From a virus (lineage: Duplodnaviria > Caudoviricetes), in IMG/VR virus record IMGVR_UViG_3300032213_002237, positions 1 through 64,000 of that record: DNA of 64,000 bases. One strand, 5' to 3'. Below are positions 1 through 64,000 of the stretch, piece by piece; positions within the stretch are counted from its first letter, which is position 1, and each line of letters starts with the position of its first letter. Below the pieces are notes generated by a model that was not told where the DNA came from, did not search any database, and was given only the letters and a program-made list of their open reading frames with translations. Position numbers and translations under genes: made by a program.

Positions 1-741
1 ATGACAAGAAAAAAAACAATTAGCAAAGACGGTCAGTATATTCCTACTGATGCTAAACCAAAAATGTCTAAAAAAGACCAAATTAGTGGTATGATTAAAA
101 AGAGTAAAGATAAATTCTTAACTCAAAGTCAAAGAGAGTATTACGATAAATTAGTTAGAAATCAAATTACAATTTGTTCAGGTCCGGCAGGTGTTGGTAA
201 AAGTTTTATTGCTATGAAAGCGGCTGTAGATTTAATTGCCGACCATACATCACCTTACGAAAAGATTATTATTGTTAGACCCGCCGTTGAAGCTGAAGAA
301 AAACTTGGTTCGTTACCTGGTAATGTTGAAGAAAAACTAGACCCGTATATTTTCCCATCTTACTATCTATTAAATAAAATTATAGGTAAAGAAGCAAGAG
401 AAAAATTAAAACAAATGGAGGTTATTGAAGTATTTGCTTTGGCGTATATGAGAGGGATGAACATTGATAATTCTATTTTAATATTTGAAGAAGCTCAAAA
501 CGCAACTCCAAAACAAATGAAGTTATTATTAACTCGTATTGGTACAGATAGTAAATTTTTCATATCAGGTGATTTAGAACAAACTGACAGATATAAAGAT
601 AAAAAACATTCAGGTTTATGGGACGCAATTGAAAAATTTAAAAATATCTCAGAAATTGGTGTTCATGAATTTGGAGATGAAGATGTCGTTAGAAACCCAT
701 TAATTACCGAAATCTTGAAAAGATATGAAGATAGGAATTGA
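1..741 (+). CDS. phoH: PhoH-family ATPase
   Basis: Walker A GPAGVGKS, RPAVE, LGSLPG, YMRG, EEAQN and GDLEQ motifs typical of PhoH. Confidence 0.95.
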   Translation: MTRKKTISKDGQYIPTDAKPKMSKKDQISGMIKKSKDKFLTQSQREYYDKLVRNQITICSGPAGVGKSFIAMKAAVDLIADHTSPYEKIIIVRPAVEAEEKLGSLPGNVEEKLDPYIFPSYYLLNKIIGKEAREKLKQMEVIEVFALAYMRGMNIDNSILIFEEAQNATPKQMKLLLTRIGTDSKFFISGDLEQTDRYKDKKHSGLWDAIEKFKNISEIGVHEFGDEDVVRNPLITEILKRYEDRN

Positions 742-1330
742 TATTAATGGAGTTTTAAGAGATACCATAGGTAAGTTTAAAACTACCTATGAAAAATTTT
801 TAATAGAAAATAATTTAGAAAATTCAGAGTCTGAAAACCCGTTTGAATATAAAATTAATGAACCAATTGATTCTTTAGATTTAATGAATCATTTTTCATT
901 TCAATCAAAAGAAGAATTTTTTAGTTTTCTATACGAAGAATTTCCAATGGAGATTTTTGGTCATTCACCATCAATTGAGTTGTTAAGTTTTAATTATCTG
1001 AATGATTTTTATTTAGATTTTAGAAATGACCATGAAATTGTTATAATTTCAGATGAGATTGGTAAAACAAAACCCGCAACGTTATTTTTTCTATCGAAAT
1101 TTGGATGTTTATTAGAATCAATTTTATTCTATAATGATTCTAATAAAACTAAAGTTTTAGGGGATTTTGATTTAATAGTTACTTCTAACCCTGATATTCT
1201 TATTAATTATAATAATTGTATTAAATTTAATACAATTTATAACGAAAAAATTAATTGTGATAAATCAATTAATTCTATCGAAGAACTAAAGTTAATTTTA
1301 AAAAATAAATTACATGCTACCAATTCTTAA
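725..1330 (+). CDS. HAD-like 5'(3')-deoxyribonucleotidase-like protein
   Basis: N-terminal IGIDINGVL resembles HAD motif I (second Asp replaced by Asn). Confidence 0.5.
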   Translation: MKIGIDINGVLRDTIGKFKTTYEKFLIENNLENSESENPFEYKINEPIDSLDLMNHFSFQSKEEFFSFLYEEFPMEIFGHSPSIELLSFNYLNDFYLDFRNDHEIVIISDEIGKTKPATLFFLSKFGCLLESILFYNDSNKTKVLGDFDLIVTSNPDILINYNNCIKFNTIYNEKINCDKSINSIEELKLILKNKLHATNS

Positions 1331-1574
1331 CGAACACTATTATATTGATTTAGATTTAATTAATGACAGTGTAACATATGACGCTAGTACAAGCGGAGAT
1401 AGTGAACAACATATCAGTGTTGTAAAATATGAATTAATAAAAATTATGATAGATGTCGTTCTATCAGAAAGTGAAGAAACTGATGAAAAACTTGGTAATA
1501 AATCAAATTTATCAATACCATTTAAATTAGCATTTAACACATTATTAAATAATAAAATAATAAACAAATATTAA
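1314..1574 (+). CDS. hypothetical protein
   Basis: ORF packed in operon, overlapping upstream stop. Confidence 0.7.
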   Translation: MLPILNEHYYIDLDLINDSVTYDASTSGDSEQHISVVKYELIKIMIDVVLSESEETDEKLGNKSNLSIPFKLAFNTLLNNKIINKY

Positions 1575-1577
1575 AAT

Positions 1578-2636
1578 ATGGAAGAAAGAATTTTAAAAAT
1601 TGAAAGTTCTATTGAAAATCTTAAAAATAAAAAATCAAAGATTTATTTTTTTGTTCAGGACACAAAGGGAAATGCAAGTGCGTCGGTAAGATACATCTAC
1701 CAAATGGCATTAACATTAAAAGATAACGGATACAATCCGATTATGTTACATGAAAAACCTGATTATTTTGGAGTTTCAGGATGGTTAGGTGATAAATATT
1801 CTAATTTACCACATCAATCTGTTGATGGTCAAAATTTACAAATTTCACCTGAAGATTTTATAATTATACCTGAAATTTTTGGGTATATTATGTCACAATT
1901 AACTAATTTACCTTGTACTAAAGTTGTCTTATCACAAGCTTACGACCATATTTTCGAAACTTTACAGCCAGGACAAGTATGGAGTCAATTTGGATTTACA
2001 AAATGTATAACAACTTCCGAAAATCAAAAAAAATATATTTCGGATATTATGAGAAATTTCCCAATTGATATATTAGAGCCAGTTGTATCACCTGTATTTG
2101 AAAAATCTAAATTTCCATCAAAACCAATTATTGCCGTTTCATCAAGAGAACAACGTGAAGCAATTAATTTGATTAAAACATTTTATCAAAAATACCCACA
2201 ATTTAGATGGGTAACATTTAGAGATATGAGAGGAATTTCAGAAGAGGAATTTGCGAATACTTTAAAAGACTGTATGTTATCAGTTTGGATTGACAAAACA
2301 AGTTCTTTTGGAACTTTCCCGTTAGAATCTATGAAATCTAATGTTCCTGTTTTAGGTGTATTACCTAAGATGGTCCCATCATGGTTAAATGAAGAAAATG
2401 GTATTTGGATTCAAGAAGAAATTAAATTAGTTGATTTTGTTGCCGAATTTATCCAAAATTGGTTAGAAGATAATATATCTGAAAAATTATATCAAAATGG
2501 ATTAGATACTTCATCTGATTTTTCAGATTTTGAAAAATTTGAAAAGAACGTTATTGAATTATTTTCAGATTACTTCAGTAAAAGAACTCAGGGATTTCAA
2601 GAAGAAATAAATAAATTACAATTAATTGAACAATAA
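1578..2636 (+). CDS. glycosyltransferase, GT-B fold (GT4-like)
   Basis: C-terminal SSFGTFPLESMKSNVPV resembles the GT4 ExFGxxxxEAM motif. Confidence 0.7.
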   Translation: MEERILKIESSIENLKNKKSKIYFFVQDTKGNASASVRYIYQMALTLKDNGYNPIMLHEKPDYFGVSGWLGDKYSNLPHQSVDGQNLQISPEDFIIIPEIFGYIMSQLTNLPCTKVVLSQAYDHIFETLQPGQVWSQFGFTKCITTSENQKKYISDIMRNFPIDILEPVVSPVFEKSKFPSKPIIAVSSREQREAINLIKTFYQKYPQFRWVTFRDMRGISEEEFANTLKDCMLSVWIDKTSSFGTFPLESMKSNVPVLGVLPKMVPSWLNEENGIWIQEEIKLVDFVAEFIQNWLEDNISEKLYQNGLDTSSDFSDFEKFEKNVIELFSDYFSKRTQGFQEEINKLQLIEQ

Positions 2637-2637
2637 T

Positions 2638-3444
2638 ATGAAAAAAGAATTTGAATTAAGTGTTATATTACCATTAAAGAGCTCATCAGTTAGAGATTTT
2701 GACGAATTTTTTAAAAAAAGTATTGAGTCATTAACTATCCAAGATATATTACCTACTGAACTTATAATTGTTCACTCGGAAGAAGAAAGTTTAATTAATT
2801 ATTTAAACAGTTTTGATTTTGGTAATTTAAAAGTTAATAAAATTAAATTTGATGGAAAACTTAGTTTTTGTGAACAAGTTAATACAGGTATTAAAAACTC
2901 AAAAACTGAATGGAATAGTATTTTAGAATTTGACGATGAGTTTTCTAAAATTTGGTTTAAAAATGTTAGAAAATATTCAGAAATTTATACTGATGTAGAT
3001 GTGTTCATGCCAATCGTTGTTGATGTTGATAATAAATCAGTATTTGCTGGATTTACAAACGAAGCAACATTCGCCGCTAATTTCTCACAAGAAATGGGAA
3101 TATTAACAAATGAAACATTATTAAGTTATCAAAATTTCCAAACTTCGGGAATGGTATTTAAAAAACAAATTGTTGAAGATTTTGGAGGGTTTAAACCAAA
3201 TTTTAAACTGACATTTGCTTACGAATTCTTACTAAGAATGACTTATAACTCAGTTAAATTCATGACAATACCAAGAATTGGTTATAAACATATGAATTTA
3301 AGAGAAGGTTCTATTTTTTGGGAATATAAAAATGGTGAAAATGTGTTAACAGAAAATGAAGTAAAATTTTGGGTTAATACTGCGAAAAAAGAATATTTCT
3401 TTAGCCAAGACAGAAACATAAAATATACACCTGAAAATGTTTGA
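2638..3444 (+). CDS. glycosyltransferase family 2-like
   Basis: LSVILP N-terminus, VNTGIK and LEFDDE (DxD-like) motifs; ATG at 2638. Confidence 0.75.
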   Translation: MKKEFELSVILPLKSSSVRDFDEFFKKSIESLTIQDILPTELIIVHSEEESLINYLNSFDFGNLKVNKIKFDGKLSFCEQVNTGIKNSKTEWNSILEFDDEFSKIWFKNVRKYSEIYTDVDVFMPIVVDVDNKSVFAGFTNEATFAANFSQEMGILTNETLLSYQNFQTSGMVFKKQIVEDFGGFKPNFKLTFAYEFLLRMTYNSVKFMTIPRIGYKHMNLREGSIFWEYKNGENVLTENEVKFWVNTAKKEYFFSQDRNIKYTPENV

Positions 3445-4181
3445 TGATTTTAAGCGCAACGTCTGTTCAAGATTCTTTAACTAAGAAGAAAAAACCGACT
3501 ACAGAAAATTATTTTGACATAAGAGAAGAAAATGCGGTTAGATTATTTCTAACCGCATCTACTTTTGAGGAAAAAAATAAAATTTATAATGAATTTTTAA
3601 GATTTCCTTTAGATAAGATGATATCCTCGATAATAAGAAGATATAAATTGTATAGAAAAGATATGAATTTTACTGAAATTCATACTGATACACATTCTTT
3701 TTTGATGACAAAAATTGACAAATTTAGTCCGTCAAAAGAAAAGAAGGCTTACTCATATTTTGGGACTATTTGTAAGAATTACCTTATGGGTCAAATATTA
3801 AAAGACCAAAAAGAAACTAATAGAAAAATTTCATACGAAGATATTTCTAGTGATTTAGAAAATAGACCTGAAATGATTTATTATTTAGAACTTGAACCTA
3901 CTCAAGAGTATAATGTAATCCCTATATTAAAAGATTATATTAAAACAACGATAGAAGAAGATGAATTAAATGATAATGAATTAAAATTAGGTTTGGCGCT
4001 TATTGATATTTTAGACAATTACGAAACAATATTTCCAGCAACTGATAATAATAAATTTAATAAAAATGTAATTTTATTATCTATTCGTGAAATGACAAAT
4101 ATGTCAACTAAAGAAATTAGGGCTTCAATTAAAAAATTCAAGAAAATTTACTCTTCGTTAATAGATGTTAAGGAAGAGTAA
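3444..4181 (+). CDS. phage sigma factor (gp55-like late sigma candidate)
   Basis: KF...KAYSYFGTICKNYL resembles the sigma region 2 of T4 gp55-like proteins. Confidence 0.65.
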   Translation: MILSATSVQDSLTKKKKPTTENYFDIREENAVRLFLTASTFEEKNKIYNEFLRFPLDKMISSIIRRYKLYRKDMNFTEIHTDTHSFLMTKIDKFSPSKEKKAYSYFGTICKNYLMGQILKDQKETNRKISYEDISSDLENRPEMIYYLELEPTQEYNVIPILKDYIKTTIEEDELNDNELKLGLALIDILDNYETIFPATDNNKFNKNVILLSIREMTNMSTKEIRASIKKFKKIYSSLIDVKEE

Positions 4182-4198
4182 ATTTTCACTAAATATCT

Positions 4199-4205
4199 AT
4201 TTATT
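4199..4205 (+). promoter_or_regulatory. TATTTAT putative late promoter element (approximate position)
   Basis: TATTTATtagtATG directly before 4209; recurrent motif. Confidence 0.5.
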
Positions 4206-4208
4206 AGT

Positions 4209-4571
4209 ATGACAAAACCTAAAAAGAAACAAATTAATTTTACTAAAGATTCTATACTTGCTTTGATGCAAGAAATATATAACGAATTAGTAGAACAAAG
4301 GACAACTGCCATCAGAATTCAAAATAAAATGATTGGAATGATGAAAGAGCCTGAAGATATGACTTTAATAGGTCCTGTAATCGAAAAACAACAAAAAATT
4401 ATAAATGACTGTGTTGAAAAGAAATTAACACTATCAAAGTTACAGTCAGGTATATGGGAAAAACAACAAAGTCACGAATCAAGTTTTGACATATCATCTA
4501 TGGATGACGATATTTTACAAGGTCTTTTGGATAAAGATATAAATTCAAGTAACGAAAATTTTACATTATAA
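4209..4571 (+). CDS. hypothetical coiled-coil protein
   Basis: ORF preceded by TATTTAT. Confidence 0.75.
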   Translation: MTKPKKKQINFTKDSILALMQEIYNELVEQRTTAIRIQNKMIGMMKEPEDMTLIGPVIEKQQKIINDCVEKKLTLSKLQSGIWEKQQSHESSFDISSMDDDILQGLLDKDINSSNENFTL

Positions 4572-4572
4572 G

Positions 4573-6531
4573 ATGGCTGTAGATATCAAACAAGGATTTA
4601 AAGACGCTAAAGAAAAATTAGATACTTTACAAAAAACACAAAAGATTAGAACCGAATACGAAAAACGTATTAATAATTTTACTAATAAATTACAAGAAAA
4701 ATCAGATAAAATTCAACTTAATCTTGATTCCGCAGAAATATCCAGAAAAATTAAACAAACGGTATCAAATTCATTTACCGAACTTGTAAGTATGGTACAA
4801 ACGTCAACATCCGGAAAAACATCTGGTTACATTATTAAAGTTTTAAAAAAAACATTGATTGACAACCCTTCAGTAATTAAAAAAATTATTATGGAAGAGA
4901 TGATATCATCTTTAGGATGTTCTGAAGAACAAACATTTCAAACTAATCAAGAATTATATGTTGATATCGGTAAAATTGATATTTTTAAACAACTTAATTT
5001 TGACCCTGAATCGACACTAGGCGCATCAATTTATGAAAATAAAAATTATTCTGAAAATGGCGAACCCCCAAGAAGTGCTAATAGATTTTTTCATCAAGTT
5101 ATACAAGATAATGGAGTTCAATCAACATATTATGGGGCGTCAGGTCAAGCTCTTTTTAAAATAAGTTTTGAAACATTTAATGGTATTGAACAAGGTTACT
5201 ATTTTAAAGTAATTCTTTTAGATAGATTGACCGGTACTAATCAAGTCACAGAATTTCTTTTTGATTATTTTGAAAGTTTAAAGATTTTAGACTACAATAA
5301 CGCTGTAACTAAAATTGTAAATTTAGTACTTAACGCTTTTTCAGTTAATGCCGGTACAGGTCCTGTTTCATTAAATGACGAAAAATCCTTTGTTAAAATA
5401 TTACAAAGGATTTTAGGTATGTGTTTTGATTATGATAAAGAAATTGATGTTGGAGGTGTTTCAAAATACCCTGAGTATGATGACACTACTGATACTTTAT
5501 TTGAGTTTACCCCATCAGATTTATCTCAAATTGAAAATGAAATAGATTTAATTCGAAGAGGTTATGTAGAATTTATAGACTGTAATAATATACAGTTACC
5601 TATGACTGATACAGGATATATATTTGATATTATTTCACAAGTTAATGATGATGGTTCTAATATTGACGAAAATCTACAAGAGATATTTTTTAACTTATCA
5701 AATGACCCAAAATGGCAATTGCAATTACCACAAATTTTTAATGCATCATATAATGAAGACATTGTCAACAATTTTGTAAAAGGTGTTCTCATGTCGGTGT
5801 TGTCACCAAAAATAATTTTTCCTTTAGTTACTATGGGAAACGCAATGTTTACTACAGTAGATTCTGCCGGAGCTGAAATCCAACAAGATTTACAAGCTAG
5901 TTCCCCTGGATTAATAGCGTTTTCAAAAAAAAATAAAAGATTTTTAATTAACGTCACTTCAAAAATTGGAGGTGTTTTTTTAGAGGGATTATTTCTTGAG
6001 TTAAAAAGAGATATTATTAAAGTAGTTAAAGGTTTAGTACTGTATACATTAAAAACTAAACATCTAAGATTATATCTAATTACTCAAGAAATAATAAAAT
6101 ACTTTAATAAGTATCAATATCTAGGTAATTTAATAATAAGTGGAGTGAAAGATTTTAGGGAATGTAAAAGTTTATTAAAATATATATTTCTATTATTATC
6201 ATCAGTCAGAGCTAAGACTGATTTATTAGGAACTACAGATAATGAGCAAATACCGACCAGTGTTCTTGCATTATCATATATTTTAGAAGGTTCAAGCCCT
6301 GAAAGAGAATTACAAGAATATGTTGAGGAAATGCAAAAATTGGGGTTACCTGTCGGTACCGGAATAAATGGAGAACCTGATTTAGACACTCAAGCAACTT
6401 TTGCAAAATTTCAAGCAATTTTTAAAGAAAGAGCTAAAAATGGTAAAGTTGAAGCTGTTATGTACGGTCAACAATTAGCACCAACAGGACAACCAACCGG
6501 CGTTATCAGAGTAACAGGAAAACCACTTTAA
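4573..6531 (+). CDS. large hypothetical protein, probably virion structural
   Basis: 652-aa ORF in operon with baseplate-like gene. Confidence 0.6.
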   Translation: MAVDIKQGFKDAKEKLDTLQKTQKIRTEYEKRINNFTNKLQEKSDKIQLNLDSAEISRKIKQTVSNSFTELVSMVQTSTSGKTSGYIIKVLKKTLIDNPSVIKKIIMEEMISSLGCSEEQTFQTNQELYVDIGKIDIFKQLNFDPESTLGASIYENKNYSENGEPPRSANRFFHQVIQDNGVQSTYYGASGQALFKISFETFNGIEQGYYFKVILLDRLTGTNQVTEFLFDYFESLKILDYNNAVTKIVNLVLNAFSVNAGTGPVSLNDEKSFVKILQRILGMCFDYDKEIDVGGVSKYPEYDDTTDTLFEFTPSDLSQIENEIDLIRRGYVEFIDCNNIQLPMTDTGYIFDIISQVNDDGSNIDENLQEIFFNLSNDPKWQLQLPQIFNASYNEDIVNNFVKGVLMSVLSPKIIFPLVTMGNAMFTTVDSAGAEIQQDLQASSPGLIAFSKKNKRFLINVTSKIGGVFLEGLFLELKRDIIKVVKGLVLYTLKTKHLRLYLITQEIIKYFNKYQYLGNLIISGVKDFRECKSLLKYIFLLLSSVRAKTDLLGTTDNEQIPTSVLALSYILEGSSPERELQEYVEEMQKLGLPVGTGINGEPDLDTQATFAKFQAIFKERAKNGKVEAVMYGQQLAPTGQPTGVIRVTGKPL

Positions 6532-6532
6532 T

Positions 6533-6724
6533 ATGGAAGAAAAAATATTAGAAATATTAAAAGATTATAAAAATAAACCTAATAAAGATTTAATTTTTGT
6601 TATGGACTTTTTATCAAAAGAATTTGATAATACAAAAGAAGTTATAATACAATTAACTAAAAAATTAGATAAGGTTGAATCAACCTACAATAAAATATTA
6701 AAAGAGTATGATGATAGACAGTAA
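6533..6724 (+). CDS. small hypothetical coiled-coil protein
   Basis: tightly packed ORF. Confidence 0.65.
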   Translation: MEEKILEILKDYKNKPNKDLIFVMDFLSKEFDNTKEVIIQLTKKLDKVESTYNKILKEYDDRQ

Positions 6725-8294
6725 TCAAATTTTATATGGAGGTACGGTAACACATGTTGACGATATTTTAGGTGTTGGAAGAGTTAGGGTTAAACCTGAA
6801 CATGAAAAGTATTTAGAAATTATCAATTCTCTTGATGTGAATTTATTAAATGTTAATAGAGATGACATTAAAAGTGATTATTTTTTTAAAGATGATGACC
6901 CATTTTGTTTTATACCATTTTTACCTTTCCATATCAATGTGACACCAAGTGTTAATGATTATGTGCATATAATATATTATAGTTTGTCAGAAAATCCTGG
7001 AAGAAAACGACAGTTTTATATGAAAGGTCCAATCTCGTCATTATCATCATTATCGTCTGAAAATAGTAATCAAACAAAAGGTATATTAGGCATTTTACCT
7101 AATGTTAAAACAGGTATACCATTTAAAAACGAATCGGGATATTATAAAACTGCTAGTGAAGGTGTTGTTGCAAAACCTGAAGATTACGGGATATACTCTA
7201 AAGGAAAATCTGATATAATATTAAAAGATACAGAAATAGTTATAAGAGCTAAAAAAACACCATCATTAAAATCAAATGAAAATCCTGTTGTAAATAAAGA
7301 TAGGTCTTTTTTACAAATTTCAGATTTTGATACTAAAACATCAAATCGTGAACCATTTAAAAATATAACACAAACTCCTGTTGAACAGCCAATTGTGGCA
7401 ATTCTTGAATATGAAATTGATTATGGATTAGATACTGTTAATGGTCCTTACACAGGTAATGTTAACATATACAATATACCTGAAAGAAATAAAGAAACAT
7501 TAACAACTACTTTTTCAAGAGATACTATTTTAGAAAATTATAACGATTTTTTTCCTGTTTTTACACATGAGTTTACTTCTATAGATTCATTAGATACCGT
7601 AATTAAAATAATTACTGACGTAATTAAAGGGTTAAATGAGGGTAAAATAACCTTAAATTATTCAACCGTAATAAATGGTGAAACTAATCAAGTTAATATT
7701 ACACAAGTAATTAGTGGAAAACGTTTTCCATTTTATTATAGACCAAGTATTAAAACTCAGGATTTATTAAACAGTGGAACAAGCTCACAAATTAACACAA
7801 TAAGAAATTTAACAACAAGAATTGTTTACCCATTATCAAACAAGGAAAATCCGGGTGCAGGATTAATATCTTATAAAAATAAATTTGGGTTAGCGTTAAA
7901 AACTAATATACAAACAATAACATCAAAATTAAAAGAAAATGTTAGTAATTCATACGCTGTTTTAGGTTCAGATAATGTATATTTAATATCAAGAACGTCA
8001 CAAATTCCAGGTAAAAGTAAAATTATTGTTGAGGATAGTGATGTTTACGGTATTAGTGAAGAAAGATTGTCAGGAAATTATTTAGAATCCACGGAAGGGA
8101 TTGTAAGAGGTGAATCTCTTAAAAAATTATTATCATTAATTGTTAGGTTTTTATTGAACCACCAGCATCTTTATAACCGTTTATCACCATACGAAGTTAC
8201 AACTGAAACCTCACCAGTAAGTAAATCAGATTTACAATCAGAATTCAATTTATTTGACCAAAAGGTTATTAATCAAAATATTCGAATAAATTGA
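6708..8294 (+). CDS. baseplate hub/spike protein (gp5/gpV-like)
   Basis: N-terminal GTVTHVDDILGVGRVRV OB-fold signature; C-terminal HQH (HxH) metal-binding spike motif. Confidence 0.65.
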   Translation: MMIDSNQILYGGTVTHVDDILGVGRVRVKPEHEKYLEIINSLDVNLLNVNRDDIKSDYFFKDDDPFCFIPFLPFHINVTPSVNDYVHIIYYSLSENPGRKRQFYMKGPISSLSSLSSENSNQTKGILGILPNVKTGIPFKNESGYYKTASEGVVAKPEDYGIYSKGKSDIILKDTEIVIRAKKTPSLKSNENPVVNKDRSFLQISDFDTKTSNREPFKNITQTPVEQPIVAILEYEIDYGLDTVNGPYTGNVNIYNIPERNKETLTTTFSRDTILENYNDFFPVFTHEFTSIDSLDTVIKIITDVIKGLNEGKITLNYSTVINGETNQVNITQVISGKRFPFYYRPSIKTQDLLNSGTSSQINTIRNLTTRIVYPLSNKENPGAGLISYKNKFGLALKTNIQTITSKLKENVSNSYAVLGSDNVYLISRTSQIPGKSKIIVEDSDVYGISEERLSGNYLESTEGIVRGESLKKLLSLIVRFLLNHQHLYNRLSPYEVTTETSPVSKSDLQSEFNLFDQKVINQNIRIN

Positions 8295-8313
8295 TATTTA
8301 TCTAAAAAAGATA

Positions 8314-9810
8314 ATGTCAATTCATCGTTCATACTTTAGTCGTAATAATACTTTATTATCCAACAGTTTTACTAATACTGGTAAATCTCCATGGACACAA
8401 CTTTATTTTGGTTCGTCATCAGATGTAATCGCATCCCCAGGATATAGTAGATTTATATTTGATTTGGACCTTTCACAACTTGTTGAGAAAATTCAAGATA
8501 AGACAATATCAACAGGTTGCACGAGGTTTTCAGGTATTACTCACACACTTAGAATGACTAACACATCGTCATTTGATAAAGAAGGGTTATCTAATGAATA
8601 TACTAGTCAAGGAAGATTAAGAGCTACTTCATTTGATTTAATTTTATTTAGAATTCCATTGACATCAGGAACTACAGGTACTGCTCAATTATGGGACGAA
8701 GGTGTTGGTTACGATTATTACGATGTCCAAAGAACATTAAACTCGGCAAATGGTTTATTATCACCAATTGTTTTACCACAAGATAAGTCATACTCACAAA
8801 GACCGTCTAATTGGTTCCAAACTACAACATTAAGTGGATGGAGTACTAATGGAATATATAATAATACAACTGGAGGTAATGTTGATTATTCAGATTTAAT
8901 CATCGTTGATACTCAACACTTTGAATTTGGTAATGAGGATATTGAGTTTGACATGACAAATGAAATTAATCAATATCTTACAGGTTCAACATCAGGATTT
9001 ACAGGATGGGGAATTGCGTATTTACCTCAATTAGAAAATTTAACAGGGTTAACTGAAAACTATTCTGTTGGGTTTTTTACAAGACATACTCAAACATTTT
9101 ACGAACCATTTTTAGAAACTTCGTATAATGATTTAATATTAGATAATAGAAATTCATTTTATTCACACAACAATAATCGTCTTTATTTATATTCTTATAT
9201 TGGAGGGGTTCCAACAAGTTTAGACAATCTACCTGTTGTTACTCTTGAAAATAATCAGGGTAATGTTGTAGGAACTTATACAGGTTGTCAAATAACTCAA
9301 GGTGTTTATCAAATAACAACAAGTGGGATAACTGTAACAACTCCATGTATGTTTACAGATACTTGGTCTAATTTAGTTTATAATGGTATTTCATTACCTG
9401 ATGTCGTTAATGATTTAACTGTATTACCTTATCAAGGGTATTTTACATTAGGAACACAAAGTAAAGACCCTGAATTATTTGGATTTGATTTTTACGGTAT
9501 TAAACAAGATGAAAAAATACTTAATACAGATGTTAGAAAAGTTGGTGTGGTAATTAAAAAAGCTTACACATCAAATCAAGTATTAACACCTGTCACAGCA
9601 TATTATAGAATATATGTAAACGAAGGGACAACTGAAGTTCAAGTTCAAGAATGGACTCAAATTAATAGAGCATCTAACGAATACTATTTTATATTTGATA
9701 CAAAAGATAAAATACCAAACGAATATAATGTAGATATTAAAGTACTTACGTCAGGTGAAGTAGATACTTATAAAAAAACACTAACATTCCAAATAGTTGA
9801 TAAGAAATGA
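8314..9810 (+). CDS. putative virion structural protein (beta-rich)
   Basis: 498 aa, Thr/Gly-rich, TATTTAT at 8295-8301. Confidence 0.55.
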   Translation: MSIHRSYFSRNNTLLSNSFTNTGKSPWTQLYFGSSSDVIASPGYSRFIFDLDLSQLVEKIQDKTISTGCTRFSGITHTLRMTNTSSFDKEGLSNEYTSQGRLRATSFDLILFRIPLTSGTTGTAQLWDEGVGYDYYDVQRTLNSANGLLSPIVLPQDKSYSQRPSNWFQTTTLSGWSTNGIYNNTTGGNVDYSDLIIVDTQHFEFGNEDIEFDMTNEINQYLTGSTSGFTGWGIAYLPQLENLTGLTENYSVGFFTRHTQTFYEPFLETSYNDLILDNRNSFYSHNNNRLYLYSYIGGVPTSLDNLPVVTLENNQGNVVGTYTGCQITQGVYQITTSGITVTTPCMFTDTWSNLVYNGISLPDVVNDLTVLPYQGYFTLGTQSKDPELFGFDFYGIKQDEKILNTDVRKVGVVIKKAYTSNQVLTPVTAYYRIYVNEGTTEVQVQEWTQINRASNEYYFIFDTKDKIPNEYNVDIKVLTSGEVDTYKKTLTFQIVDKK

Positions 9811-10325
9811 AAAAAGTAGTATTAAAAGAAAACGAATATATTAAATTATTAAAATTTGTATTATCCGAAGCATTTACCGCAGGTGAAGATAAAATTGACG
9901 TAATTTTAGATAAAATAAGTCAATCAGGTATGGAATCAATTACACCTGAAGAAAGGGAAACTCTTGAGAAATTTACTAAAGGTATTTCAATAGAAGACGA
10001 ACCATCATCTAAAGATGATTTTATGACAAAAGCGGGTGGTTTTTGGTCTTTTGAATTTCCAGGGATGCCTTCATTTAAATTTAGATACGAATCAACTGAA
10101 GATACTGAAGATGAAAAAATACACACAGGATATCTAACAGTTGATGATAGTGATTACTATGGTGAAATTTACTGTGATACTGAAGGTAATTTTCAAACTT
10201 GTATGTTTGAAAATACAACTGAAGGAACTAATGTATTTGAAGATTATGAAGGTTTAGAACACGATATTGAAGTGTTTTTAGATGTAGTCTGTAATGACCT
10301 AAAAGAAGATGATATGATGGCATAA
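9807..10325 (+). CDS. acidic hypothetical protein with shared leader
   Basis: MKKVVLKENEYIKLLKFVLSE leader. Confidence 0.75.
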   Translation: MKKVVLKENEYIKLLKFVLSEAFTAGEDKIDVILDKISQSGMESITPEERETLEKFTKGISIEDEPSSKDDFMTKAGGFWSFEFPGMPSFKFRYESTEDTEDEKIHTGYLTVDDSDYYGEIYCDTEGNFQTCMFENTTEGTNVFEDYEGLEHDIEVFLDVVCNDLKEDDMMA

Positions 10326-10326
10326 T

Positions 10327-10770
10327 ATGAAAAATTTAGACAATTTAATTAAAAAAGTACTTAAAGAAGAAACTCAAAGATATATGTTCTTCAGTAATTT
10401 AGAACAAATGAAACGCCAATGTGAAATACTACTTGGTAAGGATAAACAAATGATAGAATCTATTTTAGATAATGGACACGATTGGGCTCAAGACCATATT
10501 GCCGAAGCCAAAAATAATATGGACCAAGTATTTGATTTTATCATGAATGAAATAGAAGGTGAAGATTTTAGTAGCGATGATGCTGTCGAAGTAATGTATG
10601 AAGGTCGTAAAAAGGCGGGTACTAAATTATGTGCTCGTGGTAAATCAGCAGCTAAAGCGAAATTTGATGTTTACCCTTCGGCATATGCTAATGGTTATGC
10701 TGTACAAGTATGTAAAGGTACAAAACCTGGTTTAGACGGAAAAAAACACTGTTCAGGAGCATATTGTTAA
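10327..10770 (+). CDS. hypothetical protein with leader and basic C-terminal domain
   Basis: LIKKVLKEE leader; AKAKFDVYPSAYANG motif recalled from phage DUF5872-like proteins. Confidence 0.7.
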   Translation: MKNLDNLIKKVLKEETQRYMFFSNLEQMKRQCEILLGKDKQMIESILDNGHDWAQDHIAEAKNNMDQVFDFIMNEIEGEDFSSDDAVEVMYEGRKKAGTKLCARGKSAAKAKFDVYPSAYANGYAVQVCKGTKPGLDGKKHCSGAYC

Positions 10771-10828
10771 TTAAAAATTTTGAATTATTAAAAAAACATA
10801 GTATATTTGTAGTCAAATCATAAATGAC

Positions 10829-11233
10829 ATGACTATAATTAAAAAACTGTGGGTTAAGTATCGTCTATATTTACGTAGATTAGACCGAAAGGATACCGAA
10901 TTTGACATTTATATGTCTAACGTGAGGAAATGTTCCACCATATGTCGGAAACTCATTCATTCGGAAGATTCTGAACTCATAATTGCACCAATATCCGATA
11001 AGAAATATATCCGTAATGATAAATTAGGTATTTTTATTACTATGGATGGTGGACAGGTCACAGTAACCAATCATACATATAGTTATTTTATTAAATTAAA
11101 TAAAACACAATGGGATAAATTGATTAGTGCATTCCGTAGAGAAATGGAATATAGAGCAATGGAAATTGAAAAAGAACTTGAATCTCAAATTAATCACTCA
11201 CTTGATAATATTTATAATAAAATAAATTGTTAA
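10829..11233 (+). CDS. hypothetical protein
   Basis: ORF with TATATTTG element at 10802-10809. Confidence 0.75.
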   Translation: MTIIKKLWVKYRLYLRRLDRKDTEFDIYMSNVRKCSTICRKLIHSEDSELIIAPISDKKYIRNDKLGIFITMDGGQVTVTNHTYSYFIKLNKTQWDKLISAFRREMEYRAMEIEKELESQINHSLDNIYNKINC

Positions 11234-11243
11234 TACTAAAATC

Positions 11244-11489
11244 ATGTCAAAGTTAGATACACAAATTAAAAAAGTATTAAAAGAAATGTCAGAAGAACCA
11301 GAATATGGAAGACTTGATAGAAGTTTAGTACAAGACGTTATTGATAGATTACTATCAGATGAGACAGGTGGATATAGAGGTGCTTTAAAAGCATTAAATT
11401 CTGAATTTAGTACAGGACAATACTCAAGACCTGAAAGAACTTATGAACCTCTTAGACCAGGTATTAGAGTTAGTAAAAGTATTTATTAA
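11244..11489 (+). CDS. hypothetical protein with shared leader
   Basis: QIKKVLKE leader. Confidence 0.7.
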   Translation: MSKLDTQIKKVLKEMSEEPEYGRLDRSLVQDVIDRLLSDETGGYRGALKALNSEFSTGQYSRPERTYEPLRPGIRVSKSIY

Positions 11490-12223
11490 TCTAAAGCCTT
11501 TCTAATTAAAGAAATTAAGACCGATTCGTTGGTCTTTTTCTTTTTAGGTTTGTATGAAGTCATAACAGGTTTTTGACCTTTACCTGTTTGAGTATCTTTT
11601 TTTTCAGCATTTCTTTTTTGTTGACAAGCGGCTTGTTTTTGAGAATCAGACATTTTTGCTGCAACACCAACAGCTCTACATTTAGGATATCCTTTTTCAT
11701 CACCCTCAGGTCTACCACAAGGTGGATGTTTACCATCTTTTTTACGACAAATATTAACCCATGGACCTTTAGGTTGTTTACTTCCTTTTGGTTTTTTCTT
11801 AGTGCCAAACCAAACACCTAAATCTTCATTAGTCTCTTTTTTTGATTCATTCACCGAATCTACTTGATAATGTGGTTTAAGTCTCTTAAATGGAGCGTAC
11901 GCATATTCATCATCTCCTTCATCAGGAGCGTCTTGTCTATAATCTTTATCTCTAATATGTTTTGCTAATTTTTCTCTTTTTTGAATTTCTTTTTTAGATT
12001 TTTTAACATCACCATCTAAAGAATCATAATTTAAATCAGCATCAACATAATCAGATACAGGTTCAATAAATGGCATTAAATTTTTATCAAACCATTTTCT
12101 AATTCCTGGTCTAATTGGTGGTTTGTATGTACCACCAACAGTTGATGTAGTAGAGGCTTCATTTAAATATTCCTCATATTCAGTTAGTTTTTTAAGAATT
12201 TCTAAAATAACATTACTTTTCAT
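11486..12223 (-). CDS. hypothetical protein with basic Cys-containing domain (DUF5872-like)
   Basis: EDLGVWF...WVNIC...CGR...YPKCR motif; TATTTAT upstream. Confidence 0.7.
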   Translation of the reverse strand: MKSNVILEILKKLTEYEEYLNEASTTSTVGGTYKPPIRPGIRKWFDKNLMPFIEPVSDYVDADLNYDSLDGDVKKSKKEIQKREKLAKHIRDKDYRQDAPDEGDDEYAYAPFKRLKPHYQVDSVNESKKETNEDLGVWFGTKKKPKGSKQPKGPWVNICRKKDGKHPPCGRPEGDEKGYPKCRAVGVAAKMSDSQKQAACQQKRNAEKKDTQTGKGQKPVMTSYKPKKKKTNESVLISLIRKALD

Positions 12224-12264
12224 AACCAAAAAAATTGTTTATATTTACATAAATATCTAATACT

Positions 12265-12519
12265 ATGGAACATTTAGAAGAAGACGAATTAAAATCAGAA
12301 ATTATTAATGAATTAAATAACTTAACAGACGGTGGAGTATTATTCAACTCTATTGAATATAAATCATTAAATGGTCTTGAAGACTTTATTTTTAATATGA
12401 CTGATGAACAAGCAAAATTATGTTTGATTGAAGCAATTAAATATTCATTTTCAAGAGGTGTTTATTCATTAGAAGAATCTGAAGTATTATCAAAATCGAT
12501 TAGAGTTTTATCCAAATAA
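12265..12519 (+). CDS. hypothetical protein
   Basis: ORF ending at bidirectional terminator. Confidence 0.7.
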   Translation: MEHLEEDELKSEIINELNNLTDGGVLFNSIEYKSLNGLEDFIFNMTDEQAKLCLIEAIKYSFSRGVYSLEESEVLSKSIRVLSK

Positions 12520-12548
12520 AAAAAGGTCAGATTTCTCTGACCTTTTTT
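12518..12548. terminator. bidirectional intrinsic terminator
   Basis: A-run ggtcaga-tttc-tctgacc T-run between convergent genes. Confidence 0.85.
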
Positions 12549-12567
12549 ATTATCTATTAAGATAAGA

Positions 12568-14469
12568 TTATCTTAATTCATTCAAATCGAATGTACGAAC
12601 ACCATCAACGATGATACGACCATAGAAACGGTTATTAACCATCTTCTTAGCGTAACGTGTCATAATACCCTTGATAGGAGTAAAGTTGAATGGGTTATAC
12701 ATTGTTGGAGTTAATTGTAATGGTACGTATGGAGCGTAGATGTAACCAGTATCCAATAAAGAAGTACCTTTATGACCAATCAACACAGTGTTAGCTGGGA
12801 AGTATGGGTCACGGTATACTTGGTAACGACCACTTAATGTACCAACTCTCTCAATACCCATGTTGAATTGGTCTTGTTCAGGAGCCGCGTTTGATACGTG
12901 GAAGTATTCCAAGTCATCAAAGATAGCACTGATTTCAGAAGATACAACAATCCAGTTAGCTCCACCTCTTAAAGTAGACTTATGGATTTGAGCTGAAATT
13001 TGGTTGATTGCAGTAATCAACGTTTGATTCCAGTCCTTTTGAGTATAAGGAGTTGCTTGGTTGTTCAGACGCTTCCATCCGTTGTAATCCCAACGTAATG
13101 TCCAAGCCGCACCTTTACGTAAATCACGTAAAATTTCACGGTCAATTTCAGCTGCCACTTGCTCAGATAATAAAGCTGTTAATTCAGCCTCAGCATCGAT
13201 GTTGTGGAATGCTGCAACGTCTTGTGCCATTTCAGGAGACCATTGTGCTCTTAATTTTCTTTCTGTAACAGAAACAGTTACTGACTCAAGGTCGAAAGAA
13301 ACTTCACCAATTCTGTCTTCAAATTCTAACTCTTCGTAACGTCTCCAAGCTGCTAAAATGTTAGTGTAAGCGGCACCTGTACCATTGGTAGCTGCCGACC
13401 ATTGACTGTTTGTTAATGAAGAACCTGAATATCCATCAGGAGTTGATTGTCCACATGCAATACATGCAGGAACTTGAGCATCAATCTCTAAATAAATAAA
13501 TCCAGTTTGGCTACATACGTTATCATAATAACCACCGTTACCACCTGTGCTTGAATTACCAAACGCAGCTTGTTGTGAAGTATACTGAGGTCCGTACATT
13601 GCTTGACCATACTTCTGAGTTACAACACGATATAAAAGTGGTGTAAATCTGTTAGTATTCAAGTTAGATGCAACTGTTGAATTGTCAGTATAAAGTACTA
13701 AGTTAGATAAGAAAGATTCTGTATCTTGTTCTTGTCCGTCAGGACCAATTAACTTACCGATACCTGCAGTTGAGAATCCTGATAACGCAACAATAATTTT
13801 ACGATATTCAGTTGTACCTGTAGCATTTTGTCCATTAAGAGTATAACCTGATGGAATTAATGCTCCATTTGACCAAGCAACTGTTGGAGTAGCTGATGTT
13901 AAAGTAACAAATCTACCTTTAGAGTAATCAAATAAACCAGCTGGGTTAAGACCTGGCTCAGTTCCTTCATAGAACAAATCATAAAGATTCTTAGCGTAAG
14001 TTGAGTTGTAAGAACCGTTACCTGAACCGTAACCAGCGTCAGGATTTCCAGGATAGTTTCCAGGAGAACCAACTGGACCGTAATGGTCACCAGATGATAC
14101 ACCAAGACTGTCAGTAACTGAACCTCCAGAATAACCTTGGATTTGTGGTACGAAGTAGAACAATTTACCGATTGGTAAGTTCATAGCTTGTACAGAAACG
14201 ATTTCGTTAGACAATAATTTAGAGAACACACGTCTGATGATAGGGAATACCACAGTCTCGAATGAACCTGAATCTGCCGTAGAAGATGCTTCGTTAATCA
14301 AATGTGACGCTTGGTTTTCATACAATTGTGCAACATTTTCTTTTAGGTGGCCTTTAAGACCTTCAAGGAACCCTAATTTGTCCCATTTGTTTACTGTGTC
14401 TTCTTTGATAACTTTCAAGTGCTTAAGACCGATGTTACCAACTAATCCACTTTCTAATAATGCTCCCAT
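12568..14469 (-). CDS. major capsid protein (T4 gp23-like)
   Basis: VSVQAMNLPIGKLFY, RKLRAQWSPEMAQDVAAFHNIDAEAEL, YAPYVPL and GIMTRY motifs. Confidence 0.97.
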   Translation of the reverse strand: MGALLESGLVGNIGLKHLKVIKEDTVNKWDKLGFLEGLKGHLKENVAQLYENQASHLINEASSTADSGSFETVVFPIIRRVFSKLLSNEIVSVQAMNLPIGKLFYFVPQIQGYSGGSVTDSLGVSSGDHYGPVGSPGNYPGNPDAGYGSGNGSYNSTYAKNLYDLFYEGTEPGLNPAGLFDYSKGRFVTLTSATPTVAWSNGALIPSGYTLNGQNATGTTEYRKIIVALSGFSTAGIGKLIGPDGQEQDTESFLSNLVLYTDNSTVASNLNTNRFTPLLYRVVTQKYGQAMYGPQYTSQQAAFGNSSTGGNGGYYDNVCSQTGFIYLEIDAQVPACIACGQSTPDGYSGSSLTNSQWSAATNGTGAAYTNILAAWRRYEELEFEDRIGEVSFDLESVTVSVTERKLRAQWSPEMAQDVAAFHNIDAEAELTALLSEQVAAEIDREILRDLRKGAAWTLRWDYNGWKRLNNQATPYTQKDWNQTLITAINQISAQIHKSTLRGGANWIVVSSEISAIFDDLEYFHVSNAAPEQDQFNMGIERVGTLSGRYQVYRDPYFPANTVLIGHKGTSLLDTGYIYAPYVPLQLTPTMYNPFNFTPIKGIMTRYAKKMVNNRFYGRIIVDGVRTFDLNELR

Positions 14470-14496
14470 TTTTTTATAGGTTTTTTATTTTTAAGT

Positions 14497-15879
14497 TTAT
14501 TTTATTATTTTTGACATAATGTCTTTCATTCTCAAGAATTGTGGATTCTCGTAAGTTTTAGATTCAATCAAATTAACGGCTGAACCTGACTGTGGAGTTT
14601 TCTCAATAACTCTTTCGATTGACTCATTAACAAATTTCTTATTGTTGTCAATATATAATTCGTCTTTGATATTTTTATAAAGGGCTTTAGACTCTTTAAG
14701 GGATTCCGCTGAATCAAATCTTCTTAAAATGTTAATTTTTTCTTGTTTTGATGTAGAATGTTCAGTGAACAATCTTGTAGCGTAAGCAAGATTCGAATTG
14801 AATATCGCAACTTCATTAAGTTTATCTCTAAACATATTTAAAGCCTTTCTATACTCTTCGTTTTTAGCTCTCAACATTTCAACTTCTTCCATGATTTCAC
14901 GGTTTTCAAAAGTTAAATTTCTGTTAGGTGTAACACCTTTTCTTAAACCACGTCCTTTCTTAGAACCAAATCCATAAGTACGAGCAGCTTCTTTAGCTTC
15001 TTCCTTAGTGAATTTTTTTACACCATGTGGACTTGGCATTTCAAACATATCACCTTCTTTAAATTCAAATTTAGGTTTTCCTGTATGAGCAGTTGGATTA
15101 ACGGCTTTTTTCTTTTCGTTAAAACCACCTTTTGTCTTTTTGAATGTAGATGCTGTTTTAGCGTTACCTACTTTCGCAGCACCTTTACCTAATTTTGCTT
15201 TAAATGATTCCATAACAGAGTCCATTTCTTCTTCCGTGTAGAAATCTTCTTCTTCAAGTGAATCCATTTCGATTTCATAAACCATTTCTTCAGTTTCTTC
15301 TTCTTCAAGTGAATCCATTTCGATTTCGTAAACCATTTCTTCAGTTTCTTCTTCAGTTTCTTCGTTATATTCCATACTTTCATATTCTTCTTCTTCAGAT
15401 TCAGTTTGAATAAGGTATTCATCTTCTTCATCTCTTAAATGAATAAAATCACCTTCTTTTTTAATTTCAAACGTGTCGTCAGAATTCATTTGTTTGAAAG
15501 CTTTAAGAACATCTTCCATAGGACTGTCAGTCAAATCTGTAACTTCCATAGAATCAAATTCATTATCATCTTCTATGTCAGATAAATCCATCATATCGAA
15601 TCCCTCCTCGTCAGATTCCTCTTCTTCAGATTCTTCTTCTTCAGATTCATCTTCTTCAGATTCATCTTCTTCAGATTCATCTTCTTCAGATTCTTCTTCA
15701 GATTCATCTCCGATTACGAACTCCTCTTCTTCAGCCTCATTTTTCATAGACTCTTTTACTAATTCACTAATTTCTTCTTTCATTGTAGAATGAAGTATTT
15801 CTTTTGCGTTTTCATTGATAGCTTCTTCCAAATTTTGTATTTGGATTAATGCCTCTTCAACTAAGTTTTTTTCTGCCAT
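14497..15879 (-). CDS. prohead scaffold/core protein
   Basis: very acidic coiled-coil protein between protease and MCP; many L/IxE sites; EEDES repeats. Confidence 0.8.
   Translation of the reverse strand: MAEKNLVEEALIQIQNLEEAINENAKEILHSTMKEEISELVKESMKNEAEEEEFVIGDESEEESEEDESEEDESEEDESEEEESEEEESDEEGFDMMDLSDIEDDNEFDSMEVTDLTDSPMEDVLKAFKQMNSDDTFEIKKEGDFIHLRDEEDEYLIQTESEEEEYESMEYNEETEEETEEMVYEIEMDSLEEEETEEMVYEIEMDSLEEEDFYTEEEMDSVMESFKAKLGKGAAKVGNAKTASTFKKTKGGFNEKKKAVNPTAHTGKPKFEFKEGDMFEMPSPHGVKKFTKEEAKEAARTYGFGSKKGRGLRKGVTPNRNLTFENREIMEEVEMLRAKNEEYRKALNMFRDKLNEVAIFNSNLAYATRLFTEHSTSKQEKINILRRFDSAESLKESKALYKNIKDELYIDNNKKFVNESIERVIEKTPQSGSAVNLIESKTYENPQFLRMKDIMSKIIK
15615..15707. repeat. coding 15-bp tandem repeat (EEDES/EEEES)
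   Basis: ttcagattcatcttc-type units repeated about 6 times. Confidence 0.85.
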
Positions 15880-15945
15880 TTGTGCGTTATTTTATTGATA
15901 AATATATCAATATTCTAAAAAAATAACTTTTTAACATAAATGGCA

Positions 15946-15972
15946 TAAAAAAAGGGACAAAATGTCCCCTTT
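15946..15972. terminator. intrinsic terminator for minus-strand genes
   Basis: A-run gggaca-aaa-tgtccc. Confidence 0.7.
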
Positions 15973-15995
15973 TAATTTTTTTTTAAACTTTGTGA

Positions 15996-16211
15996 TTACT
16001 CAAACACTTCGTCAATTTTACTTTCACTTACTGAAGTAATTCTCCAATCATAACTAAATGATTTGTAAGCTTCAGTAACTTTAGCTTCAACATCAGTAAC
16101 AGAATAACCTTTTACAAGTTTTTCTTCTCTTACTTTTTTAATTTTTCCTGTGTTTTCATCTGGCAAATCGTATTGGATTTTAGCCACAAAGTATTTTTCG
16201 TCCATTTCCAT
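15996..16211 (-). CDS. DUF4494-like protein (Bacteroidota-type)
   Basis: YFVAKIQY...GKIKKVREEKLV...SVTDVEAKV pattern. Confidence 0.6.
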   Translation of the reverse strand: MEMDEKYFVAKIQYDLPDENTGKIKKVREEKLVKGYSVTDVEAKVTEAYKSFSYDWRITSVSESKIDEVFE

Positions 16212-16217
16212 AATTGT

Positions 16218-16937
16218 TTATTTTCCTAAATAATCGGAAAGTCTTCCCATTAAATCAAGCGATTTGTTAACTGTTCTTGATGCTTTCATTTCATTTTCTT
16301 CTTGTAGGTTCTCCTCAAACGCAAATCTTCCATCAGGTTCAGTAAATAAATAAGCTCCCGGTGTTGATGGTGAAGATACCAAGTCAAAACAAATTAATTC
16401 AAAATCATCTTGAACTTCATTTTGGTCACCTACCTTCTTTAAGGAACCTACCCCTCTTGATGATATACCTAACGTTACACCCAATCTTAATAGATTTGCT
16501 GCTTGGTCACCCTTTGTAGATACGATACCTCTTTCATGGAACCCTGGTGAAGTTAGAAGTAATAGTTTACCTAATAGAACATTACCATCCCACCACATCT
16601 CTGTAATCATGTGTGATACTCTATCTAAATCTATCAACGAAGACTCAGGGTGGTTAAGTTCTGATAAGGCAGTTTTTTTACCAATATAATTTTTTATATA
16701 GTTTTCAGATTCTCTTTTTAGAATTCTTTCAGGATATATTCTACCGTTTCTATTCGGTGTATTATATTTTTGTAGAACGGCATAGAACTCAAATGGTTTT
16801 GAATAATCTTTAAAATCCCTACTTTCTTGTAGAAATGTTTGATTATGTTTTTCTGTTGGGGAAACATAACCTGCATCCATTTCAATTAAAATACCTTTTC
16901 CCGTCTCTTTTGGACCTAATATTTTGTAATTTTGCAT
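16218..16937 (-). CDS. prohead protease (T4 gp21-like)
   Basis: NRNGRIY, ELNHP, GISSRGVGS and FDLVSSPSTPGAY motifs. Confidence 0.95.
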   Translation of the reverse strand: MQNYKILGPKETGKGILIEMDAGYVSPTEKHNQTFLQESRDFKDYSKPFEFYAVLQKYNTPNRNGRIYPERILKRESENYIKNYIGKKTALSELNHPESSLIDLDRVSHMITEMWWDGNVLLGKLLLLTSPGFHERGIVSTKGDQAANLLRLGVTLGISSRGVGSLKKVGDQNEVQDDFELICFDLVSSPSTPGAYLFTEPDGRFAFEENLQEENEMKASRTVNKSLDLMGRLSDYLGK

Positions 16938-16959
16938 TTTACCTTTTTATAGATAAATA

Positions 16960-17424
16960 CTATACAAATTCTATTTTACTTTCTTTTTTGGTTTTATCGT
17001 TTTTACTTAAATGAAAACTAAAATGATTCGATTTATTAAAAATATCAGATTCTAAACAACTAACAATTTTTTTAAGTGAATTTTTTATTTCAACAGATTT
17101 AAAATCTACAGGTTTTTTAATGAAAAAAGTAATTTCAAGATTCATAAAAGACATTTTCTTTAATGCTATTCCTGAAGTTCGTAAGTCTAAATCAACTATA
17201 AAATTGTCATAGAAAAATTCCACATCAATATAATCCCCGATAGTATTTTTTATTTGTTTATTAAAGTAAGACACAAGTCTTATCCAAGAATTTTCAATAG
17301 ATTTGGGTTCGACCCAAGATTGAATATTTAAGTATATTGATTTAAAATTTTTAGAATCCACTGTTCCATAAGAACATTTTATTTTTTTATACCCTTTAAT
17401 AGAGCAACTTTTTCCTTTTTTCAT
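16960..17424 (-). CDS. hypothetical protein
   Basis: 154-aa ORF in head module. Confidence 0.7.
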   Translation of the reverse strand: MKKGKSCSIKGYKKIKCSYGTVDSKNFKSIYLNIQSWVEPKSIENSWIRLVSYFNKQIKNTIGDYIDVEFFYDNFIVDLDLRTSGIALKKMSFMNLEITFFIKKPVDFKSVEIKNSLKKIVSCLESDIFNKSNHFSFHLSKNDKTKKESKIEFV

Positions 17425-17494
17425 TTACAACTTTTTCATATCTTCGTTTATTTATACATTAATAATAACACACAAAAATATAGTTGTCAAAAAA

Positions 17495-17680
17495 ATGTTA
17501 ATTATCACAGTTGATAAGGGCGATATTGAAAAATCCCTTAAAAAATTCAAATCAAAAGTTTTAAAAACTAAAATGATAAAGGAATTACAAGACAGAAAAG
17601 ATTATAAAAAAAAATCTGACATGAAACGTCAGATTTTAAATAATGCTATTTATAAAAATTCAAAAAATAATGAATTATAA
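17495..17680 (+). CDS. rpsU: ribosomal protein bS21
   Basis: MLII.V..GDIEKSLKKFKSK...ELQDRKDYKKKS..KR pattern of S21. Confidence 0.85.
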   Translation: MLIITVDKGDIEKSLKKFKSKVLKTKMIKELQDRKDYKKKSDMKRQILNNAIYKNSKNNEL

Positions 17681-18385
17681 ATTTTGAGTTAAATTCATTA
17701 GTTTAATATATTCTTTTTTAGAATGTTTTACATTTGTAAGTCTTTCCTTTGTTTCCAGTAAAACTTTAGTTAATTCTTCATCTGATTCTGAAATAAGAGT
17801 GTCAATTTTTTTAATTGCAGTTTCTTTTAATTCTGTAAATTTTGTTTTTAGATTTTCATCATCAGCCATTAAAATTTCTTTAACAGAATTTCTTTCAGAT
17901 TCAGTTAAGTTTTCTAAATATTTTTCAGCAGTCTTATTAGCAACTTTTAACATTGAACTAATTGGGACGTTTTGAGTTTTACTTTCTTTAATTATTGGTT
18001 TTTTACCTAAAGACTCAACAATTGATTTTTTAGCGATTGATTTTTTTTCAGGTTTTAGTAAGTCACCATAAAATAACTCATCAATTGTTTTGTATTTGTT
18101 TTCAAGAACAATATCTTTAGTCCAACTTTTAATAAAACTTACTGTATTTTCAGATAATTTAATTTGTCTAAATTCACTAGTCAAATCGTCAACTAAATAA
18201 GTTGCGGTTTCTTTATCTAATTCTTTATTTTCTTTTAAATTATCATATATTGACATTAATTTACAAAAATCACTATTTTTAAGTAATTTTCTTTCAAAAA
18301 GTCTCATATCAGTTTTAAGAGTTCCTTTAACAAAGGAATCAATTAATTTATTTTCTACTAATGTTTTTATTAATCCGAATCTCAT
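17675..18385 (-). CDS. hypothetical head-module protein
   Basis: between portal and protease; L/IxE-rich; TATTTAT upstream. Confidence 0.75.
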   Translation of the reverse strand: MRFGLIKTLVENKLIDSFVKGTLKTDMRLFERKLLKNSDFCKLMSIYDNLKENKELDKETATYLVDDLTSEFRQIKLSENTVSFIKSWTKDIVLENKYKTIDELFYGDLLKPEKKSIAKKSIVESLGKKPIIKESKTQNVPISSMLKVANKTAEKYLENLTESERNSVKEILMADDENLKTKFTELKETAIKKIDTLISESDEELTKVLLETKERLTNVKHSKKEYIKLMNLTQNL

Positions 18386-18408
18386 GTTTATATTTTTTTA
18401 TATAAATA

Positions 18409-20247
18409 TCAACTTTTAAGTAGTTTATCTAATTGATTACCCATTTCCCCTAAAGATTCTTGAACACGACTTAAATCAATTAATTCATCTTCATTTAACA
18501 TTCCTGTATTTTCTAATAATATATTAAGTTCCGAATTACGGGTATACGACCCTTCAGGTACTGTTGGTGCCGCTTCAGGTGGAGCTGGTGCTGGTGACGC
18601 CGGAGCTTCAGGTGGAGTACTTTCACCACCTCCAAAATCACTCATTCCACCATCTGGTGGAGCTCCTCCACCTTCTGATGGAGTACCAGCCGGTTCACCT
18701 TCTTTTTTACCATACAACTTATCAAGATTATCAAATAAACCTGTGTGAGTAATAACTTCAGCAGTTTTCTTAAGTTCTTCACCAACAGCTCTTTCAATAC
18801 GTTGTTGTTGTAAGTCAAGTTTAATTTCTTCATCAGAAAATCCAAGAATATGTTTCTTAGCCCATGACATAGATACTGCGGCAATACCACTACCAGGGTC
18901 AGCAACCATATCTTTATATAGAAGAATTTTTTCTTTCCATACATCAATCTTCATCAAATCAGCTTGAGTTGATGGATTTGTTAAACTTAAATTAAAGTTT
19001 GATATTTCATCTTCAAATCCTAAAATAAATAAATGTATAATTGCAATTTTATTTAATTCAGAAATCATATTTTTTTGAATTCTGTTAATAGTTCTTGCAA
19101 AACGAATATCTTGTAATGATAAGTTCTTACCATCACCAACAGTTTCTTCAAATCCTAAAAACGCTTTAGGAACACGAAGAGCTGTTAATAATTTCTTTTG
19201 AATGTACTCAATGTCGGCAATTTCTGATAAGTTCTGAGCACCTGCTAATGTTTCAATAGGACTTGCTTGTGCGGTATCTCTAACAGGAACAAAATAATCT
19301 TGGTCAACTGCCATCTGATTAAATCTCATATCAACATTACCTGTCTTATGGTCAACCGTTTGACTTCTCTTAAACTTATTGGCAAATCTTTGGATATATG
19401 GTTCAACATCAGCATCGTCCATGTTTCCAACGAATACTTTAAATACACGTCTTTCAGGTGCTCTTGATGTTCTATAAATTAACATCGCATCTTCAGATAA
19501 CAATAATTGTTTCCAAATACGACGAGCCTTTTCTAACATAGAAGTTCCGTAAGGAAGTCTTCTATCATCACCAAGTAATCTAAAGTGAGCAATTTCCCAA
19601 GTATTGAACTCTAAATCCTTTTGCTTCCATTTAAATTTCAAATGTTTCTTTTCAGGATTTGTTGTTGAATCTGTTGAGTGCGCTCCCATACCCGCCTCCA
19701 ATCGTTCAATCTCGATGATTGGTAATTGCATACATCCTATAATACCTTTTTCAGGGTCTAATTTAAGATATACAAAATTATCACCATATTTACATGTGTT
19801 TCTTATCCACATAGGTAAATTGGTATTGATGTCTAGTGCGTTATTAAACAAATCACCGAGGATTGATTTAATTCTTGATGATTCAGAATAAATTTGTAAC
19901 ATAAAACCATTTTGGTCAATGGTTGTAGATTCTTCGGCGTAAATGTCTAAAGCTGCTCCAATTTCAGGTGTAAATTCCATTGACTCATAGTCATAGAATG
20001 ATGATAATCTGGTTGGTTCATAAAAAACCGCCTGTGTGTATAGATTATTTTCAATTCTACCCCATTGGTTTGCTAAATAATATGTTTGTTGTGCCTGAAG
20101 TTTTTCTCTTTCATATTCAGACTTAGAGGTTGTTTTTAATAACTCACTCTTATCATATTTGTATGTAGGATAATCCTGTCCCAAAAGAGAATTGGGTCCA
20201 AATGTTTGGGATAACCGTTGCCATACCGTTAGTTTATTTTCACTCAT
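18409..20247 (-). CDS. portal protein (T4 gp20-like)
   Basis: SMLEKARRIWKQLLLSEDAMLIYRTSRAPERRVF, DYFVP and ALRVPKAFL motifs. Confidence 0.96.
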   Translation of the reverse strand: MSENKLTVWQRLSQTFGPNSLLGQDYPTYKYDKSELLKTTSKSEYEREKLQAQQTYYLANQWGRIENNLYTQAVFYEPTRLSSFYDYESMEFTPEIGAALDIYAEESTTIDQNGFMLQIYSESSRIKSILGDLFNNALDINTNLPMWIRNTCKYGDNFVYLKLDPEKGIIGCMQLPIIEIERLEAGMGAHSTDSTTNPEKKHLKFKWKQKDLEFNTWEIAHFRLLGDDRRLPYGTSMLEKARRIWKQLLLSEDAMLIYRTSRAPERRVFKVFVGNMDDADVEPYIQRFANKFKRSQTVDHKTGNVDMRFNQMAVDQDYFVPVRDTAQASPIETLAGAQNLSEIADIEYIQKKLLTALRVPKAFLGFEETVGDGKNLSLQDIRFARTINRIQKNMISELNKIAIIHLFILGFEDEISNFNLSLTNPSTQADLMKIDVWKEKILLYKDMVADPGSGIAAVSMSWAKKHILGFSDEEIKLDLQQQRIERAVGEELKKTAEVITHTGLFDNLDKLYGKKEGEPAGTPSEGGGAPPDGGMSDFGGGESTPPEAPASPAPAPPEAAPTVPEGSYTRNSELNILLENTGMLNEDELIDLSRVQESLGEMGNQLDKLLKS

Positions 20248-20306
20248 ACTAAAATATAAATAGTTTTAAATTAAATTAAAGTTTTTTGAAGTTTAAATAA
20301 ATATTA

Positions 20307-22448
20307 TTATGGTTTTACAGTAATTGTCCAACTATATGGAGGATTTGCAAGTAATAAATAATTTGGGTTAGTTAATCCTCCTGTCGGTGATTCCGGTTGT
20401 TGAGGTTGAGTCGTACCTGATAGAAATAATGTTTTATTATATAATGTGTTTGCAGTTGCAACCGATGCAACATCTTGTAAAATATAATCAACAGCTGCGG
20501 TTTTAAGTGCGGTATTTCTAAAATCTAACGATAACATATTAGTCATTGCTGAAAAAGTTGATGTCCATCCTGTTAATGATTGTGATGACGCAATACTAAA
20601 TGTTCTTAAACTTGCAGGGAAATTACCACTTATTAATTCAGTGCTGTTTTTAAATGAATTACCGCCTATCGTTAACGTAACTAACGATGTATGTGCTGAA
20701 AGATTTGTAGTACCTGTTAACGTATTAAAACTTATGTCGATATTAGTAGCTCCTAATGTATAATTGAAATCAAAATTAGTCATTAAGTTACTTGTTAAAC
20801 TTATTGTTCTAATAGATGTTGGGAATAGTGTAGTCCAACCAGACAAATAAACACTATTTAAACTGAAAGTTTGTAATGATGTTGCACCTGTTAAATCTAC
20901 AGTCCATTGTGGAACAGATTGGAAAGGTCCAGTATCACTCATATTAAACGTAACACAGCTGGTTGGGAAGTTACTTGTGTATCCGGTTATATCATTTAAA
21001 TCCAATCTTAAAGTTTGTATACTATTTGGGAATATTGGAGGTAATGTTGTTAGGTTATTATTATCAAGCCTTAATGTCACTAATGAAGTACAAGCTGACA
21101 CAGTATTTGTAAATGAACTTAAATTAAGATTACTACCTAAATTCAGGCTAGTTAAATTTGTATTAGCATTTAAATCAATATCAAAATTATAAAGTCTATT
21201 ACCACTAAATTGTGCGTTAGTTGCCGATACAGGTAAAGTATACGTCCAACCCGTTAATGAATTATTATTATACACCTGAATGTCTTGTAGTCCAGTACAT
21301 GCAGATAAACTATTAGTAATATTAATTGATGGTAGGGCATCATTATTTGAAACAAGGAAATCTCTAAATACTGGTCCAGTTGGGACTGTAATATTTAAAG
21401 ATGTTAGAGATGAATTATCTTCTAACTGAATAGTTCTAAATGAACTACTTCCTGAAAAATTGTAGGTAAACCCTGACATGTCAGTATTTTTAATAAACAA
21501 CTGTATTAAATTAGGTAAACTTGCCAAGTTACTTGTTGGAGTAAATTCAAAGTTTTGAGAACCAGGCGCAAATGTATTGTAAATGTTAAAAAATTGTATT
21601 GAATTTGGTAGACTCGAACTAAAGTCAGTGAGGGTAGTACCGGATAATGTCATTGTGGTTACCGCAGAAAATGAGATAAAAGTAAATGAATTCTCAACGA
21701 TATTCGAAATATTATTTAATTGTATTCTTTGAATATTATTAGTCGATACTGAAGATGAAACTTGGAAATTGTTAAACGTTGCGGTGTATAAACTACTATC
21801 ATAATTATTGGTATAAGTATATGCACTATAAGTTGGAGAATACGGTGGATTAGTAATACTAACAAAATTTGTTGACCCGTTACCCCAATCAATATTAAAA
21901 CTACTATTAGGTGCAGTATTAAATGATACAATCATTGGATTTGTATCAACAATATTTTGTACTTGTAAAAATGGTGGTGTTGAAGGTGTTGGAGTATTTG
22001 TTTGAGTTGGTGTTGGAGTATTTGTTTGAGTTTGAGTTGGAGTATTTGTTTGAGTTGGAGTATTTGTTTGAGTTTGAGTTTGAGTTGGAGTTTGAGTTGG
22101 AGTATTTGTTTGAGTTTGAGTTGGAGTTATTGATGGTGTAGGAGTATTAGTTTGAGTTTGAGTTTGAGTTGGCGTTATTGATGGTGTAGGAGTATTAGTT
22201 TGAGTTTGAGTTTGAGTTGGCGTTATTGATGGTGTAGGTGTTGGCGTTGGGGTCGATGAAGGTGTCTGACTTGGTGAGAGTGTGGATGATGGTGTGAGTG
22301 ATGGTATAGGATAAACATCAGATTCATTTTTTTTAATAAGTATTTTATCACCATTTTGTTTTTTAACCATTAAAATACCTTGTCCAGGAACAATTAATTT
22401 ACTTCCTGCATAATATTTTCCTGATTTTTTTCTACCTGAATATCCCAT
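20307..22448 (-). CDS. leucine-rich-repeat protein with Thr/Pro/Gln linker
   Basis: LxxLxLxxN repeats (LTSLNLGSN, LVTLRLDNNNLTTLP); long TPTQ tract. Confidence 0.85.
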   Translation of the reverse strand: MGYSGRKKSGKYYAGSKLIVPGQGILMVKKQNGDKILIKKNESDVYPIPSLTPSSTLSPSQTPSSTPTPTPTPSITPTQTQTQTNTPTPSITPTQTQTQTNTPTPSITPTQTQTNTPTQTPTQTQTQTNTPTQTNTPTQTQTNTPTPTQTNTPTPSTPPFLQVQNIVDTNPMIVSFNTAPNSSFNIDWGNGSTNFVSITNPPYSPTYSAYTYTNNYDSSLYTATFNNFQVSSSVSTNNIQRIQLNNISNIVENSFTFISFSAVTTMTLSGTTLTDFSSSLPNSIQFFNIYNTFAPGSQNFEFTPTSNLASLPNLIQLFIKNTDMSGFTYNFSGSSSFRTIQLEDNSSLTSLNITVPTGPVFRDFLVSNNDALPSINITNSLSACTGLQDIQVYNNNSLTGWTYTLPVSATNAQFSGNRLYNFDIDLNANTNLTSLNLGSNLNLSSFTNTVSACTSLVTLRLDNNNLTTLPPIFPNSIQTLRLDLNDITGYTSNFPTSCVTFNMSDTGPFQSVPQWTVDLTGATSLQTFSLNSVYLSGWTTLFPTSIRTISLTSNLMTNFDFNYTLGATNIDISFNTLTGTTNLSAHTSLVTLTIGGNSFKNSTELISGNFPASLRTFSIASSQSLTGWTSTFSAMTNMLSLDFRNTALKTAAVDYILQDVASVATANTLYNKTLFLSGTTQPQQPESPTGGLTNPNYLLLANPPYSWTITVKP
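21975..22306. repeat. coding low-complexity repeat (TPTQTQTN)
   Basis: gtttga/gttgga hexamer arrays. Confidence 0.9.
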
Positions 22449-22452
22449 AGTT

Positions 22453-24198
22453 TTATCTTCTTCCTCCGAATAACCATAAATAGTTTTCGTAGTCGCTTTT
22501 TGTTGCCTCTCGTTTAATGTTTTCTTGTTGTTGGGGAATTACCGGGTCCATGAATTGTCTTCTATTAAATTCATTTGTATTAACAGTCCACGAGTCAATC
22601 ATCGCTTTTGTTTGATTTGTAACCTTATTAAGTGATGTAAACGATGTTTCACCAACATAAAGAGCCATGGCAACTGACATTATCAAGTCATCATGTTGTC
22701 CCTTTTGATGGTCAGGTCTTCCATTTACATAAATAAATGTATTCATCTCATTTAATAAACGAGTTGAGTTTATTTTGAATCCATGTCTTAAATATTCTTC
22801 AAATGTTGCAATAATTTGAACTCTTTTAGCGTTAAAGTTAATTCCTGGTATTTTTTCAGTCGCCTTTGGGTCAAATTTCCATTTGTTTGATACATCAATA
22901 CCGTCAACATACATGTTTCTATAACCCAACTCTCTCAATCTTAAAGATGTTGTTACACCCATACCACCAGTAATATCTATTACAATAAATGCGTTATACA
23001 TATTACCCCATTTAAAACATATTTCCGCCAAAGTATCAGGAGGAAGTTTTCCAACGTACTCTGCAACTTGTTCTCTTGTATCAAAATCAACAATTTGAAA
23101 TGTTGAGAAATCCTCACTATCTCCACGAGATACGTCGACACCCATAATATATTTTTTACCCATTTCAGGTTCTTTCCAAATCCAAAGTCCTCCACCCATC
23201 ATCTTTGTTGATGGTTCTTTAACCATATTCACCCTTAAATCTTCCAATAAATCGGAATTAAATACGTTATCACCCGAACCAAGAAACGCACATTCCAATT
23301 CCTGATTGACCTTACGTTTATCGTATTTAAGTTTTTTAACCATTGACTCATACCAAGAAGAACTTGGTTTGTACCCCTGAGTAATCAATTGTCTTATTTC
23401 ATCAAAGTTCTTTTCTTTGTTGTTATAGTCAATAATTTCAACATTTGGGTATTCATTACGATTTAAATAATAATGGATAACATCTTTAACATTAATTAAA
23501 GATAAATCTTTTGCATATCTTGGGTCTTTCCACCAAACCATTTCGGAAACTTTAAATTCATTCATTCCCTTTAACGCTTGGTCATAAATTTCATAATAGA
23601 TTGCGTCATATCCGTTTGGTGTTGATACAACTATTACCTTACCACCTGTGGATAAGGATGCCATACAAGCGGCCCAAAAATCATCGTCAGCATCAATATA
23701 CGCAGCTTCGTCAAATATTAATATTGTTGGTGTATAACCACGAAGAGCATCCTTAGATGTTGCAACTGCTTTAACTTCACATCCATTTGTTAATTTAAAA
23801 TGTCTTTGTGAGTTTTTTTCAGCAGAAAAACCAACACCAACCCAACTAGGCCATTGTTCTGTAAATCCTCTAATTTTATTAGCAACCTCAACTGCAGTAT
23901 CTAACTTGTTAGCAATAACTAATATCTTTTCAGGACTATTCTTTTTAGCAAAAACAAGTTTTTTTGATGACCAAGCGGCAGTTACTGTAGATACACCAGC
24001 CTGTCTATACTTTAGTGCAATATTTTCATTATAGTTTTCATAATCCTCAACCAAACTAATTTGGTCAGGAAATAATTCTAACGGGACATACTTTTGAACA
24101 GTGTTGTCATATGTCTGTAAATAAGTTTTAAGGGCGTATGGTGTTGATTTCATACACTTAGCATACTCCATTAAAACGGCTTCTTTAGATAAACTCAT
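22453..24198 (-). CDS. terminase large subunit (T4 gp17-like)
   Basis: KYRQAGVST, IFDEAA Walker B, STPNG, GVDVSRG and HDDLIM nuclease motifs. Confidence 0.96.
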   Translation of the reverse strand: MSLSKEAVLMEYAKCMKSTPYALKTYLQTYDNTVQKYVPLELFPDQISLVEDYENYNENIALKYRQAGVSTVTAAWSSKKLVFAKKNSPEKILVIANKLDTAVEVANKIRGFTEQWPSWVGVGFSAEKNSQRHFKLTNGCEVKAVATSKDALRGYTPTILIFDEAAYIDADDDFWAACMASLSTGGKVIVVSTPNGYDAIYYEIYDQALKGMNEFKVSEMVWWKDPRYAKDLSLINVKDVIHYYLNRNEYPNVEIIDYNNKEKNFDEIRQLITQGYKPSSSWYESMVKKLKYDKRKVNQELECAFLGSGDNVFNSDLLEDLRVNMVKEPSTKMMGGGLWIWKEPEMGKKYIMGVDVSRGDSEDFSTFQIVDFDTREQVAEYVGKLPPDTLAEICFKWGNMYNAFIVIDITGGMGVTTSLRLRELGYRNMYVDGIDVSNKWKFDPKATEKIPGINFNAKRVQIIATFEEYLRHGFKINSTRLLNEMNTFIYVNGRPDHQKGQHDDLIMSVAMALYVGETSFTSLNKVTNQTKAMIDSWTVNTNEFNRRQFMDPVIPQQQENIKREATKSDYENYLWLFGGRR

Positions 24199-24229
24199 AT
24201 ACTATAAATATAAAATTTATCATAAAATA

Positions 24230-24256
24230 GAAAACCCTTCATTTCTGAAGGGTTTT
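24230..24256. terminator. intrinsic terminator
   Basis: aaaacccttca-tttc-tgaagggtttt. Confidence 0.8.
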
Positions 24257-24263
24257 AAAGTTT

Positions 24264-25565
24264 TTAGTTGATACCTAATCCTTTTAAGAAATCGTCAAAA
24301 TCCTCATCATCGTCGTCATCATCCTCATATTTCTTCATAGTATCCTCATATTCTTCTTCTTTAAGTTCCGCAATGATTTCATCAACCATATCTTTTACCA
24401 TTTTCTTTCCTTTTGGTGAACCTGATAAAATTTCACGAGCCATTGCAAAGAATTCGTTTGGGGTAAGTTCAGCAAACTTAACAAGGAAATATTGTTGTAA
24501 GTTTCTCTTATCATCATCAAATAATTCATCAGGATAAGCTTCACGGAATTTTTGCCAAATAACTGGACCTAATCTCATATCCCAAATTTCACCAACAACA
24601 GTATCTTGTGAATTGATTACCGCTTCTTGTCTTGTTTTATCTTTTGGTAATCCGTATGTTCCAGCAATTTCCATAACACCTTTAGCAAGTTCATGAATAA
24701 GGATTGGTAAGTTAACACCACGAGCTTTTACTGTCGGTGGGTCAGTCTTAGCGTCTAATTCAGACATACCATATGTCGATTCTCCACCACCTGCCATACC
24801 TTGAACCATTGAGTCAGGCATTAACCAATAAAGTGAATCCGCAAATGACATAAAGACACCATACATATTCAGTAATCTTGGGTTAATAGCATTTAACTCT
24901 CTGTTTAATAATTCAAACATATAAGAAGATTGTTTAGCCGCTCCTTGAATAAGTGAATTAATAAATCTTCTTTTAGCCTTTTCTAAATCAAATTTTTCAA
25001 ATGAATCCATGAAATCTTCAAGTTGTTCTTGTTCTTCTTCAGAGCCAAACATATTTTCAATTTCTTCTTCACTTGGTTCTTCACCTTTAGGTGATAACTT
25101 ACTTGAATCAATGTCATTTGGTTTAACCAACTGCACATCATACTGTAACGCTCCTTCAGGAATACCAAATTCTTTTTGAACAAGTTCAATCGCAAGTTCT
25201 TCCAAGTATTCTTTGTTTTCAGATTCAATCTGAGCAATCTCTTGCATTGCGTTCATTACCATCATCTGAAGTCTCATCATTGAATTCTGTGATGTTACAT
25301 CTTCAAGACCTGTATATCTTTTTAATCTACCAATAACATCTTTAAATCTTTGTGATGCTATAAGTTGTTCAAAGTTAGATGGTTTATCCGGTCCTTCAGG
25401 TGTAATTTCAGGAAACGCCTTACTACCTGAATGAGGTGTTTCACCTTTCTCAAATTTAGATTGAATGTCAGGTGCCATTCTTTCAGGCCCTTCATATCCG
25501 ATAGGTGCCTCATTAATTCGGTTAACCAATCTTCTTACTAATTGTTCTTTTTTCATCTTACTCAC
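24264..25565 (-). CDS. hypothetical protein (possible head-associated)
   Basis: 433-aa ORF; N-terminal ...NRINE motif. Confidence 0.75.
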   Translation of the reverse strand: MSKMKKEQLVRRLVNRINEAPIGYEGPERMAPDIQSKFEKGETPHSGSKAFPEITPEGPDKPSNFEQLIASQRFKDVIGRLKRYTGLEDVTSQNSMMRLQMMVMNAMQEIAQIESENKEYLEELAIELVQKEFGIPEGALQYDVQLVKPNDIDSSKLSPKGEEPSEEEIENMFGSEEEQEQLEDFMDSFEKFDLEKAKRRFINSLIQGAAKQSSYMFELLNRELNAINPRLLNMYGVFMSFADSLYWLMPDSMVQGMAGGGESTYGMSELDAKTDPPTVKARGVNLPILIHELAKGVMEIAGTYGLPKDKTRQEAVINSQDTVVGEIWDMRLGPVIWQKFREAYPDELFDDDKRNLQQYFLVKFAELTPNEFFAMAREILSGSPKGKKMVKDMVDEIIAELKEEEYEDTMKKYEDDDDDDEDFDDFLKGLGIN

Positions 25566-26421
25566 CTTTTAATTTAATATTCATTTTACCAAAACTTAAA
25601 TAAGATGGTAATTCACCTTTTGGTCTTGGTTCAGCATCTGGTGCTGGTTTGAAAGGGTTTTTTCTAGTTGGGGTTGTTGTTTTTTCCTTTTCCTTAGTTT
25701 TTTCCTTTTCTTTAGTTCCTGAACCTTTTGGTCTTGGTTCAGTATCAGGTGCCGGTTTGAAAGGACTTTTTCTAGTAGGAGTTGTTGTTTTTTCCTTTTC
25801 TTTAGTTTTTTCTTTTGTTTTTGATTCTAAAATACTGGTGATTAAATCTTTTTTTGTCATAGTAGGTCTTAAATTTGATTCAACAATATCTCTCATTTTT
25901 TGTTCCAAAATTACTTCATATGGGTTTTTACCTTCTTTTAATGACTTTTTGACATCAAGAACACATCTTTCAAATTTTTTCTTTTCACCTTTAGTATAGT
26001 CATCTCTTTTCTTACCATCCAAATCTAATGATGATGTACAGATAGCCCAAGGATTTTTTTCAACTTTCTTTTTTGTTTTTTTCTTACCTTCAGTCATTTC
26101 AGTTTCAGTTACTGGAGTTACAGTTGTTTTACCACCTGAAGTATCAATTTCAATTCCATTAACCATAGTTTTACTATTTGGTTTAACTTCATATGTTGTA
26201 ACCGTTTTACTTTTTGCGGTTGTATTTTGTGGTGTTGATTGTTCTTTAGTTTCAGATTTTTTAACTGAAGTCATTCTACCAATAGGTTTATTTATTCCCA
26301 TGAAACCAATAGCATTTACCATCTCGTGTAATTTTTTAATTTGACTCTCAGACATTTTAGATAAAATATTTTTACTAAATCCAGTCTTAAGAATTTCTTG
26401 AATTTGTTTTTTTGTTACCAT
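25558..26421 (-). CDS. Lys/Thr/Pro-rich hypothetical protein with internal duplication
   Basis: KTKEKEKTTTPTRK.PFKPAPD.EPRPK twice; probable ATG at 26421. Confidence 0.75.
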   Translation of the reverse strand: MVTKKQIQEILKTGFSKNILSKMSESQIKKLHEMVNAIGFMGINKPIGRMTSVKKSETKEQSTPQNTTAKSKTVTTYEVKPNSKTMVNGIEIDTSGGKTTVTPVTETEMTEGKKKTKKKVEKNPWAICTSSLDLDGKKRDDYTKGEKKKFERCVLDVKKSLKEGKNPYEVILEQKMRDIVESNLRPTMTKKDLITSILESKTKEKTKEKEKTTTPTRKSPFKPAPDTEPRPKGSGTKEKEKTKEKEKTTTPTRKNPFKPAPDAEPRPKGELPSYLSFGKMNIKLKGE

Positions 26422-26806
26422 TTTCTTCGAACTCTTTATAATACTCAAGGATTATATCCTTTTCGTATAGTTTATCTTTAACTTCCTTTTCTGTCATTCC
26501 AAAGTGAAAAACTAGTCTTTCATCCTTATCACTATCTTTTTCCCACGCCAATGCTATCACTTTGTCAATCGCATCTTTCATACAAAAAAAATCGGAGTTT
26601 TGAACGAGCTCCATATCTATTCCGTCTCTATTCAACACTCCTACTTTTTTAATTTCTTCAGTATCTGGTGGTGTTGGGTTTCCATTTGCAGGATTTGTGT
26701 CCCAATCATCACCAAATACATCAGTGGTTTCTGAGAAAATAAACTCGTAAGTTTTGTTTCCTCTGTAATTTGCCCCTAATCCGTTAACAAAAACTAAATA
26801 ACTCAT
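26387..26806 (-). CDS. hypothetical protein
   Basis: operonic ORF. Confidence 0.75.
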   Translation of the reverse strand: MSYLVFVNGLGANYRGNKTYEFIFSETTDVFGDDWDTNPANGNPTPPDTEEIKKVGVLNRDGIDMELVQNSDFFCMKDAIDKVIALAWEKDSDKDERLVFHFGMTEKEVKDKLYEKDIILEYYKEFEENGNKKTNSRNS

Positions 26807-28059
26807 AGGATATTACCTTGTGGAGATACCTTAAGTTGTTTGTCTTTATTTTCAAATACTAAATTACCTTTATTAGTCTTACCAACAAAAGTTATAAATG
26901 GGAAATTATTAACAATCTTTTTTGATATTTCAGCTTGTGCTTCAGTTAAAGATAATCTTTCAATTTCTTTTGAGTATCTTACCTTTTTTGATTCTGAAAT
27001 AACTTTTTGTTCTTTTTTCTTTTCTTTAACAAATTTCTTTTCATTTTCATTAACTACAACATAACTTTTAAGAACTTTTTCAATTGTTGATTCACTAAAA
27101 ATACTGTCTAATGCTGAATTAACATAGTCTTCCTCTTTAAATTCCATTTCGTCCATCCAACCTTCTGCCATTTCACCCTCAGGTTCTGCAATTGGTTCTT
27201 CTTCAGTATCAATATCAACATCAATTTCGTCTTCTTCTGAACCCATATCTTCCATTCCATAATCAGACTCTTCTTCACCTTCAAATCTTGTTAAGATTTC
27301 TTCTTTATCTTCCTCATCTAATGAATTTAAGTCTAAAGAAGATAATATTGAATTAATAACGTATTTTACATCTTTACTTGATAACTCGTCTTCACCTGAA
27401 TAATCTCTAATCTTTTGGGCTAACTTACCAGTTAACTTTTGGATAGATTTAAATGTTACAGGTTCGCCTTCACCACCTTCTAATGGTTCTCCACCCATAT
27501 CTTCGGTATCTTCCATATCAGGTAAATCCATTTCTGGTTCATCACCTTCAGGAGACATCGGTAACTCCTCATCTGATGGAGGTGTTGGCATCGCATCTTC
27601 AGGAGCCGGTGCCGGAGCTGGCTCAGGTGATGGTGGTGGTAAATCTGAAGGTGCTTCAGTTGGAGCTTCCATTTTTGGTTGTGGAGTCTTCAACATATAT
27701 TTCTTATCTTCAGTAAATAAAGATATACCTTCACTAATACCATTAACTCTGTTAATTTCACCAGCCATTAAGTTTAATTTTCTCATTGCTGCAGAATATG
27801 AAGAAAAGTGTTTTCTATTCTTCATAGGGTCAATATATTCTGAAGTAGATTCGTTAATTTGTTTTTTAATAATATATCCTAATCTTTCTTTAACAATCTC
27901 ATAGGTATTACCATCTGCCAATGTGATTCTGTAATCAATTGAAGATGTTTCATTTATAGAATTTGGGATTGCTTCTTTATATCTTGCAATCTCCATAATT
28001 CTTTGTAATTTCTCAATTCCTTGTAGTTTTTCACTACCGATTGGTTTTATCTTACTCAT
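26803..28059 (-). CDS. acidic Pro-rich hypothetical protein (possible prohead core)
   Basis: many INE/ISE/LTE sites; EKLQRIMEIARY leader. Confidence 0.75.
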   Translation of the reverse strand: MSKIKPIGSEKLQGIEKLQRIMEIARYKEAIPNSINETSSIDYRITLADGNTYEIVKERLGYIIKKQINESTSEYIDPMKNRKHFSSYSAAMRKLNLMAGEINRVNGISEGISLFTEDKKYMLKTPQPKMEAPTEAPSDLPPPSPEPAPAPAPEDAMPTPPSDEELPMSPEGDEPEMDLPDMEDTEDMGGEPLEGGEGEPVTFKSIQKLTGKLAQKIRDYSGEDELSSKDVKYVINSILSSLDLNSLDEEDKEEILTRFEGEEESDYGMEDMGSEEDEIDVDIDTEEEPIAEPEGEMAEGWMDEMEFKEEDYVNSALDSIFSESTIEKVLKSYVVVNENEKKFVKEKKKEQKVISESKKVRYSKEIERLSLTEAQAEISKKIVNNFPFITFVGKTNKGNLVFENKDKQLKVSPQGNIL

Positions 28060-28064
28060 TTTTT

Positions 28065-28250
28065 TTAATTATTTAATCCATTAAATCCACCAAGGGTTAT
28101 TGCAGTTAATTGAACAATAGTGTCTGCAGAATTTGACATACTACCATATATTGGGTGTGGTTGTATTGATGAAGTACATGCTTCACAATTAGTTACACCT
28201 GTATAATTAATTAACTTATAAGTATAAGTTCCCGACGAAAATACTGCCAT
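28065..28250 (-). CDS. small hypothetical protein
   Basis: ORF with TATTTAT upstream; CxxC. Confidence 0.6.
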   Translation of the reverse strand: MAVFSSGTYTYKLINYTGVTNCEACTSSIQPHPIYGSMSNSADTIVQLTAITLGGFNGLNN

Positions 28251-28280
28251 GTTATTTTTTCTTTATAAATATACAGAAAA

Positions 28281-29042
28281 TTAAGATTTTTTTAGATTAA
28301 GTAAAAAATCTATCTTTTGTTCCATTAGAGAAAGTTCTTTGTCTAATAATTTGTTTTCTAAATTGAATAATTTTTCTAAATAATCACTTCTTCTTAAGTA
28401 TTTAAAAACCAAATTTTCATAGGAGTATTCACCTTCCTTTTTAAGACCTGAACTACGATATTTTTTAAGTTTTTCTTTAAACTTTTTAATATATTCTCTT
28501 GCTTCATCAATATCCTTCTCAGTTGCGTTATCAACAACAGTATCAATTTGTGACTTCCAATGATTAATTTTTGATTTAAGAATTTTAGTATCAATATTTG
28601 AATCCTCTTTTTCAGGTTTTACATCCCAATCATCGTATAGAACTGAATAAACCCCTGAACTAAAATGTGCCTCAGTTGCGTTTTGAACATATAGCTCAAC
28701 TTCGTATCCAAATATTTTAATATCGTGATTGGTATTAAAAATAGTTTTTTTAACTTTAAATAATTCTTCGTAAAGTGATAATTCAGTTTCTGAAAATTGA
28801 ATGAAATCACAAACGACGTGTAAATCAATGTCAGAATACTCAGACCAATTGTAGTTTGCTAAAGAACCTGTGAAAATAACATCTTCAATTAATAAAGGAA
28901 CACCAATAAAATCAATAAATTCATTGGCTGTTTGAAGTAGTTTTTCTCTTACTTCTTTTCTCAATTTTTGGTCCTCATCCCAAATTTTTGAGTTGAGTTC
29001 ATCTTTAGAAAAAAAACTTTGGATTATATTATTATCTTTCAC
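28281..29042 (-). CDS. nucleotidyltransferase (Pol-beta superfamily)
   Basis: GSLANYNWSEYSDIDLH (GS-x10-DxD). Confidence 0.8.
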   Translation of the reverse strand: MKDNNIIQSFFSKDELNSKIWDEDQKLRKEVREKLLQTANEFIDFIGVPLLIEDVIFTGSLANYNWSEYSDIDLHVVCDFIQFSETELSLYEELFKVKKTIFNTNHDIKIFGYEVELYVQNATEAHFSSGVYSVLYDDWDVKPEKEDSNIDTKILKSKINHWKSQIDTVVDNATEKDIDEAREYIKKFKEKLKKYRSSGLKKEGEYSYENLVFKYLRRSDYLEKLFNLENKLLDKELSLMEQKIDFLLNLKKS

Positions 29043-29062
29043 AAATAATAAATATCAACTAA

Positions 29063-29305
29063 TTACAATCTTTTATATTTGTAAGCCTTTGCAATGTTTT
29101 TATTGAAAAAACTTCCTTGTGATTCTGCCATTCTAAATCTTGTATAAACTTCATGAGGTACCTCCTCATATTCATACTGAGCGCCTGTTTTAAAATCAAC
29201 AATTAGTTTTTTACTCTCTGTGTTGAAATCTGTTTTAGTAATGTTTGATGATTCAATTTCACAAATAATATTTGTTCCACTGATTGTTTCTTTTGTGATT
29301 GCCAT
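29063..29305 (-). CDS. KTSC domain protein
   Basis: SSNI...L.V.F..G..YEY..VP...AESQGSFFN. Confidence 0.9.
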   Translation of the reverse strand: MAITKETISGTNIICEIESSNITKTDFNTESKKLIVDFKTGAQYEYEEVPHEVYTRFRMAESQGSFFNKNIAKAYKYKRL

Positions 29306-29393
29306 AACTTTTTTTTTAATGATAAATAATTTTGAATTACATTTGTAGTTGAATTTAAGAACAAATTCATTTAATTTTAATAAAAACTATTTT

Positions 29394-31457
29394 ATGACAG
29401 ATTCAGTTGAAGAAGGTGGGAAACTACCAAAAAAAACAGAGGTTAATTCAAGTACACCTGTTTTAGACAATTTTAGTCGTGACCTTATTAAACTTGCCGA
29501 AGAAGGTAAGTTAGACCCCGTTGTCGGTAGGGAAGACGAAATATTACGTATTGCTCAAATTCTTTCAAGAAGAAAGAAAAACAACCCAATTATCATCGGT
29601 GAACCTGGTTGTGGTAAGACGGCAATTGTTGAGGGATTGGCGATGAAGATTTTTGAAGGTGATTGTCCAAGAAACTTGGTTGACAAACGTATTCTTTCAT
29701 TAGAAATGAATTCAGTTGTTGCAGGAACAAAGTATCGTGGTCAATTTGAAGAGCGATTAAAGGTTATCTTGGAAGAAATTCAAGCAAACCCAAATGTTAT
29801 TCTATTCATTGATGAAATCCATACCATTGTCGGAGCGGGTAACGCCTCAGGTTCCATGGACGCATCCAACATCTTAAAACCAGCATTATCGAGAGGTGAA
29901 ATACAGTGTATTGGAGCTACTACATTGGATGAGTATAAAAAACAAATTGAAAAAGACGGAGCGTTGGATAGACGTTTCCAAAAAGTAATTGTTAGTTCAT
30001 CAACAAAAGAAGAAACATTACAAATCCTTAAAAATGTTAAAGACAGATATGAAAATTATCACAAGGTAAACTATACCGATAGTATTCTACAAATCTGTGT
30101 TGATTTAGCTGAACGATATATTACGGACAGAGAGTTTCCTGACAAGGCATTTGATATTTTGGATGAAGTCGGAGCAAGAGCTCAGGTAGATGTGAAAAAT
30201 CCTGAAATAATTGACGAATTAAAACGTCAAGCGTTAGAGATTAAACAACAAAAATTACTTGTTGTTAAAAAACAGAATTACGAAGAAGCTGCAAACTTAA
30301 GAGATAAAGAAAAAAAAGTTTTATCACAACTTGATATTGAAAAGAAGAAGTTTGAACAAACTTTATTAGATAATAGAAAAACAATTTCTGAAGAATTGGT
30401 TTACGAGGTGGTGTCAACAATGACAAAAATACCTTTAACAAAACTTAATTTAGATGATAAGATTGCTCTTATTAATTTAGAAGAAGAATTAAATAAATCG
30501 GTTATCGGACAAAAAGAAGCGGTTACAAAGATTGCGAAATCTATTCGTAGAAATAGATTAGGTATCAAAGACCCAAATAAACCAATTGGTTCATTCATAT
30601 TCTTAGGTTCAACAGGTGTTGGTAAGACGTTATTAGCAAAAGAATTGGCAAAACAAATTTTTGGTAGTGATGAAAATCTTATCCGAGTTGATATGTCTGA
30701 ATACCAAGATAAACATACCGTATCTCGTTTAATTGGTTCACCTCCAGGTTATGTAGGGTATGACGAAGGTGGACAACTTACAGAACAGGTAAAGACCAAG
30801 CCATACTCTGTGGTATTATTTGACGAGGTTGAGAAAGCCCACAAAGACATATTCTCAGCATTACTTCAACTATTGGATGAAGGTTATATGACGGATAGTT
30901 TTGGAAGAAAAATCAATTTCAAAAACTGTCTAATCATTATGACATCAAATCTTGGGGTGAAAAAGATGCAAGAATTTGGAGCAGGTGTTGGATTTAGTAA
31001 GAATGGTAATGTTTACGCTAATGAAGAACTTAAGAAAACAATGTTAAACAAAGAATTGAAGAACCACTTCGCACCTGAGTTTATCAATCGTTTGGATGAG
31101 GTAATTGTATTCAACACACTTCAAAATGACGATATTCAAAAGATTGTTTTGGTTGAGATTAACAAATTGAAATTTCGTTTGTCAAAATTGGGATACAACA
31201 TTAACTTCGGTCAGTCAGTAATTGACTTTGTTTCAAAAGTTGGATTTGATGATGTTTACGGAGCACGTCCTTTGAAAAGAGCGATTCAAGAAAAGATTGA
31301 AGACTATATTTCAGATGAAGTATTACGTGAAAAAATTGTAATGGATAAGTCCTACAATATTGAAATCAATGATGAAGAAGTGTCAATATCAGAAGTTGAA
31401 GCCCAACCTGATGAAACACCAAAAGTGAAAAGACCAAGAAAGAAAAAGGGGGAATAA
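29394..31457 (+). CDS. clpC: ClpC-like AAA+ unfoldase lacking N-terminal domain
   Basis: two NBDs (GEPGCGKT, GSTGVGKT), UVR-like middle QNYEEAANLRD, GVGF ClpP-docking loop; ATG 29394. Confidence 0.9.
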   Translation: MTDSVEEGGKLPKKTEVNSSTPVLDNFSRDLIKLAEEGKLDPVVGREDEILRIAQILSRRKKNNPIIIGEPGCGKTAIVEGLAMKIFEGDCPRNLVDKRILSLEMNSVVAGTKYRGQFEERLKVILEEIQANPNVILFIDEIHTIVGAGNASGSMDASNILKPALSRGEIQCIGATTLDEYKKQIEKDGALDRRFQKVIVSSSTKEETLQILKNVKDRYENYHKVNYTDSILQICVDLAERYITDREFPDKAFDILDEVGARAQVDVKNPEIIDELKRQALEIKQQKLLVVKKQNYEEAANLRDKEKKVLSQLDIEKKKFEQTLLDNRKTISEELVYEVVSTMTKIPLTKLNLDDKIALINLEEELNKSVIGQKEAVTKIAKSIRRNRLGIKDPNKPIGSFIFLGSTGVGKTLLAKELAKQIFGSDENLIRVDMSEYQDKHTVSRLIGSPPGYVGYDEGGQLTEQVKTKPYSVVLFDEVEKAHKDIFSALLQLLDEGYMTDSFGRKINFKNCLIIMTSNLGVKKMQEFGAGVGFSKNGNVYANEELKKTMLNKELKNHFAPEFINRLDEVIVFNTLQNDDIQKIVLVEINKLKFRLSKLGYNINFGQSVIDFVSKVGFDDVYGARPLKRAIQEKIEDYISDEVLREKIVMDKSYNIEINDEEVSISEVEAQPDETPKVKRPRKKKGE

Positions 31458-31471
31458 ACCCCCTTTTTTTT
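31441..31471. terminator. bidirectional intrinsic terminator
   Basis: aaaaaggggg-aataaa-ccccctttttt. Confidence 0.85.
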
Positions 31472-31475
31472 ATGA

Positions 31476-32294
31476 TTAAAAATTAAAAACTTGTGAACTG
31501 TGTATAAATTGGTATTTCTGTTTACCGAGTTCTTCAATTAATTTTTTACCTGTATTCATGCCGGCAAAAACTTCATGAACAACAACATATTCGTTTGGTG
31601 TGTGATAGTTGTGATATCCGATTGAAAAGTTGATACAAGAGAAGTCAAACTTTTTACGAAGTTGCCAAACATCAGTGTAAGGGTGTTGCATATATTTTGG
31701 TTCAGACAACATACCTTCAGAAAGAACTTTTTTGGCCTTTGACTCAAATTCAGAATCCGTTTCAAAAACTTTGACTCCATAACAATATTCTGTCACCATG
31801 TAATCGTGAGGTGCGTCAAATTGAATTGCATAACCCACATTACTAAAGAAGTCCCTGTCAGCTTCTTTTGAACCCAAACAACCAACTTCTTCAGATACAA
31901 ACAAAGCAACTTTAATTACTTCAAAAACTTCCAATAACTGAAGACAGGCAAACACCCCACACTTATCATCACCACCAATACCTGTTGGGTCACCAAAGTC
32001 GTTATACGCCTTAAGTGATAAACTTAAATTACCTTTTGAGTCTTTAAGTTGTTCTTCATGGATATTGATTGTGTCAATTTTATGTACCGTATCAGTATGG
32101 GCAACAATACAAGGATAAAATTCACCCTCGTTTATTTCACCCTTTGTCACATAGACATTTCCAAAGTCATCAACTTTAAAATTGTGTTTTTTTTCGGTTA
32201 AATATTCAACCAAAAATTCAATCATTAAATCTTCTTTAAATGATTTTGTAGGTATTGACAATACCTTTTTTAAGAAATCAACATTTTCTATCAT
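31476..32294 (-). CDS. M20/M28-family zinc peptidase
   Basis: AHTDTV, GGDDKCG, SEEVG, IQFD and YHTPNE motifs. Confidence 0.88.
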   Translation of the reverse strand: MIENVDFLKKVLSIPTKSFKEDLMIEFLVEYLTEKKHNFKVDDFGNVYVTKGEINEGEFYPCIVAHTDTVHKIDTINIHEEQLKDSKGNLSLSLKAYNDFGDPTGIGGDDKCGVFACLQLLEVFEVIKVALFVSEEVGCLGSKEADRDFFSNVGYAIQFDAPHDYMVTEYCYGVKVFETDSEFESKAKKVLSEGMLSEPKYMQHPYTDVWQLRKKFDFSCINFSIGYHNYHTPNEYVVVHEVFAGMNTGKKLIEELGKQKYQFIHSSQVFNF

Positions 32295-32321
32295 AGCTCA
32301 TAAAGATAAGCTATTTTTCTA

Positions 32322-33401
32322 TTAAAACAATTCAGGATGATATAAAAAATTTAAAAAAGTATCATAATCAATTTTAACGGTTTGGTTAAATTCATTTTTA
32401 CTATGATTACTATATGTAATAAGTATTTTTCCGTCATCAACATCTCGAATTATGAATTTGTTTGGTGTCTTTTCCCCAAATGTTTTTTGTGAAGGAAATT
32501 CATACCATTTATTAAATTCACCATACTTTAACTTTGATAATTTTTCAAGTACTTCAGAGTTTTTACGATAAGAATCAATATTATCACTATCTTCAATTTT
32601 TTCCATGATTTTATCAAGATTCCAAGTTACACTTCTGTTAAAACTTTCATCATCATAATTTTGACTATCAAAATAAGCATAATAATCTTCATATAAATCT
32701 TCATCAAACTGTATTCCCAATTGGTCAATACTTGTTTTTAACATATCTGAAAGTTTAGCGTCTTTGTCTTCACCAGATTTATCCCAAGTATTTAAAAGAA
32801 TTGATACAGTTGTCATGTAGAGATTAGTACATTTTTTCTCAAAGATATTTAAAGGAAGTAAAGCGTTACATAATTTAGATGTAACATATTGTCTTAATCC
32901 TTTAACGAGTGCTTCATCATATTCACTTGAATAATCGTAAATAATACTATCTATCTCATTTGAAAAATCATTTTTTAACCACTTACAAATTTCAATAATT
33001 TTATCGTTATGTTCTGTTAAATTTTCTACTGAAAGACTAGGTCGTAATATTTTTACTATTTGTTTGACCCTATCTAAATTCTCATTATTGAAATAATGTA
33101 GTAAATAACCCTCATCCCAATCATAATCCATGGAATAATCATCAACAAAAACATTACCTCCATAATATCCACCTTGAAAAGCAACTCTAATTAAATAACC
33201 GTTATTAGTTTCATCATTATTTCTAGTAAAAAGGTCAACATAATCCTCAGTATCAAATGTTAAATAAACCAAAGACTTACCAAGATTTTTTTCATTTATT
33301 CTTGTAATACGTAAAATATCTTCATCGTCTTCGTACCTAACAAAATTTGCGGTAACTAAATCTTCCGTAAAATCTTTTAATGCCTGATAAAGTTGACTCA
33401 T
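32322..33401 (-). CDS. hypothetical protein
   Basis: 359-aa ORF; TATTTAT upstream. Confidence 0.75.
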   Translation of the reverse strand: MSQLYQALKDFTEDLVTANFVRYEDDEDILRITRINEKNLGKSLVYLTFDTEDYVDLFTRNNDETNNGYLIRVAFQGGYYGGNVFVDDYSMDYDWDEGYLLHYFNNENLDRVKQIVKILRPSLSVENLTEHNDKIIEICKWLKNDFSNEIDSIIYDYSSEYDEALVKGLRQYVTSKLCNALLPLNIFEKKCTNLYMTTVSILLNTWDKSGEDKDAKLSDMLKTSIDQLGIQFDEDLYEDYYAYFDSQNYDDESFNRSVTWNLDKIMEKIEDSDNIDSYRKNSEVLEKLSKLKYGEFNKWYEFPSQKTFGEKTPNKFIIRDVDDGKILITYSNHSKNEFNQTVKIDYDTFLNFLYHPELF

Positions 33402-33440
33402 TAAACTTTTTTTTAATAAATACTTGGTAAAAGAAGAATA

Positions 33441-33454
33441 TATTTATATCTTTG
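33441..33454 (+). promoter_or_regulatory. overlapping TATTTAT and TATCTTTG elements upstream of tmRNA
   Basis: sequence tatttatatctttg. Confidence 0.5.
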
Positions 33455-33476
33455 TGATATAGTTCTTTGAGTATAT

Positions 33477-33871
33477 GGGGATGTTTTTGGATTTGACAGG
33501 TATGAATCTGTCATAAAACGCACGTCGGGGCTAAACTAACCCTGTAAAACTGGTTTAAAACACAAACGGCAACACAATTGCAAAACTTTCTACACTCGGT
33601 TTAATCCGTACTGAAGAAGTAACTGTAGCCTAATCTAAGATTAGTATACAACGGGGTCGGTGAGCATATAACCTTGCAACAGAAGCTTGTACTGTGGTGT
33701 GGTTTCTATCCGAAAAGGAACAAAGTGGAGGATTAGTTCTCAGTAAACCGAACCACTATAAAATAAGGGAATTGTGAAGTTTCGGATTGTTTAGAAAAAC
33801 AATGACCTAAACGTGTAGTGTTTTATGGTCGACATATTTGGACCGGGGTTCGAGCCCCCGCATCTCCACCA
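33477..33871 (+). ncRNA. ssrA: tmRNA; predicted tag (A)GNTIAKLSTLGLIRTEEVTVA at 33568-33633
   Basis: 5' GGGGATG...GGATTTGAC; 3' T-arm GGGGTTCGAGCCCC and CATCTCCACCA; G3:U Ala identity pair; internal ORF. Confidence 0.93.
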
Positions 33872-33874
33872 ATT

Positions 33875-33902
33875 AAAAAGGGACTGAAAAGTCCCTTTTT
33901 TT
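33875..33902. terminator. bidirectional intrinsic terminator
   Basis: aaaaagggact-gaaa-agtcccttttt. Confidence 0.88.
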
Positions 33903-35508
33903 ATTTAATCATTTTTGATTTAATATTTTCAATATCTTCTAAAATATTTTTTTTCTTTTCTTCCGATTCAAATTGAGGTAACAAATCACCAATTTTATCC
34001 AATATGTCATCAACACTATATCCAAAAATTTCAAATCCGTCATTAGTATCTTTAACGTCTTTTTTATTTTCAACTTTTGAAACTAATTCTTTTTGACTTT
34101 CTTTATCGCCGGCTTTAGCTCCAGTAAGACTTCCTAACCCAACAGAATCTAAAAATGAATCTAATTTACTTGGTTTCTTTTCATTTTTTACAACTTCAAA
34201 AGTTGACGGTTCCCCACTTGGGTCAGAAAAATCAGGTGTTAATAAATCATCAATGTGTTTACCATATGGTAAACCTACGTGAACATGAGTTGATTTACTT
34301 TCACCCCATTCTGAAACTTTACCTATAGGTGTTCCGATATCAACAATATCACCCTTTTTAACTGTAACATCTTTTAAGTGAGTGTAAAAAATATTAGGAT
34401 ACCCATCAGTTCCCTCAATTGAAACTTGTGTTCCATATATTTTACCTGAACTTTTTCCCGTATTGTAAACCTTTGTAACAGTTCCTTTAGTTATTGAATT
34501 CCACTGAGTTCCAGCTGGTGCAAACAAATCCCACGCATTGTCAGATTGCCAATTACCTAACGGTCTAGAACCGTGGTATTTTGGACCATTTTCAATATCT
34601 CCTGAAAAATTATCTAAAACTTTTGAATTTTTTTCAAAAATGTATTTCATTTTTTTTAATTCATTAATAACTTCTTCATTTAATTTTTTCTTATCTTTAT
34701 TTCCATAAGATTCAAATTGTGGTAATATATCACCAATTTTATCTATTATATCATCAACTTTATATCCAAAAATTTCAAATCCATCATCAGTATCTTTAAC
34801 ATCTGTTTTATCTTGAACTTTTGAAACTAATTCTTTTTGACTTTCTTTATCACCGGCCTTAGCACCTGTAAGACTTCCTAATCCAATAGAATCTAAGAAT
34901 TTTTCTAATTTAGAAGGTTCTTGTGTTGTTTGTGACGACTCAATTTTTTCAAAATCAATATCTTCTAAATTATCTAAGTTTTTTAAAGACGAACAAAATT
35001 GAGATGTTCCCCCACCTTCATCTGTTTTATTATCAGAATAAGATAAATGGTAATGAACTCCTGTTGAAAATCTACTTGGTCTTCTATATTCATCAATGAA
35101 TGTAAAACCAGGATATTTTTTTCTTAACGCACATAATAAAGTAGATATTTTATCAAGTTCATCATTATCACCTTTTTCAATCCCTTTGAATACAACATCA
35201 ATTGCGTTACCTTTGTTGTGTCGGCTATTTGGGTATTGTTTATGGAATAAATCTCTACCTGAACCAAACTTTATTTTTAAATCAGGTAATTTTTGTTTAA
35301 ACGCGCTCGCAACATCTTTTAAAGTATCACCAAATTCAGGAGTTAAATCACCAACTTCCGCCATTGTTCTTTTAGTTTCATATCCTAAACTCTCCAAGTG
35401 ATTTTTAACACTTGTTGCAACTGGACGAGCACTTGATTCTTCTTCAAATATATTTTCTAACTTACGTAGTTCTTTTAACGATTGTTCGTGTAATTGTTTT
35501 TTATTCAT
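33901..35508 (-). CDS. two-domain peptidoglycan peptidase (M15-like + M23-like)
   Basis: SRHNKGNAID...HYH (M15); WDLFA..YTHL..V.KGD.V..G..IG...HVH (M23); duplicated ~65-aa segment. Confidence 0.75.
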   Translation of the reverse strand: MNKKQLHEQSLKELRKLENIFEEESSARPVATSVKNHLESLGYETKRTMAEVGDLTPEFGDTLKDVASAFKQKLPDLKIKFGSGRDLFHKQYPNSRHNKGNAIDVVFKGIEKGDNDELDKISTLLCALRKKYPGFTFIDEYRRPSRFSTGVHYHLSYSDNKTDEGGGTSQFCSSLKNLDNLEDIDFEKIESSQTTQEPSKLEKFLDSIGLGSLTGAKAGDKESQKELVSKVQDKTDVKDTDDGFEIFGYKVDDIIDKIGDILPQFESYGNKDKKKLNEEVINELKKMKYIFEKNSKVLDNFSGDIENGPKYHGSRPLGNWQSDNAWDLFAPAGTQWNSITKGTVTKVYNTGKSSGKIYGTQVSIEGTDGYPNIFYTHLKDVTVKKGDIVDIGTPIGKVSEWGESKSTHVHVGLPYGKHIDDLLTPDFSDPSGEPSTFEVVKNEKKPSKLDSFLDSVGLGSLTGAKAGDKESQKELVSKVENKKDVKDTNDGFEIFGYSVDDILDKIGDLLPQFESEEKKKNILEDIENIKSKMIK

Positions 35509-35535
35509 TATAAAAATGGTATATTTATAAATATT

Positions 35536-36303
35536 ATGGAAAACAATAAATTAATTAGAATAGCTCAAAAGTTATCTTTATCTATTAAAGATACAAATGT
35601 TACACAAATATCAAGAAAATTAAATGACCGTAAAGGACCGTATCAACAAATGATGTCCGTGTTAGAAGGATGGGATTTTGTTAAATTGGTATTTTTAATC
35701 AATGCCATTAATAATGGTGAAAAAGAATTTGAATCAATATTATGGAAAGTTGATAATGAAAGATTTACCTATGCAATTGCCACTGTATTTGATGATGAAG
35801 TTCAGGAAAGCTGTGATTACTGTGGTGGTGATGGTGAGATTAGTTGTAGTGAATGTGATAGTTCAGGTGAAATAGATTGTGATGAATGTGGGGGTGAAGG
35901 TGAAGACGACGAAGGTGAAACATGTTCAAATTGTGATGGTCGTGGTAGACTTGATTGTGATTCCTGTGGGGGTAGTGGTCATGAAGATTGTTATGACTGT
36001 GGTGGTACAGGTGAACAACAAAAAAGCGACGCTTACGAATTAAAATTAGACTTTTATTTTAGTATTAATGAAGAATTAAAATCAGAACTTAGTAAACTTA
36101 ACAGATATGACAAAATTGACTCTGACACAATCACAGATTATGAAGATACAAATGAAACTATATTAGTATACGCACTACCGATGGCTATAGAAGTTGAGAC
36201 AAATGAAGAATTAGAATATAATACCGAATATTTTTATGAAATAGATACAGCAGGATGGGTTGGTAATAGAGCTAGTAACCCAAACTTTGATTTAGATTAT
36301 TAA
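35536..36303 (+). CDS. DnaJ-type CxxCxGxG zinc-finger repeat protein
   Basis: six CxxCxxxG repeats; no J domain. Confidence 0.75.
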   Translation: MENNKLIRIAQKLSLSIKDTNVTQISRKLNDRKGPYQQMMSVLEGWDFVKLVFLINAINNGEKEFESILWKVDNERFTYAIATVFDDEVQESCDYCGGDGEISCSECDSSGEIDCDECGGEGEDDEGETCSNCDGRGRLDCDSCGGSGHEDCYDCGGTGEQQKSDAYELKLDFYFSINEELKSELSKLNRYDKIDSDTITDYEDTNETILVYALPMAIEVETNEELEYNTEYFYEIDTAGWVGNRASNPNFDLDY

Positions 36304-36917
36304 ATTAAAAAGTTTCTAACTGACTGAGTGTCGTTTTTAAATTCATCTCTGAAATTCTTTGTAAACTCCTCATTTTCACAATATATTTCAACATGTTCAC
36401 TGAACACCCAATCCATACAAAGAAGAGCAATTAAATGGTTTTCTCTGTCCATAATTGGTAATGAAACCATTGATTGTGTCCCAAACTTTTTAATTAAGGC
36501 TCTTGTCGCAATATCTGTAATAAGGTCACAATCGTGAATAAACAATCCATTTTCCATTGTTTGTTTAATTAACCAATTATAATGACTTACAAACACATTT
36601 TGTATTTTTTCAGTTATTCTTTCAAGTCCGTCAGAACATCTTTCATATGTCACAGACGCTTTCTGCATCGCTGATGATGTGTAGAAATTACCACCATTGT
36701 GAAATTGGATAACATATATTCTATCAGCATTATATTTTCTTCTTATTTCTCTTAAAGTAGAGTGAACAATTTCATCAGTTTCTATCTGTTGAGAAAGTTT
36801 GTTTCTTGAGTTTTGTTTTGCCCTTTTTTCTTTCATCATATTAAAAACCCCTGCGGTAATTAATGCGATAATGATAGATGTTACTGATGTAATAATTGTG
36901 GGTAGTAATTCCTTCAC
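36300..36917 (-). CDS. single-TM GAF-domain protein (T4 holin T-like architecture)
   Basis: N-terminal hydrophobic helix; ADRIYVIQFHNG and SMVSLPIMD GAF-like motifs. Confidence 0.55.
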   Translation of the reverse strand: MKELLPTIITSVTSIIIALITAGVFNMMKEKRAKQNSRNKLSQQIETDEIVHSTLREIRRKYNADRIYVIQFHNGGNFYTSSAMQKASVTYERCSDGLERITEKIQNVFVSHYNWLIKQTMENGLFIHDCDLITDIATRALIKKFGTQSMVSLPIMDRENHLIALLCMDWVFSEHVEIYCENEEFTKNFRDEFKNDTQSVRNFLI

Positions 36918-36970
36918 CTGTTCTTTGTTTAAAAATTTTATATCACTGATTAATAAATATTAATAAAAAT

Positions 36971-37000
36971 AAAAAAGGGTTAAAAATAACCCTTTTTTTT
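36971..37000. terminator. intrinsic terminator downstream of tRNA
   Basis: aaaaaagggtta-aaaa-taacccttttt. Confidence 0.8.
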
Positions 37001-37004
37001 AATA

Positions 37005-37081
37005 TGGTACCCCCGAAGGGATTCGAACCCCTGACCCACAGATTAGAAATCTGTTGCTCTATCCTACTGAGCTACGAAGGC
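37005..37081 (-). tRNA. tRNA-Arg(UCU)
   Basis: cloverleaf GCCTTCG...ACAGA-TTTCTAA-TCTGT...GGTTCGAATCC...CCA encoded. Confidence 0.95.
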
Positions 37082-37118
37082 ATTTATATTTCACAAATAT
37101 ACACAAAAAACTTAACTA

Positions 37119-37295
37119 TCAAAGTTCTTTAACAATATATCTATGACCTGAATCAGAATTCTTTTCAAATAATTCTTTTGTCTTCTCAGCCTCATCATAG
37201 GTATCAAACTCCAAGATTTCATCATGGATGTTTAGAAGGATAACTGGCATCCCAACCCCTTTTTTGTTTTTTATAAATTTAACGATTACAAACAT
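37119..37295 (-). CDS. 58-aa hypothetical protein (not in ORF track)
   Basis: MFVIVKFIKNKK...EFDTYDEAEK...YIVKEL; starts 2 nt after upstream stop. Confidence 0.7.
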   Translation of the reverse strand: MFVIVKFIKNKKGVGMPVILLNIHDEILEFDTYDEAEKTKELFEKNSDSGHRYIVKEL

Positions 37296-37297
37296 AA

Positions 37298-37549
37298 TTA
37301 ATATCCAAAATGTGTTCCACTATAATTATCCCATTCGTCATCAAACGAAAATTTCACTTTATCATATTTTTTAATGATTGGTGTTGATTGTTCTTCTATA
37401 AAATTTGGATTTGAAACAAATTCTTTCCATGTATAAAAATCATGTAAACTTTCTAATACCTCCAAAGGAACTAATATAAGTTTATCATGAGTCAATCCCT
37501 TAACATCATTTCTGTATTTTTCTGATATTTGTATTTTGTTTTCCGACAT
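37298..37549 (-). CDS. hypothetical protein
   Basis: ORF. Confidence 0.65.
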   Translation of the reverse strand: MSENKIQISEKYRNDVKGLTHDKLILVPLEVLESLHDFYTWKEFVSNPNFIEEQSTPIIKKYDKVKFSFDDEWDNYSGTHFGY

Positions 37550-37624
37550 AACAATTTAAGTATAATAATACTTATTGGTAAATTCAATTTGTCCTAATAA
37601 ATTTTTATTAATATATTTGTGATT

Positions 37625-38113
37625 ATGAATGGAATATTGGTTCTTAATTCAGATTATAGTCCCTTAAATGTAACATCGTTTAATCGTGGGTTTAATTTAG
37701 TCTATAAAGGAAAGGCAGAGGTTGTTAAATCATCTGACGAGCCAGTCGTATGTGGTATTGTAAAACTCGTTAGACCCGTTATTATTAGACTTTTAAACTA
37801 CGTTTCAATCACTCGTAGACGTATTCGTGTTAATCGTCATAGAATCATGAGACGTGACCATAATGCTTGTGTTTATTGTGGTTGTAAAAAAGACCTTACA
37901 ATAGACCATATCATCCCTAAATCAAAAGGTGGGGGTAATACATGGGATAACCTAGTTACGTGTTGTATAACGTGTAATTCGAAGAAAGGAGACAAGTTAT
38001 TGAGTGAGATTAATATGAAATTAATGAAAAAACCCACAGAACCTACTATATTTTCGGATTCTGTGGGTCAATCTTTACAAAAAGTTTGGACTGAATATCA
38101 AAAGTCTTTTTAA
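37625..38113 (+). CDS. HNH endonuclease
   Basis: RD...CVYCG...TIDHIIPKSKGG...WDNLVTCC..CN. Confidence 0.92.
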   Translation: MNGILVLNSDYSPLNVTSFNRGFNLVYKGKAEVVKSSDEPVVCGIVKLVRPVIIRLLNYVSITRRRIRVNRHRIMRRDHNACVYCGCKKDLTIDHIIPKSKGGGNTWDNLVTCCITCNSKKGDKLLSEINMKLMKKPTEPTIFSDSVGQSLQKVWTEYQKSF

Positions 38114-39897
38114 AGACCTTGAACTATTGAACTTTTTAATTTCTGTTCCAAAGACTTGATATCGTCTTTAACACCTTCAATATAATTGTGAAGATGTTGT
38201 CTAACACCTTGTTTGATTTGTTTATCATCAAATTTAACTGATTGCGATACAATACCTTTTAATCCTGTTTCTTCACCATTGTTTGATTGTGATGATGACT
38301 GAATTGCATTTGTTATTGCCTCAGGAACATCATATTCATTTTTAAACATATCTTTAGCAGGTATTTTATCCAATTCTGATTTAATATTATTACCAAGTTG
38401 AGATGATGGTGAAACTTCCAATTTTCCTAAAATATATTCAATTGCTCTGTTTTTAAATTCAGTTTCTTTTCCTTGGAAAATAACATCAAATGATTTTTCA
38501 AATTCTGAATTTGTTGCTTCGTTGATATTGTTATTTCTAAACTTAGTTAACGTATCAAAGAATTTTCTGTAATTTTGTTTGTTGAACTGTTCTGAAAGAC
38601 TACCCAAATTTTTTTCATATTTCTTTGATTTAATCTTATTTGTTATAGTTTCACTTAAACTTTTATTTTCTTTCATTAGTTTTAATTTTCCTGTAATTTT
38701 ATTTTCAAGACTTTCACCAAATTTCATCCTTCCAAATTTTGCTCTACAAGTCTCAATCGCAGCATTAATATCATTGTTAGTATTGTTATATCCTTTAGAT
38801 AGTTCTGCCATTTTTTTACAACTCTGTCTGCTAACGTTTACATTATTAATATAATCAGCGGTTGATTTAAGTTTATTAAAATCTTGTAGAATTGAACCAT
38901 TATTTATCGATAACACATTTCCTGATGAACTATTATTTGTTGATGTTGAATTTGTACTTTGAATAGTATTAAATCTATCTACTTGTTTCTTCTTTTCTCT
39001 GTCGATATTCCATTTTTCAAACCAAGTTGATGTATTAATTTCACCACCTGTTGATGTTGATGTCCACGATGTTTGTTTTTCCGCAATATTTTTAATTACA
39101 GGATTTTGCCAAGCGTACATTGGTTGACCATCTTCATCATAAAAAACTTCTTGTATCCATTTACTTGGGCGTTTTGGTTCCACACCACATTTACCTGATG
39201 GAATACCAAGCATAATATCGGCAGTTTGTTCTTGGTAGAATTTAATAAAGTTACCAACCAGTTGATTTCTAACCGAATCATTATCACTTAAACGTTTAAA
39301 TGGATTATCAGATGTAAACCATCCTTTACATCCTTTCATCTTAGTTGGAGTTGTTACTTCAGTTGTTTTATCAGTTGTTTTATCAGTTGTTTTATCAGTT
39401 GTTGGTATATATGTTCCATCAGTGACTGCAAATGTTTTACTATCAACTTTTCCACCACCTGAAACCCATTTCACATATTCAGCACCCTTATCAAAATAAG
39501 CATTTTTAAGAGCGTCTGAGGTTTTGTATGTTGATGGTGCTTTGTCAACTTTTAAACTTTTAGTCATTTTTACCTCATCACCATAATCAGGAAATTTTGA
39601 TAATAACCAAGCTCTAAACGCATCACTCTCTGAAGTTTTTGTAAATGGTAATTTTACTTCACTATAAGGTTTTTTGTCTTTTTTCTTATCGTCAGCTTTA
39701 GGTTCGGTTGGTTTTGGTGTAGGTGGTGCGGCAGTTTCCTTTTTCTTCTTGAAGTAATATTTCCCATCGTCAGAAATTGCAGTTTGATAGTTTGTAGTGT
39801 CAGCTTTGTATTGATTATATTTTTCTTGGTTGCATTTTGTATAACCCGCACTAACTAACTGTTCACCTGTCTTTTCTAAAATGAGAATTTTTTTCAT
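38110..39897 (-). CDS. large hypothetical protein, possible internal virion protein
   Basis: 595 aa; shares F..K.E.D.FR.W motif with 41337..43598. Confidence 0.7.
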   Translation of the reverse strand: MKKILILEKTGEQLVSAGYTKCNQEKYNQYKADTTNYQTAISDDGKYYFKKKKETAAPPTPKPTEPKADDKKKDKKPYSEVKLPFTKTSESDAFRAWLLSKFPDYGDEVKMTKSLKVDKAPSTYKTSDALKNAYFDKGAEYVKWVSGGGKVDSKTFAVTDGTYIPTTDKTTDKTTDKTTEVTTPTKMKGCKGWFTSDNPFKRLSDNDSVRNQLVGNFIKFYQEQTADIMLGIPSGKCGVEPKRPSKWIQEVFYDEDGQPMYAWQNPVIKNIAEKQTSWTSTSTGGEINTSTWFEKWNIDREKKKQVDRFNTIQSTNSTSTNNSSSGNVLSINNGSILQDFNKLKSTADYINNVNVSRQSCKKMAELSKGYNNTNNDINAAIETCRAKFGRMKFGESLENKITGKLKLMKENKSLSETITNKIKSKKYEKNLGSLSEQFNKQNYRKFFDTLTKFRNNNINEATNSEFEKSFDVIFQGKETEFKNRAIEYILGKLEVSPSSQLGNNIKSELDKIPAKDMFKNEYDVPEAITNAIQSSSQSNNGEETGLKGIVSQSVKFDDKQIKQGVRQHLHNYIEGVKDDIKSLEQKLKSSIVQGL

Positions 39898-39902
39898 AAA
39901 AA

Positions 39903-41306
39903 TTAATCTTCTTTAAATGTTTTAGTTGTTGTGTCATAAGTATAATCTTTTCCGTTTGCTTTCCAATAACCACTCACGTCAGTATCATTTGTCGCGTCGT
40001 CAATACTTAAACTATTAGCTGTTAGGAATTTTTTGAAATCTTCAAGTGTTTGAGTATATTCTTTTTTACCACCTTCTGCAGGTTTGGTACCACCAATTTC
40101 TTCAACTGTCTTATTTGCAAGTTTTGGGTCAATACACGTAATTTTAACATTCTCACCTAAATTATTTTTCTTTTCAAGGTAAAATTCACCTTCTTTTTCA
40201 ATTACAGTTTCTAATTGACCATCATAAACTACTTTAGGATAGTACTTATCTACGTATTCATCTGAACCTAAAGCCTTCACATGGCTATCAGTTATCTTTT
40301 TATCACAAGAACTAATTAACCTTTTCAAAATATCCTGAGCTTCTTCAATATCTACCTGATATAACTCAAATCCAACAAATGTTCCACCTATTAACCCAAG
40401 AGAGACTATAGCTAGAGCAATTTTTACAGGTTTTGTAAGTGGGGGCATCTTAGGTAAGTATTCTTTAAATGCATCATATTGAGCCTTGAATTCCGCTCTT
40501 CTAATACCCTTTAACTTATTTGCGGCTTCCTGTATTTGAGTTTGAGAATCTGCTAATTTTTTCTGTAATTGTTCAAGTGTGACATTTGGATTGTCTGAAA
40601 TAAATTGTTTTGCTCTCGACTCTAAAACATCTGGTTTTACCTTAATTGTTTTAGAAATTGTTTGAATTTCTTTTTTTATTCCTTCACTCAAATTTCCAGT
40701 TTCATCCAACATACCTTTTAATGCATTTGTTAGATTCTTAACATTTGATTCAATTTGGGATTTTGCCCTATAATAATTATTATAAAGTCTATAACCTAGT
40801 TCATCTTGGATTCCCGTACTTTCACCGGATTTAAGTATTGTATCAAGACTTTCACCGTATGTATTATCAGCCGATTTTAAATCGTTTGCCTTTACTGATG
40901 AAGAAAACAAATCATCTGAAGATAACTCATCCGCCATTTTTTTCAAGCTTGGGTTTGTATTTACTACTGCCGCCGCCATTTTTCCCCTTATCTCTCTATT
41001 ACTAGATTTAACAAGTTTTTCAGCAATATCGTTAACCAAATCATCTGATAATTTACCAGCTCTAATATCTGTAATTATATCATCAAAAGTTTTACCTCCA
41101 GATTGAGCAATTTCATCAAAACTATTTCTAAGTGATTCCGCAACATCGTCAACCCCATCTTTAACCAAATCTTCAAAATCATCGACACTTTTACCAAAAA
41201 GAGTTAAAAATTCATCAATAACACCACCACCAACGGATTCTTTTAAAAGAGGTAATCCTAAAATTTCTCTAAAACGATTAATTTCGTATAAAATTTCTTT
41301 TTCCAT
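39903..41306 (-). CDS. hypothetical protein with leader and one TM segment
   Basis: ILYEINRFREILGLPLLKE leader; IALAIVSLGLIGG. Confidence 0.75.
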   Translation of the reverse strand: MEKEILYEINRFREILGLPLLKESVGGGVIDEFLTLFGKSVDDFEDLVKDGVDDVAESLRNSFDEIAQSGGKTFDDIITDIRAGKLSDDLVNDIAEKLVKSSNREIRGKMAAAVVNTNPSLKKMADELSSDDLFSSSVKANDLKSADNTYGESLDTILKSGESTGIQDELGYRLYNNYYRAKSQIESNVKNLTNALKGMLDETGNLSEGIKKEIQTISKTIKVKPDVLESRAKQFISDNPNVTLEQLQKKLADSQTQIQEAANKLKGIRRAEFKAQYDAFKEYLPKMPPLTKPVKIALAIVSLGLIGGTFVGFELYQVDIEEAQDILKRLISSCDKKITDSHVKALGSDEYVDKYYPKVVYDGQLETVIEKEGEFYLEKKNNLGENVKITCIDPKLANKTVEEIGGTKPAEGGKKEYTQTLEDFKKFLTANSLSIDDATNDTDVSGYWKANGKDYTYDTTTKTFKED

Positions 41307-41336
41307 AACAATTGTTTTTTTATAATAAATATAGGG

Positions 41337-43598
41337 TTATTCATTAACAGGTTCATCTAACACAATTAATTCTATTTCATCATTAGATTCTTCCACTTTT
41401 TTTGCAGATTCTTCCATTATTTTATGTAAATCTTTAATAAACTCATCTGCGGATTTTTTTCTATCTTCCTCGTTTTTAATTGTTTCAGTATAATATTGTT
41501 TTTGTATTGCTTGTTGAATTTTAGGATTTGAAACTAACTCATCCAAATCTTTATTACTTAAATTATTTAATGAATTAACAAATTCGGTTCTGTCATCACC
41601 ATTTAAAAATGATAGAGCCATCGCCCAAAGTTCTTGTTCTTCCTGAGTTAATGTTTTCTTACCTCTATTTTTTAATATTTCATTCATTTTATTTACTTGT
41701 TTAACTAAATAAACACCAGCAGGTGCTCCATAAACTAAAATATTAATTAGAGGGTTAGATATCTTTCGACCTATTGGTGCTTTAGCAGTTTTCTTAATAC
41801 CATCCACCACATCTTTACTTGCCTTTTGAACTACATCTTTATATTCTTCAGTGCCAAGTTCTTTAATAACTCTTTGTTCCTGAGGTTTCATATTTTTTAA
41901 CAAGTCATCAACTTGTGTTTTGGTTGCATTAGGTGGTAATGATTTTAATTGTGATTCAACAGATTCAATGACTTCATCACCAAATTTTGCAGATTTCAAT
42001 GCTGATTTAACAGGTGCCGACGCCATTAATAATGGTAAGAAAACGTATGCTAAATCCATTTTAATGGCATCTTTATCTTGGGCTTCAACACTTTTCTTTA
42101 AAGAATATAAATTAAGTGCCGTGTCAGCGGCTAACTCGGCAAGTAATGCGGAAGTTGGGCCTAAACTCAATCCACCTGATAATAATGCCACGGCAATCAT
42201 ACCACCCAACTGTATATATAATCCGTATTCATTCCAAAACGAACTTTCACAAGGTATTTTTGGTGAATCCCATTTTGCCATAAAAGATTGTCCTTTAGAA
42301 TTTTTATAATATTTTCCAACAATATTACCATATTTATTTCTTTTTGTACCATTAATTATTTCTTGAAGGAATCCCGAGACCGCTTCTACATCACAATTAT
42401 TAAGTGCATAATCAATTGCTTCTTGAGTAAAAAGTTGTTTAATTAATGGGTCACCAGATGCTTTATCAAGTGCTTCTCCTTTAATTTTTTCTTCATATAA
42501 ATCAATTAGTTCTTCTAAAACTTCATCTTTGGTTTTCCCCTGTATATAAACTTTTATTTTTGTTTTAGGTTCTGTCCAATAGTTAAACTCATACCCCCCA
42601 TAACCACCCGTTGTTTTATTATATTGACTTAATGGTAATTCGGCTGGGAATTTTGAAAAATCAAAAACTTCTTTTAAATATTTTTCTTTTTCTTCTTGAA
42701 CTTTTTTCTCATACTCTATACGTTGTATTTCTTTGTTTACACGCTGAGGAACGTAAGTTGCTGTATTATCTTGTTTTGCGGTTATATCAACTTTTGGTAT
42801 TTTAAACTCAGATTCACCTTTTGGAGTGTTGCCATCAGGAAATAATCGTTTATAATCTTTATAAGCCTCATAAACTTTTTTACCTTTAAACGCGCCTTCT
42901 TTAAAAGTTGCATTTGCCACTTTATTAATATAAGAATTACAAAATGCCCCACTTCTATCTAATTGATTTTTTTGTGCTAATTTTGGGTAAGTATCGTTAA
43001 ACCATTTTCTGAACGAGTCACCTTCAGTTTTATTTTTAAAAACACATCCTGAATCAATTGCTTTTTGTTCTGCTTTCTTTTGTTGAGTAACTGTTCTTTG
43101 TTTTTGAAATTCATCTAATAGTTGACCTGATGTTTTTCCAAATAAATTTTTCATTTGGATTGATATTTCAGGTATTAATGTTGACTGAGGTCCAGTAGGT
43201 TTATATCCAGCATACACACCTTTATTTTTTTTGTTGTTATAATCTTTTAAAGACTTAACAAAAATATCATTCTCTAACACAATAGATGCAGGTGTGGGAT
43301 TTGGTTGATTAAATCCTTGTAGTCCAAAATCTGGACTTATTGCTCCATACCCTGCGTCTGAAAATCCTTTTTGAATTTTCATTAAATCAGGTAAAGTAGT
43401 TCCATTCAATCCACTTAAATAAGTTACCCATTCAGGCCCTGATGAGGTTTTATTTTTAGACAATTTTAAACCTTGTTCTAAAATAGTCGGCCAAGTATAT
43501 TGTTCAATAATTAACTGAGTATTTTCATTCAATGTCTTTGATGAGTCGTAATTCATCATCAACAATACTCTTTCTAATAATTCTTTTTTAGTTTCCAT
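41337..43598 (-). CDS. large hypothetical protein with leader and hydrophobic hairpin
   Basis: ELLERVLLMMNY..TLNE leader; probable ATG 43598. Confidence 0.75.
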   Translation of the reverse strand: METKKELLERVLLMMNYDSSKTLNENTQLIIEQYTWPTILEQGLKLSKNKTSSGPEWVTYLSGLNGTTLPDLMKIQKGFSDAGYGAISPDFGLQGFNQPNPTPASIVLENDIFVKSLKDYNNKKNKGVYAGYKPTGPQSTLIPEISIQMKNLFGKTSGQLLDEFQKQRTVTQQKKAEQKAIDSGCVFKNKTEGDSFRKWFNDTYPKLAQKNQLDRSGAFCNSYINKVANATFKEGAFKGKKVYEAYKDYKRLFPDGNTPKGESEFKIPKVDITAKQDNTATYVPQRVNKEIQRIEYEKKVQEEKEKYLKEVFDFSKFPAELPLSQYNKTTGGYGGYEFNYWTEPKTKIKVYIQGKTKDEVLEELIDLYEEKIKGEALDKASGDPLIKQLFTQEAIDYALNNCDVEAVSGFLQEIINGTKRNKYGNIVGKYYKNSKGQSFMAKWDSPKIPCESSFWNEYGLYIQLGGMIAVALLSGGLSLGPTSALLAELAADTALNLYSLKKSVEAQDKDAIKMDLAYVFLPLLMASAPVKSALKSAKFGDEVIESVESQLKSLPPNATKTQVDDLLKNMKPQEQRVIKELGTEEYKDVVQKASKDVVDGIKKTAKAPIGRKISNPLINILVYGAPAGVYLVKQVNKMNEILKNRGKKTLTQEEQELWAMALSFLNGDDRTEFVNSLNNLSNKDLDELVSNPKIQQAIQKQYYTETIKNEEDRKKSADEFIKDLHKIMEESAKKVEESNDEIELIVLDEPVNE

Positions 43599-43599
43599 T

Positions 43600-43860
43600 T
43601 TACCAAACTTGATTTGCATTACCACGTTTAACGCCTGAGTCCCATTTCTCTCCCTTCTTACCTAACATGTTTGCGGGACCTCTAACCGTTGCATATAACT
43701 CATCCCAATTTTGGGCTCTCTTATTTGTATTAGTAGTTCCCCCCCCACCACCAGCAGCGGCAGCGTCTTGTTCACCTAACTCATCTTTACTACTTTTTTT
43801 TCCGTTATTGGTAGTCAATTCTTTAAGCAATGAAATTATGTAATCAACGTCTTGTATCAT
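43600..43860 (-). CDS. hypothetical protein
   Basis: LGEQ site; RGPAN/RGNAN repeat; TATTTAT upstream. Confidence 0.7.
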   Translation of the reverse strand: MIQDVDYIISLLKELTTNNGKKSSKDELGEQDAAAAGGGGGTTNTNKRAQNWDELYATVRGPANMLGKKGEKWDSGVKRGNANQVW

Positions 43861-43902
43861 TATTACATAAATATAAGTTAACCAATAAAAAAAGTGGAGT
43901 TA

Positions 43903-44238
43903 TTAGAATAAAAACGAAGGTGGGATTTTCTTTGGATTTGATGTGTAATATTCTTCCATGAAATCTTTCAACTCATCAGTATCAACTTCGTATTCTTTTT
44001 CATCTGACGCTTCTTCATCAATAATTAATTCGTCAATATCTTCTTCATATATGATTGGTAAATCACTTGATTCGTAGTCATAGTTTTCTAAAATGAAAAA
44101 ACCAGACTTTTCAACAAAGTCCAGTTCAAATTCATGTTCCCTTATTTCGTCTTCACCATCCTCGTTTAATCTGAAACTAACTTGTATGATTTCAGATTTT
44201 GGATTGTAATAGTAATCGACGATTTCCTTGAGTTTCAT
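43903..44238 (-). CDS. acidic hypothetical protein
   Basis: probable ATG 44238. Confidence 0.7.
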   Translation of the reverse strand: MKLKEIVDYYYNPKSEIIQVSFRLNEDGEDEIREHEFELDFVEKSGFFILENYDYESSDLPIIYEEDIDELIIDEEASDEKEYEVDTDELKDFMEEYYTSNPKKIPPSFLF

Positions 44239-44242
44239 TTCC

Positions 44243-44710
44243 TTAAATGATTTTCTTGAACCACTTAAGTGATTCATTGATTTGTTCTTGAACTAAATAA
44301 GCCTTTGATTTTACTTTAATACCTTCTTCAATTTCTTCCATAGAATATGCTTTAGTTCCACACTGTTCACATTGTTCACCTTCTTTCATTTCACCATTAC
44401 ATTGTTCACATGTTTCACCCTCACTCATAGATGAACACTGTTCACACATTTCACCTTCATATAATCCACTACATTGTTCACAAACTTTCTTAAGTTTTTG
44501 ATTAATGTTGGTGTTTTTATATTCAGTAACATCACCTCTATTATTAACGGTAATTCCTTTTTCATCTAACGCCAAATTTTCAACATTAAGAATTTGTTCT
44601 TTTGGTGTGTTAAATCCACGACTAACATATCCATCATATGGACTTCTGTGTTTATCTTGTATTGATTCTTTTTCTTCTTTAGTAATATTCAAAAAAAATG
44701 CGTTTCTCAT
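44243..44710 (-). CDS. CEQC-repeat protein with leader
   Basis: four CEQC repeats; ITKEEKESIQDKH leader. Confidence 0.75.
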   Translation of the reverse strand: MRNAFFLNITKEEKESIQDKHRSPYDGYVSRGFNTPKEQILNVENLALDEKGITVNNRGDVTEYKNTNINQKLKKVCEQCSGLYEGEMCEQCSSMSEGETCEQCNGEMKEGEQCEQCGTKAYSMEEIEEGIKVKSKAYLVQEQINESLKWFKKII

Positions 44711-44774
44711 ATATAATTGTTTTCTAGATAAATATATGGTTGATTGAATAATATTAATTTATTATATTTTACAC

Positions 44775-45284
44775 ATGGAAAAACCTTATCAACTATTACA
44801 ACCAGTTTTTAAAGACCATCGTGGGTCTTTTACCCCAATCAAACTTTCTGACAAGTGGGTTCAATCAAATATTAGTATAAACGACGATATATTTGTCTTT
44901 CGTGGATTACATTATCAAGATGAACCAATGGCTCAAACCAAATTGGTTTCAGTTATTCAAGGAAAAATTATTGATTTTGTTGTTAACTTGGATAAAAACA
45001 GTGAAGATTTTGGTAAGTTAGAAACATTTGTTTTAACCTCAGGTGAATCGGTATATGTTCCAAAAGGTTATGCTCACGGATTTTTGACACTTCAAAGTGG
45101 AACAGTTGTTAACTACTTAGTAGATAATGATTATTCTAAAGAACACGAAGGATGTATTCAATGGGATACCGTAGAAGAAGTAAAAGATATTATCGCAAAG
45201 TACATGAGAGGTTTCAACTTTAAAGTTAGAATTAGTGATAAAGACACTGAAGGAATTACATTAGAAGAATATAAAAACAAATGA
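44775..45284 (+). CDS. rmlC: dTDP-4-dehydrorhamnose 3,5-epimerase
   Basis: DHRGSF, RGLHYQ, QTKLV, VPKGYAHGF and SDKD motifs. Confidence 0.92.
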   Translation: MEKPYQLLQPVFKDHRGSFTPIKLSDKWVQSNISINDDIFVFRGLHYQDEPMAQTKLVSVIQGKIIDFVVNLDKNSEDFGKLETFVLTSGESVYVPKGYAHGFLTLQSGTVVNYLVDNDYSKEHEGCIQWDTVEEVKDIIAKYMRGFNFKVRISDKDTEGITLEEYKNK

Positions 45285-45517
45285 CAAAAGAAGAAGTAGA
45301 AGAATTGGCGGAAGGCGCAATTCTATTAGATGGATTTGACGATTGTATTACAGGTGTTGTTGAAGAGTTTGGTAATGGTATAAGAATACTTTATTCACGT
45401 GATAAAATACTTAAGTCATTACAAAAAGATATGTCTTATGAAGATGCTTTAGAATATTATTACTACAATATTGTTGGTGGATATTTCGGTGAAAGAAATC
45501 CTTTGTTTTTACTTTAG
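45281..45517 (+). CDS. conserved phage hypothetical protein
   Basis: DGFDDCITG...EYYYYNIVGGYFGE. Confidence 0.75.
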   Translation: MTKEEVEELAEGAILLDGFDDCITGVVEEFGNGIRILYSRDKILKSLQKDMSYEDALEYYYYNIVGGYFGERNPLFLL

Positions 45518-46116
45518 AAGTAATTTGCGTAAAACGAAATAATTTTTGGTGCGTATCTTCTTAAAGAAGAATTAATGTTTTCCACTGTCACTTCTTTATT
45601 TTCATCTTCAAGTATACTGATTACTCCGTTTACCATTTCACCTTGAGCTTTATCAGCCATATCTAATAACTCATCAAAGGCTTCGTTAGTATCACTATAC
45701 TTGTGTTCGTGAGCCAATCTTTCTTTACCCATATAAAGATATGGTGCCGCCGAAAACATATTAACAACACTAGCTTCTCTTAATTTATTTAGATATCTTT
45801 TTATAAACAACATGTTGAAATGTTTTACTAACATCGCATGTTGTGTTAAATCAGTTGATTTATTTTCTTTAATATTTTTTTTCATTTTTCTTTCTCTCAT
45901 TTCATCAAACTCAGATTCATACATCCATTTATCCTCATCCAATAGATAAAGACTTGACCCATTGTCCCATTTAACAACATATTGGACAAATCCAGGTCCT
46001 TTTTGTATTCCTTTAACAGTTCCTCTATCACCAAAAGATAATTGAGGTTCACCTAAAAGTTCAATGATAACAATTCTATCACCAGATTTAAGTTCAGGAT
46101 TTAATTTCTTACTCAT
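45514..46116 (-). CDS. hypothetical protein (SH3-like N-terminus)
   Basis: GDRI...GTV...VKWDNGS; LREASVVNMF. Confidence 0.7.
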   Translation of the reverse strand: MSKKLNPELKSGDRIVIIELLGEPQLSFGDRGTVKGIQKGPGFVQYVVKWDNGSSLYLLDEDKWMYESEFDEMRERKMKKNIKENKSTDLTQHAMLVKHFNMLFIKRYLNKLREASVVNMFSAAPYLYMGKERLAHEHKYSDTNEAFDELLDMADKAQGEMVNGVISILEDENKEVTVENINSSLRRYAPKIISFYANYF

Positions 46117-46130
46117 ATATTTATAAATAT
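46117..46130. promoter_or_regulatory. palindromic bidirectional TATTTAT element
   Basis: atatttataaatat fills nearly all of the 15-nt divergent spacer. Confidence 0.6.
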
Positions 46131-46131
46131 A

Positions 46132-46752
46132 ATGAAATATCTAATTAAAGAATCTCAAAAGAAAATTATCCTTGAAGCAATAAATGATAGGATTAAAGAA
46201 GTTCAAGAAGATGGTGTTGAACTAACAAAAAAAATTATTGAAGACACCAAATCACACGCTTCAATAAACTTAAAAATGATGCTCACATGGGGAGCGGCAA
46301 TCGGAGGGTTTATGGGGCCAATCATGCAATGGTTAAATGGAAAAGTGCCTGAGTTAACAGAAAAAGATTTATCATTAATTGCCGCAGGTATTGCTTCGGT
46401 AATATTTTTCGAAGAAAGAAGTTTTACCAAATCAATAATTAAAAAGATTAAAGAAGACGGACTTGAAGGGCCTTTTAAGTTGGGTGCTATCAAAGCTAAT
46501 CAACTTAAAACTGTTTTAGCTGGTTTTTTAAAGAGTTTAAATTTATCAGCCTTTACCGTAACAAATATGTTAAGTTACGCATTCTTGGTTCCTATTATAC
46601 CAATGATATATGACGCTGTCTCTGAAGGTATATGGGATATAAAAGATACTGAAATGTTGGTTAAATCATTATCGGCATTTGGATTGATAACAATTTCAGG
46701 TAATTTCTTAAAACGACTTATGGATTTAATCGTTGATAGAATTACTAAATAA
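46132..46752 (+). CDS. membrane protein with leader
   Basis: MKYLIKESQKKIILE leader; several hydrophobic helices. Confidence 0.75.
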   Translation: MKYLIKESQKKIILEAINDRIKEVQEDGVELTKKIIEDTKSHASINLKMMLTWGAAIGGFMGPIMQWLNGKVPELTEKDLSLIAAGIASVIFFEERSFTKSIIKKIKEDGLEGPFKLGAIKANQLKTVLAGFLKSLNLSAFTVTNMLSYAFLVPIIPMIYDAVSEGIWDIKDTEMLVKSLSAFGLITISGNFLKRLMDLIVDRITK

Positions 46753-47011
46753 AATCAATCTTTAATTCCAAATCAGACGTTCCTCTGAATATTCTGTGAT
46801 AAGTCCCTTCAGGAATTAATAATACTTGTCCTTCAGTTAACTCTATAGGTAGTTGATTATCCATTTGAAATTTCCATCCATCACCTTGTACCACTTCAAT
46901 CAATCTATCTTCTCTATCACGATGCCATTGTAGTTCACCACTATCAACATTGGATTTAAAAACTCTAATCTTTGAAGTTTCTGTTAGTTTTCTATCTTTA
47001 TACGGTTTCAT
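46745..47011 (-). CDS. cupin-domain protein
   Basis: WHRD..DR...IPEGTYHR cupin motifs. Confidence 0.7.
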   Translation of the reverse strand: MKPYKDRKLTETSKIRVFKSNVDSGELQWHRDREDRLIEVVQGDGWKFQMDNQLPIELTEGQVLLIPEGTYHRIFRGTSDLELKIDFI

Positions 47012-47012
47012 A

Positions 47013-47612
47013 TTACCAAAATCCTGGGTAAGTTTTACCACCCCACAAATAACCAAAACGGTTTAAACGACATGCCCAATAACCAGCAGTTAATCTATCT
47101 TTCTTTTTAGAACACTGATGTCTTGCAGCAAATGATTTACGAGCTTTAGGGTTAGATACCTTAGCAGTTAATCCACCATGAACATCACCAAATGAAATCT
47201 TCTTAACTCTACCTGTTGATGGGTTTTTAACATAAACAACATATTTCTTACCACCACCACTATTTCTTCTTGGTTTACCAAGTTCAACTTTCTTACCATT
47301 ATGTTCCGCCTCAGAAATAAATTCTTCTTCCATAGGAGTATCCAAGTAAATAACTCTACCACTTGATAATCTAACCTGTGTTCCAAAATCAGATTCAATA
47401 AGTTCAACATCATCTTCATTTAACTCAACCATTCCCTCGTAATACAACTCACGAGCTTCGTTAATAACATTAAAGAACTCTTCTGAACCAAATCTGAAGA
47501 TATTATCATTCAATGGTACTTCATTTGTTATATGATAATTAAGGTGTTCTGAAATAAGTGGTTTTTCCACCGATTCTGTAAGAACTTTTTTGATAAGTTT
47601 TTTGATATTCAT
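47013..47612 (-). CDS. hypothetical protein with leader and basic C-terminal domain (DUF6321-like)
   Basis: LIKKVLTE leader; KKISFGD...RKSFAARHQC...AGYWAC. Confidence 0.75.
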   Translation of the reverse strand: MNIKKLIKKVLTESVEKPLISEHLNYHITNEVPLNDNIFRFGSEEFFNVINEARELYYEGMVELNEDDVELIESDFGTQVRLSSGRVIYLDTPMEEEFISEAEHNGKKVELGKPRRNSGGGKKYVVYVKNPSTGRVKKISFGDVHGGLTAKVSNPKARKSFAARHQCSKKKDRLTAGYWACRLNRFGYLWGGKTYPGFW

Positions 47613-47812
47613 TTTTTACTTCGTAATAAGAAATACAACCCAAATAACAATGCTGAAATACAGTAAAAAATTCCTGTGGTAATCCAATAAGAACTTGTGT
47701 AGTCTAAAATTGCTTTGAACATTATGTCGAATCCTAGTGGATTGAAAAACATTGCGAGCATAAGGCAGTAAGTGGCAACATTTTCCTTTAGAATTCGTTT
47801 CATTTTCGTCAT
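47609..47812 (-). CDS. small two-TM membrane protein
   Basis: FFNPLGFD; hydrophobic helices. Confidence 0.65.
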   Translation of the reverse strand: MTKMKRILKENVATYCLMLAMFFNPLGFDIMFKAILDYTSSYWITTGIFYCISALLFGLYFLLRSKK

Positions 47813-47860
47813 TATCCATTAACGTGGGTTTAAAGTTTATGAACAAAGTTCATTTTATTT

Positions 47861-47989
47861 ATAAATATATTTGTGTGGAGGAATATTTTGTATATATTTG
47901 TAGAAATAATTAAATAATCAAGTCCTATGAAAAACTTATTTCTTTCTCTTGTTTTAGTAATGGTTGGATTAGTTGCCAACTCACAAGTA
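47861..47989 (+). repeat. promoter plus signal-peptide cassette, copy 1
   Basis: near-identical to 49240-49368. Confidence 0.85.
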
Positions 47990-48379
47990 TTTGTTGTAAA
48001 AACTGATACTATCCAAAAATTTCAACACCCAAAAGAAGTTAATTTTATTCCATCATTGGAAAATGGTTTAATTACATATACCACTCTTGGTCAGGGGGAA
48101 GTTGTTTACACTATTGATGTCGACAATAAATCTTTAACTATGAAAAATGGTGAGGGTGTGGTGTTTAATTTTGTAATCACTGAGGTATTCAAAAATCCAT
48201 CAAACGATATTTTAGTTTCTTTTGAATGTGTCGATACTAAAGGTTTTAAAGGTGTTGTAGTCGTTTACAAAAATGATAATAAATCAGTTAATATGTTAGT
48301 TGAGTATGACATTAATAATGAAACCACTGAAGGTTACATGTGTTTTGATGTTAAATGTAAAAAGAAAAACCCTCGTTAG
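47927..48379 (+). CDS. secreted protein (Sec signal peptide)
   Basis: MKNLFLSLVLVMVGLVANS/QV. Confidence 0.8.
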   Translation: MKNLFLSLVLVMVGLVANSQVFVVKTDTIQKFQHPKEVNFIPSLENGLITYTTLGQGEVVYTIDVDNKSLTMKNGEGVVFNFVITEVFKNPSNDILVSFECVDTKGFKGVVVVYKNDNKSVNMLVEYDINNETTEGYMCFDVKCKKKNPR

Positions 48380-48391
48380 AGGGTTTTTTAA

Positions 48392-49222
48392 TTAGATAGT
48401 TTGAATCCTTATATAATCATTTGTAGAAAATGAACGTTCCATGTCTTGGTCACTACCATCAACAAATACAGGGCATTTTGCCGATACACCTGGAAAACCA
48501 TTTATACGATAAAAACTTGTAGGTCTTAAACCACTACAAAAAGCATCCATAGCTTGATTTGAATTCGGGTTATCAAAGAAATTCTTTGAGGCTTGACTGT
48601 AATTAGAGTCTAAAAAATTACCTCCTGAATAATCCCCCTTAACTTTAGGATGAATGTGCCTATTCACTCTATCGTCAGGACATCCTGGTGTTCCTCTTTC
48701 ATTAAGTATTTTATTAAATAAATTCCATGGTAATGGTTTAACAACGTAATTAGAAGAATCGTTACCTGCCTTAAATGTGTAGACCCAACCGGTAGGATTA
48801 TTTTTATCTTTTTTACCTGTCCATTTTGGTTCAGAACAATGTTCCCCTTGCACAACAGTAATACCTTTGTCTGATAATAATTTTTGATATGCCTCTTTTT
48901 TAACTACAATCATTTCTGGATAATTTCCACCCACTTCACTCATTATCTCATATTTACCTACACCATAAACTTTATCACCAGTTTGTTTGGCAATTTCTTC
49001 TATATTACGACTTTGTTTTTGAGGAACCTCAACGACTTTAACACCACCATTAAGTGTTTTTATACCTAAATTAGATAAATCAGGATTTTGAGCCGTAGTT
49101 TGTGTCGTAGTTTGAGTTGTTCCAGTAGGTTGAGTAGTTGGTTGAACAGTATCTTCTTCATATAGAACTTTTTTGATTATTTTAACTAAATCATTTTCAG
49201 TTAGTCTAACTATTTTTGCCAT
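48392..49222 (-). CDS. hypothetical protein with shared leader
   Basis: MAKIVRLTENDLVKIIKKVLYE. Confidence 0.8.
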   Translation of the reverse strand: MAKIVRLTENDLVKIIKKVLYEEDTVQPTTQPTGTTQTTTQTTAQNPDLSNLGIKTLNGGVKVVEVPQKQSRNIEEIAKQTGDKVYGVGKYEIMSEVGGNYPEMIVVKKEAYQKLLSDKGITVVQGEHCSEPKWTGKKDKNNPTGWVYTFKAGNDSSNYVVKPLPWNLFNKILNERGTPGCPDDRVNRHIHPKVKGDYSGGNFLDSNYSQASKNFFDNPNSNQAMDAFCSGLRPTSFYRINGFPGVSAKCPVFVDGSDQDMERSFSTNDYIRIQTI

Positions 49223-49239
49223 AATAAAATATTTTATTT

Positions 49240-49368
49240 ATAAATATGTTTGTGTAGACGAATATTTTGTTTATATTTGTAGAAATAATTAAATAATCAA
49301 GTCCTATGAAAAACTTATTTCTTTCTCTTGTTTTAGTGATGGTTGGTTTAGTTGCTAATTCACAGGTT
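49240..49368 (+). repeat. promoter plus signal-peptide cassette, copy 2
   Basis: near-identical to 47861-47989. Confidence 0.85.
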
Positions 49369-49740
49369 GTAACTGTAACAATTACAAAGTTTCAAAATTT
49401 TAATCATAGTTCATCAATTCCAACATTTGATGCGATGGATTCGGATTTGATTGAATATCCTAATTACGGAATTGGAAAAAATGTTTACACATTTGACTTC
49501 AATAAAAGAACTGTTAACTTGGTAAACTGTAATGGTGAATTCGTATTACCAATCATTGAAGTTTTCAATACAAAAAATGTTTTTGATTGTATTGTTGATG
49601 ATAACGGAACTAAAACATACTACACACTTGGTAAAATTGAAGATGAGGATACTCTTGAATTTATTACTGAATACCAAGATGGTAATAGAGTTTTTGGTTC
49701 CTTTTCAAAAGGTAGTGATGTGACATTCACAACTAAATAA
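49306..49740 (+). CDS. secreted protein, paralog of 47927..48379
   Basis: identical 21-aa N-terminus; G..VYT.D..K pattern shared. Confidence 0.8.
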   Translation: MKNLFLSLVLVMVGLVANSQVVTVTITKFQNFNHSSSIPTFDAMDSDLIEYPNYGIGKNVYTFDFNKRTVNLVNCNGEFVLPIIEVFNTKNVFDCIVDDNGTKTYYTLGKIEDEDTLEFITEYQDGNRVFGSFSKGSDVTFTTK

Positions 49741-49769
49741 AAAAAGGGAAGATTAAATCTTCCCTTTTT
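49740..49769. terminator. bidirectional intrinsic terminator
   Basis: aaaaagggaagat-taa-atcttcccttttt. Confidence 0.85.
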
Positions 49770-49789
49770 AAATTTAAATTATCTTTATA

Positions 49790-50443
49790 TTAAACATTCA
49801 TTTTAGGAAGTCCAGCACTTGTTAACTGATTATTAACAATAAACTCAAACATCGCTTGGTCAAATGTTTCACCGGAATCCTGACCTCTTGTACCTAATAA
49901 TTTTTTAGCAGCTTCTACGTCATATAAATCACCGGCTCCCAATTTGGTCAAATAATCTTTCATTTTTTGTGTCCAAAGTGATTTAAAGGATTTTCCTTTT
50001 TCAGCCTTAGATGTGTATGTTGAGAATGGGTATGATTTAAATTCCTCAGGTGTTGAATAATATCTAGCTAACACACTTATATAATCTTTAAAGTTAGATA
50101 CCATATCACAACATGGATTTCCAGGTTCTGGAGAACCACAATAAGAAATCCAACCAACTTCTCTATCAGTTCCACGAGTTTTATTAAGAACATCATTAAA
50201 AACTGGGTCAAAAAACTCACATAGACCACCATTACTTGGTACATTCAAAAAATTATTAATATTTTTATCAGTTAACCCATTTAGTTTATAAGTAACACCG
50301 TTAATTAGTGTACCGGCAGCAGGTTGTCCTTGTTTTACAGGTTGAGTAACTTGTTCACTCAAATAATTCTTTTTGGTTGCACTTTCATGCATTTCCAATA
50401 TTCTTTGTTTTTCTTCTGAAGAAATTTCAAATAGTTTTCTCAT
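49790..50443 (-). CDS. hypothetical protein with shared leader
   Basis: MRKLFEISSEEKQRILEMH...YLSEQ; ATG 50443. Confidence 0.75.
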   Translation of the reverse strand: MRKLFEISSEEKQRILEMHESATKKNYLSEQVTQPVKQGQPAAGTLINGVTYKLNGLTDKNINNFLNVPSNGGLCEFFDPVFNDVLNKTRGTDREVGWISYCGSPEPGNPCCDMVSNFKDYISVLARYYSTPEEFKSYPFSTYTSKAEKGKSFKSLWTQKMKDYLTKLGAGDLYDVEAAKKLLGTRGQDSGETFDQAMFEFIVNNQLTSAGLPKMNV

Positions 50444-50514
50444 AATATAATTTTTATTAATAAATACATGTCGTTTTGAAAAAATTATATACTTATAGCT
50501 AAATAAATGAAATA

Positions 50515-50655
50515 ATGGCATCTAAAACAACTAAATCGTCTAACTCAACGAAGGTTTCATTCGGAGTTAAGAAATCAGGTAAATCAACAAAGAAATTTAC
50601 ATCCAATAAAACAAGTAAGAATTACAAAAAACCTTACAAAGGTCAAGGGAGATAA
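50515..50655 (+). CDS. 46-aa basic protein (not in ORF track)
   Basis: MASKTTKS...KNYKKPYKGQGR; ends 2 nt before next ATG. Confidence 0.7.
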   Translation: MASKTTKSSNSTKVSFGVKKSGKSTKKFTSNKTSKNYKKPYKGQGR

Positions 50656-50657
50656 AC

Positions 50658-50975
50658 ATGAAAGAATACATTAAAAAACAAATAGGAAACATTAAACAGT
50701 TTTCATTTGCCGAGATGACTTCCAATAGTTCAGGAAAAACATCAGGAAGTGGTACTGCAGGTCTTTATATCGTGTTTATCGGAGGTTTGACATTCCTTAT
50801 GGGTTGTATTGATAAAATGTTTTTAAACAAGGATATTGACGTTATAACACAATCAATAATTCTTGTTGGAATCGGAGCAACTCTTTTAGGTTACAGAAAA
50901 TCAAAAGATAAGACAGAAGAACCTAAGGTAGAAGAAGTAACAGAAACTACTGAAGAAAGTGAAACTATAAACTAG
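50658..50975 (+). CDS. two-TM membrane protein
   Basis: two hydrophobic helices, charged tail. Confidence 0.75.
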   Translation: MKEYIKKQIGNIKQFSFAEMTSNSSGKTSGSGTAGLYIVFIGGLTFLMGCIDKMFLNKDIDVITQSIILVGIGATLLGYRKSKDKTEEPKVEEVTETTEESETIN

Positions 50976-51568
50976 TTCCACCAACTTTCAATATTTTCAC
51001 TCAAGATTTTGAAAAGTAATTTCCTTGCTCTTTCGTGATTGTATCTTCCAATATTCAAGGCAATTCTTGATTTAACTTCGTATGAAGTTAAATCCTCGTT
51101 GTCTATTTTAAAAATATGATATTTTTTATCAGTAACAATTTTCTTATAAACCAATGGATATTTTTTGAAAAAATCATTTAAGTTTTCTTTTTTCAAAAGT
51201 GTCTCCATATAATAACCACCCAATACATCTTCAATATCATCACCTGTCGGAACAAAGAAAAAATCTTTATCCTCGTAGTCCATATATTCCATAACATAAA
51301 ACTCTTCCTGAACTTTTTCCATCAGTTTAACACACAACATAATCCTTTTAGCATCAAGGTCTGAATTAGTGTGAAATCCTTTTTCTTTAATGTACTTAGC
51401 TTGTTTTTCTAACTTGAACTTGAATACCTCAAAAATATAATGGTCATCCCAATCCCTGTCTTTCCAAATAACAGGAAACCATTTAATTAAATTACCGACA
51501 GAGGTAAAAAAACCTCTTACCTTATAACCAATTTTAGACCAATAAATGTCTTTTATTTTTTCAATCAT
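50972..51568 (-). CDS. conserved phage hypothetical protein
   Basis: WFPVIWKDRDWD...IESWW. Confidence 0.75.
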   Translation of the reverse strand: MIEKIKDIYWSKIGYKVRGFFTSVGNLIKWFPVIWKDRDWDDHYIFEVFKFKLEKQAKYIKEKGFHTNSDLDAKRIMLCVKLMEKVQEEFYVMEYMDYEDKDFFFVPTGDDIEDVLGGYYMETLLKKENLNDFFKKYPLVYKKIVTDKKYHIFKIDNEDLTSYEVKSRIALNIGRYNHERARKLLFKILSENIESWWN

Positions 51569-51771
51569 AATTCAAGAATTGATTTCTTACTAATTAAACT
51601 TTTCTTTAAGGAAACAATACTACATTCAAAGTCCAAAGAATATTGTGTTAATTCTTCAGAATTTTCATACTTTTTAACATAAAAATCAATCAGATTTTCC
51701 GCAGATTGAATTTGTCCGAAATGTGTTATTGAACCAATAACTTTACGTATCCATTGAAAGTCCCTATCCAT
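51565..51771 (-). CDS. hypothetical protein
   Basis: TATATTTGtcctATG start at 51771. Confidence 0.65.
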   Translation of the reverse strand: MDRDFQWIRKVIGSITHFGQIQSAENLIDFYVKKYENSEELTQYSLDFECSIVSLKKSLISKKSILEL

Positions 51772-51794
51772 AGGACAAATATACATAATCTTTC

Positions 51795-52178
51795 TTAATT
51801 ATACAACAACTCAGTTAATTGAGGGTTACTTTTTTCATACATACGTATCATAATCCCCGCTTCAGAGTTTGCAAAGTTTTCTTGAGATACGGTGTTAAAC
51901 CCTTGCAATTTGACATTTCTTTGACGAGCAAACTCATGAACCCACTCGTGAGCAATAGTTCTTAAAATGTCAATTAACATTCTTCCACCAGCAAGAACTT
52001 TAATTCTACCAAGTATTTCACTACCTGTAGTCATTTTACCAAAACGTTCACCAAGAAGATGTATATCAACATCTTTCTTAAGTGGAGAGTTTTTTTGGCA
52101 AAATCTCAAGAAGTCCTGAATAACATTTATCTGTTCAGAACCAAGTCCACTAGATTTATCATATAAATTTACTTTCAT
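51795..52178 (-). CDS. HExxH zincin-like protein
   Basis: ILRTIAHEWVHEF...ENFAN. Confidence 0.7.
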   Translation of the reverse strand: MKVNLYDKSSGLGSEQINVIQDFLRFCQKNSPLKKDVDIHLLGERFGKMTTGSEILGRIKVLAGGRMLIDILRTIAHEWVHEFARQRNVKLQGFNTVSQENFANSEAGIMIRMYEKSNPQLTELLYN

Positions 52179-52219
52179 CTTAACAATAAATATCTTATAT
52201 TTCTTTTGTATATATAATT

Positions 52220-52489
52220 ATGAAAAAGAGTTTTTTTGAAAAAGTCTTAAATAAAACAAACAAACAAGACATCGACCAATGGTTTGGTGAAAATTCCGAA
52301 ATCAAAGTTACGGAATTTTCTCACTCAATTAGTCAGAAAAAAAACATTTTATCAGTAAAATTATACCCATCAAATTATGAATACGCTATCGAACTTTTTC
52401 CGGAAGGCTTGGAAATTCTTGTCTTACATACTATCAAAAGTCTTTCACTTCCTGAGGATTATATATTAACAACATCTATAGAACACTAA
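52220..52489 (+). CDS. hypothetical protein
   Basis: ORF. Confidence 0.65.
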   Translation: MKKSFFEKVLNKTNKQDIDQWFGENSEIKVTEFSHSISQKKNILSVKLYPSNYEYAIELFPEGLEILVLHTIKSLSLPEDYILTTSIEH

Positions 52490-52492
52490 ATT

Positions 52493-52846
52493 ATGGCACA
52501 TCCAATAATCCATGCAAAATCATCGGTAAAAAAATTCGGAGGAAAATGGGAAGATTATATCCATTTACACGAATGGTTAGATGAAACAAAAGGTTGGTAC
52601 GGACATTCATTACACAGAATATGGAGACATCACTCTGAAGGTATATTTGAAATGGAACAACGTTTTGGTGCCGAATTTAAAAACAGTGATGGAAAAACTG
52701 TATACACCCGTTATGTTGGTGAACAACATGTAATGGAAGATTGTAATGGATATATCCCATCGGCAAAAGAATGGGTGTTAGCATTAGAAAATAAACAAAG
52801 ACCTTTATGGATGATTAAAACCATGAAGTTAGAAATTGATGATTGA
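52493..52846 (+). CDS. DUF6915-like His-rich protein
   Basis: MAHP..HA.SS.KKFGG...H.W.D...HR..RHH..G...EQHV.ED. Confidence 0.7.
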   Translation: MAHPIIHAKSSVKKFGGKWEDYIHLHEWLDETKGWYGHSLHRIWRHHSEGIFEMEQRFGAEFKNSDGKTVYTRYVGEQHVMEDCNGYIPSAKEWVLALENKQRPLWMIKTMKLEIDD

Positions 52847-52857
52847 TATTTATTATT

Positions 52858-53556
52858 ATGAAAGAATTATTAAATAACCCTGAAACTATAAAAAATTTTA
52901 AACTTTTACATTATATCCTATTAAGTAATGGTCTTACTCGTGTCAGTAATGACTTTTATGTTGATTACGACGGGAATGTTGATTATCACTTCTCACCTTG
53001 GACTAATAAAGGTGGAGCTTATGATATTATACCTAATAAATTATTTGATTTTTTAGATAATTTTTTTGACACTATTAAAGATGAAGTTTTAGATTCATTA
53101 GAAGGTGATGGTGATTCTAGAGCAACGGTGTCATGTGAGTATTCAACAACAGACAAAACTTTAATAATTGAAGAAAATATTCAAACTATGGGTTATGAAT
53201 CATATTACCAAGAGTTTGAAATTGACGAAAAGGAATTACTTGAAGATATGGTTCAGTGGAAAGAAGATGGTAAACTTAAAATTAGTGTTAATTTTAGCGG
53301 TGATGGTGATTCAGGTTATATTGATGACGTTGGTCTAATCAATGATACTGATGACAAACATTATGAATTTACAGCGGTTTGGGAAAATAAGTTATACAAC
53401 ATTTTGGAACAAAATCATGGTGGATGGGAAATAAATGAAGGCTCTGAGGGAACATTTATAATTAACAATGAAAACCAAACTATAGAACTAGATTTTCGTA
53501 TGAATGTTGAAGAATCTTCAACAGGTTACGAATTTAAACACCAATTTGAGTTTTAA
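52858..53556 (+). CDS. DUF6878-like acidic protein
   Basis: FSGDGDSG and GWEINEGSEG motifs; ATG 52858. Confidence 0.6.
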   Translation: MKELLNNPETIKNFKLLHYILLSNGLTRVSNDFYVDYDGNVDYHFSPWTNKGGAYDIIPNKLFDFLDNFFDTIKDEVLDSLEGDGDSRATVSCEYSTTDKTLIIEENIQTMGYESYYQEFEIDEKELLEDMVQWKEDGKLKISVNFSGDGDSGYIDDVGLINDTDDKHYEFTAVWENKLYNILEQNHGGWEINEGSEGTFIINNENQTIELDFRMNVEESSTGYEFKHQFEF

Positions 53557-53870
53557 TAAACCTGAATAGTTCTTTGTGGTCTGTCATCACCAAAGTCAGG
53601 ACAGAAATAAACATTATTACCATCGTGGTAAACTGTTCCACCAACTCCATTAGGAATTTTGTGTTTTTCATGGAATTTTTCACCCAAATCTATTTGGTGA
53701 TTACCATCTTTGATAATAAAACATAAGTTTTCAAAATCACACTTATATTGTTGGTCCTTGTTTTTATGTTTCATAAACTCGTCAAAAGACATTACGTATC
53801 TTGCATCTTCGTTAAGGTATCTTTTAACGATAAATTCTAATTGGTTTTCTGTGATAATAAACTTTTTCAT
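53553..53870 (-). CDS. hypothetical protein with shared leader
   Basis: MKKFIITENQLEFIVKRYLNE. Confidence 0.75.
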   Translation of the reverse strand: MKKFIITENQLEFIVKRYLNEDARYVMSFDEFMKHKNKDQQYKCDFENLCFIIKDGNHQIDLGEKFHEKHKIPNGVGGTVYHDGNNVYFCPDFGDDRPQRTIQVY

Positions 53871-53888
53871 ATTCTATAAATATAAGGG

Positions 53889-55679
53889 TTAAGAATAAAT
53901 TCCTTGACTATAAATTTTCCATTCTTTTTTTCGTCTGTCTTCGTATGGAAAATCAATAAAATGTTGTTCAACATTTCGTAAATTATTTGGATTATTTTTT
54001 AACGCTGCTGATAAATTTGGAGCTTCTTTTGTACAACCATCAAATCCCATTTGATAACATAATGAACACATCGCGTCTAATTGTTGTTGACTTAAGTTTG
54101 GGTATAAATTAAGTATTTTTTTTGCGTTTTTGTTTAATGTGTTTTTCATTAATTCTTTTGCCTTTGTTTCGGTAATATCAGGGTCATTAGGTTTAACAGG
54201 TATTCCACCAGGATAATACGTTGTACCATAACCTATTGTTGCCTTTGCTCCGGGAGTTGGGGATTTTCCTCTTAAACAACAATCAGGTTCTTTTCTCACA
54301 CATTTACCACCTTTAGCGTCGTCATAAACACACTTAACAAAAAACTCAATATTCGCTACAAAATTTACAAGTTTATCTGAAACTGTTCCGACCCCAACTG
54401 TATTTGAATTTGATGACTTTTCTTTTGCAATTTTTGCAATTTTTTTAGCACCAGCTTTAACTGCATCAACAGCACCTCCTGAATTTGGTGTCATTTGGTC
54501 TTTTGATGGTGCCATAGAAGACCATGTATTCATTAAATTTGATTCTTCTTTTTTATCATCAGAACCAAAATATTTGTTATAGAAATCCATAGTCGATGTT
54601 TGCTCATTAATATTTGGTCTTAAAACCGTCATAGCCTCAGGGAAGTCTTTGTTTAAAACATCCTCATCCTTATTTGTGTAAGGAATGTTTTGTAAAACGT
54701 ATCTAATTGAGTTTAGACCTGAAATCTTTTTATCGTTAGAATCCAAAACAACCCACGGATGATTCACTGTAGATGTCTTATCAAAAAGTTTTTGTTTATA
54801 TTCTGTAAACTTTTCCCACACATCTTGCATCTTCTCATCATTCTCAGAATACTTCCAATATTTCAATGGTGACTTCTGTCTGAAATCAAATCTCTTAGCT
54901 TGAGTTTCTTTATCTATTGAGAACCAAAGTTTAAATAAGTAATCCCCATCAACAACCAATGATTCTTCAAAATCCTGAACATTATCCATAAAGTCTTCGT
55001 ACTCTTCTGACGAACCATAACCCATTACAGGTTCAACTAATCCTCTATTGTACCAACTTCTATCAAAGAAGTTTATCTTACCTTTTTCAATTTGATTACT
55101 GTATCTATCCCACCAGTTCTTTCTTTCATCAGGTGTTGGGATACCAAGAGCAATAACTTTATAATATCTTGGATTTAAATTTTCAGTGAATTTCTTAATT
55201 GTAGAACCTTTACCTGCCGAGTCTCTTCCTTCAAAAACAATTATAACAGTTTTACCTGTTTGTTTTAACCATTCCTGTAACTTTAAAAGTTCAACCTGTA
55301 GAAAAAATATTTCTTTTTTATAAATGTCTTTATCTAAAATTGATGGTTCTTCTTCAGGATTAACAACTTCTTTTTTATTTTTTCTTTTTTCTAATGATTT
55401 AGTTAGTTGTTTGAAAAATTCAAAAACATTAATATCTTTGTTACCTTTTAACTTTAAAGTTTTTAAAACACCTCTTGTTATTAATCCAAAATCAACCAAA
55501 CCGTCTTTTGAGTAATCATCAATTTTATTAATAAATTTTTGAATTTGAGCACTATACACTTTATTATCTTTTAAAACTGAAACAAGATATTTTATTTCAG
55601 GGCTATATTTTGGCTTATCGGCCTCTTGTAAACCCATCATGTTTTTCATCTTACTAACTTCAGTCAATAAATTCCTCAT
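53889..55679 (-). CDS. ppk2: polyphosphate kinase 2 fused to C-terminal GH24 lysozyme-like domain
   Basis: FEGRDSAGKG, FDRSWYNR, SPLKYWK; C-terminal IE...TIGYGT...QQQLDAMCSL.YQMG...RRKKE. Confidence 0.85.
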   Translation of the reverse strand: MRNLLTEVSKMKNMMGLQEADKPKYSPEIKYLVSVLKDNKVYSAQIQKFINKIDDYSKDGLVDFGLITRGVLKTLKLKGNKDINVFEFFKQLTKSLEKRKNKKEVVNPEEEPSILDKDIYKKEIFFLQVELLKLQEWLKQTGKTVIIVFEGRDSAGKGSTIKKFTENLNPRYYKVIALGIPTPDERKNWWDRYSNQIEKGKINFFDRSWYNRGLVEPVMGYGSSEEYEDFMDNVQDFEESLVVDGDYLFKLWFSIDKETQAKRFDFRQKSPLKYWKYSENDEKMQDVWEKFTEYKQKLFDKTSTVNHPWVVLDSNDKKISGLNSIRYVLQNIPYTNKDEDVLNKDFPEAMTVLRPNINEQTSTMDFYNKYFGSDDKKEESNLMNTWSSMAPSKDQMTPNSGGAVDAVKAGAKKIAKIAKEKSSNSNTVGVGTVSDKLVNFVANIEFFVKCVYDDAKGGKCVRKEPDCCLRGKSPTPGAKATIGYGTTYYPGGIPVKPNDPDITETKAKELMKNTLNKNAKKILNLYPNLSQQQLDAMCSLCYQMGFDGCTKEAPNLSAALKNNPNNLRNVEQHFIDFPYEDRRKKEWKIYSQGIYS

Positions 55680-55752
55680 ACTGATAAATACTTTTTAATA
55701 AATATTTTGTTAATCTTGATTATTTTTAATAAAACGCATATATTTAATTTTA

Positions 55753-55821
55753 ATGACTACAAAAAAAGTTAAAAGAAAATTACGAAATTTAAATAACAAT
55801 AATATTTTTAAGAAATCCTGA
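55753..55821 (+). promoter_or_regulatory. putative Asn-rich leader peptide MTTKKVKRKLRNLNNNNIFKKS
   Basis: 22-codon ORF with 5 Asn in 6 codons, running into a terminator. Confidence 0.55.
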
Positions 55822-55841
55822 CATTTGTCAGGATTTTTTTT
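55813..55841 (+). terminator. leader (attenuator-like) terminator
   Basis: aaatcctgac-attt-gtcaggattt then T-run, 35 nt before ATG 55877. Confidence 0.8.
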
Positions 55842-55876
55842 GCCCTTTTAATAAATAAAACAAAAAAAACAAAAAA

Positions 55877-56701
55877 ATGAAAAACACAGAAACTTACAAC
55901 GAGTTAGTTCAAAAAATGAGAACATTCTTCCAAAACAAAGGTTTTAAAGAAGTTCCAACCCAATCAAGATTGTCAATCTTGGCAGCGTGTGAAAATCCAC
56001 ACTCAATAACAACATTTAATTATCAAGGAGAAGTTTGGCCACTACCACAGACGGGTCAAATGTGGTTAGAATACGAACTTCTTAAGAATCCTGAATGGAA
56101 TGGTGTTTATTGTATTTCAACGTCTTATAGACAAGAAAAAGACCCAATTCCAGGTCGTCATGAAATGATTTTTCCAATGTTTGAGTTCGAATCAAAAGGT
56201 GGGATGAAAGAAATGTTAAAACTTGAATCTGAACTTTTAGATTATTTAGGGTTTGATTCACCTGTAGAAGTTAACTACGATGATGTATGTGAAGAGTACG
56301 GTGGGGTTTCAATTTTAGAAAACGAACACGAAACAAGAATGTGGGAAGAAAAAGGACCAGTAGTATCATTACAGAATTTCCCATACAGAACAAATCCATT
56401 TTGGAACATGAGAGAAAGTGAAAACAAAATATTCAACAAAGTTGATGTAATTCTTTACGGACAAGAAACAATTGGTTCGGCTGAAAGAAGTTCTAACGTG
56501 GAAGAAATGAGAAATAATTTCTACACAATAGAAAATGGAAAATATTCTGAAAAACTATTTGAGCTATTCGGTAAAGAAAGAGTTGAGAAAGAATTAGAAG
56601 AATTTTTATCACACAATTTCTTCCCACGATTTGGTGGTGGTATCGGAATGACTCGTTTATCAAGAGCTTACGAATTACTACAACAAGAAGTTACAGTATA
56701 A
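55877..56701 (+). CDS. class IIb aaRS catalytic-domain paralog (AsnRS-like asparagine synthetase)
   Basis: motif 2 SYRQE...GRH...FEFE, ETIGSAER, motif 3 GGGIGMTRL; no anticodon domain. Confidence 0.75.
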   Translation: MKNTETYNELVQKMRTFFQNKGFKEVPTQSRLSILAACENPHSITTFNYQGEVWPLPQTGQMWLEYELLKNPEWNGVYCISTSYRQEKDPIPGRHEMIFPMFEFESKGGMKEMLKLESELLDYLGFDSPVEVNYDDVCEEYGGVSILENEHETRMWEEKGPVVSLQNFPYRTNPFWNMRESENKIFNKVDVILYGQETIGSAERSSNVEEMRNNFYTIENGKYSEKLFELFGKERVEKELEEFLSHNFFPRFGGGIGMTRLSRAYELLQQEVTV

Positions 56702-56706
56702 ACTAC

Positions 56707-56733
56707 AAATCCCCTCATTTGAGGGGATTTTTT
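56707..56733. terminator. bidirectional intrinsic terminator
   Basis: aaatcccctca-tt-tgaggggattt. Confidence 0.8.
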
Positions 56734-56897
56734 TATTCTTTAATCTCTTTCATCAACTTACCCCACAAGACTGTCTGTAATAGGATAAGACCAGTACTTA
56801 AAACAAATACAGGTAATGATGGTGAGGTTACCATTAATACAACTGATAATACAAGAGCGAACATTGCTGAAGTCAATTTTAGTTTTAAGTTTTTCAT
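56733..56897 (-). CDS. 54-aa two-TM membrane protein (not in ORF track)
   Basis: MKNLKLKLTSAMFALVLSVVLMV...; TATATTTGtagaa upstream. Confidence 0.7.
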   Translation of the reverse strand: MKNLKLKLTSAMFALVLSVVLMVTSPSLPVFVLSTGLILLQTVLWGKLMKEIKE

Positions 56898-56977
56898 AGT
56901 GGTGTTAGTGTTAATTGTTCTACAAATATAAACAAAAAAACTCCCGATTGGGAGTTTTTCATTATTTTTTTTAAAAA

Positions 56978-57394
56978 TTAACGTCTTCTAATGTGTCTTC
57001 TGATACTCTCAGCCATTGGATTCATTGGTTCTTCATCTTCCATATCCATATTATCCACTTCAACTTCAGAATCCATTTCTTCACCTGAATCCATTTTATT
57101 ACTTTCGTAATCTTGGATAATAGACTTAAGTTCCATTGCTTCTTTTTGTTTCCCTTTAGTATTTCTTAATTCACTATAAAGTTCTTTAAGATAATCCCAT
57201 CCAGCAATACCTAAAAGTCCAATAGTTGTTCCAACCATTGTTACGATAGCACTACCAGTCTCCATAGCTTCGGGATTAAAGAAGTTTTCAACTTCCTCAC
57301 TAACTCTGTTTCTTTTATTTCTCTTTGTTTCTTTAACTACTGTTTTAATTAAGTTAGTTAATTCTGATTCTGATAATCTTACAACTTTTTTCAT
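56978..57394 (-). CDS. hypothetical protein with leader and TM segment
   Basis: MKKVVRLSESELTNLIKTVVKE. Confidence 0.78.
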   Translation of the reverse strand: MKKVVRLSESELTNLIKTVVKETKRNKRNRVSEEVENFFNPEAMETGSAIVTMVGTTIGLLGIAGWDYLKELYSELRNTKGKQKEAMELKSIIQDYESNKMDSGEEMDSEVEVDNMDMEDEEPMNPMAESIRRHIRRR

Positions 57395-57505
57395 TTTTTT
57401 ATATTTTTTTTTATTTTAAGTATTAATCACATTAATATGTTATAAATATTCAGAAATTTTGATTTATCACTTTGAAAATACATTTTTTTCATTTATTATT
57501 GAAAT

Positions 57506-57931
57506 ATGACAAAAATTAAAAACGGTGATAATGTATCTGTTCATTATACAGGTAAATTAGAAGATGGTTCAGTATTCGACACATCTTTAGCTGAGGGTAG
57601 AGAACCTCTTACAGTAACATTAGGTCAAGGACAATTAATTCCTGGTTTTGAAAACGGATTAATTGATATGACCGCTGGTGAAATGAAAACAATTGAAATT
57701 GAACCAGAAAATGCTTACGGAGAAATTCAACCTCAAATGATGAGTGAAATACCACTATCTCAAGTCCCTGAAGGTGTTAAAGCCGGGGATATGTTACAAG
57801 GACAAAACCAATTTGGTCCTGTAAACGTTGTAGTTACAGAAGTTAAAGAAAGCACTGTTGTGTTGGACATGAACCACCCACTAGCAGGTAAGAAACTTAT
57901 CTTTGATTTAGAAGTTGTATCTGTAAACTAA
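57506..57931 (+). CDS. FKBP-type peptidyl-prolyl isomerase (SlyD-like, no His tail)
   Basis: VHYTGKLEDGSVFDTS, LIPGFE, AYG and DMNHPLAGKKL motifs. Confidence 0.93.
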   Translation: MTKIKNGDNVSVHYTGKLEDGSVFDTSLAEGREPLTVTLGQGQLIPGFENGLIDMTAGEMKTIEIEPENAYGEIQPQMMSEIPLSQVPEGVKAGDMLQGQNQFGPVNVVVTEVKESTVVLDMNHPLAGKKLIFDLEVVSVN

Positions 57932-58063
57932 TACAATTTCATTTATTTTAAAAATTTCCCACTTTTTGTGGGATTTTTTTTTAAAATAAATTTGTATAAT
58001 CAAAAAACATGTGTATATTTGTAGAAGATAATCAAACAATAACCCTTTAATACTTACAAGAAA

Positions 58064-58249
58064 ATGAAAAATGTAAAAAATGTCCTTTTGGTTTTAGTGG
58101 TTTTAGCAGCACTATCTTTCGTATCCGCAAGATACTTCGCAAATAACATGGATACCTCTTGTTTTTTATTTCAAAGAATCAGTAATTACATTTTATACTT
58201 TGGAATTTTACCAATCATGACTTTTATCCTTATCAAAGATAAAAAGTAA
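58064..58249 (+). CDS. small two-TM membrane protein
   Basis: hydrophobic; TATATTTGtagaa upstream; terminator downstream. Confidence 0.7.
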   Translation: MKNVKNVLLVLVVLAALSFVSARYFANNMDTSCFLFQRISNYILYFGILPIMTFILIKDKK

Positions 58250-58267
58250 TACCACATTACATAATAA

Positions 58268-58297
58268 AAAAAAGGTAACTATAGTTACCTTTTTTTT
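58268..58297. terminator. bidirectional intrinsic terminator
   Basis: aaaaaggtaac-tata-gttaccttttt. Confidence 0.85.
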
Positions 58298-58347
58298 TAA
58301 AATTTCATATATTAATTAATAAAAATTAACCTTACATTTAAATTTTA

Positions 58348-58836
58348 TTAGTTTTGAATTTCATCAGTTTTATACCTTTCATCGTCGTTATATTTCATTA
58401 AAATACTTGAAAAATATTTTAAATAATCTACGTTACCATCAAAATTTGCATAACTAGGTATTCCACCGTCAAATCTATAGTCATCAGGTTTTCTAAAATC
58501 TGTCTGAATATAATCAATAATTAATGGATATTTATTTCCATCCGCATAACCATTTTGAATTGCCCAAAGAGCTGCGTTATACGCATCTTGAGAAGTAATT
58601 TTACTAATAGCCGTTTTTACTTTTTCTTCATTAGTAAGAGGACCTTCTATAGCATCTCTTAACTCATATGCGGTACCTTTACCAAAATCTAAAAATGCCG
58701 TATTTACAGGTACTGCTTTACCCTTAATTGTTGCAAATGCTTGGTATTCTTCAAATAATTTACCTTTCAAAGATGGATTTGAGTGCATTCCCAAAATTCT
58801 TTGTTTTTCTGATTCGGTTATAACTAATCTTTTCAT
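58348..58836 (-). CDS. hypothetical protein with shared leader
   Basis: MKRLVITESEKQRILGMH...LFEE. Confidence 0.78.
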   Translation of the reverse strand: MKRLVITESEKQRILGMHSNPSLKGKLFEEYQAFATIKGKAVPVNTAFLDFGKGTAYELRDAIEGPLTNEEKVKTAISKITSQDAYNAALWAIQNGYADGNKYPLIIDYIQTDFRKPDDYRFDGGIPSYANFDGNVDYLKYFSSILMKYNDDERYKTDEIQN

Positions 58837-58904
58837 AATTTTAATTTTAATTTTATTACTATAAATATATCAAACAATGAAAAAAAATAACTATTTTTGT
58901 TTTT

Positions 58905-59438
58905 ATGAATATCTTCTTTTTAGATTGGGACACAAAAAAATGTGCAGAATACCATTGTGATAAACACGTGGTTAAGATGATTCTTGAAACTGCTCAGCTA
59001 TTATGTGGTGCCCACCATGTGACCCACCAAGCACCCACCAAGTACCGCCCAAGTACCGCCCAAGTACCGTACAAGTTATCACACAAAAATCACCCCTGTT
59101 CAATATGGGTTAGAGAGTCATCATCAAACTATCTTTATCTTTGTGACTTAGGACTTGAGTTATGTAAAGAATACACTTATAGATACGGAAAACGTCATAA
59201 ATCACAGGATGTAATTGAATGGTGTTTAACAAATAAATTAAACATTCATGACAAAGGTTTTACTGAACCGCCAAAAGCAATGCCTGATGAATACAAAGTA
59301 ACAGACGTTATAGAATCATACAGAAACTATTATAACGGAGCTAAGAAAGATTTTGCTAAATGGAAAAATAGAGATATCCCTGAATGGTTTAACCATTCAT
59401 CAACTGTTGCATCTGAGCAACAAGTTGACCTTGTTTAG
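58905..59438 (+). CDS. pyrimidine-dimer DNA glycosylase/endonuclease V-like protein
   Basis: MNIFFLD...HCDKHVVKMILETAQLL, HKNHPCSIW and YRNYY motifs. Confidence 0.75.
   Translation: MNIFFLDWDTKKCAEYHCDKHVVKMILETAQLLCGAHHVTHQAPTKYRPSTAQVPYKLSHKNHPCSIWVRESSSNYLYLCDLGLELCKEYTYRYGKRHKSQDVIEWCLTNKLNIHDKGFTEPPKAMPDEYKVTDVIESYRNYYNGAKKDFAKWKNRDIPEWFNHSSTVASEQQVDLV
59023..59077 (+). repeat. degenerate 11-bp tandem repeat in CDS
   Basis: cccaccaagca cccaccaagta ccgcccaagta ccgcccaagta ccgtacaagtt. Confidence 0.8.
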
Positions 59439-59577
59439 ACTGTAATACACGAATTCTACCCATCTGTTCATCATTCATCTCAAAATGTTCTGCTTTAATC
59501 TCGTTAATTTGATTATCTAAACGGGTATGTTGTAATAATAGATTACTATACAATTGTGATTTTTGTTCTTGTGTCAT
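59389..59577 (-). CDS. small Gln-rich coiled-coil protein
   Basis: ORF overlapping 3' end of convergent gene. Confidence 0.65.
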   Translation of the reverse strand: MTQEQKSQLYSNLLLQHTRLDNQINEIKAEHFEMNDEQMGRIRVLQSKQGQLVAQMQQLMNG

Positions 59578-59640
59578 AAAATAAAAATAAAAATAAATTT
59601 AAAAAAATAAACCCCTTTTTACAAGGGGTTTTAAAGTTTA

Positions 59641-59739
59641 TTAACTTCCACAATAATCATCACATTCGTCTAACAATTCTCCATCATCATAAATTTCTTG
59701 GTTGTAATAGTCTTCGTCAGGGAAATTGTTTAGCATCAT
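59641..59739 (-). CDS. 32-aa acidic micropeptide (not in ORF track)
   Basis: MMLNNFPDEDYYNQEIYDDGELLDECDDYCGS; TATATTTG upstream, hairpin downstream. Confidence 0.55.
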   Translation of the reverse strand: MMLNNFPDEDYYNQEIYDDGELLDECDDYCGS

Positions 59740-59793
59740 ATTGTTTTTATTTTAGATTACAAATATAGTGAAAAAATTTAATTATTAGGTTTT

Positions 59794-60141
59794 TTACCAA
59801 TCAATTCCAGGACCAAATTTCCTTTCATCAATAATATCGTTTATATATAATTCAATATTGGGCAACAAATCTTCTATTCTATATTGAATTTCCGCCCTGA
59901 TATTATCAAAATCATCTCTTAACTGAGTTCTGTAAATATTAATGAGAACTTTTATCTTACCTGACATTACAACATCAACAACCTCAATCTTATCAACAGA
60001 TTCAACCTCATGTAATTCATCCATCTCACCCATTCCCCATTCCTCAGATTCTTCTCTTAAACTATCTAATTTAGAATTAATCAATCCCTGAATTAAATTT
60101 TTTGTCTTTTCTAATTGTTTTTGGTCTATGATGTACTTCAT
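59794..60141 (-). CDS. hypothetical protein
   Basis: MKYIIDQKQLE leader-like start. Confidence 0.72.
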   Translation of the reverse strand: MKYIIDQKQLEKTKNLIQGLINSKLDSLREESEEWGMGEMDELHEVESVDKIEVVDVVMSGKIKVLINIYRTQLRDDFDNIRAEIQYRIEDLLPNIELYINDIIDERKFGPGIDW

Positions 60142-60155
60142 ATATTATATATACC

Positions 60156-60860
60156 TTACGCAACGATAATGTTCACATCAACATATTGCCAGTCTCTGTT
60201 TATCATTGTTCTATATTGACCCAAATTTTCTATAATACAATCCCATACAGGGTTTTCAAACAATTCGTCATTATCATACTTTATATCATAAACCAAGTGA
60301 ACCATTTCATCATAGTTTTTCATAAAATGATGAACCTTTCTAACAAGGTCATCAACAAATATTTTTTCAATTTCAAAAGTGATGTCTATTCTAAAAGATT
60401 CACTACTTTCCCAATACATTTCAAAGTCATTATTAACAATATATTTTCCATATATTGTATATATTATGCTGTTATTATCTCTGTATTTTATCTCAACGGT
60501 ATCGGTATTTAAACATTTTCTTAATTTTTTTTCATTTTCTTCAGGAATATAAAACTCTCCTTTATTGAAATCATTTAATACTATAAGTGATGGACGTTGA
60601 TATGATTTAATTGATACATTGGCAAAATTTCCAACAGTATCTAATTCATCATCAAGTAAAGAGCTGAGTGCATTGTATGAAAACGGAATGTTATTTGGAT
60701 TTTTTATCTTTAAGATTGGAACCTTAACTAGTTCATTATCCAAATAAATACCAGTATATTTGTCATCATGATAAATTATTAATCCGTGAATCTCTTTTGA
60801 CTTAAAATAGACGGACATTACTTTAGAAAACGCCTTGTATTTGGAAGGTAAAACACTCAT
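60156..60860 (-). CDS. hypothetical protein
   Basis: ORF. Confidence 0.72.
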   Translation of the reverse strand: MSVLPSKYKAFSKVMSVYFKSKEIHGLIIYHDDKYTGIYLDNELVKVPILKIKNPNNIPFSYNALSSLLDDELDTVGNFANVSIKSYQRPSLIVLNDFNKGEFYIPEENEKKLRKCLNTDTVEIKYRDNNSIIYTIYGKYIVNNDFEMYWESSESFRIDITFEIEKIFVDDLVRKVHHFMKNYDEMVHLVYDIKYDNDELFENPVWDCIIENLGQYRTMINRDWQYVDVNIIVA

Positions 60861-60863
60861 GTA

Positions 60864-61373
60864 TTATATTTCGTATTCGTCAGGGATTATTTCTTCAACG
60901 TCTTCTTCTGTTGTATTAATCACTCGTTTCATATCTCTCCAATCAATACCATTGATTGATAGAATATGTACCATTGTCATACCTGAATTAAGTTTTTTAT
61001 CGTTAAGTAATGCCCATTCATCCGCAGTATCATCCTCATACATTTTTAAATAATTATATAAGATTGCAATATCAACTTCATCAGTAACTTCAGGTATTAT
61101 CACATCAACATAAACGTCATACATTTCTCCAAAGTAGTCATCTGCCACTTCAACAGCTTTTATTTGAACAGGAAGTCGGTATCTTTTGGACAAATCGTCA
61201 AGATAGAACTCAATATTACCTCCTAACTTTGAATCAACCAATGCTTTTAGATATGGATATTTGGAAACTTTTTGAATGAATTGTTCTAACCCACCAAAAA
61301 ACTTGGCAATATCCAAAACTGAGCCTCCTTTATCAATTAAACCAATTACTTTTTGTGAAAAATTATCAGACAT
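60864..61373 (-). CDS. hypothetical protein
   Basis: probable ATG 61373, 5 nt after TATTTAT. Confidence 0.7.
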   Translation of the reverse strand: MSDNFSQKVIGLIDKGGSVLDIAKFFGGLEQFIQKVSKYPYLKALVDSKLGGNIEFYLDDLSKRYRLPVQIKAVEVADDYFGEMYDVYVDVIIPEVTDEVDIAILYNYLKMYEDDTADEWALLNDKKLNSGMTMVHILSINGIDWRDMKRVINTTEEDVEEIIPDEYEI

Positions 61374-61431
61374 ATAAGATAAATACATCATAAAACAAAA
61401 AACCCCACTCAGATGAATGGGGGTTTAAAAA

Positions 61432-61938
61432 TTACTCCTCTTCCTCGTCAAGATATCTACCAAGATTAACAGGTTGCACAAATGTCCCCTCAAGTTCGGA
61501 CATTTCTTTTTTATACTCCTCAACAGTCTCAACTGAATAGATGGGAGCAAATAATGGACGACGACTAAATGGAACGTTATCTCGGTTTTCCCATTCCTCC
61601 AATTCTTTTTCTATATTAGGAATTTGTCGTTTCAAATATGAATATTTGTACCACTTCTCGTAGTCCTCACGTGTAGGAAAGAATTTAACGTCACCGTAGT
61701 TATAAATATTCAAATCAGGGTTGTTTGTATAAACATTAAGAATACCATCATAACCATCATACTGATTACATAACTCTTGAAGAGTATATGGGTTTGTTAT
61801 ACCTTTTTCTTCCCAACTTCTTCCATAGGAATTAATTTTACAGATATAAAAATATCCGTCTTCAAAAGAATAAATTTGACTGTTAATCTTGTCTTTCAAT
61901 TCAACAAGTTGTTTGATTGTATAATTAGATAAATCCAT
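61432..61938 (-). CDS. hypothetical protein
   Basis: TATATTTGtcccATG; terminator at about 61399-61426. Confidence 0.75.
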   Translation of the reverse strand: MDLSNYTIKQLVELKDKINSQIYSFEDGYFYICKINSYGRSWEEKGITNPYTLQELCNQYDGYDGILNVYTNNPDLNIYNYGDVKFFPTREDYEKWYKYSYLKRQIPNIEKELEEWENRDNVPFSRRPLFAPIYSVETVEEYKKEMSELEGTFVQPVNLGRYLDEEEE

Positions 61939-61959
61939 GGGACAAATATAAAATAAAAT

Positions 61960-62343
61960 TTACAATATTTCCAAATTAATTCCAAGTAATTCACATATGT
62001 TCATAATATGTTTTACCTTAACCTCAGTTGAACTATATCCGCTAACATATAATTCTTCATTAATCTTATACATTTGTTTCATAGGTTTATTCACCTTAGA
62101 AATAAAAAAAGATGGGATACACTTTTCGAACATTTCATAAGGGTGAATCTTAGAAATATCAGAAATAAATGATACGTAATTCTTGGTTGTAATAGTTCTG
62201 TCATAATTCTTACCCAATACTTTAAATTTAAAAATGGTTTTAGAATTCTTTTTCTTTTTTGGAAACTTTTCGTCATATAGTTTATTAACTATATCAAAAA
62301 GTTCATCAGGACATGTTTCAATAAGTTGTTGTAATTTTTCCAT
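61960..62343 (-). CDS. hypothetical protein
   Basis: ORF. Confidence 0.7.
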   Translation of the reverse strand: MEKLQQLIETCPDELFDIVNKLYDEKFPKKKKNSKTIFKFKVLGKNYDRTITTKNYVSFISDISKIHPYEMFEKCIPSFFISKVNKPMKQMYKINEELYVSGYSSTEVKVKHIMNICELLGINLEIL

Positions 62344-62453
62344 AGTATTATATTTTTTATAATAATACTAATAATGATTTTACTAGTCAAATAATCTAGT
62401 AAAACAAAAACCCCATCAAAAATGAATGGGGTTTTAAATTAATTATAATTTCT

Positions 62454-62843
62454 TCATTTAAGTTGTTTCATCGATAATGCCAAATAATATGAAGTACCTG
62501 GTGTTTTGAAACTACCTATACCATGAGGGAATGTAAAAGCGTCATTTTTGTAAGTATATATTGCACGGGGTTTTAATTGTGGGTATTCATAGTTGTCAGT
62601 TGAAATTAAATCATAACTGTTACCACCAACTGACTTTACCGACATGGCAACTCTAACAGGTTTACCGTCTTTGTTTTTAATTACGTTTTTATCTTTACCA
62701 AAAACTGTGAAAAAATAGTCTTTACCATCCTCAAAATTTATATCTTCTGGTTTCTTTTTTGAAGTATCTGTTGTTTCTTCATTAATAACTCTTTTAACTA
62801 TTCTAACCAAATCTGACTCGGTTAATCTCACTATTTTTTTCAT
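62454..62843 (-). CDS. hypothetical protein with shared leader
   Basis: [22 protein letters not shown]. Confidence 0.8.
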   Translation of the reverse strand: MKKIVRLTESDLVRIVKRVINEETTDTSKKKPEDINFEDGKDYFFTVFGKDKNVIKNKDGKPVRVAMSVKSVGGNSYDLISTDNYEYPQLKPRAIYTYKNDAFTFPHGIGSFKTPGTSYYLALSMKQLK

Positions 62844-62877
62844 AATATATAATGTTTAATATAAATATATGTGGGTT

Positions 62878-63189
62878 TTAAAACTCCATGTTAATTCTCT
62901 TAATTTCTATTCCAAACTTATCGGAATAATATTTTTCAATACCTTCACCAACCGAATTTCCAAATAAGATACGCATCTTTTCAAAAAAAGAATAATCAAT
63001 CCATAATGTCCCGTGATTATTTCTGTGAGCAATTCTTACAGGGTAACCATCACTATCAACGTCTTTCCTACTAAAAAAATGAATATACCCATCATCTTTG
63101 TCAATGTTCATTTCAACATCACCATAGGTAGCCTCCATGTACTTCTTAATAACCTCATTTAACTTACTCTCGGTAATAATATATTTCAT
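62878..63189 (-). CDS. hypothetical protein with shared leader
   Basis: MKYIITESKLNEVIKKYME. Confidence 0.78.
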   Translation of the reverse strand: MKYIITESKLNEVIKKYMEATYGDVEMNIDKDDGYIHFFSRKDVDSDGYPVRIAHRNNHGTLWIDYSFFEKMRILFGNSVGEGIEKYYSDKFGIEIKRINMEF

Positions 63190-63200
63190 ATTATATATTT

Positions 63201-63818
63201 TTATTCAACTGGTGGCTCCGGTGTACTTGTCACATCGTTTAAATATTTAACATAGGGACGCCCAATGGGAGTGAAAACATTAACAGTGTCTTTAGTGAAT
63301 GGACGACCTTCAGTAGCCGAATAAAATTTAAAATCTGAAAATGGTAAAAAAGGGTAATTTAATAACTTATCACCAAATTTATTCTTTAATTCATCCACAG
63401 TAAGATTTGTTGCAATAGCTGTCAAAACTTCATTATCATTATTTATATGTTTACCAAATGTTTTAAATGATGACATTTTATTAAATAATTTTTCTAAAAC
63501 ACCCTCAACATAAATAGTATACCTATCTTGAGCCATAACGTAATCAGTTGGTACTGGTTTTGGTGTTGATGAAACCGTAGTTTGAGTTTTTCCAGGTATT
63601 TTTAATTTTTGACCAACACGAATTAAATTTACATTTTTAATATTATTTAAAGTTGCAATTTCTTTCCAATTAACACCCAAGGTTTTACCAATCTTACTTA
63701 AAGTATCACCCTTCTTAACTACATACTCCTGATTTGTTACCGCATTAGAATCTTCTGTAATAACTTTTTTAACTATTCTAACCAAATCAGATTCAGTTAA
63801 TCTTATAATCTTTTTCAT
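63201..63818 (-). CDS. LysM-domain protein with shared leader
   Basis: [12 protein letters not shown]...LNNI...[11 protein letters not shown]; [22 protein letters not shown]. Confidence 0.88.
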
Positions 63819-63842
63819 ATTACAATAAATATATGCAAAATA

Positions 63843-63867
63843 AAAAACCCCTCACATCGGAGGGGTT
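63843..63867 (-). terminator. intrinsic terminator
   Basis: aaaaacccctc-acatcg-gaggggtt. Confidence 0.75.
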
Positions 63868-63888
63868 GTGCTATAATATTAATATTTT

Positions 63889-64000
63889 TTAAAATATCAT
63901 TGTACCTAATTCGGTACCATTTTGACTTATCGAAATACCTGGTTGTCCAGGAGCTCCGTTAATCCCAATGTCAAGGGTATCCCCGTATGACCATTGGTAA
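63889..64000 (-). CDS. 3' end of a gene running off the window
   Basis: open frame ...GFNGAPGQPGISISQNGTELGTMIF*. Confidence 0.6.
   Translation of the reverse strand, partial: YQWSYGDTLDIGINGAPGQPGISISQNGTELGTMIF

Follow-up and report, generated by a model that had tools for sequence, protein, structure and literature searches.

A scaffold C-terminal tail and a modular terminal tag share a short core motif in uncultured T4-like phages

The herpesvirus scaffold carries a conserved protease site about 20–25 residues from its C-end, and cleavage frees the scaffold from its anchor; the herpesvirus protease shares the scaffold tail because the two genes are nested. In encapsulins, a variety of enzymes reach the inside of an HK97-fold shell by means of short terminal peptides that serve as the address. 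To our knowledge, encapsulins involve no scaffold, no protease and no removal of the peptides, which bind the shell protein directly. For the staphylococcal bacteriophage 80alpha, the sections available of PMC5644958 describe the last 16 residues of the scaffold as an 11-residue amphipathic helix and a hook on the N-arm of the capsid protein, and report that the C-end of SaPI1 CpmB is almost identical to that of the 80alpha scaffold and competes for its binding site. In T4, capsid targeting sequence (CTS) propeptides of 10–20 residues address the internal proteins to the core and, after incorporation, are removed by gp21 at L/I-X-E, as excerpts of three accounts state (PMC9026906, PMC9958956, PMC5694885). 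The same part of PMC9026906 places the T4 internal proteins in the core ahead of the shell and notes their co-purification with gp22, while the excerpt of PMC9958956 calls protein addressing to the T4-type prohead core mysterious still.

Targeting propeptides and scaffold-tail look-alikes are already known. A motif common to a gp22-type scaffold and to cargo propeptides was not described in any paper that the literature searches listed. The sequences compared here point to such a motif, namely a core apparently shared by the cleavable-type C-end of a major scaffold and by modular, mostly N-terminal propeptides in a T4-like clade.

The DNA analysed (the window, 64,000 nucleotides) is part of a record of 84,199 bases that is estimated to be 29% complete. 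It is AT-rich, with about 27–35% GC. Related contigs reach 240–294 kb, and the source is therefore probably a jumbo T4-like phage of an abundant uncultured clade. The minus strand carries a T4-type head module with the following main genes:

18409..20247, minus strand: portal (Portal_T4, 1.6e-75)
16218..16937, minus strand: gp21-like prohead protease, the presumed enzyme for [LIV]-x-E sites (Peptidase_S77, PF03420, 9.4e-27, above cut-off)
14497..15879, minus strand: scaffold-position ORF, 460 aa, acidic, after the S77 protease and before the Gp23 capsid gene
12568..14469, minus strand: major capsid protein, candidate receptor for the scaffold tail (Pfam Gp23, 4.4e-72)

The protease also matches phrog_207 (2.9e-44) and, by tblastn, g21 of cyanomyophages and others. 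The module runs portal, two small ORFs, S77 protease, a 71-aa ORF, the 460-aa ORF and the Gp23 gene, matching the order 20-67-68-21-22-23 of the annotated T4 record, and the 460-aa ORF thus occupies the position of gene 22, the major scaffold. Homology to T4 gp22 was not detected (BLASTP E = 1.1), so that we term the protein gp22-like by gene order and architecture and not a member of that sequence family. It matches no Pfam family, at most a weak PHROG of unknown function, and has no tblastn match among 50,697 deposited phage records. Its metagenomic relatives comprise 7,676 of 8,000 scored candidates at E <= 1e-3; a search of 1.84 billion cluster representatives returned 1,569 scaffold relatives at the same threshold.

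Conservation was counted over 150 representatives, clustered at 50% identity and listed among these 1,569 relatives, and the structure was predicted with AF2 from an 86-sequence alignment. The C-terminal part of the scaffold ORF comprises the following elements, given in the direction of translation:

14644..14925, minus strand: confident helical body, residues 319–412 (AF2 helices 319–373, 378–389 and 394–412)
14689..14700, minus strand: third site, L-K-E-S, residues 394–397 (from conservation)
14620..14631, minus strand: second site, [IVL]-[TN]-E-S, residues 417–420, in the low-confidence linker
14560..14571, minus strand: L-x-E-S protease-type site, residues 437–440, directly upstream of the tail
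14500..14562, minus strand: conserved C-terminal 21-residue tail, residues 440–460 (from conservation in the 150 representatives)
14503..14544, minus strand: predicted terminal helix, residues 446–459, with the shared core (AF2)

The helical body is predicted with block pLDDT values of 93–98, and acidic disordered regions are predicted as well. A low-confidence linker (residues 413–445, with residues 415–426 and 432–440 below pLDDT 50) contains two of the three [LIV]-x-E-S sites, and the segment of the 437–440 site itself falls below 50. The terminal helix follows with block-mean pLDDT values of 73–85 and is separate from the helical body; its hydrophobic moment is unremarkable (72nd percentile). 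Nearly all of the 150 listed relatives align as far as their own C-terminus, and the last 21–24 residues constitute the longest unbroken conserved block within the final 70. Within the tail, Y443 is kept in 147, P446 in 146, R450 in 144, M455 in 145 and K457 in 142 of the 150 representatives, and Q447 lies in the same range (142–147/150). The adjoining site is equally well kept (L437 145/150, E439 149/150). About 20 and 40 residues further upstream, E419 of the second site is invariant (151/151 aligned rows), and the third site retains E396 in 143/150 and S397 in 147/151. The site at 437–440 fits the L/I-X-E rule of T4 gp21, as given in the excerpt of PMC9026906, suggesting that it may be cleaved. 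The claim of an earlier note on this DNA that the scaffold ends in a C-terminal helix, the sequence quoted there being that of residues 437–460 (nt 14500..14571, minus strand), is thus borne out by a tail helix that is conserved, predicted to be tethered and preceded by a protease-type site. A match suggestive of an internal repeat in the scaffold proved to be an artefact of two truncated alignment sequences and was gone after five rows were dropped. The tripeptide K-T-Y is common to the start of the tail and the T4 CTS, an overlap too short to weigh.

The core of the terminal helix, [EQ]-hydrophobic-x-[KR]-[MI]-K-x-hydrophobic-M-[GS], recurs, at family level, in a group of tags designated class C. 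IMG/VR was scanned with a degenerate back-translation of the class C core (the reverse test), and 80 loci are listed of 116 matching stretches. In 60 of the 80 listed loci, on ORFs of 89–600 aa, no more than 14 residues separate the core from the first ATG. A class C profile was built from 25 non-redundant N-terminal tags, which come from other phages and from proteins other than scaffolds. At or directly after the final Leu of the tag, [LIV]-x-E is present in 23 of the 25 representatives, versus 14% of background 9-residue windows, and another [LIV]-x-E ends at the first Glu in 14/25. Two C-terminal class C tags (L164 and L135) are preceded by [LIV]-x-E. The tag comes and goes on related proteins: of 41 PPK2-related loci, 19 have the standard tag, 3 have variants of it, 14 are without a tag and 2 are uninformative, while the remaining 3 have the same tag on an unrelated 205-aa ORF. 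Together, these patterns suggest that class C is a modular tag of a removable type, its cleavage being predicted from the consensus. A Pfam scan of 10 tagged proteins assigned two to PPK2 and found no family for seven; one gave P-loop kinase-like (AAA-type) matches at E <= 1e-3, below the Pfam curated cut-offs. Because most tagged proteins belong to no known family, we treat them as putative cargo.

The following segments of the window are class C or class C-like:

55623..55679, minus strand: N-terminal class C tag of a PPK2-lysozyme fusion, residues 1–19, ending in an L-x-E site
41238..41306, minus strand: N-terminal class C-variant tag of ORF 39903..41306, residues 1–23
33904..33945, minus strand: C-end of an M23 peptidase, a borderline class C-like tail

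The PPK2-lysozyme tag ranks first of about 25,000 windows, even without PPK2-type training tags, and is conserved and modular among orthologs. The tag of ORF 39903 reaches 15.0 bits and rank 2 on the 11-column profile (null 95th percentile 14.9), and rank 23–27 on the 8-column core; it is kept in four orthologous N-termini. At the M23 C-end, the window copy scores 5.4–6.8 bits (rank 11–16), close orthologs 11–12 bits and P0287 14.5 bits, and a relative, P0279, bears an N-terminal class C tag of 21 bits. The M23 family thus seems to show the class C motif at either end within one protein family, the C-end being borderline.

The earlier note had singled out six further segments as similarly amphipathic and proposed that they copy the scaffold tail and act at either terminus or internally. 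All seven quoted peptides are present at their positions, those outside the scaffold in ORFs 53889..55679, 39903..41306, 33901..35508 (two segments), 44243..44710 and 11486..12229, all on the minus strand. Amphipathicity fails as a unifying feature, the hydrophobic moments of the segments spanning the 21st to the 99th percentile. In the forward test, a tail profile of 146 cleaned sequences was run over the 129 contig ORFs and compared with 100 residue-shuffled proteomes. The best non-scaffold match reached 8.7 bits, whereas the maximum in the shuffled proteomes was 9.2 on average. The cited segments gave 4.4 (PPK2 N-end), -0.7, -1.6, -4.4, -8.7 and -11.1 bits. A profile-versus-profile scan of 29 real ortholog families (about 7,500 windows) revealed no outlier; the PPK2 tag ranked 8–12 when the short core was used and 134 with 17 columns, and the tail of ORF 11486 ranked 95–263. 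With no significant match in either scan, the proposed resemblance beyond shuffled controls is refuted for the window's own sequences. Scored in the opposite direction, the window tail alone is also not significant on the class C profile, with 11.7 bits on 8 columns (rank 3/25,092 windows; null-maximum mean 12.3) and 5.7 bits versus a null-maximum mean of 11.2 on 11 columns (rank 11/24,705). Portal residues 122–133, an unrelated internal window, score equally high on this profile.

Of the six segments cited, four lack likeness to the tail, and most of the look-alikes are put down to chance. Support extends to the tags of PPK2 and ORF 39903; the M23 C-end is borderline, and the M23 internal segment and the C-ends of ORFs 44243 and 11486 are without support. 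Placement at either terminus is upheld by L164, L135 and the M23 family; internal placement is not, as the M23 internal segment ranks 40–114 when about 25,000 windows are scored with the class C profile. The C-ends of ORF 44243 and ORF 11486 have class C ranks in the thousands. The tail of ORF 11486 is laid out as a variable Lys-rich stretch, N-E-S and a helix, and one ortholog of this ORF carries a true class A tag in place of its tail, class A being a different N-terminal tag class that heads at least 8 ORFs of the contig. The ORF 11486 tail belongs with class A and not with class C. Scored alone as a class A tag, it is not significant, at 6.7 bits (rank 25; null-maximum mean 11.0), and the ORF 44243 tail gives -1.7 bits (rank 425) against the same null.

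Further look-alikes from the head module were also rejected. The C-tail of the protease is the top non-scaffold match on a 9-column tail profile (12.1 bits versus a null-maximum mean of 10.9) and ranks 2–8 of about 7,500 windows in the family scan. It is a gp21-family feature common to g21 of cyanophage S-RSM4 rather than a copy of the scaffold tail, and the protease C-tails score low on the class C profile (median 1.1 bits, maximum 7.5 bits). Nor do the small head-module ORF families 17675, 16960 and 15996 resemble class C (C-tail maxima of 4.5–8.2 and N-terminal maxima of 7.9–9.7 bits).

A different picture was obtained at the level of the scaffold family. On 149 scaffold tails, the class C profile gave a median of 10.7 bits versus 1.6 +/- 2.4 for column-permuted profiles, a permutation that keeps the profile composition and destroys its register. 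With 8 columns, the observed median was reached by 5 of 2000 permutations and the maximum by none of the 2000; with 11 columns, the median was reached by 19/2000 and the maximum by 1/2000. Because the scaffold tails form one related family, these permutation p-values essentially test a single consensus against one profile. Seven of the 149 tails reach 15 bits on the 11-column profile, and four scaffold relatives end in near-perfect class C cores of 20–22 bits, more than the 14.9 bits that mark the null 95th percentile for the proteome-wide maximum. Between the near-perfect class C core and the form found in the window, the tails grade continuously. Among 28 other ortholog families, scores of at least 15 bits were restricted to the PPK2 family (10/10, the tag itself) and to one of 16 terminase members. 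These comparisons support an in-register core shared by tail and class C tag at family level, spanning only about 6–8 positions.

In an AT-rich genome, coincidence or convergence could also produce a short helical pattern rich in Lys, Met and Ile, an explanation that we consider rather unlikely. The tail would then be an anchor or assembly element of the scaffold, and the class C tags would serve, for example, another protein contact, turnover or localisation. The brevity of the common core, the lack of significance in the single-sequence tests and the equally high scores of the portal segment and similar unrelated windows are in line with such an origin. It is at odds with the rarity with which composition-keeping permuted profiles reach the observed scores and with the scaffold relatives that end in near-perfect class C cores. 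Likewise against it, both tail and tag adjoin [LIV]-x-E, on the side expected for removal.

The distribution of the two elements across genomes bears on this explanation from both sides. Eight of 10 large contigs found only via class C tags encode a scaffold of the ORF 14497..15879 family, a co-occurrence that argues against coincidence; the two tag-bearing contigs without such a scaffold are 56% and 59% complete. Co-variation of tail and tags, in contrast, was absent in 8/8 genomes holding both: the tags vary, but the tail stays with a sub-consensus of its own, which is in line with coincidence and argues against simple mimicry. In the cultured Microcystis phage Mel-JY01, a 366-aa protein encoded upstream of the capsid gene, at the scaffold position, ends in an L-x-E-S-type site and a tail of the same kind; a relaxed core pattern had no instance in the 190 kb of this phage besides the scaffold tail. 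A tail without tags is likewise compatible with coincidence.

The same distribution also touches the interpretation offered in the earlier note, in which the tail helix docks on the capsid protein (a role that such helices have in P22, 80alpha and herpesviruses) and the cargo tags mimic it to occupy the same groove of the major capsid protein. The predicted sequence of body, linker and short amphipathic terminal helix matches the architecture that the available sections of PMC5644958 describe for the 80alpha scaffold, and an excerpt of PMC9546572 states that T4 gp23 probably touches the core with its N-terminal region. The family-level similarity of tail and tag motifs also speaks for this interpretation. 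Mimicry of this kind is less readily reconciled with tails and tags that keep separate sub-consensus forms within genomes, and the fact that T4 internal proteins enter early and co-purify with gp22 suggests a core receptor for CTS-type tags (excerpt of PMC9026906). A predicted complex of the capsid protein with scaffold residues 421–460 scored 0.00 and gave no answer, the partner's own fold being uncertain, and so bears on binding in neither direction. We judge binding to the capsid-protein groove unlikely; it constitutes a special case of the explanation developed below.

We favour, with moderate confidence, a reading in which the scaffold tail works as an anchor that can be cut loose, and in which it and the class C tag represent two versions of a single removable label that addresses the head interior. 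ORF 14497..15879 would serve a large T4-like phage as its major scaffolding (core) protein, laid out as a helical body, a flexible linker of about 33 residues with conserved [LIV]-x-E-S sites and a terminal helix of 14 residues. This helix may tie the scaffold to some partner within the immature head; after assembly has finished, the gp21-type protease would sever it at the L-x-E-S site. The class C tag would be a modular propeptide of about 15–20 residues, usually N-terminal and nearly always before its own [LIV]-x-E, whose bearers in this phage clade appear to include PPK2 kinases, a relative of the M23 peptidase and numerous functionally uncharacterised proteins. Tail and tag would be recognised by a common receptor. 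By analogy with T4, in which the core takes up the internal proteins ahead of the shell and gp22 co-purifies with them, we slightly favour the scaffold core itself as this receptor; the inner face or the N-terminal propeptide of the capsid protein, the earlier note's view, is also a candidate. Cleavage, binding, the receptor and the packaging of the tagged proteins are the steps that we infer in this scheme. Overall, the observation in the earlier note is partly confirmed as real and its interpretation is partly supported.

Alternatively, the shared core may serve as a docking element for the gp21-type prohead protease at the adjoining [LIV]-x-E site rather than as the ligand of a structural receptor. 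Docking would account for a core that always stands beside a cleavage-type site in both contexts, adjoining 23 of the 25 tags and with the site nearly invariant ahead of the tail, and the excerpt of PMC9026906 remarks on the surprising shortness of the cleavage motif in T4, which makes extra determinants plausible. By contrast, an L-I-N-E at capsid protein residues 57–60, invariant in 47 sequences and followed by a variable stretch, and the two other scaffold sites have no adjacent core. We regard protease docking as quite improbable.

A broader form of the address-label reading is that the clade uses one bidirectional helical zip code of about 10 residues, together with a protease site, for the scaffold at its C-terminus and for a changing set of enzymes at either terminus; we consider this doubtful. 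On the cargo side it would cover PPK2 kinases, peptidoglycan hydrolases and many unknowns, in a widespread clade of large uncultured T4-like phages. If it is true, scaffold and cargo would compete for a single receptor, thereby setting the cargo load of the head.

A motif shared by scaffold tail and propeptides would supply a concrete receptor hypothesis for addressing to the T4-type core. If the address-label reading is true, it would also provide a sequence rule that predicts packaged, and probably injected, proteins in uncultured large phages. The class C tag would, moreover, be a candidate natural label for loading foreign proteins into T4-like heads. Mel-JY01 is a cultured phage with this scaffold tail, so that a bench test of the tail half of this reading, at least, would be feasible.

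Comparison with the known systems places the locus closest to several of them in part. As far as the excerpted accounts describe them, the T4 CTS propeptides of IPII and IPIII and the class C tags are alike in their N-terminal position, their length, the L/I-X-E-type site that follows and the unrelated nature of their bearers. Their sequences differ, as the T4 record reveals, and class C, unlike the T4 CTS, also occurs C-terminally and has a putative targeting function. The likeness to 80alpha and CpmB, within what the sections available of that report describe, lies in a second protein with a terminal helix close to that of the scaffold, the terminal helix being short and amphipathic in both. 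There, the mimic is a satellite's rival scaffold, it is always C-terminal, and binding to the capsid protein has been shown structurally; the class C look-alikes, unlike CpmB, mostly take the form of N-terminal propeptides on the phage's own enzymes and would bind a putative receptor. With herpesviruses, the locus has in common a conserved protease site ahead of the C-terminal tail of the scaffold; the protease family and the sequence are different, and the tail of the phage protease is a separate gp21-family feature. Encapsulins resemble the class C reading in that short terminal peptides act as an interior address, and differ from it in having no scaffold, protease or removal step.

A polyphosphate kinase 2 (PPK2) fusion encoded in the window is preceded by the class C tag, a modular and mostly N-terminal propeptide:

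53889..55679, minus strand: polyphosphate kinase 2 (1.3e-70) fused to a phage lysozyme domain (3.5e-11)

The tag is present in some orthologs of the fusion and absent from others, and several PPK2 orthologs measure only 355-374 aa, which is short enough for them to be without the lysozyme part.

Dozens of small ORFs, located at 47013..63818 of the window and at 64283..84005 of the same contig beyond it (G000), are grouped solely by conserved N-terminal tags. Three classes were distinguished:

Class 1, M-K-K-hydrophobic-x-R-L-T-E-S-D-L...: N-terminus of at least eight ORFs of 77-276 aa
Class 2, M-K-Y-L-I-T-E-S-Q-L...: N-terminus of about 18 ORFs
Class 3, M-N-L-Q-E-x-I-K-K-V-L-R-E-E: N-terminus of about nine ORFs

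A profile test revealed that the R-L-T-E-S-D-L-type and M-K-Y-L-I-T-E-S-Q-L-type tags are related (12-21 bits, versus a null 95th percentile of 14.9), and [LI]-x-E sites are found in all three classes. The three classes may constitute additional targeting propeptides, or may just reflect paralog families. A true copy of the R-L-T-E-S-D-L tag also occurs at the C-terminus of one ortholog of ORF 11486..12229 (minus strand), where it replaces the C-tail of the protein. In this family, taken as the window ORF and its orthologs from sequences L001-L080, the C-tail comprises a Lys-rich stretch followed by N-E-S and a variable helix.

The capsid protein (12568..14469, minus strand) has 633 aa, compared with 521 in its T4 counterpart. 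The Pfam Gp23 match is split into two stretches, separated by a poorly conserved insertion that encompasses roughly residues 110-350. Residues 57-60, L-I-N-E, are invariant and look like the propeptide cleavage site. Another gene adjoins the structural genes:

29394..31457, plus strand: ClpB/ClpA-like protein of the double AAA+ type, complete in length (phrog_4871, 5e-237)

In a cultured relative, Microcystis phage Mel-JY01, an annotated ribosomal protein S21 gene (5637..5864) lies within the head module, flanked by the protease on one side and the scaffold-position gene on the other.

The conserved scaffold tail (14500..14562, minus strand) begins with S-K-T-Y-E-N, and the capsid targeting sequence of ipII and ipIII in the T4 record begins with M-K-T-Y-Q-E; the K-T-Y common to these two starts is no more than expected by chance. 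Members of the scaffold family range from 358 to 634 aa, with the variation mainly in the acidic middle. In this region (15189..15450, minus strand; scaffold residues ~175-215), a stretch of some 16 residues is directly repeated, giving two copies, and there are also Glu-Ser and Glu-Asp repeat runs.

The last ~16 residues of the prohead protease (16218..16937, minus strand) are strongly conserved among 55 orthologs. This C-tail may serve as the protease's own incorporation signal, and its ending is similar to the end of g21 from cyanophage S-RSM4.

Follow-up and report, generated by a model that had tools for sequence, protein, structure and literature searches.

Within a 64,000-nucleotide stretch of DNA from a giant freshwater phage (the window), one gene encodes a polyphosphate kinase 2 (PPK2) fused to a GH24 lysozyme, and the fusion is not an assembly artefact. 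We propose, with what we judge to be an even chance of being right, that its product is a capsid-targeted precursor that would be cut at LQE19/A and INE359/Q, and that its two products, PPK2 (40 kDa) and an entry lysin (26 kDa), would be ejected into the host.

PPK2 and lysozyme in one reading frame

The 596-residue frame contains no internal stops and holds, from N- to C-terminus, a 19-aa leader, a helical N-domain, PPK2, the motif PNINEQ, a disordered linker and, last, a GH24 lysozyme that bears a Cys-rich insert. A preliminary description of this DNA had reported such elements in a single frame, and both ORF calling and Pfam agree with it. The parts are as follows.

53889..55679, minus strand: whole ORF, 596 aa, a 68.7-kDa precursor; stop codon at 53889-53891 included
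55623..55679, minus strand: leader, residues 1-19 (MRNLLTEVSKMKNMMGLQE), with a predicted amphipathic helix at 2-14, then L17-Q-E19
55344..55622, minus strand: helical N-domain, residues 20-112, family-specific; helices at 27-100 in the structural model
54618..55343, minus strand: PPK2 domain, class-I-like, residues 113-354, from Pfam, alignment and structure searches
54600..54617, minus strand: junction P355-N-I-N-E359/Q360, a candidate internal prohead-protease site
54390..54599, minus strand: linker, residues 361-430, variable and of low complexity, with a predicted amphipathic helix at 404-421
53892..54389, minus strand: GH24 lysozyme domain, residues 431-596, with E445, D454 and T481
54243..54317, minus strand: Cys-rich insert, residues 455-479, between the catalytic Asp and TIGYG, conserved in one GH24 subfamily

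Fused forms account for 72 of 120 homologues with the PPK2-end motif among the matches listed (from ENA, JGI, Logan and NCBI assemblies), and the full-length fused ORF occurs at 19 IMG/VR loci. The earlier description had called for a check of the junction; contigs from two independent runs, X2 and X10, both from studies other than that of the likely source (X1), bridge 54600-54617 and close the artefact route. That the fusion might stem from assembly or gene calling, or from decaying read-through of two genes, could draw on the general ground that metagenome contigs may be chimeric. Against this stand the single stop-free frame, the fused homologues from four sources, the IMG/VR loci, the bridging contigs and the catalytic residues kept in both domains, and we put its probability close to nil.

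The PPK2 is complete, as had been claimed: PF03976 matches residues 115-338 (E 1.3e-70; 238 bits against a cut-off of 22.3) and is covered from position 2 to 227 of its 229. Invariant across 73 aligned family members are G151-R-D-S-x-G-K-G158, D206-R-S-W-Y-N-R212, R263, R267, K273 and W275. The first of these reads GRDSAGKG here, which we take to be the Walker A motif of PPK2s, with DRSWYNR presumably supplying the Walker B Asp and the Arg and Lys residues the lid. In sequence comparison, class I PPK2 structures were closest (E 8e-65 to 6e-59), PPK2-II (AMP phosphotransferase) structures were more distant (E 1e-44 to 5.6e-43), and other AMP phosphotransferases and class III structures gave E values of about 4e-24 to 2.6e-15; Foldseek ranked the structures in the same class order, with a best fold E of 4e-20. 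By sequence and modelled fold, the PPK2 part appears class-I-like, nearest to the enzymes that convert NDPs to NTPs. It shares 40-44% identity over ~240 residues with class I PPK2s (5LL0/5LLB/4YEG and 3CZQ/6DZG), together with the Walker A and lid motifs, and differs from those structures in being phage-encoded and in its 19-aa leader, 93-residue extra N-domain and C-terminal lysin. PPK2 domains 35-56% identical to it are found in other phages (megaphage LR756502 and others, Moraxella phage Mcat6, Acinetobacter phage MD-2021a), where the records are annotated as metabolic genes and match residues 113-369 alone; across 50,697 phage records this same PPK2 part was all that matched, with no hit to leader, N-domain or lysin. 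The N-domain includes positions conserved in the family alignment, and searches of Pfam and the ESM Atlas returned no match and no usable match to it, respectively.

The C-terminal domain also agrees with the preliminary reading of a GH24-like domain that contains a Cys-rich insert; the insert lies ahead of TIGYG. PF00959 (Phage_lysozyme) matches residues 476-561 (E 3.5e-11; 44 bits against a cut-off of 22.3), GH24 endolysins in the PDB match with E values as low as 8e-9, and the domain falls to phrog_7 'endolysin'. The triad of E445, D454 (Glu+9) and T481 in ATIGYG is kept across subtypes and, but for the insert, is spaced as in T4 lysozyme, whose reference triad we take to be E11/D20/T26. 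The Cys-rich insert between Asp and Thr is 21-25 residues long. Cysteines lie at positions 450, 460, 467, 468, 538, 541 and 549, with none in residues 1-449.

Candidate cleavage sites and exchangeable hydrolase modules

The leader noted earlier proved to be a family-wide pattern of 19 residues here, with a predicted helix followed by L-Q-E, and L17-Q-E19 is a candidate propeptide cleavage site. Among 85 distinct family N-termini, 78 have an [LIVM]-x-E whose Glu falls within residues 12-32, compared with a mean of 45.6 and a maximum of 59 in 500 shuffles; the leader length lies inside the 10-19 aa span of T4 capsid targeting sequences. In the codons of 14 close loci P2 varies most while L17 and E19 are fixed. 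Counting of synonymous and non-synonymous differences in this low-divergence set revealed few synonymous changes in leader and junction; conservation thus extends to the DNA level, so that those sequences alone would also allow for a recombination joint. The same leader type is present on PPK2-only proteins of the family and on a second protein in the window:

39903..41306, minus strand: second same-leader protein (MEKEILYEINRFREILGLPLLKE...), 467 aa, with a weak tape-measure-like match

The internal site, placed by the preliminary description at about 54600-54615, is present as residues 355-360 (54617..54600). Among the matches listed, [LIVM]-x-E lies no more than 7 residues from the PPK2 end in 72 of 72 fused and 0 of 48 unfused homologues, counts taken over kindred sequences that are not independent events. 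The junction variants of the fused forms are NINEQ (49), EVNEQ (8), EINEQ (6), NVNEQ (4), K/NKNIE (3) and EIGES (2), and the 48 listed unfused PPK2s end 0-6 residues past ...VL[KR]P. The linker was correctly described as being of low complexity: AlphaFold2 pLDDT is below 50 over residues 357-429, so that the low-confidence linker begins exactly at I-N-E-Q. Both candidate cleavage sites fall where low-confidence segments of the model begin (16-23 and 357-429). The sequence behind INEQ is hypervariable and holds a recurring (F/L)MxxWSSM..PKDQM element, whereas [IV]NEQ persists between proteins 47-65% identical and follows leaders of different classes. The motif is short, and over the whole fused protein [LIV]-x-E triplets number 9 against 7.9 expected from shuffles.

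A survey of homologues for other C-terminal domains, suggested at the outset, revealed alternative wall hydrolases. Near-identical PPK2 blocks are joined to wall-hydrolase modules of at least five kinds; among blocks that share 94-100% identity with the query, the partner is GH24 (four subtypes), Hydrolase_2, Phage_lysozyme2 or an injection-transglycosylase-like module. The PPK2 tree requires 37 module changes, and two sets with identical PPK2 blocks differ in their C-terminus. The swapped types are of the kinds found among virion-associated lysins: PF18013 'phage tail lysozyme', phrog_7182 'tail injection transglycosylase' and tape-measure PHROGs. The C-terminal module of P0055 found only unnamed viral clusters in the ESM Atlas and got its name through PHROGs. 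For the last 118 residues of the 478-aa forms (P0077 type), neither Pfam nor PHROGs gave an identity; as they sit behind an I-E-E/Q site, they may be non-lysin cargo.

The hydrolase half also occurs as a free-standing unit. On three syntenic contigs there is a 200-aa protein whose leader, the same as here, runs straight into KPNINEQ, the linker and Hydrolase_2. In 21 of 49 short homologues a leader is followed by [IV][NDS]EQ inside the first 32 residues, before the shared linker/hydrolase region; the hydrolase is GH24 except in P0156 (no Pfam domain on record) and P0166 (an injection-type module), and the leader is of the same MRNLLTEV type in 18, with other types in P0147, P0155 and P0159. 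With various leader types, [LIVM]xEQ is found at residues 9-34 in 31 of the 49. In G3, a complete relative, PPK2 is unfused behind its leader and a leader-VNEQ-linker-GH19 protein is encoded separately, as is a canonical endolysin; separate leaderless endolysin candidates occur in the fusion-bearing genomes G2 (278 aa, PG_binding/GH19-type) and G1 (200 aa, Amidase_2). PF00959 is limited to the fusion gene in the genomes examined, where no gp5-type lysozyme domain was seen elsewhere, and wall-binding modules (LysM, PG_binding_1) are frequent on leader-type proteins of the clade. The 84-kb contig from which the window is taken holds no further hydrolase detectable with PF00959, PF00182, PF01510 or PF01464, an absence that means little in a contig only 29% complete.

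Head genes, protease and surroundings of the fusion gene

The window encodes a T4-type head module, with a Peptidase_S77 (PF03420, 9.4e-27), a Gp23 capsid protein (4.4e-72) and a T4 portal (1.6e-75), and its order of portal, core, protease, scaffold and capsid is that of T4. The best capsid match was 42% identical (Flavobacterium phage immuto), and a cultured close relative was not found. Features bearing on expression and processing are given below.

16218..16937, minus strand: prohead protease (Peptidase_S77, T4 gp21-like), the proposed processing enzyme
14290..14298, minus strand: codons of I58-N-E60 in the Gp23-type capsid protein (gene 12568-14469), from alignment to T4 gp23 L-T-E65/A
55698..55704, minus strand: TATTTAT box, promoter-like, beginning 25 nt ahead of the ATG
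55684..55690, minus strand: second TATTTAT box, beginning 11 nt ahead of the ATG
56733..56897, minus strand: holin-like 54-aa protein with two hydrophobic segments, upstream of the fusion gene on the same strand

In the alignment, FLTE/AEIGG at the maturation site of T4 gp23 lies opposite LINE/ASST in the capsid protein of this phage and of its relatives G1 and G3. The tripeptide I-N-E is the one seen at the fusion junction, and the protease may use this motif on the phage's own capsid protein. The scaffold candidate has 17 [LIV]-x-E against 15.2 expected; because this protein is Glu-rich, the enrichment test is uninformative on protease specificity. Of 82 TATTTAT copies genome-wide, 43 precede an ORF start on the sense strand by 10-39 nt. 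The box is found on 42 of 131 ORFs, precedes the portal, protease, scaffold candidate and TerL genes, and stands twice before the fusion gene; the capsid gene has no exact copy. Late expression of the fusion is probable solely through this association of the box with head genes. The 54-aa gene with two predicted transmembrane (TM) segments directly adjoins the fusion gene in L010 and L039, and G3 has no homologue of it.

A proposed head-packaged precursor and its alternatives

In the proposal that we favour, the fusion gene is probably expressed late, alongside the head genes. Its 19-residue amphipathic leader would dock the precursor in the prohead scaffolding core in the manner of a T4 capsid targeting sequence, and the gp21-type Peptidase_S77 protease would cleave after Glu at L17-Q-E19/A20 and I357-N-E359/Q360. 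Processing would remove the leader and yield a 340-residue class-I-type PPK2 (40 kDa) and a 237-residue linker-GH24 lysozyme (26 kDa), both of which would stay in the DNA-filled head and exit at infection. The lysozyme would then locally open the peptidoglycan for entry, and PPK2 in the cytoplasm would draw on host polyphosphate to supply the first infection steps with NTPs made from NDPs, a role at infection onset that fits its class-I-like sequence and fold. We infer the timing, capsid targeting, cleavage and ejection, and both activities in vivo. The preliminary idea of a head-packaged polyprotein split by the prohead protease is therefore upheld in part: comparative evidence now adds to it, while virion location and cleavage continue to be read from sequence. 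The most likely origin of the fusion is the joining of two genes, one for a leader-PPK2 ending in ...VL[KR]P and one for a leader-[KNT]PNINEQ-linker-hydrolase, whereby the hydrolase's own cleavage site would have become the internal junction. No T4-type phage is known to us to carry a lysin inside its head, and the lysozyme's unexplained path from head interior to periplasm in a T4-like phage counts against our proposal.

Virion-associated peptidoglycan hydrolases include the T4 gp5 tail lysozyme, T7 gp16 and lysin domains in tape measure proteins. T4 gp5 is a particle-borne GH24 wall hydrolase for entry; the fold here is the same and carriage in the particle is proposed. Compared with these virion-associated hydrolases, the present protein would be distinguished by a head-internal site, a removable leader and fusion to a metabolic enzyme.

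According to PMC9026906, the T4 gp21 protease family cleaves after Glu in L/I-x-E, with propeptides of 7 to 65 residues; T4 internal proteins (IPs) have targeting propeptides of 10-19 residues, proposed as a general route for loading diverse proteins in T4-like phages, and T4 Alt is cut at both ends. In T4, an Asp in the P1 position stops processing while targeting is retained. With IPI, IPII, IPIII and Alt this phage shares a T4-type head with an S77 protease, and the fused protein shares a candidate N-terminal propeptide of 10-19 residues ending in L/I-x-E. Those T4 proteins are head-packed enzymes or effectors ejected with the DNA; we propose the same for the present protein. The present protein differs from IPs and Alt in that one precursor would hold two cargoes, PPK2 and a wall hydrolase, with a candidate site between them, and the leader differs from those of the IPs in being a longer amphipathic helix of a different sequence type. 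In phiKZ, 201phi2-1 and SPN3US, too, many proteins inside the head are processed behind a Glu in short motifs and pass into the host (PMC5694885 and PMC9026906). The likeness lies in the large phage and in the gp21-related protease processing proposed here, whereas those phages have A/S/G-x-E motifs, a different head lineage, and a known cargo of virion RNA polymerase and inner-body proteins rather than PPK2 or lysins. No sequence-level relation to their ejection proteins was found in our analysis.

In the main alternative, the protein would be a late, non-virion product, with PPK2 acting in the cytoplasm and GH24 serving as an endolysin, or as one of several, after a holin opens the membrane. 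PPK2 may then regenerate NTPs for replication and packaging of the roughly 290-kb genome, and the leader and INEQ would be module boundaries that recombination has preserved, or would have some other function. GH24 is the classic endolysin fold and the phrog_7 match is in keeping with it; the holin-like gene lies upstream and adjoins the fusion gene in L010 and L039, endolysin modules shuffle too, leader and junction are conserved at the DNA level among close relatives, and the promoter class shared with head genes would suit any late gene. Yet leaderless endolysin candidates are encoded separately in relatives that bear the fusion, and in G3, where the 54-aa gene has no counterpart, a canonical endolysin occurs alongside the leader-VNEQ-GH19 protein. 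The leader also stands on PPK2-only proteins and on the one 467-aa tape-measure-like protein, neither with a lysis role, [IV]NEQ is preserved in several leader classes beside a varying linker, and the modules are typical of virion-associated lysins. We consider a purely intracellular role unlikely, though deserving of attention.

Loss of the leader without cleavage at INEQ would give a virion protein of another kind, a two-domain chain of ~66 kDa destined for ejection or for a place in the tail or baseplate, with PPK2 as a bulky carrier or as a lysin-tethered enzyme. The targeting evidence for it is identical to that for our favoured proposal, and LysM and PG_binding_1 on the clade's leader-type proteins would also suit a tail tip. 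An invariant I/V-N-E-Q would be needless in an uncut linker, however, and the motif is present only where something follows PPK2 (in all 72 fused and none of the 48 unfused homologues among the matches listed), is identical to the site that follows the leader in the free-standing lysins and lies at the start of a 70-residue stretch predicted to be disordered. An uncut chain strikes us as improbable.

Returning to the favoured reading, in which both sites are cut, we tentatively extend it to a clade of uncultured freshwater T4-head jumbo phages, in the knowledge that this wider idea may well prove wrong. Such phages could have a plug-and-play 'injected proteome', in which address helices ending in [LIV]-x-E load dozens of unrelated proteins. 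The cargo might include wall hydrolases, wall-binding proteins, membrane proteins, many small ORFs and PPK2 delivered pre-made, and PPK2 could make NTPs from the host's stored polyphosphate as soon as infection begins. With one kind of trimming site on every cargo, genes could fuse into polyproteins and modules could swap with function kept, which would account for the five lysin kinds on identical PPK2 blocks.

In the limited set of literature searched, we found no report of a polyphosphate-driven NTP-regenerating enzyme carried in a phage particle. If the favoured proposal is true, this would be the first case known to us of such an enzyme inside a phage particle, and energy supply in starved, polyphosphate-rich hosts would be a bottleneck that phages tackle from the first second of infection. 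The T4 capsid-targeting principle would reach a large group of uncultured phages, and the precursor would be a natural polyprotein form of head cargo. Fast lysin swapping behind a fixed cleavage site would mark the entry lysin as a host-range-related, fast-evolving part. A leader helix followed by [LIV]-x-E would also provide a simple rule with which to predict the ejected proteome from sequence alone.

Architecture and authenticity of the fusion gene

The gene at 53889-55679 of the window (minus strand) forms a single open frame of 596 codons, encoding a complete PPK2 domain (residues 115-338; Pfam, E 1.3e-70) and a GH24 Phage_lysozyme domain (residues 476-561; Pfam, E 3.5e-11); the protein also matches the PHROGs family phrog_7, 'endolysin'. 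An AlphaFold2 model (73 homologues as input, mean pLDDT 68) orders it as a leader helix (residues 2-14), a low-confidence stretch (16-23), a helical N-domain (27-100), the PPK2 fold (117-353), a long low-confidence linker (357-429) and then the lysozyme domain. By sequence (E 8e-65) and also by fold, the PPK2 part most resembles class I enzymes; its P-loop residues and those of the lid do not vary within the family. E445, D454 and T481 are present in the lysozyme part, where a Cys-rich insert lies between D454 and T481; all 7 Cys of the protein are located after residue 449. The junction behind PPK2 reads:

54617-54600, minus strand: PNINEQ, residues 355-360

The preliminary description had placed a leader, complete PPK2, PNINEQ, linker and GH24 domain with Cys-rich insert in one frame, and it is correct in every item because the ORF, Pfam, AlphaFold2 and residue checks agree.

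A homologue search was performed over 5.8 billion proteins. The best 120 relatives comprise 72 fused forms (PPK2 with a C-terminal module) and 48 PPK2-only forms, the end motif missing in one. IMG/VR contributes 41 loci on contigs reaching 269 kb, and in 19 of these loci the fused ORF is full-length. The junction, for which confirmation from independent sequence data had been advised, is bridged by Logan contigs of sequencing runs X2 and X10, whose studies are separate from that of run X1, the probable source of the sequence. An assembly artefact is ruled out by the 72 fused relatives, the 19 full-length loci and these bridging contigs.

Candidate processing sites and proposed capsid-targeting leaders

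From its distribution among homologues, the PPK2/hydrolase junction behaves like a candidate processing site. An [LIVM]-x-E tripeptide lies within 7 residues of the PPK2 end in 72/72 fused forms, whereas it occurs in 0/48 unfused forms among the best 120 relatives; the unfused proteins stop 0-6 residues past ...VL[KR]P. The fused variants are NINEQ (49), EVNEQ (8), EINEQ (6), NVNEQ (4), IEE (3) and IGE (2). The motif is kept at 47-65% overall identity and ahead of all C-terminal module kinds, and in the AlphaFold2 model it falls exactly at the folded-to-disordered transition; the linker right behind it is hypervariable.

According to a review of T4 head assembly (PMC9026906), gp21 of T4 cleaves after Glu in L/I-x-E and trims off propeptides 7 to 65 residues long, and T4 internal proteins reach the core via N-terminal capsid targeting sequences of 10-19 residues. 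The contig carries a T4-type head module in T4 order: portal, Peptidase_S77 prohead protease, scaffold candidate, Gp23-type capsid protein and large terminase.

12568-14469, minus strand: Gp23-type capsid protein, 633 aa; its alignment to T4 gp23 shows large insertions beyond about residue 110

In this alignment L-I-N-E60|A of the capsid protein stands opposite L-T-E65|A of T4 gp23, such that the capsid protein has, opposite the T4 maturation site, the same I-N-E as the fusion-protein junction. Since these three residues are frequent in so AT-rich a genome, the match is consistent with a shared protease site, short of decisive.

The leader form (residues 1-19: helix, Gly, L-Q-E) recurs throughout the family, in fused and unfused members alike. 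[LIVM]-x-E ends at residues 12-32 in 78 of 85 distinct N-termini (500 shuffles: mean 45.6, maximum 59), and across 14 close loci variation is highest at the P2 codon, with residues L17 and E19 constant. A leader profile search found a second protein in the contig (467 aa, with a weak tape-measure-like match) and several small proteins in relatives. Dozens of small ORFs also have stereotyped N-termini (MKYLITESQL..., MKK[IV]..., MNLQEHIKKVLREE...), each with [LIV]-x-E within or at the end, and many preceded by a TATTTAT box; these may represent additional cargo targeted to the capsid, forming an enlarged set of internal proteins.

62454-63818, 46132-49222 and 53553-53870, and contig 64283-84005 beyond the window: small ORFs with stereotyped N-termini
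63201-63818, minus strand: leader-bearing LysM protein (wall-binding module)

A leader-bearing protein of the related genome G1 (G1 20895-21677) has MORN repeats plus PG_binding_1 as its wall-binding modules; ...KPLINE behind its leader resembles the KPNINE junction.

The promoter-like TATTTAT box is strongly position-specific: of its 82 copies in the contig (both strands counted), 43 are sense-strand copies situated 10-39 nt ahead of an ORF start, and among 131 ORFs 42 have one. It stands before the portal, protease, scaffold-candidate and terminase (TerL) genes, before the gene of the 467-aa leader protein and before many small ORFs with leaders; a contig-wide scan found no exact copy before the capsid gene. 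Two boxes precede the fusion gene (55684-55690 and 55698-55704), and this box, common to head genes and fusion gene, suggests that they would be co-expressed, probably late.

Module exchange and probable origin of the fusion

A survey of homologues for alternative C-terminal domains, proposed earlier, revealed swapped wall-hydrolase modules. The 72 fused forms end in GH24 (48, four subtypes), Hydrolase_2 (12), Phage_lysozyme2 (6), a module with matches to PHROGs annotated as endolysin, tail injection transglycosylase or tape measure (3), or a 118-residue module with no Pfam or PHROGs identity (3). The last three (P0077, P0080 and P0089, from outside the window) are 478-481-aa PPK2 forms with the module behind N-I-E-E|Q; it may be a non-lysin second cargo. 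Five module classes were found behind PPK2 blocks 94-100% identical to that of the window's protein, and two sets of identical PPK2 blocks have differing C-termini. When modules are mapped onto a quick maximum-likelihood tree built from 119 PPK2 blocks, their label has to change 37 times (minimum possible 9, shuffled mean 63.7) and the fused/unfused state 6 times, at least 4 of these forced by well-supported branches; relatedness among the rows and possible blurring of the tree by recombination make these counts a rough minimum. A second lysin gene also has a swappable catalytic module:

33901-35508, minus strand: 535-aa multi-domain wall hydrolase with Peptidase_M23; the 553-aa G1 homologue has the same N-terminus and Amidase_2 in its place

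Hydrolase units also occur free of PPK2. In three syntenic contigs (L039-L041), the neighbours of the fusion gene flank a 200-aa protein in which the same leader is joined straight to KPNINEQ, linker and Hydrolase_2. A search with residues 355-596 gave 49 short relatives, 21 of which have a leader and then [IV][NDS]EQ in the first 32 residues, before the shared linker and hydrolase module. In 18 of them the leader is of the fusion protein's own MRNLLTEV type (others in P0147, P0155 and P0159), and their module is GH24 except in P0156, for which no Pfam domain is recorded, and in P0166, which has the injection-type module. The short relatives outside this group have mostly other leader types; 31/49 in all show [LIVM]-x-E-Q at residues 9-34. 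In the complete related genome G3, the leader-PPK2 is unfused and a 264-aa leader-VNEQ-linker-GH19 protein is encoded at another place. Because unfused PPK2s finish ...VL[KR]P and free lysins start leader-GL[KNT]PNINEQ, the simplest origin of the fusion, we infer, is a join at the common L-K-P; the lysin's own post-leader site would thereby have become the internal junction.

Genomic setting and predicted role

The window is part of an 84-kb contig, 29% complete by CheckV; relatives of 240-269 kb are 82-100% complete. The closest cultured capsid proteins, from Flavobacterium phage immuto and a Microcystis phage, are just 42% identical. The sequence occurs in runs from freshwater or lake metagenomes, and we infer a Gram-negative host, possibly Bacteroidota. 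Other features of the window are:

29394-31457, plus strand: ClpB/ClpC-like double AAA+ protein, 687 aa
33477-33871, plus strand: phage tmRNA (Rfam RF00023, 133 bits; ARAGORN tag peptide AKLSTLGLIRTEEVTVA)
37005-37081, minus strand: tRNA-Arg(TCT)
52493-52846, plus strand: DUF6915 protein
55877-56701, plus strand: class II aminoacyl-tRNA-synthetase-like protein, 274 aa (tRNA-synt_2, E 6e-13), adjoining the fusion gene; present in loci L001 and L011, absent from L010, L012 and L039
57506-57931, plus strand: FKBP-type prolyl isomerase
58905-59438, plus strand: pyrimidine-dimer glycosylase-like protein

It is unlikely that the C-terminal GH24 acts as an endolysin instead of as head cargo. GH24 is a classic endolysin fold, and a 54-aa protein bearing two hydrophobic stretches is encoded upstream on the same strand, directly adjoining the fusion gene where the tRNA-synthetase-like gene between them is absent; however, G3 has no homologue of this 54-aa gene. 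Moreover, fusion-bearing relatives encode separate leaderless lysins: in G1 a 200-aa Amidase_2 protein, in G2 a PG_binding/GH19-type protein of 278 aa that has a small TM neighbour of its own. G3 encodes both lysin kinds, its second being a canonical leaderless PG_binding_1+GH19 endolysin. The leader is also found on proteins without a lysis role.

We class the fusion protein as a candidate variant of the T4-type cargo that is targeted to the capsid and processed by the protease. T4 offers a precedent for large enzymes travelling by the capsid route in Alt and engineered beta-galactosidase (PMC9026906). PPK2 genes of phage genomes are already known at annotation level; within the literature covered, full-text searching found neither a PPK2 described as part of the virion or targeted to the capsid nor PPK2-hydrolase fusions. 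In the proposed cargo route, a late 68.7-kDa precursor would dock in the prohead core through its leader, and the S77 protease would cut at E19|A20 and E359|Q360, giving a PPK2 of 40.3 kDa and a linker-lysozyme of 26.2 kDa. The weakest step is the passage of a head-internal lysin to the periplasm in a T4-like phage. Both products would stay with the DNA and be ejected on infection, where the lysin would open the wall locally and PPK2 would convert NDPs to NTPs with host polyphosphate.
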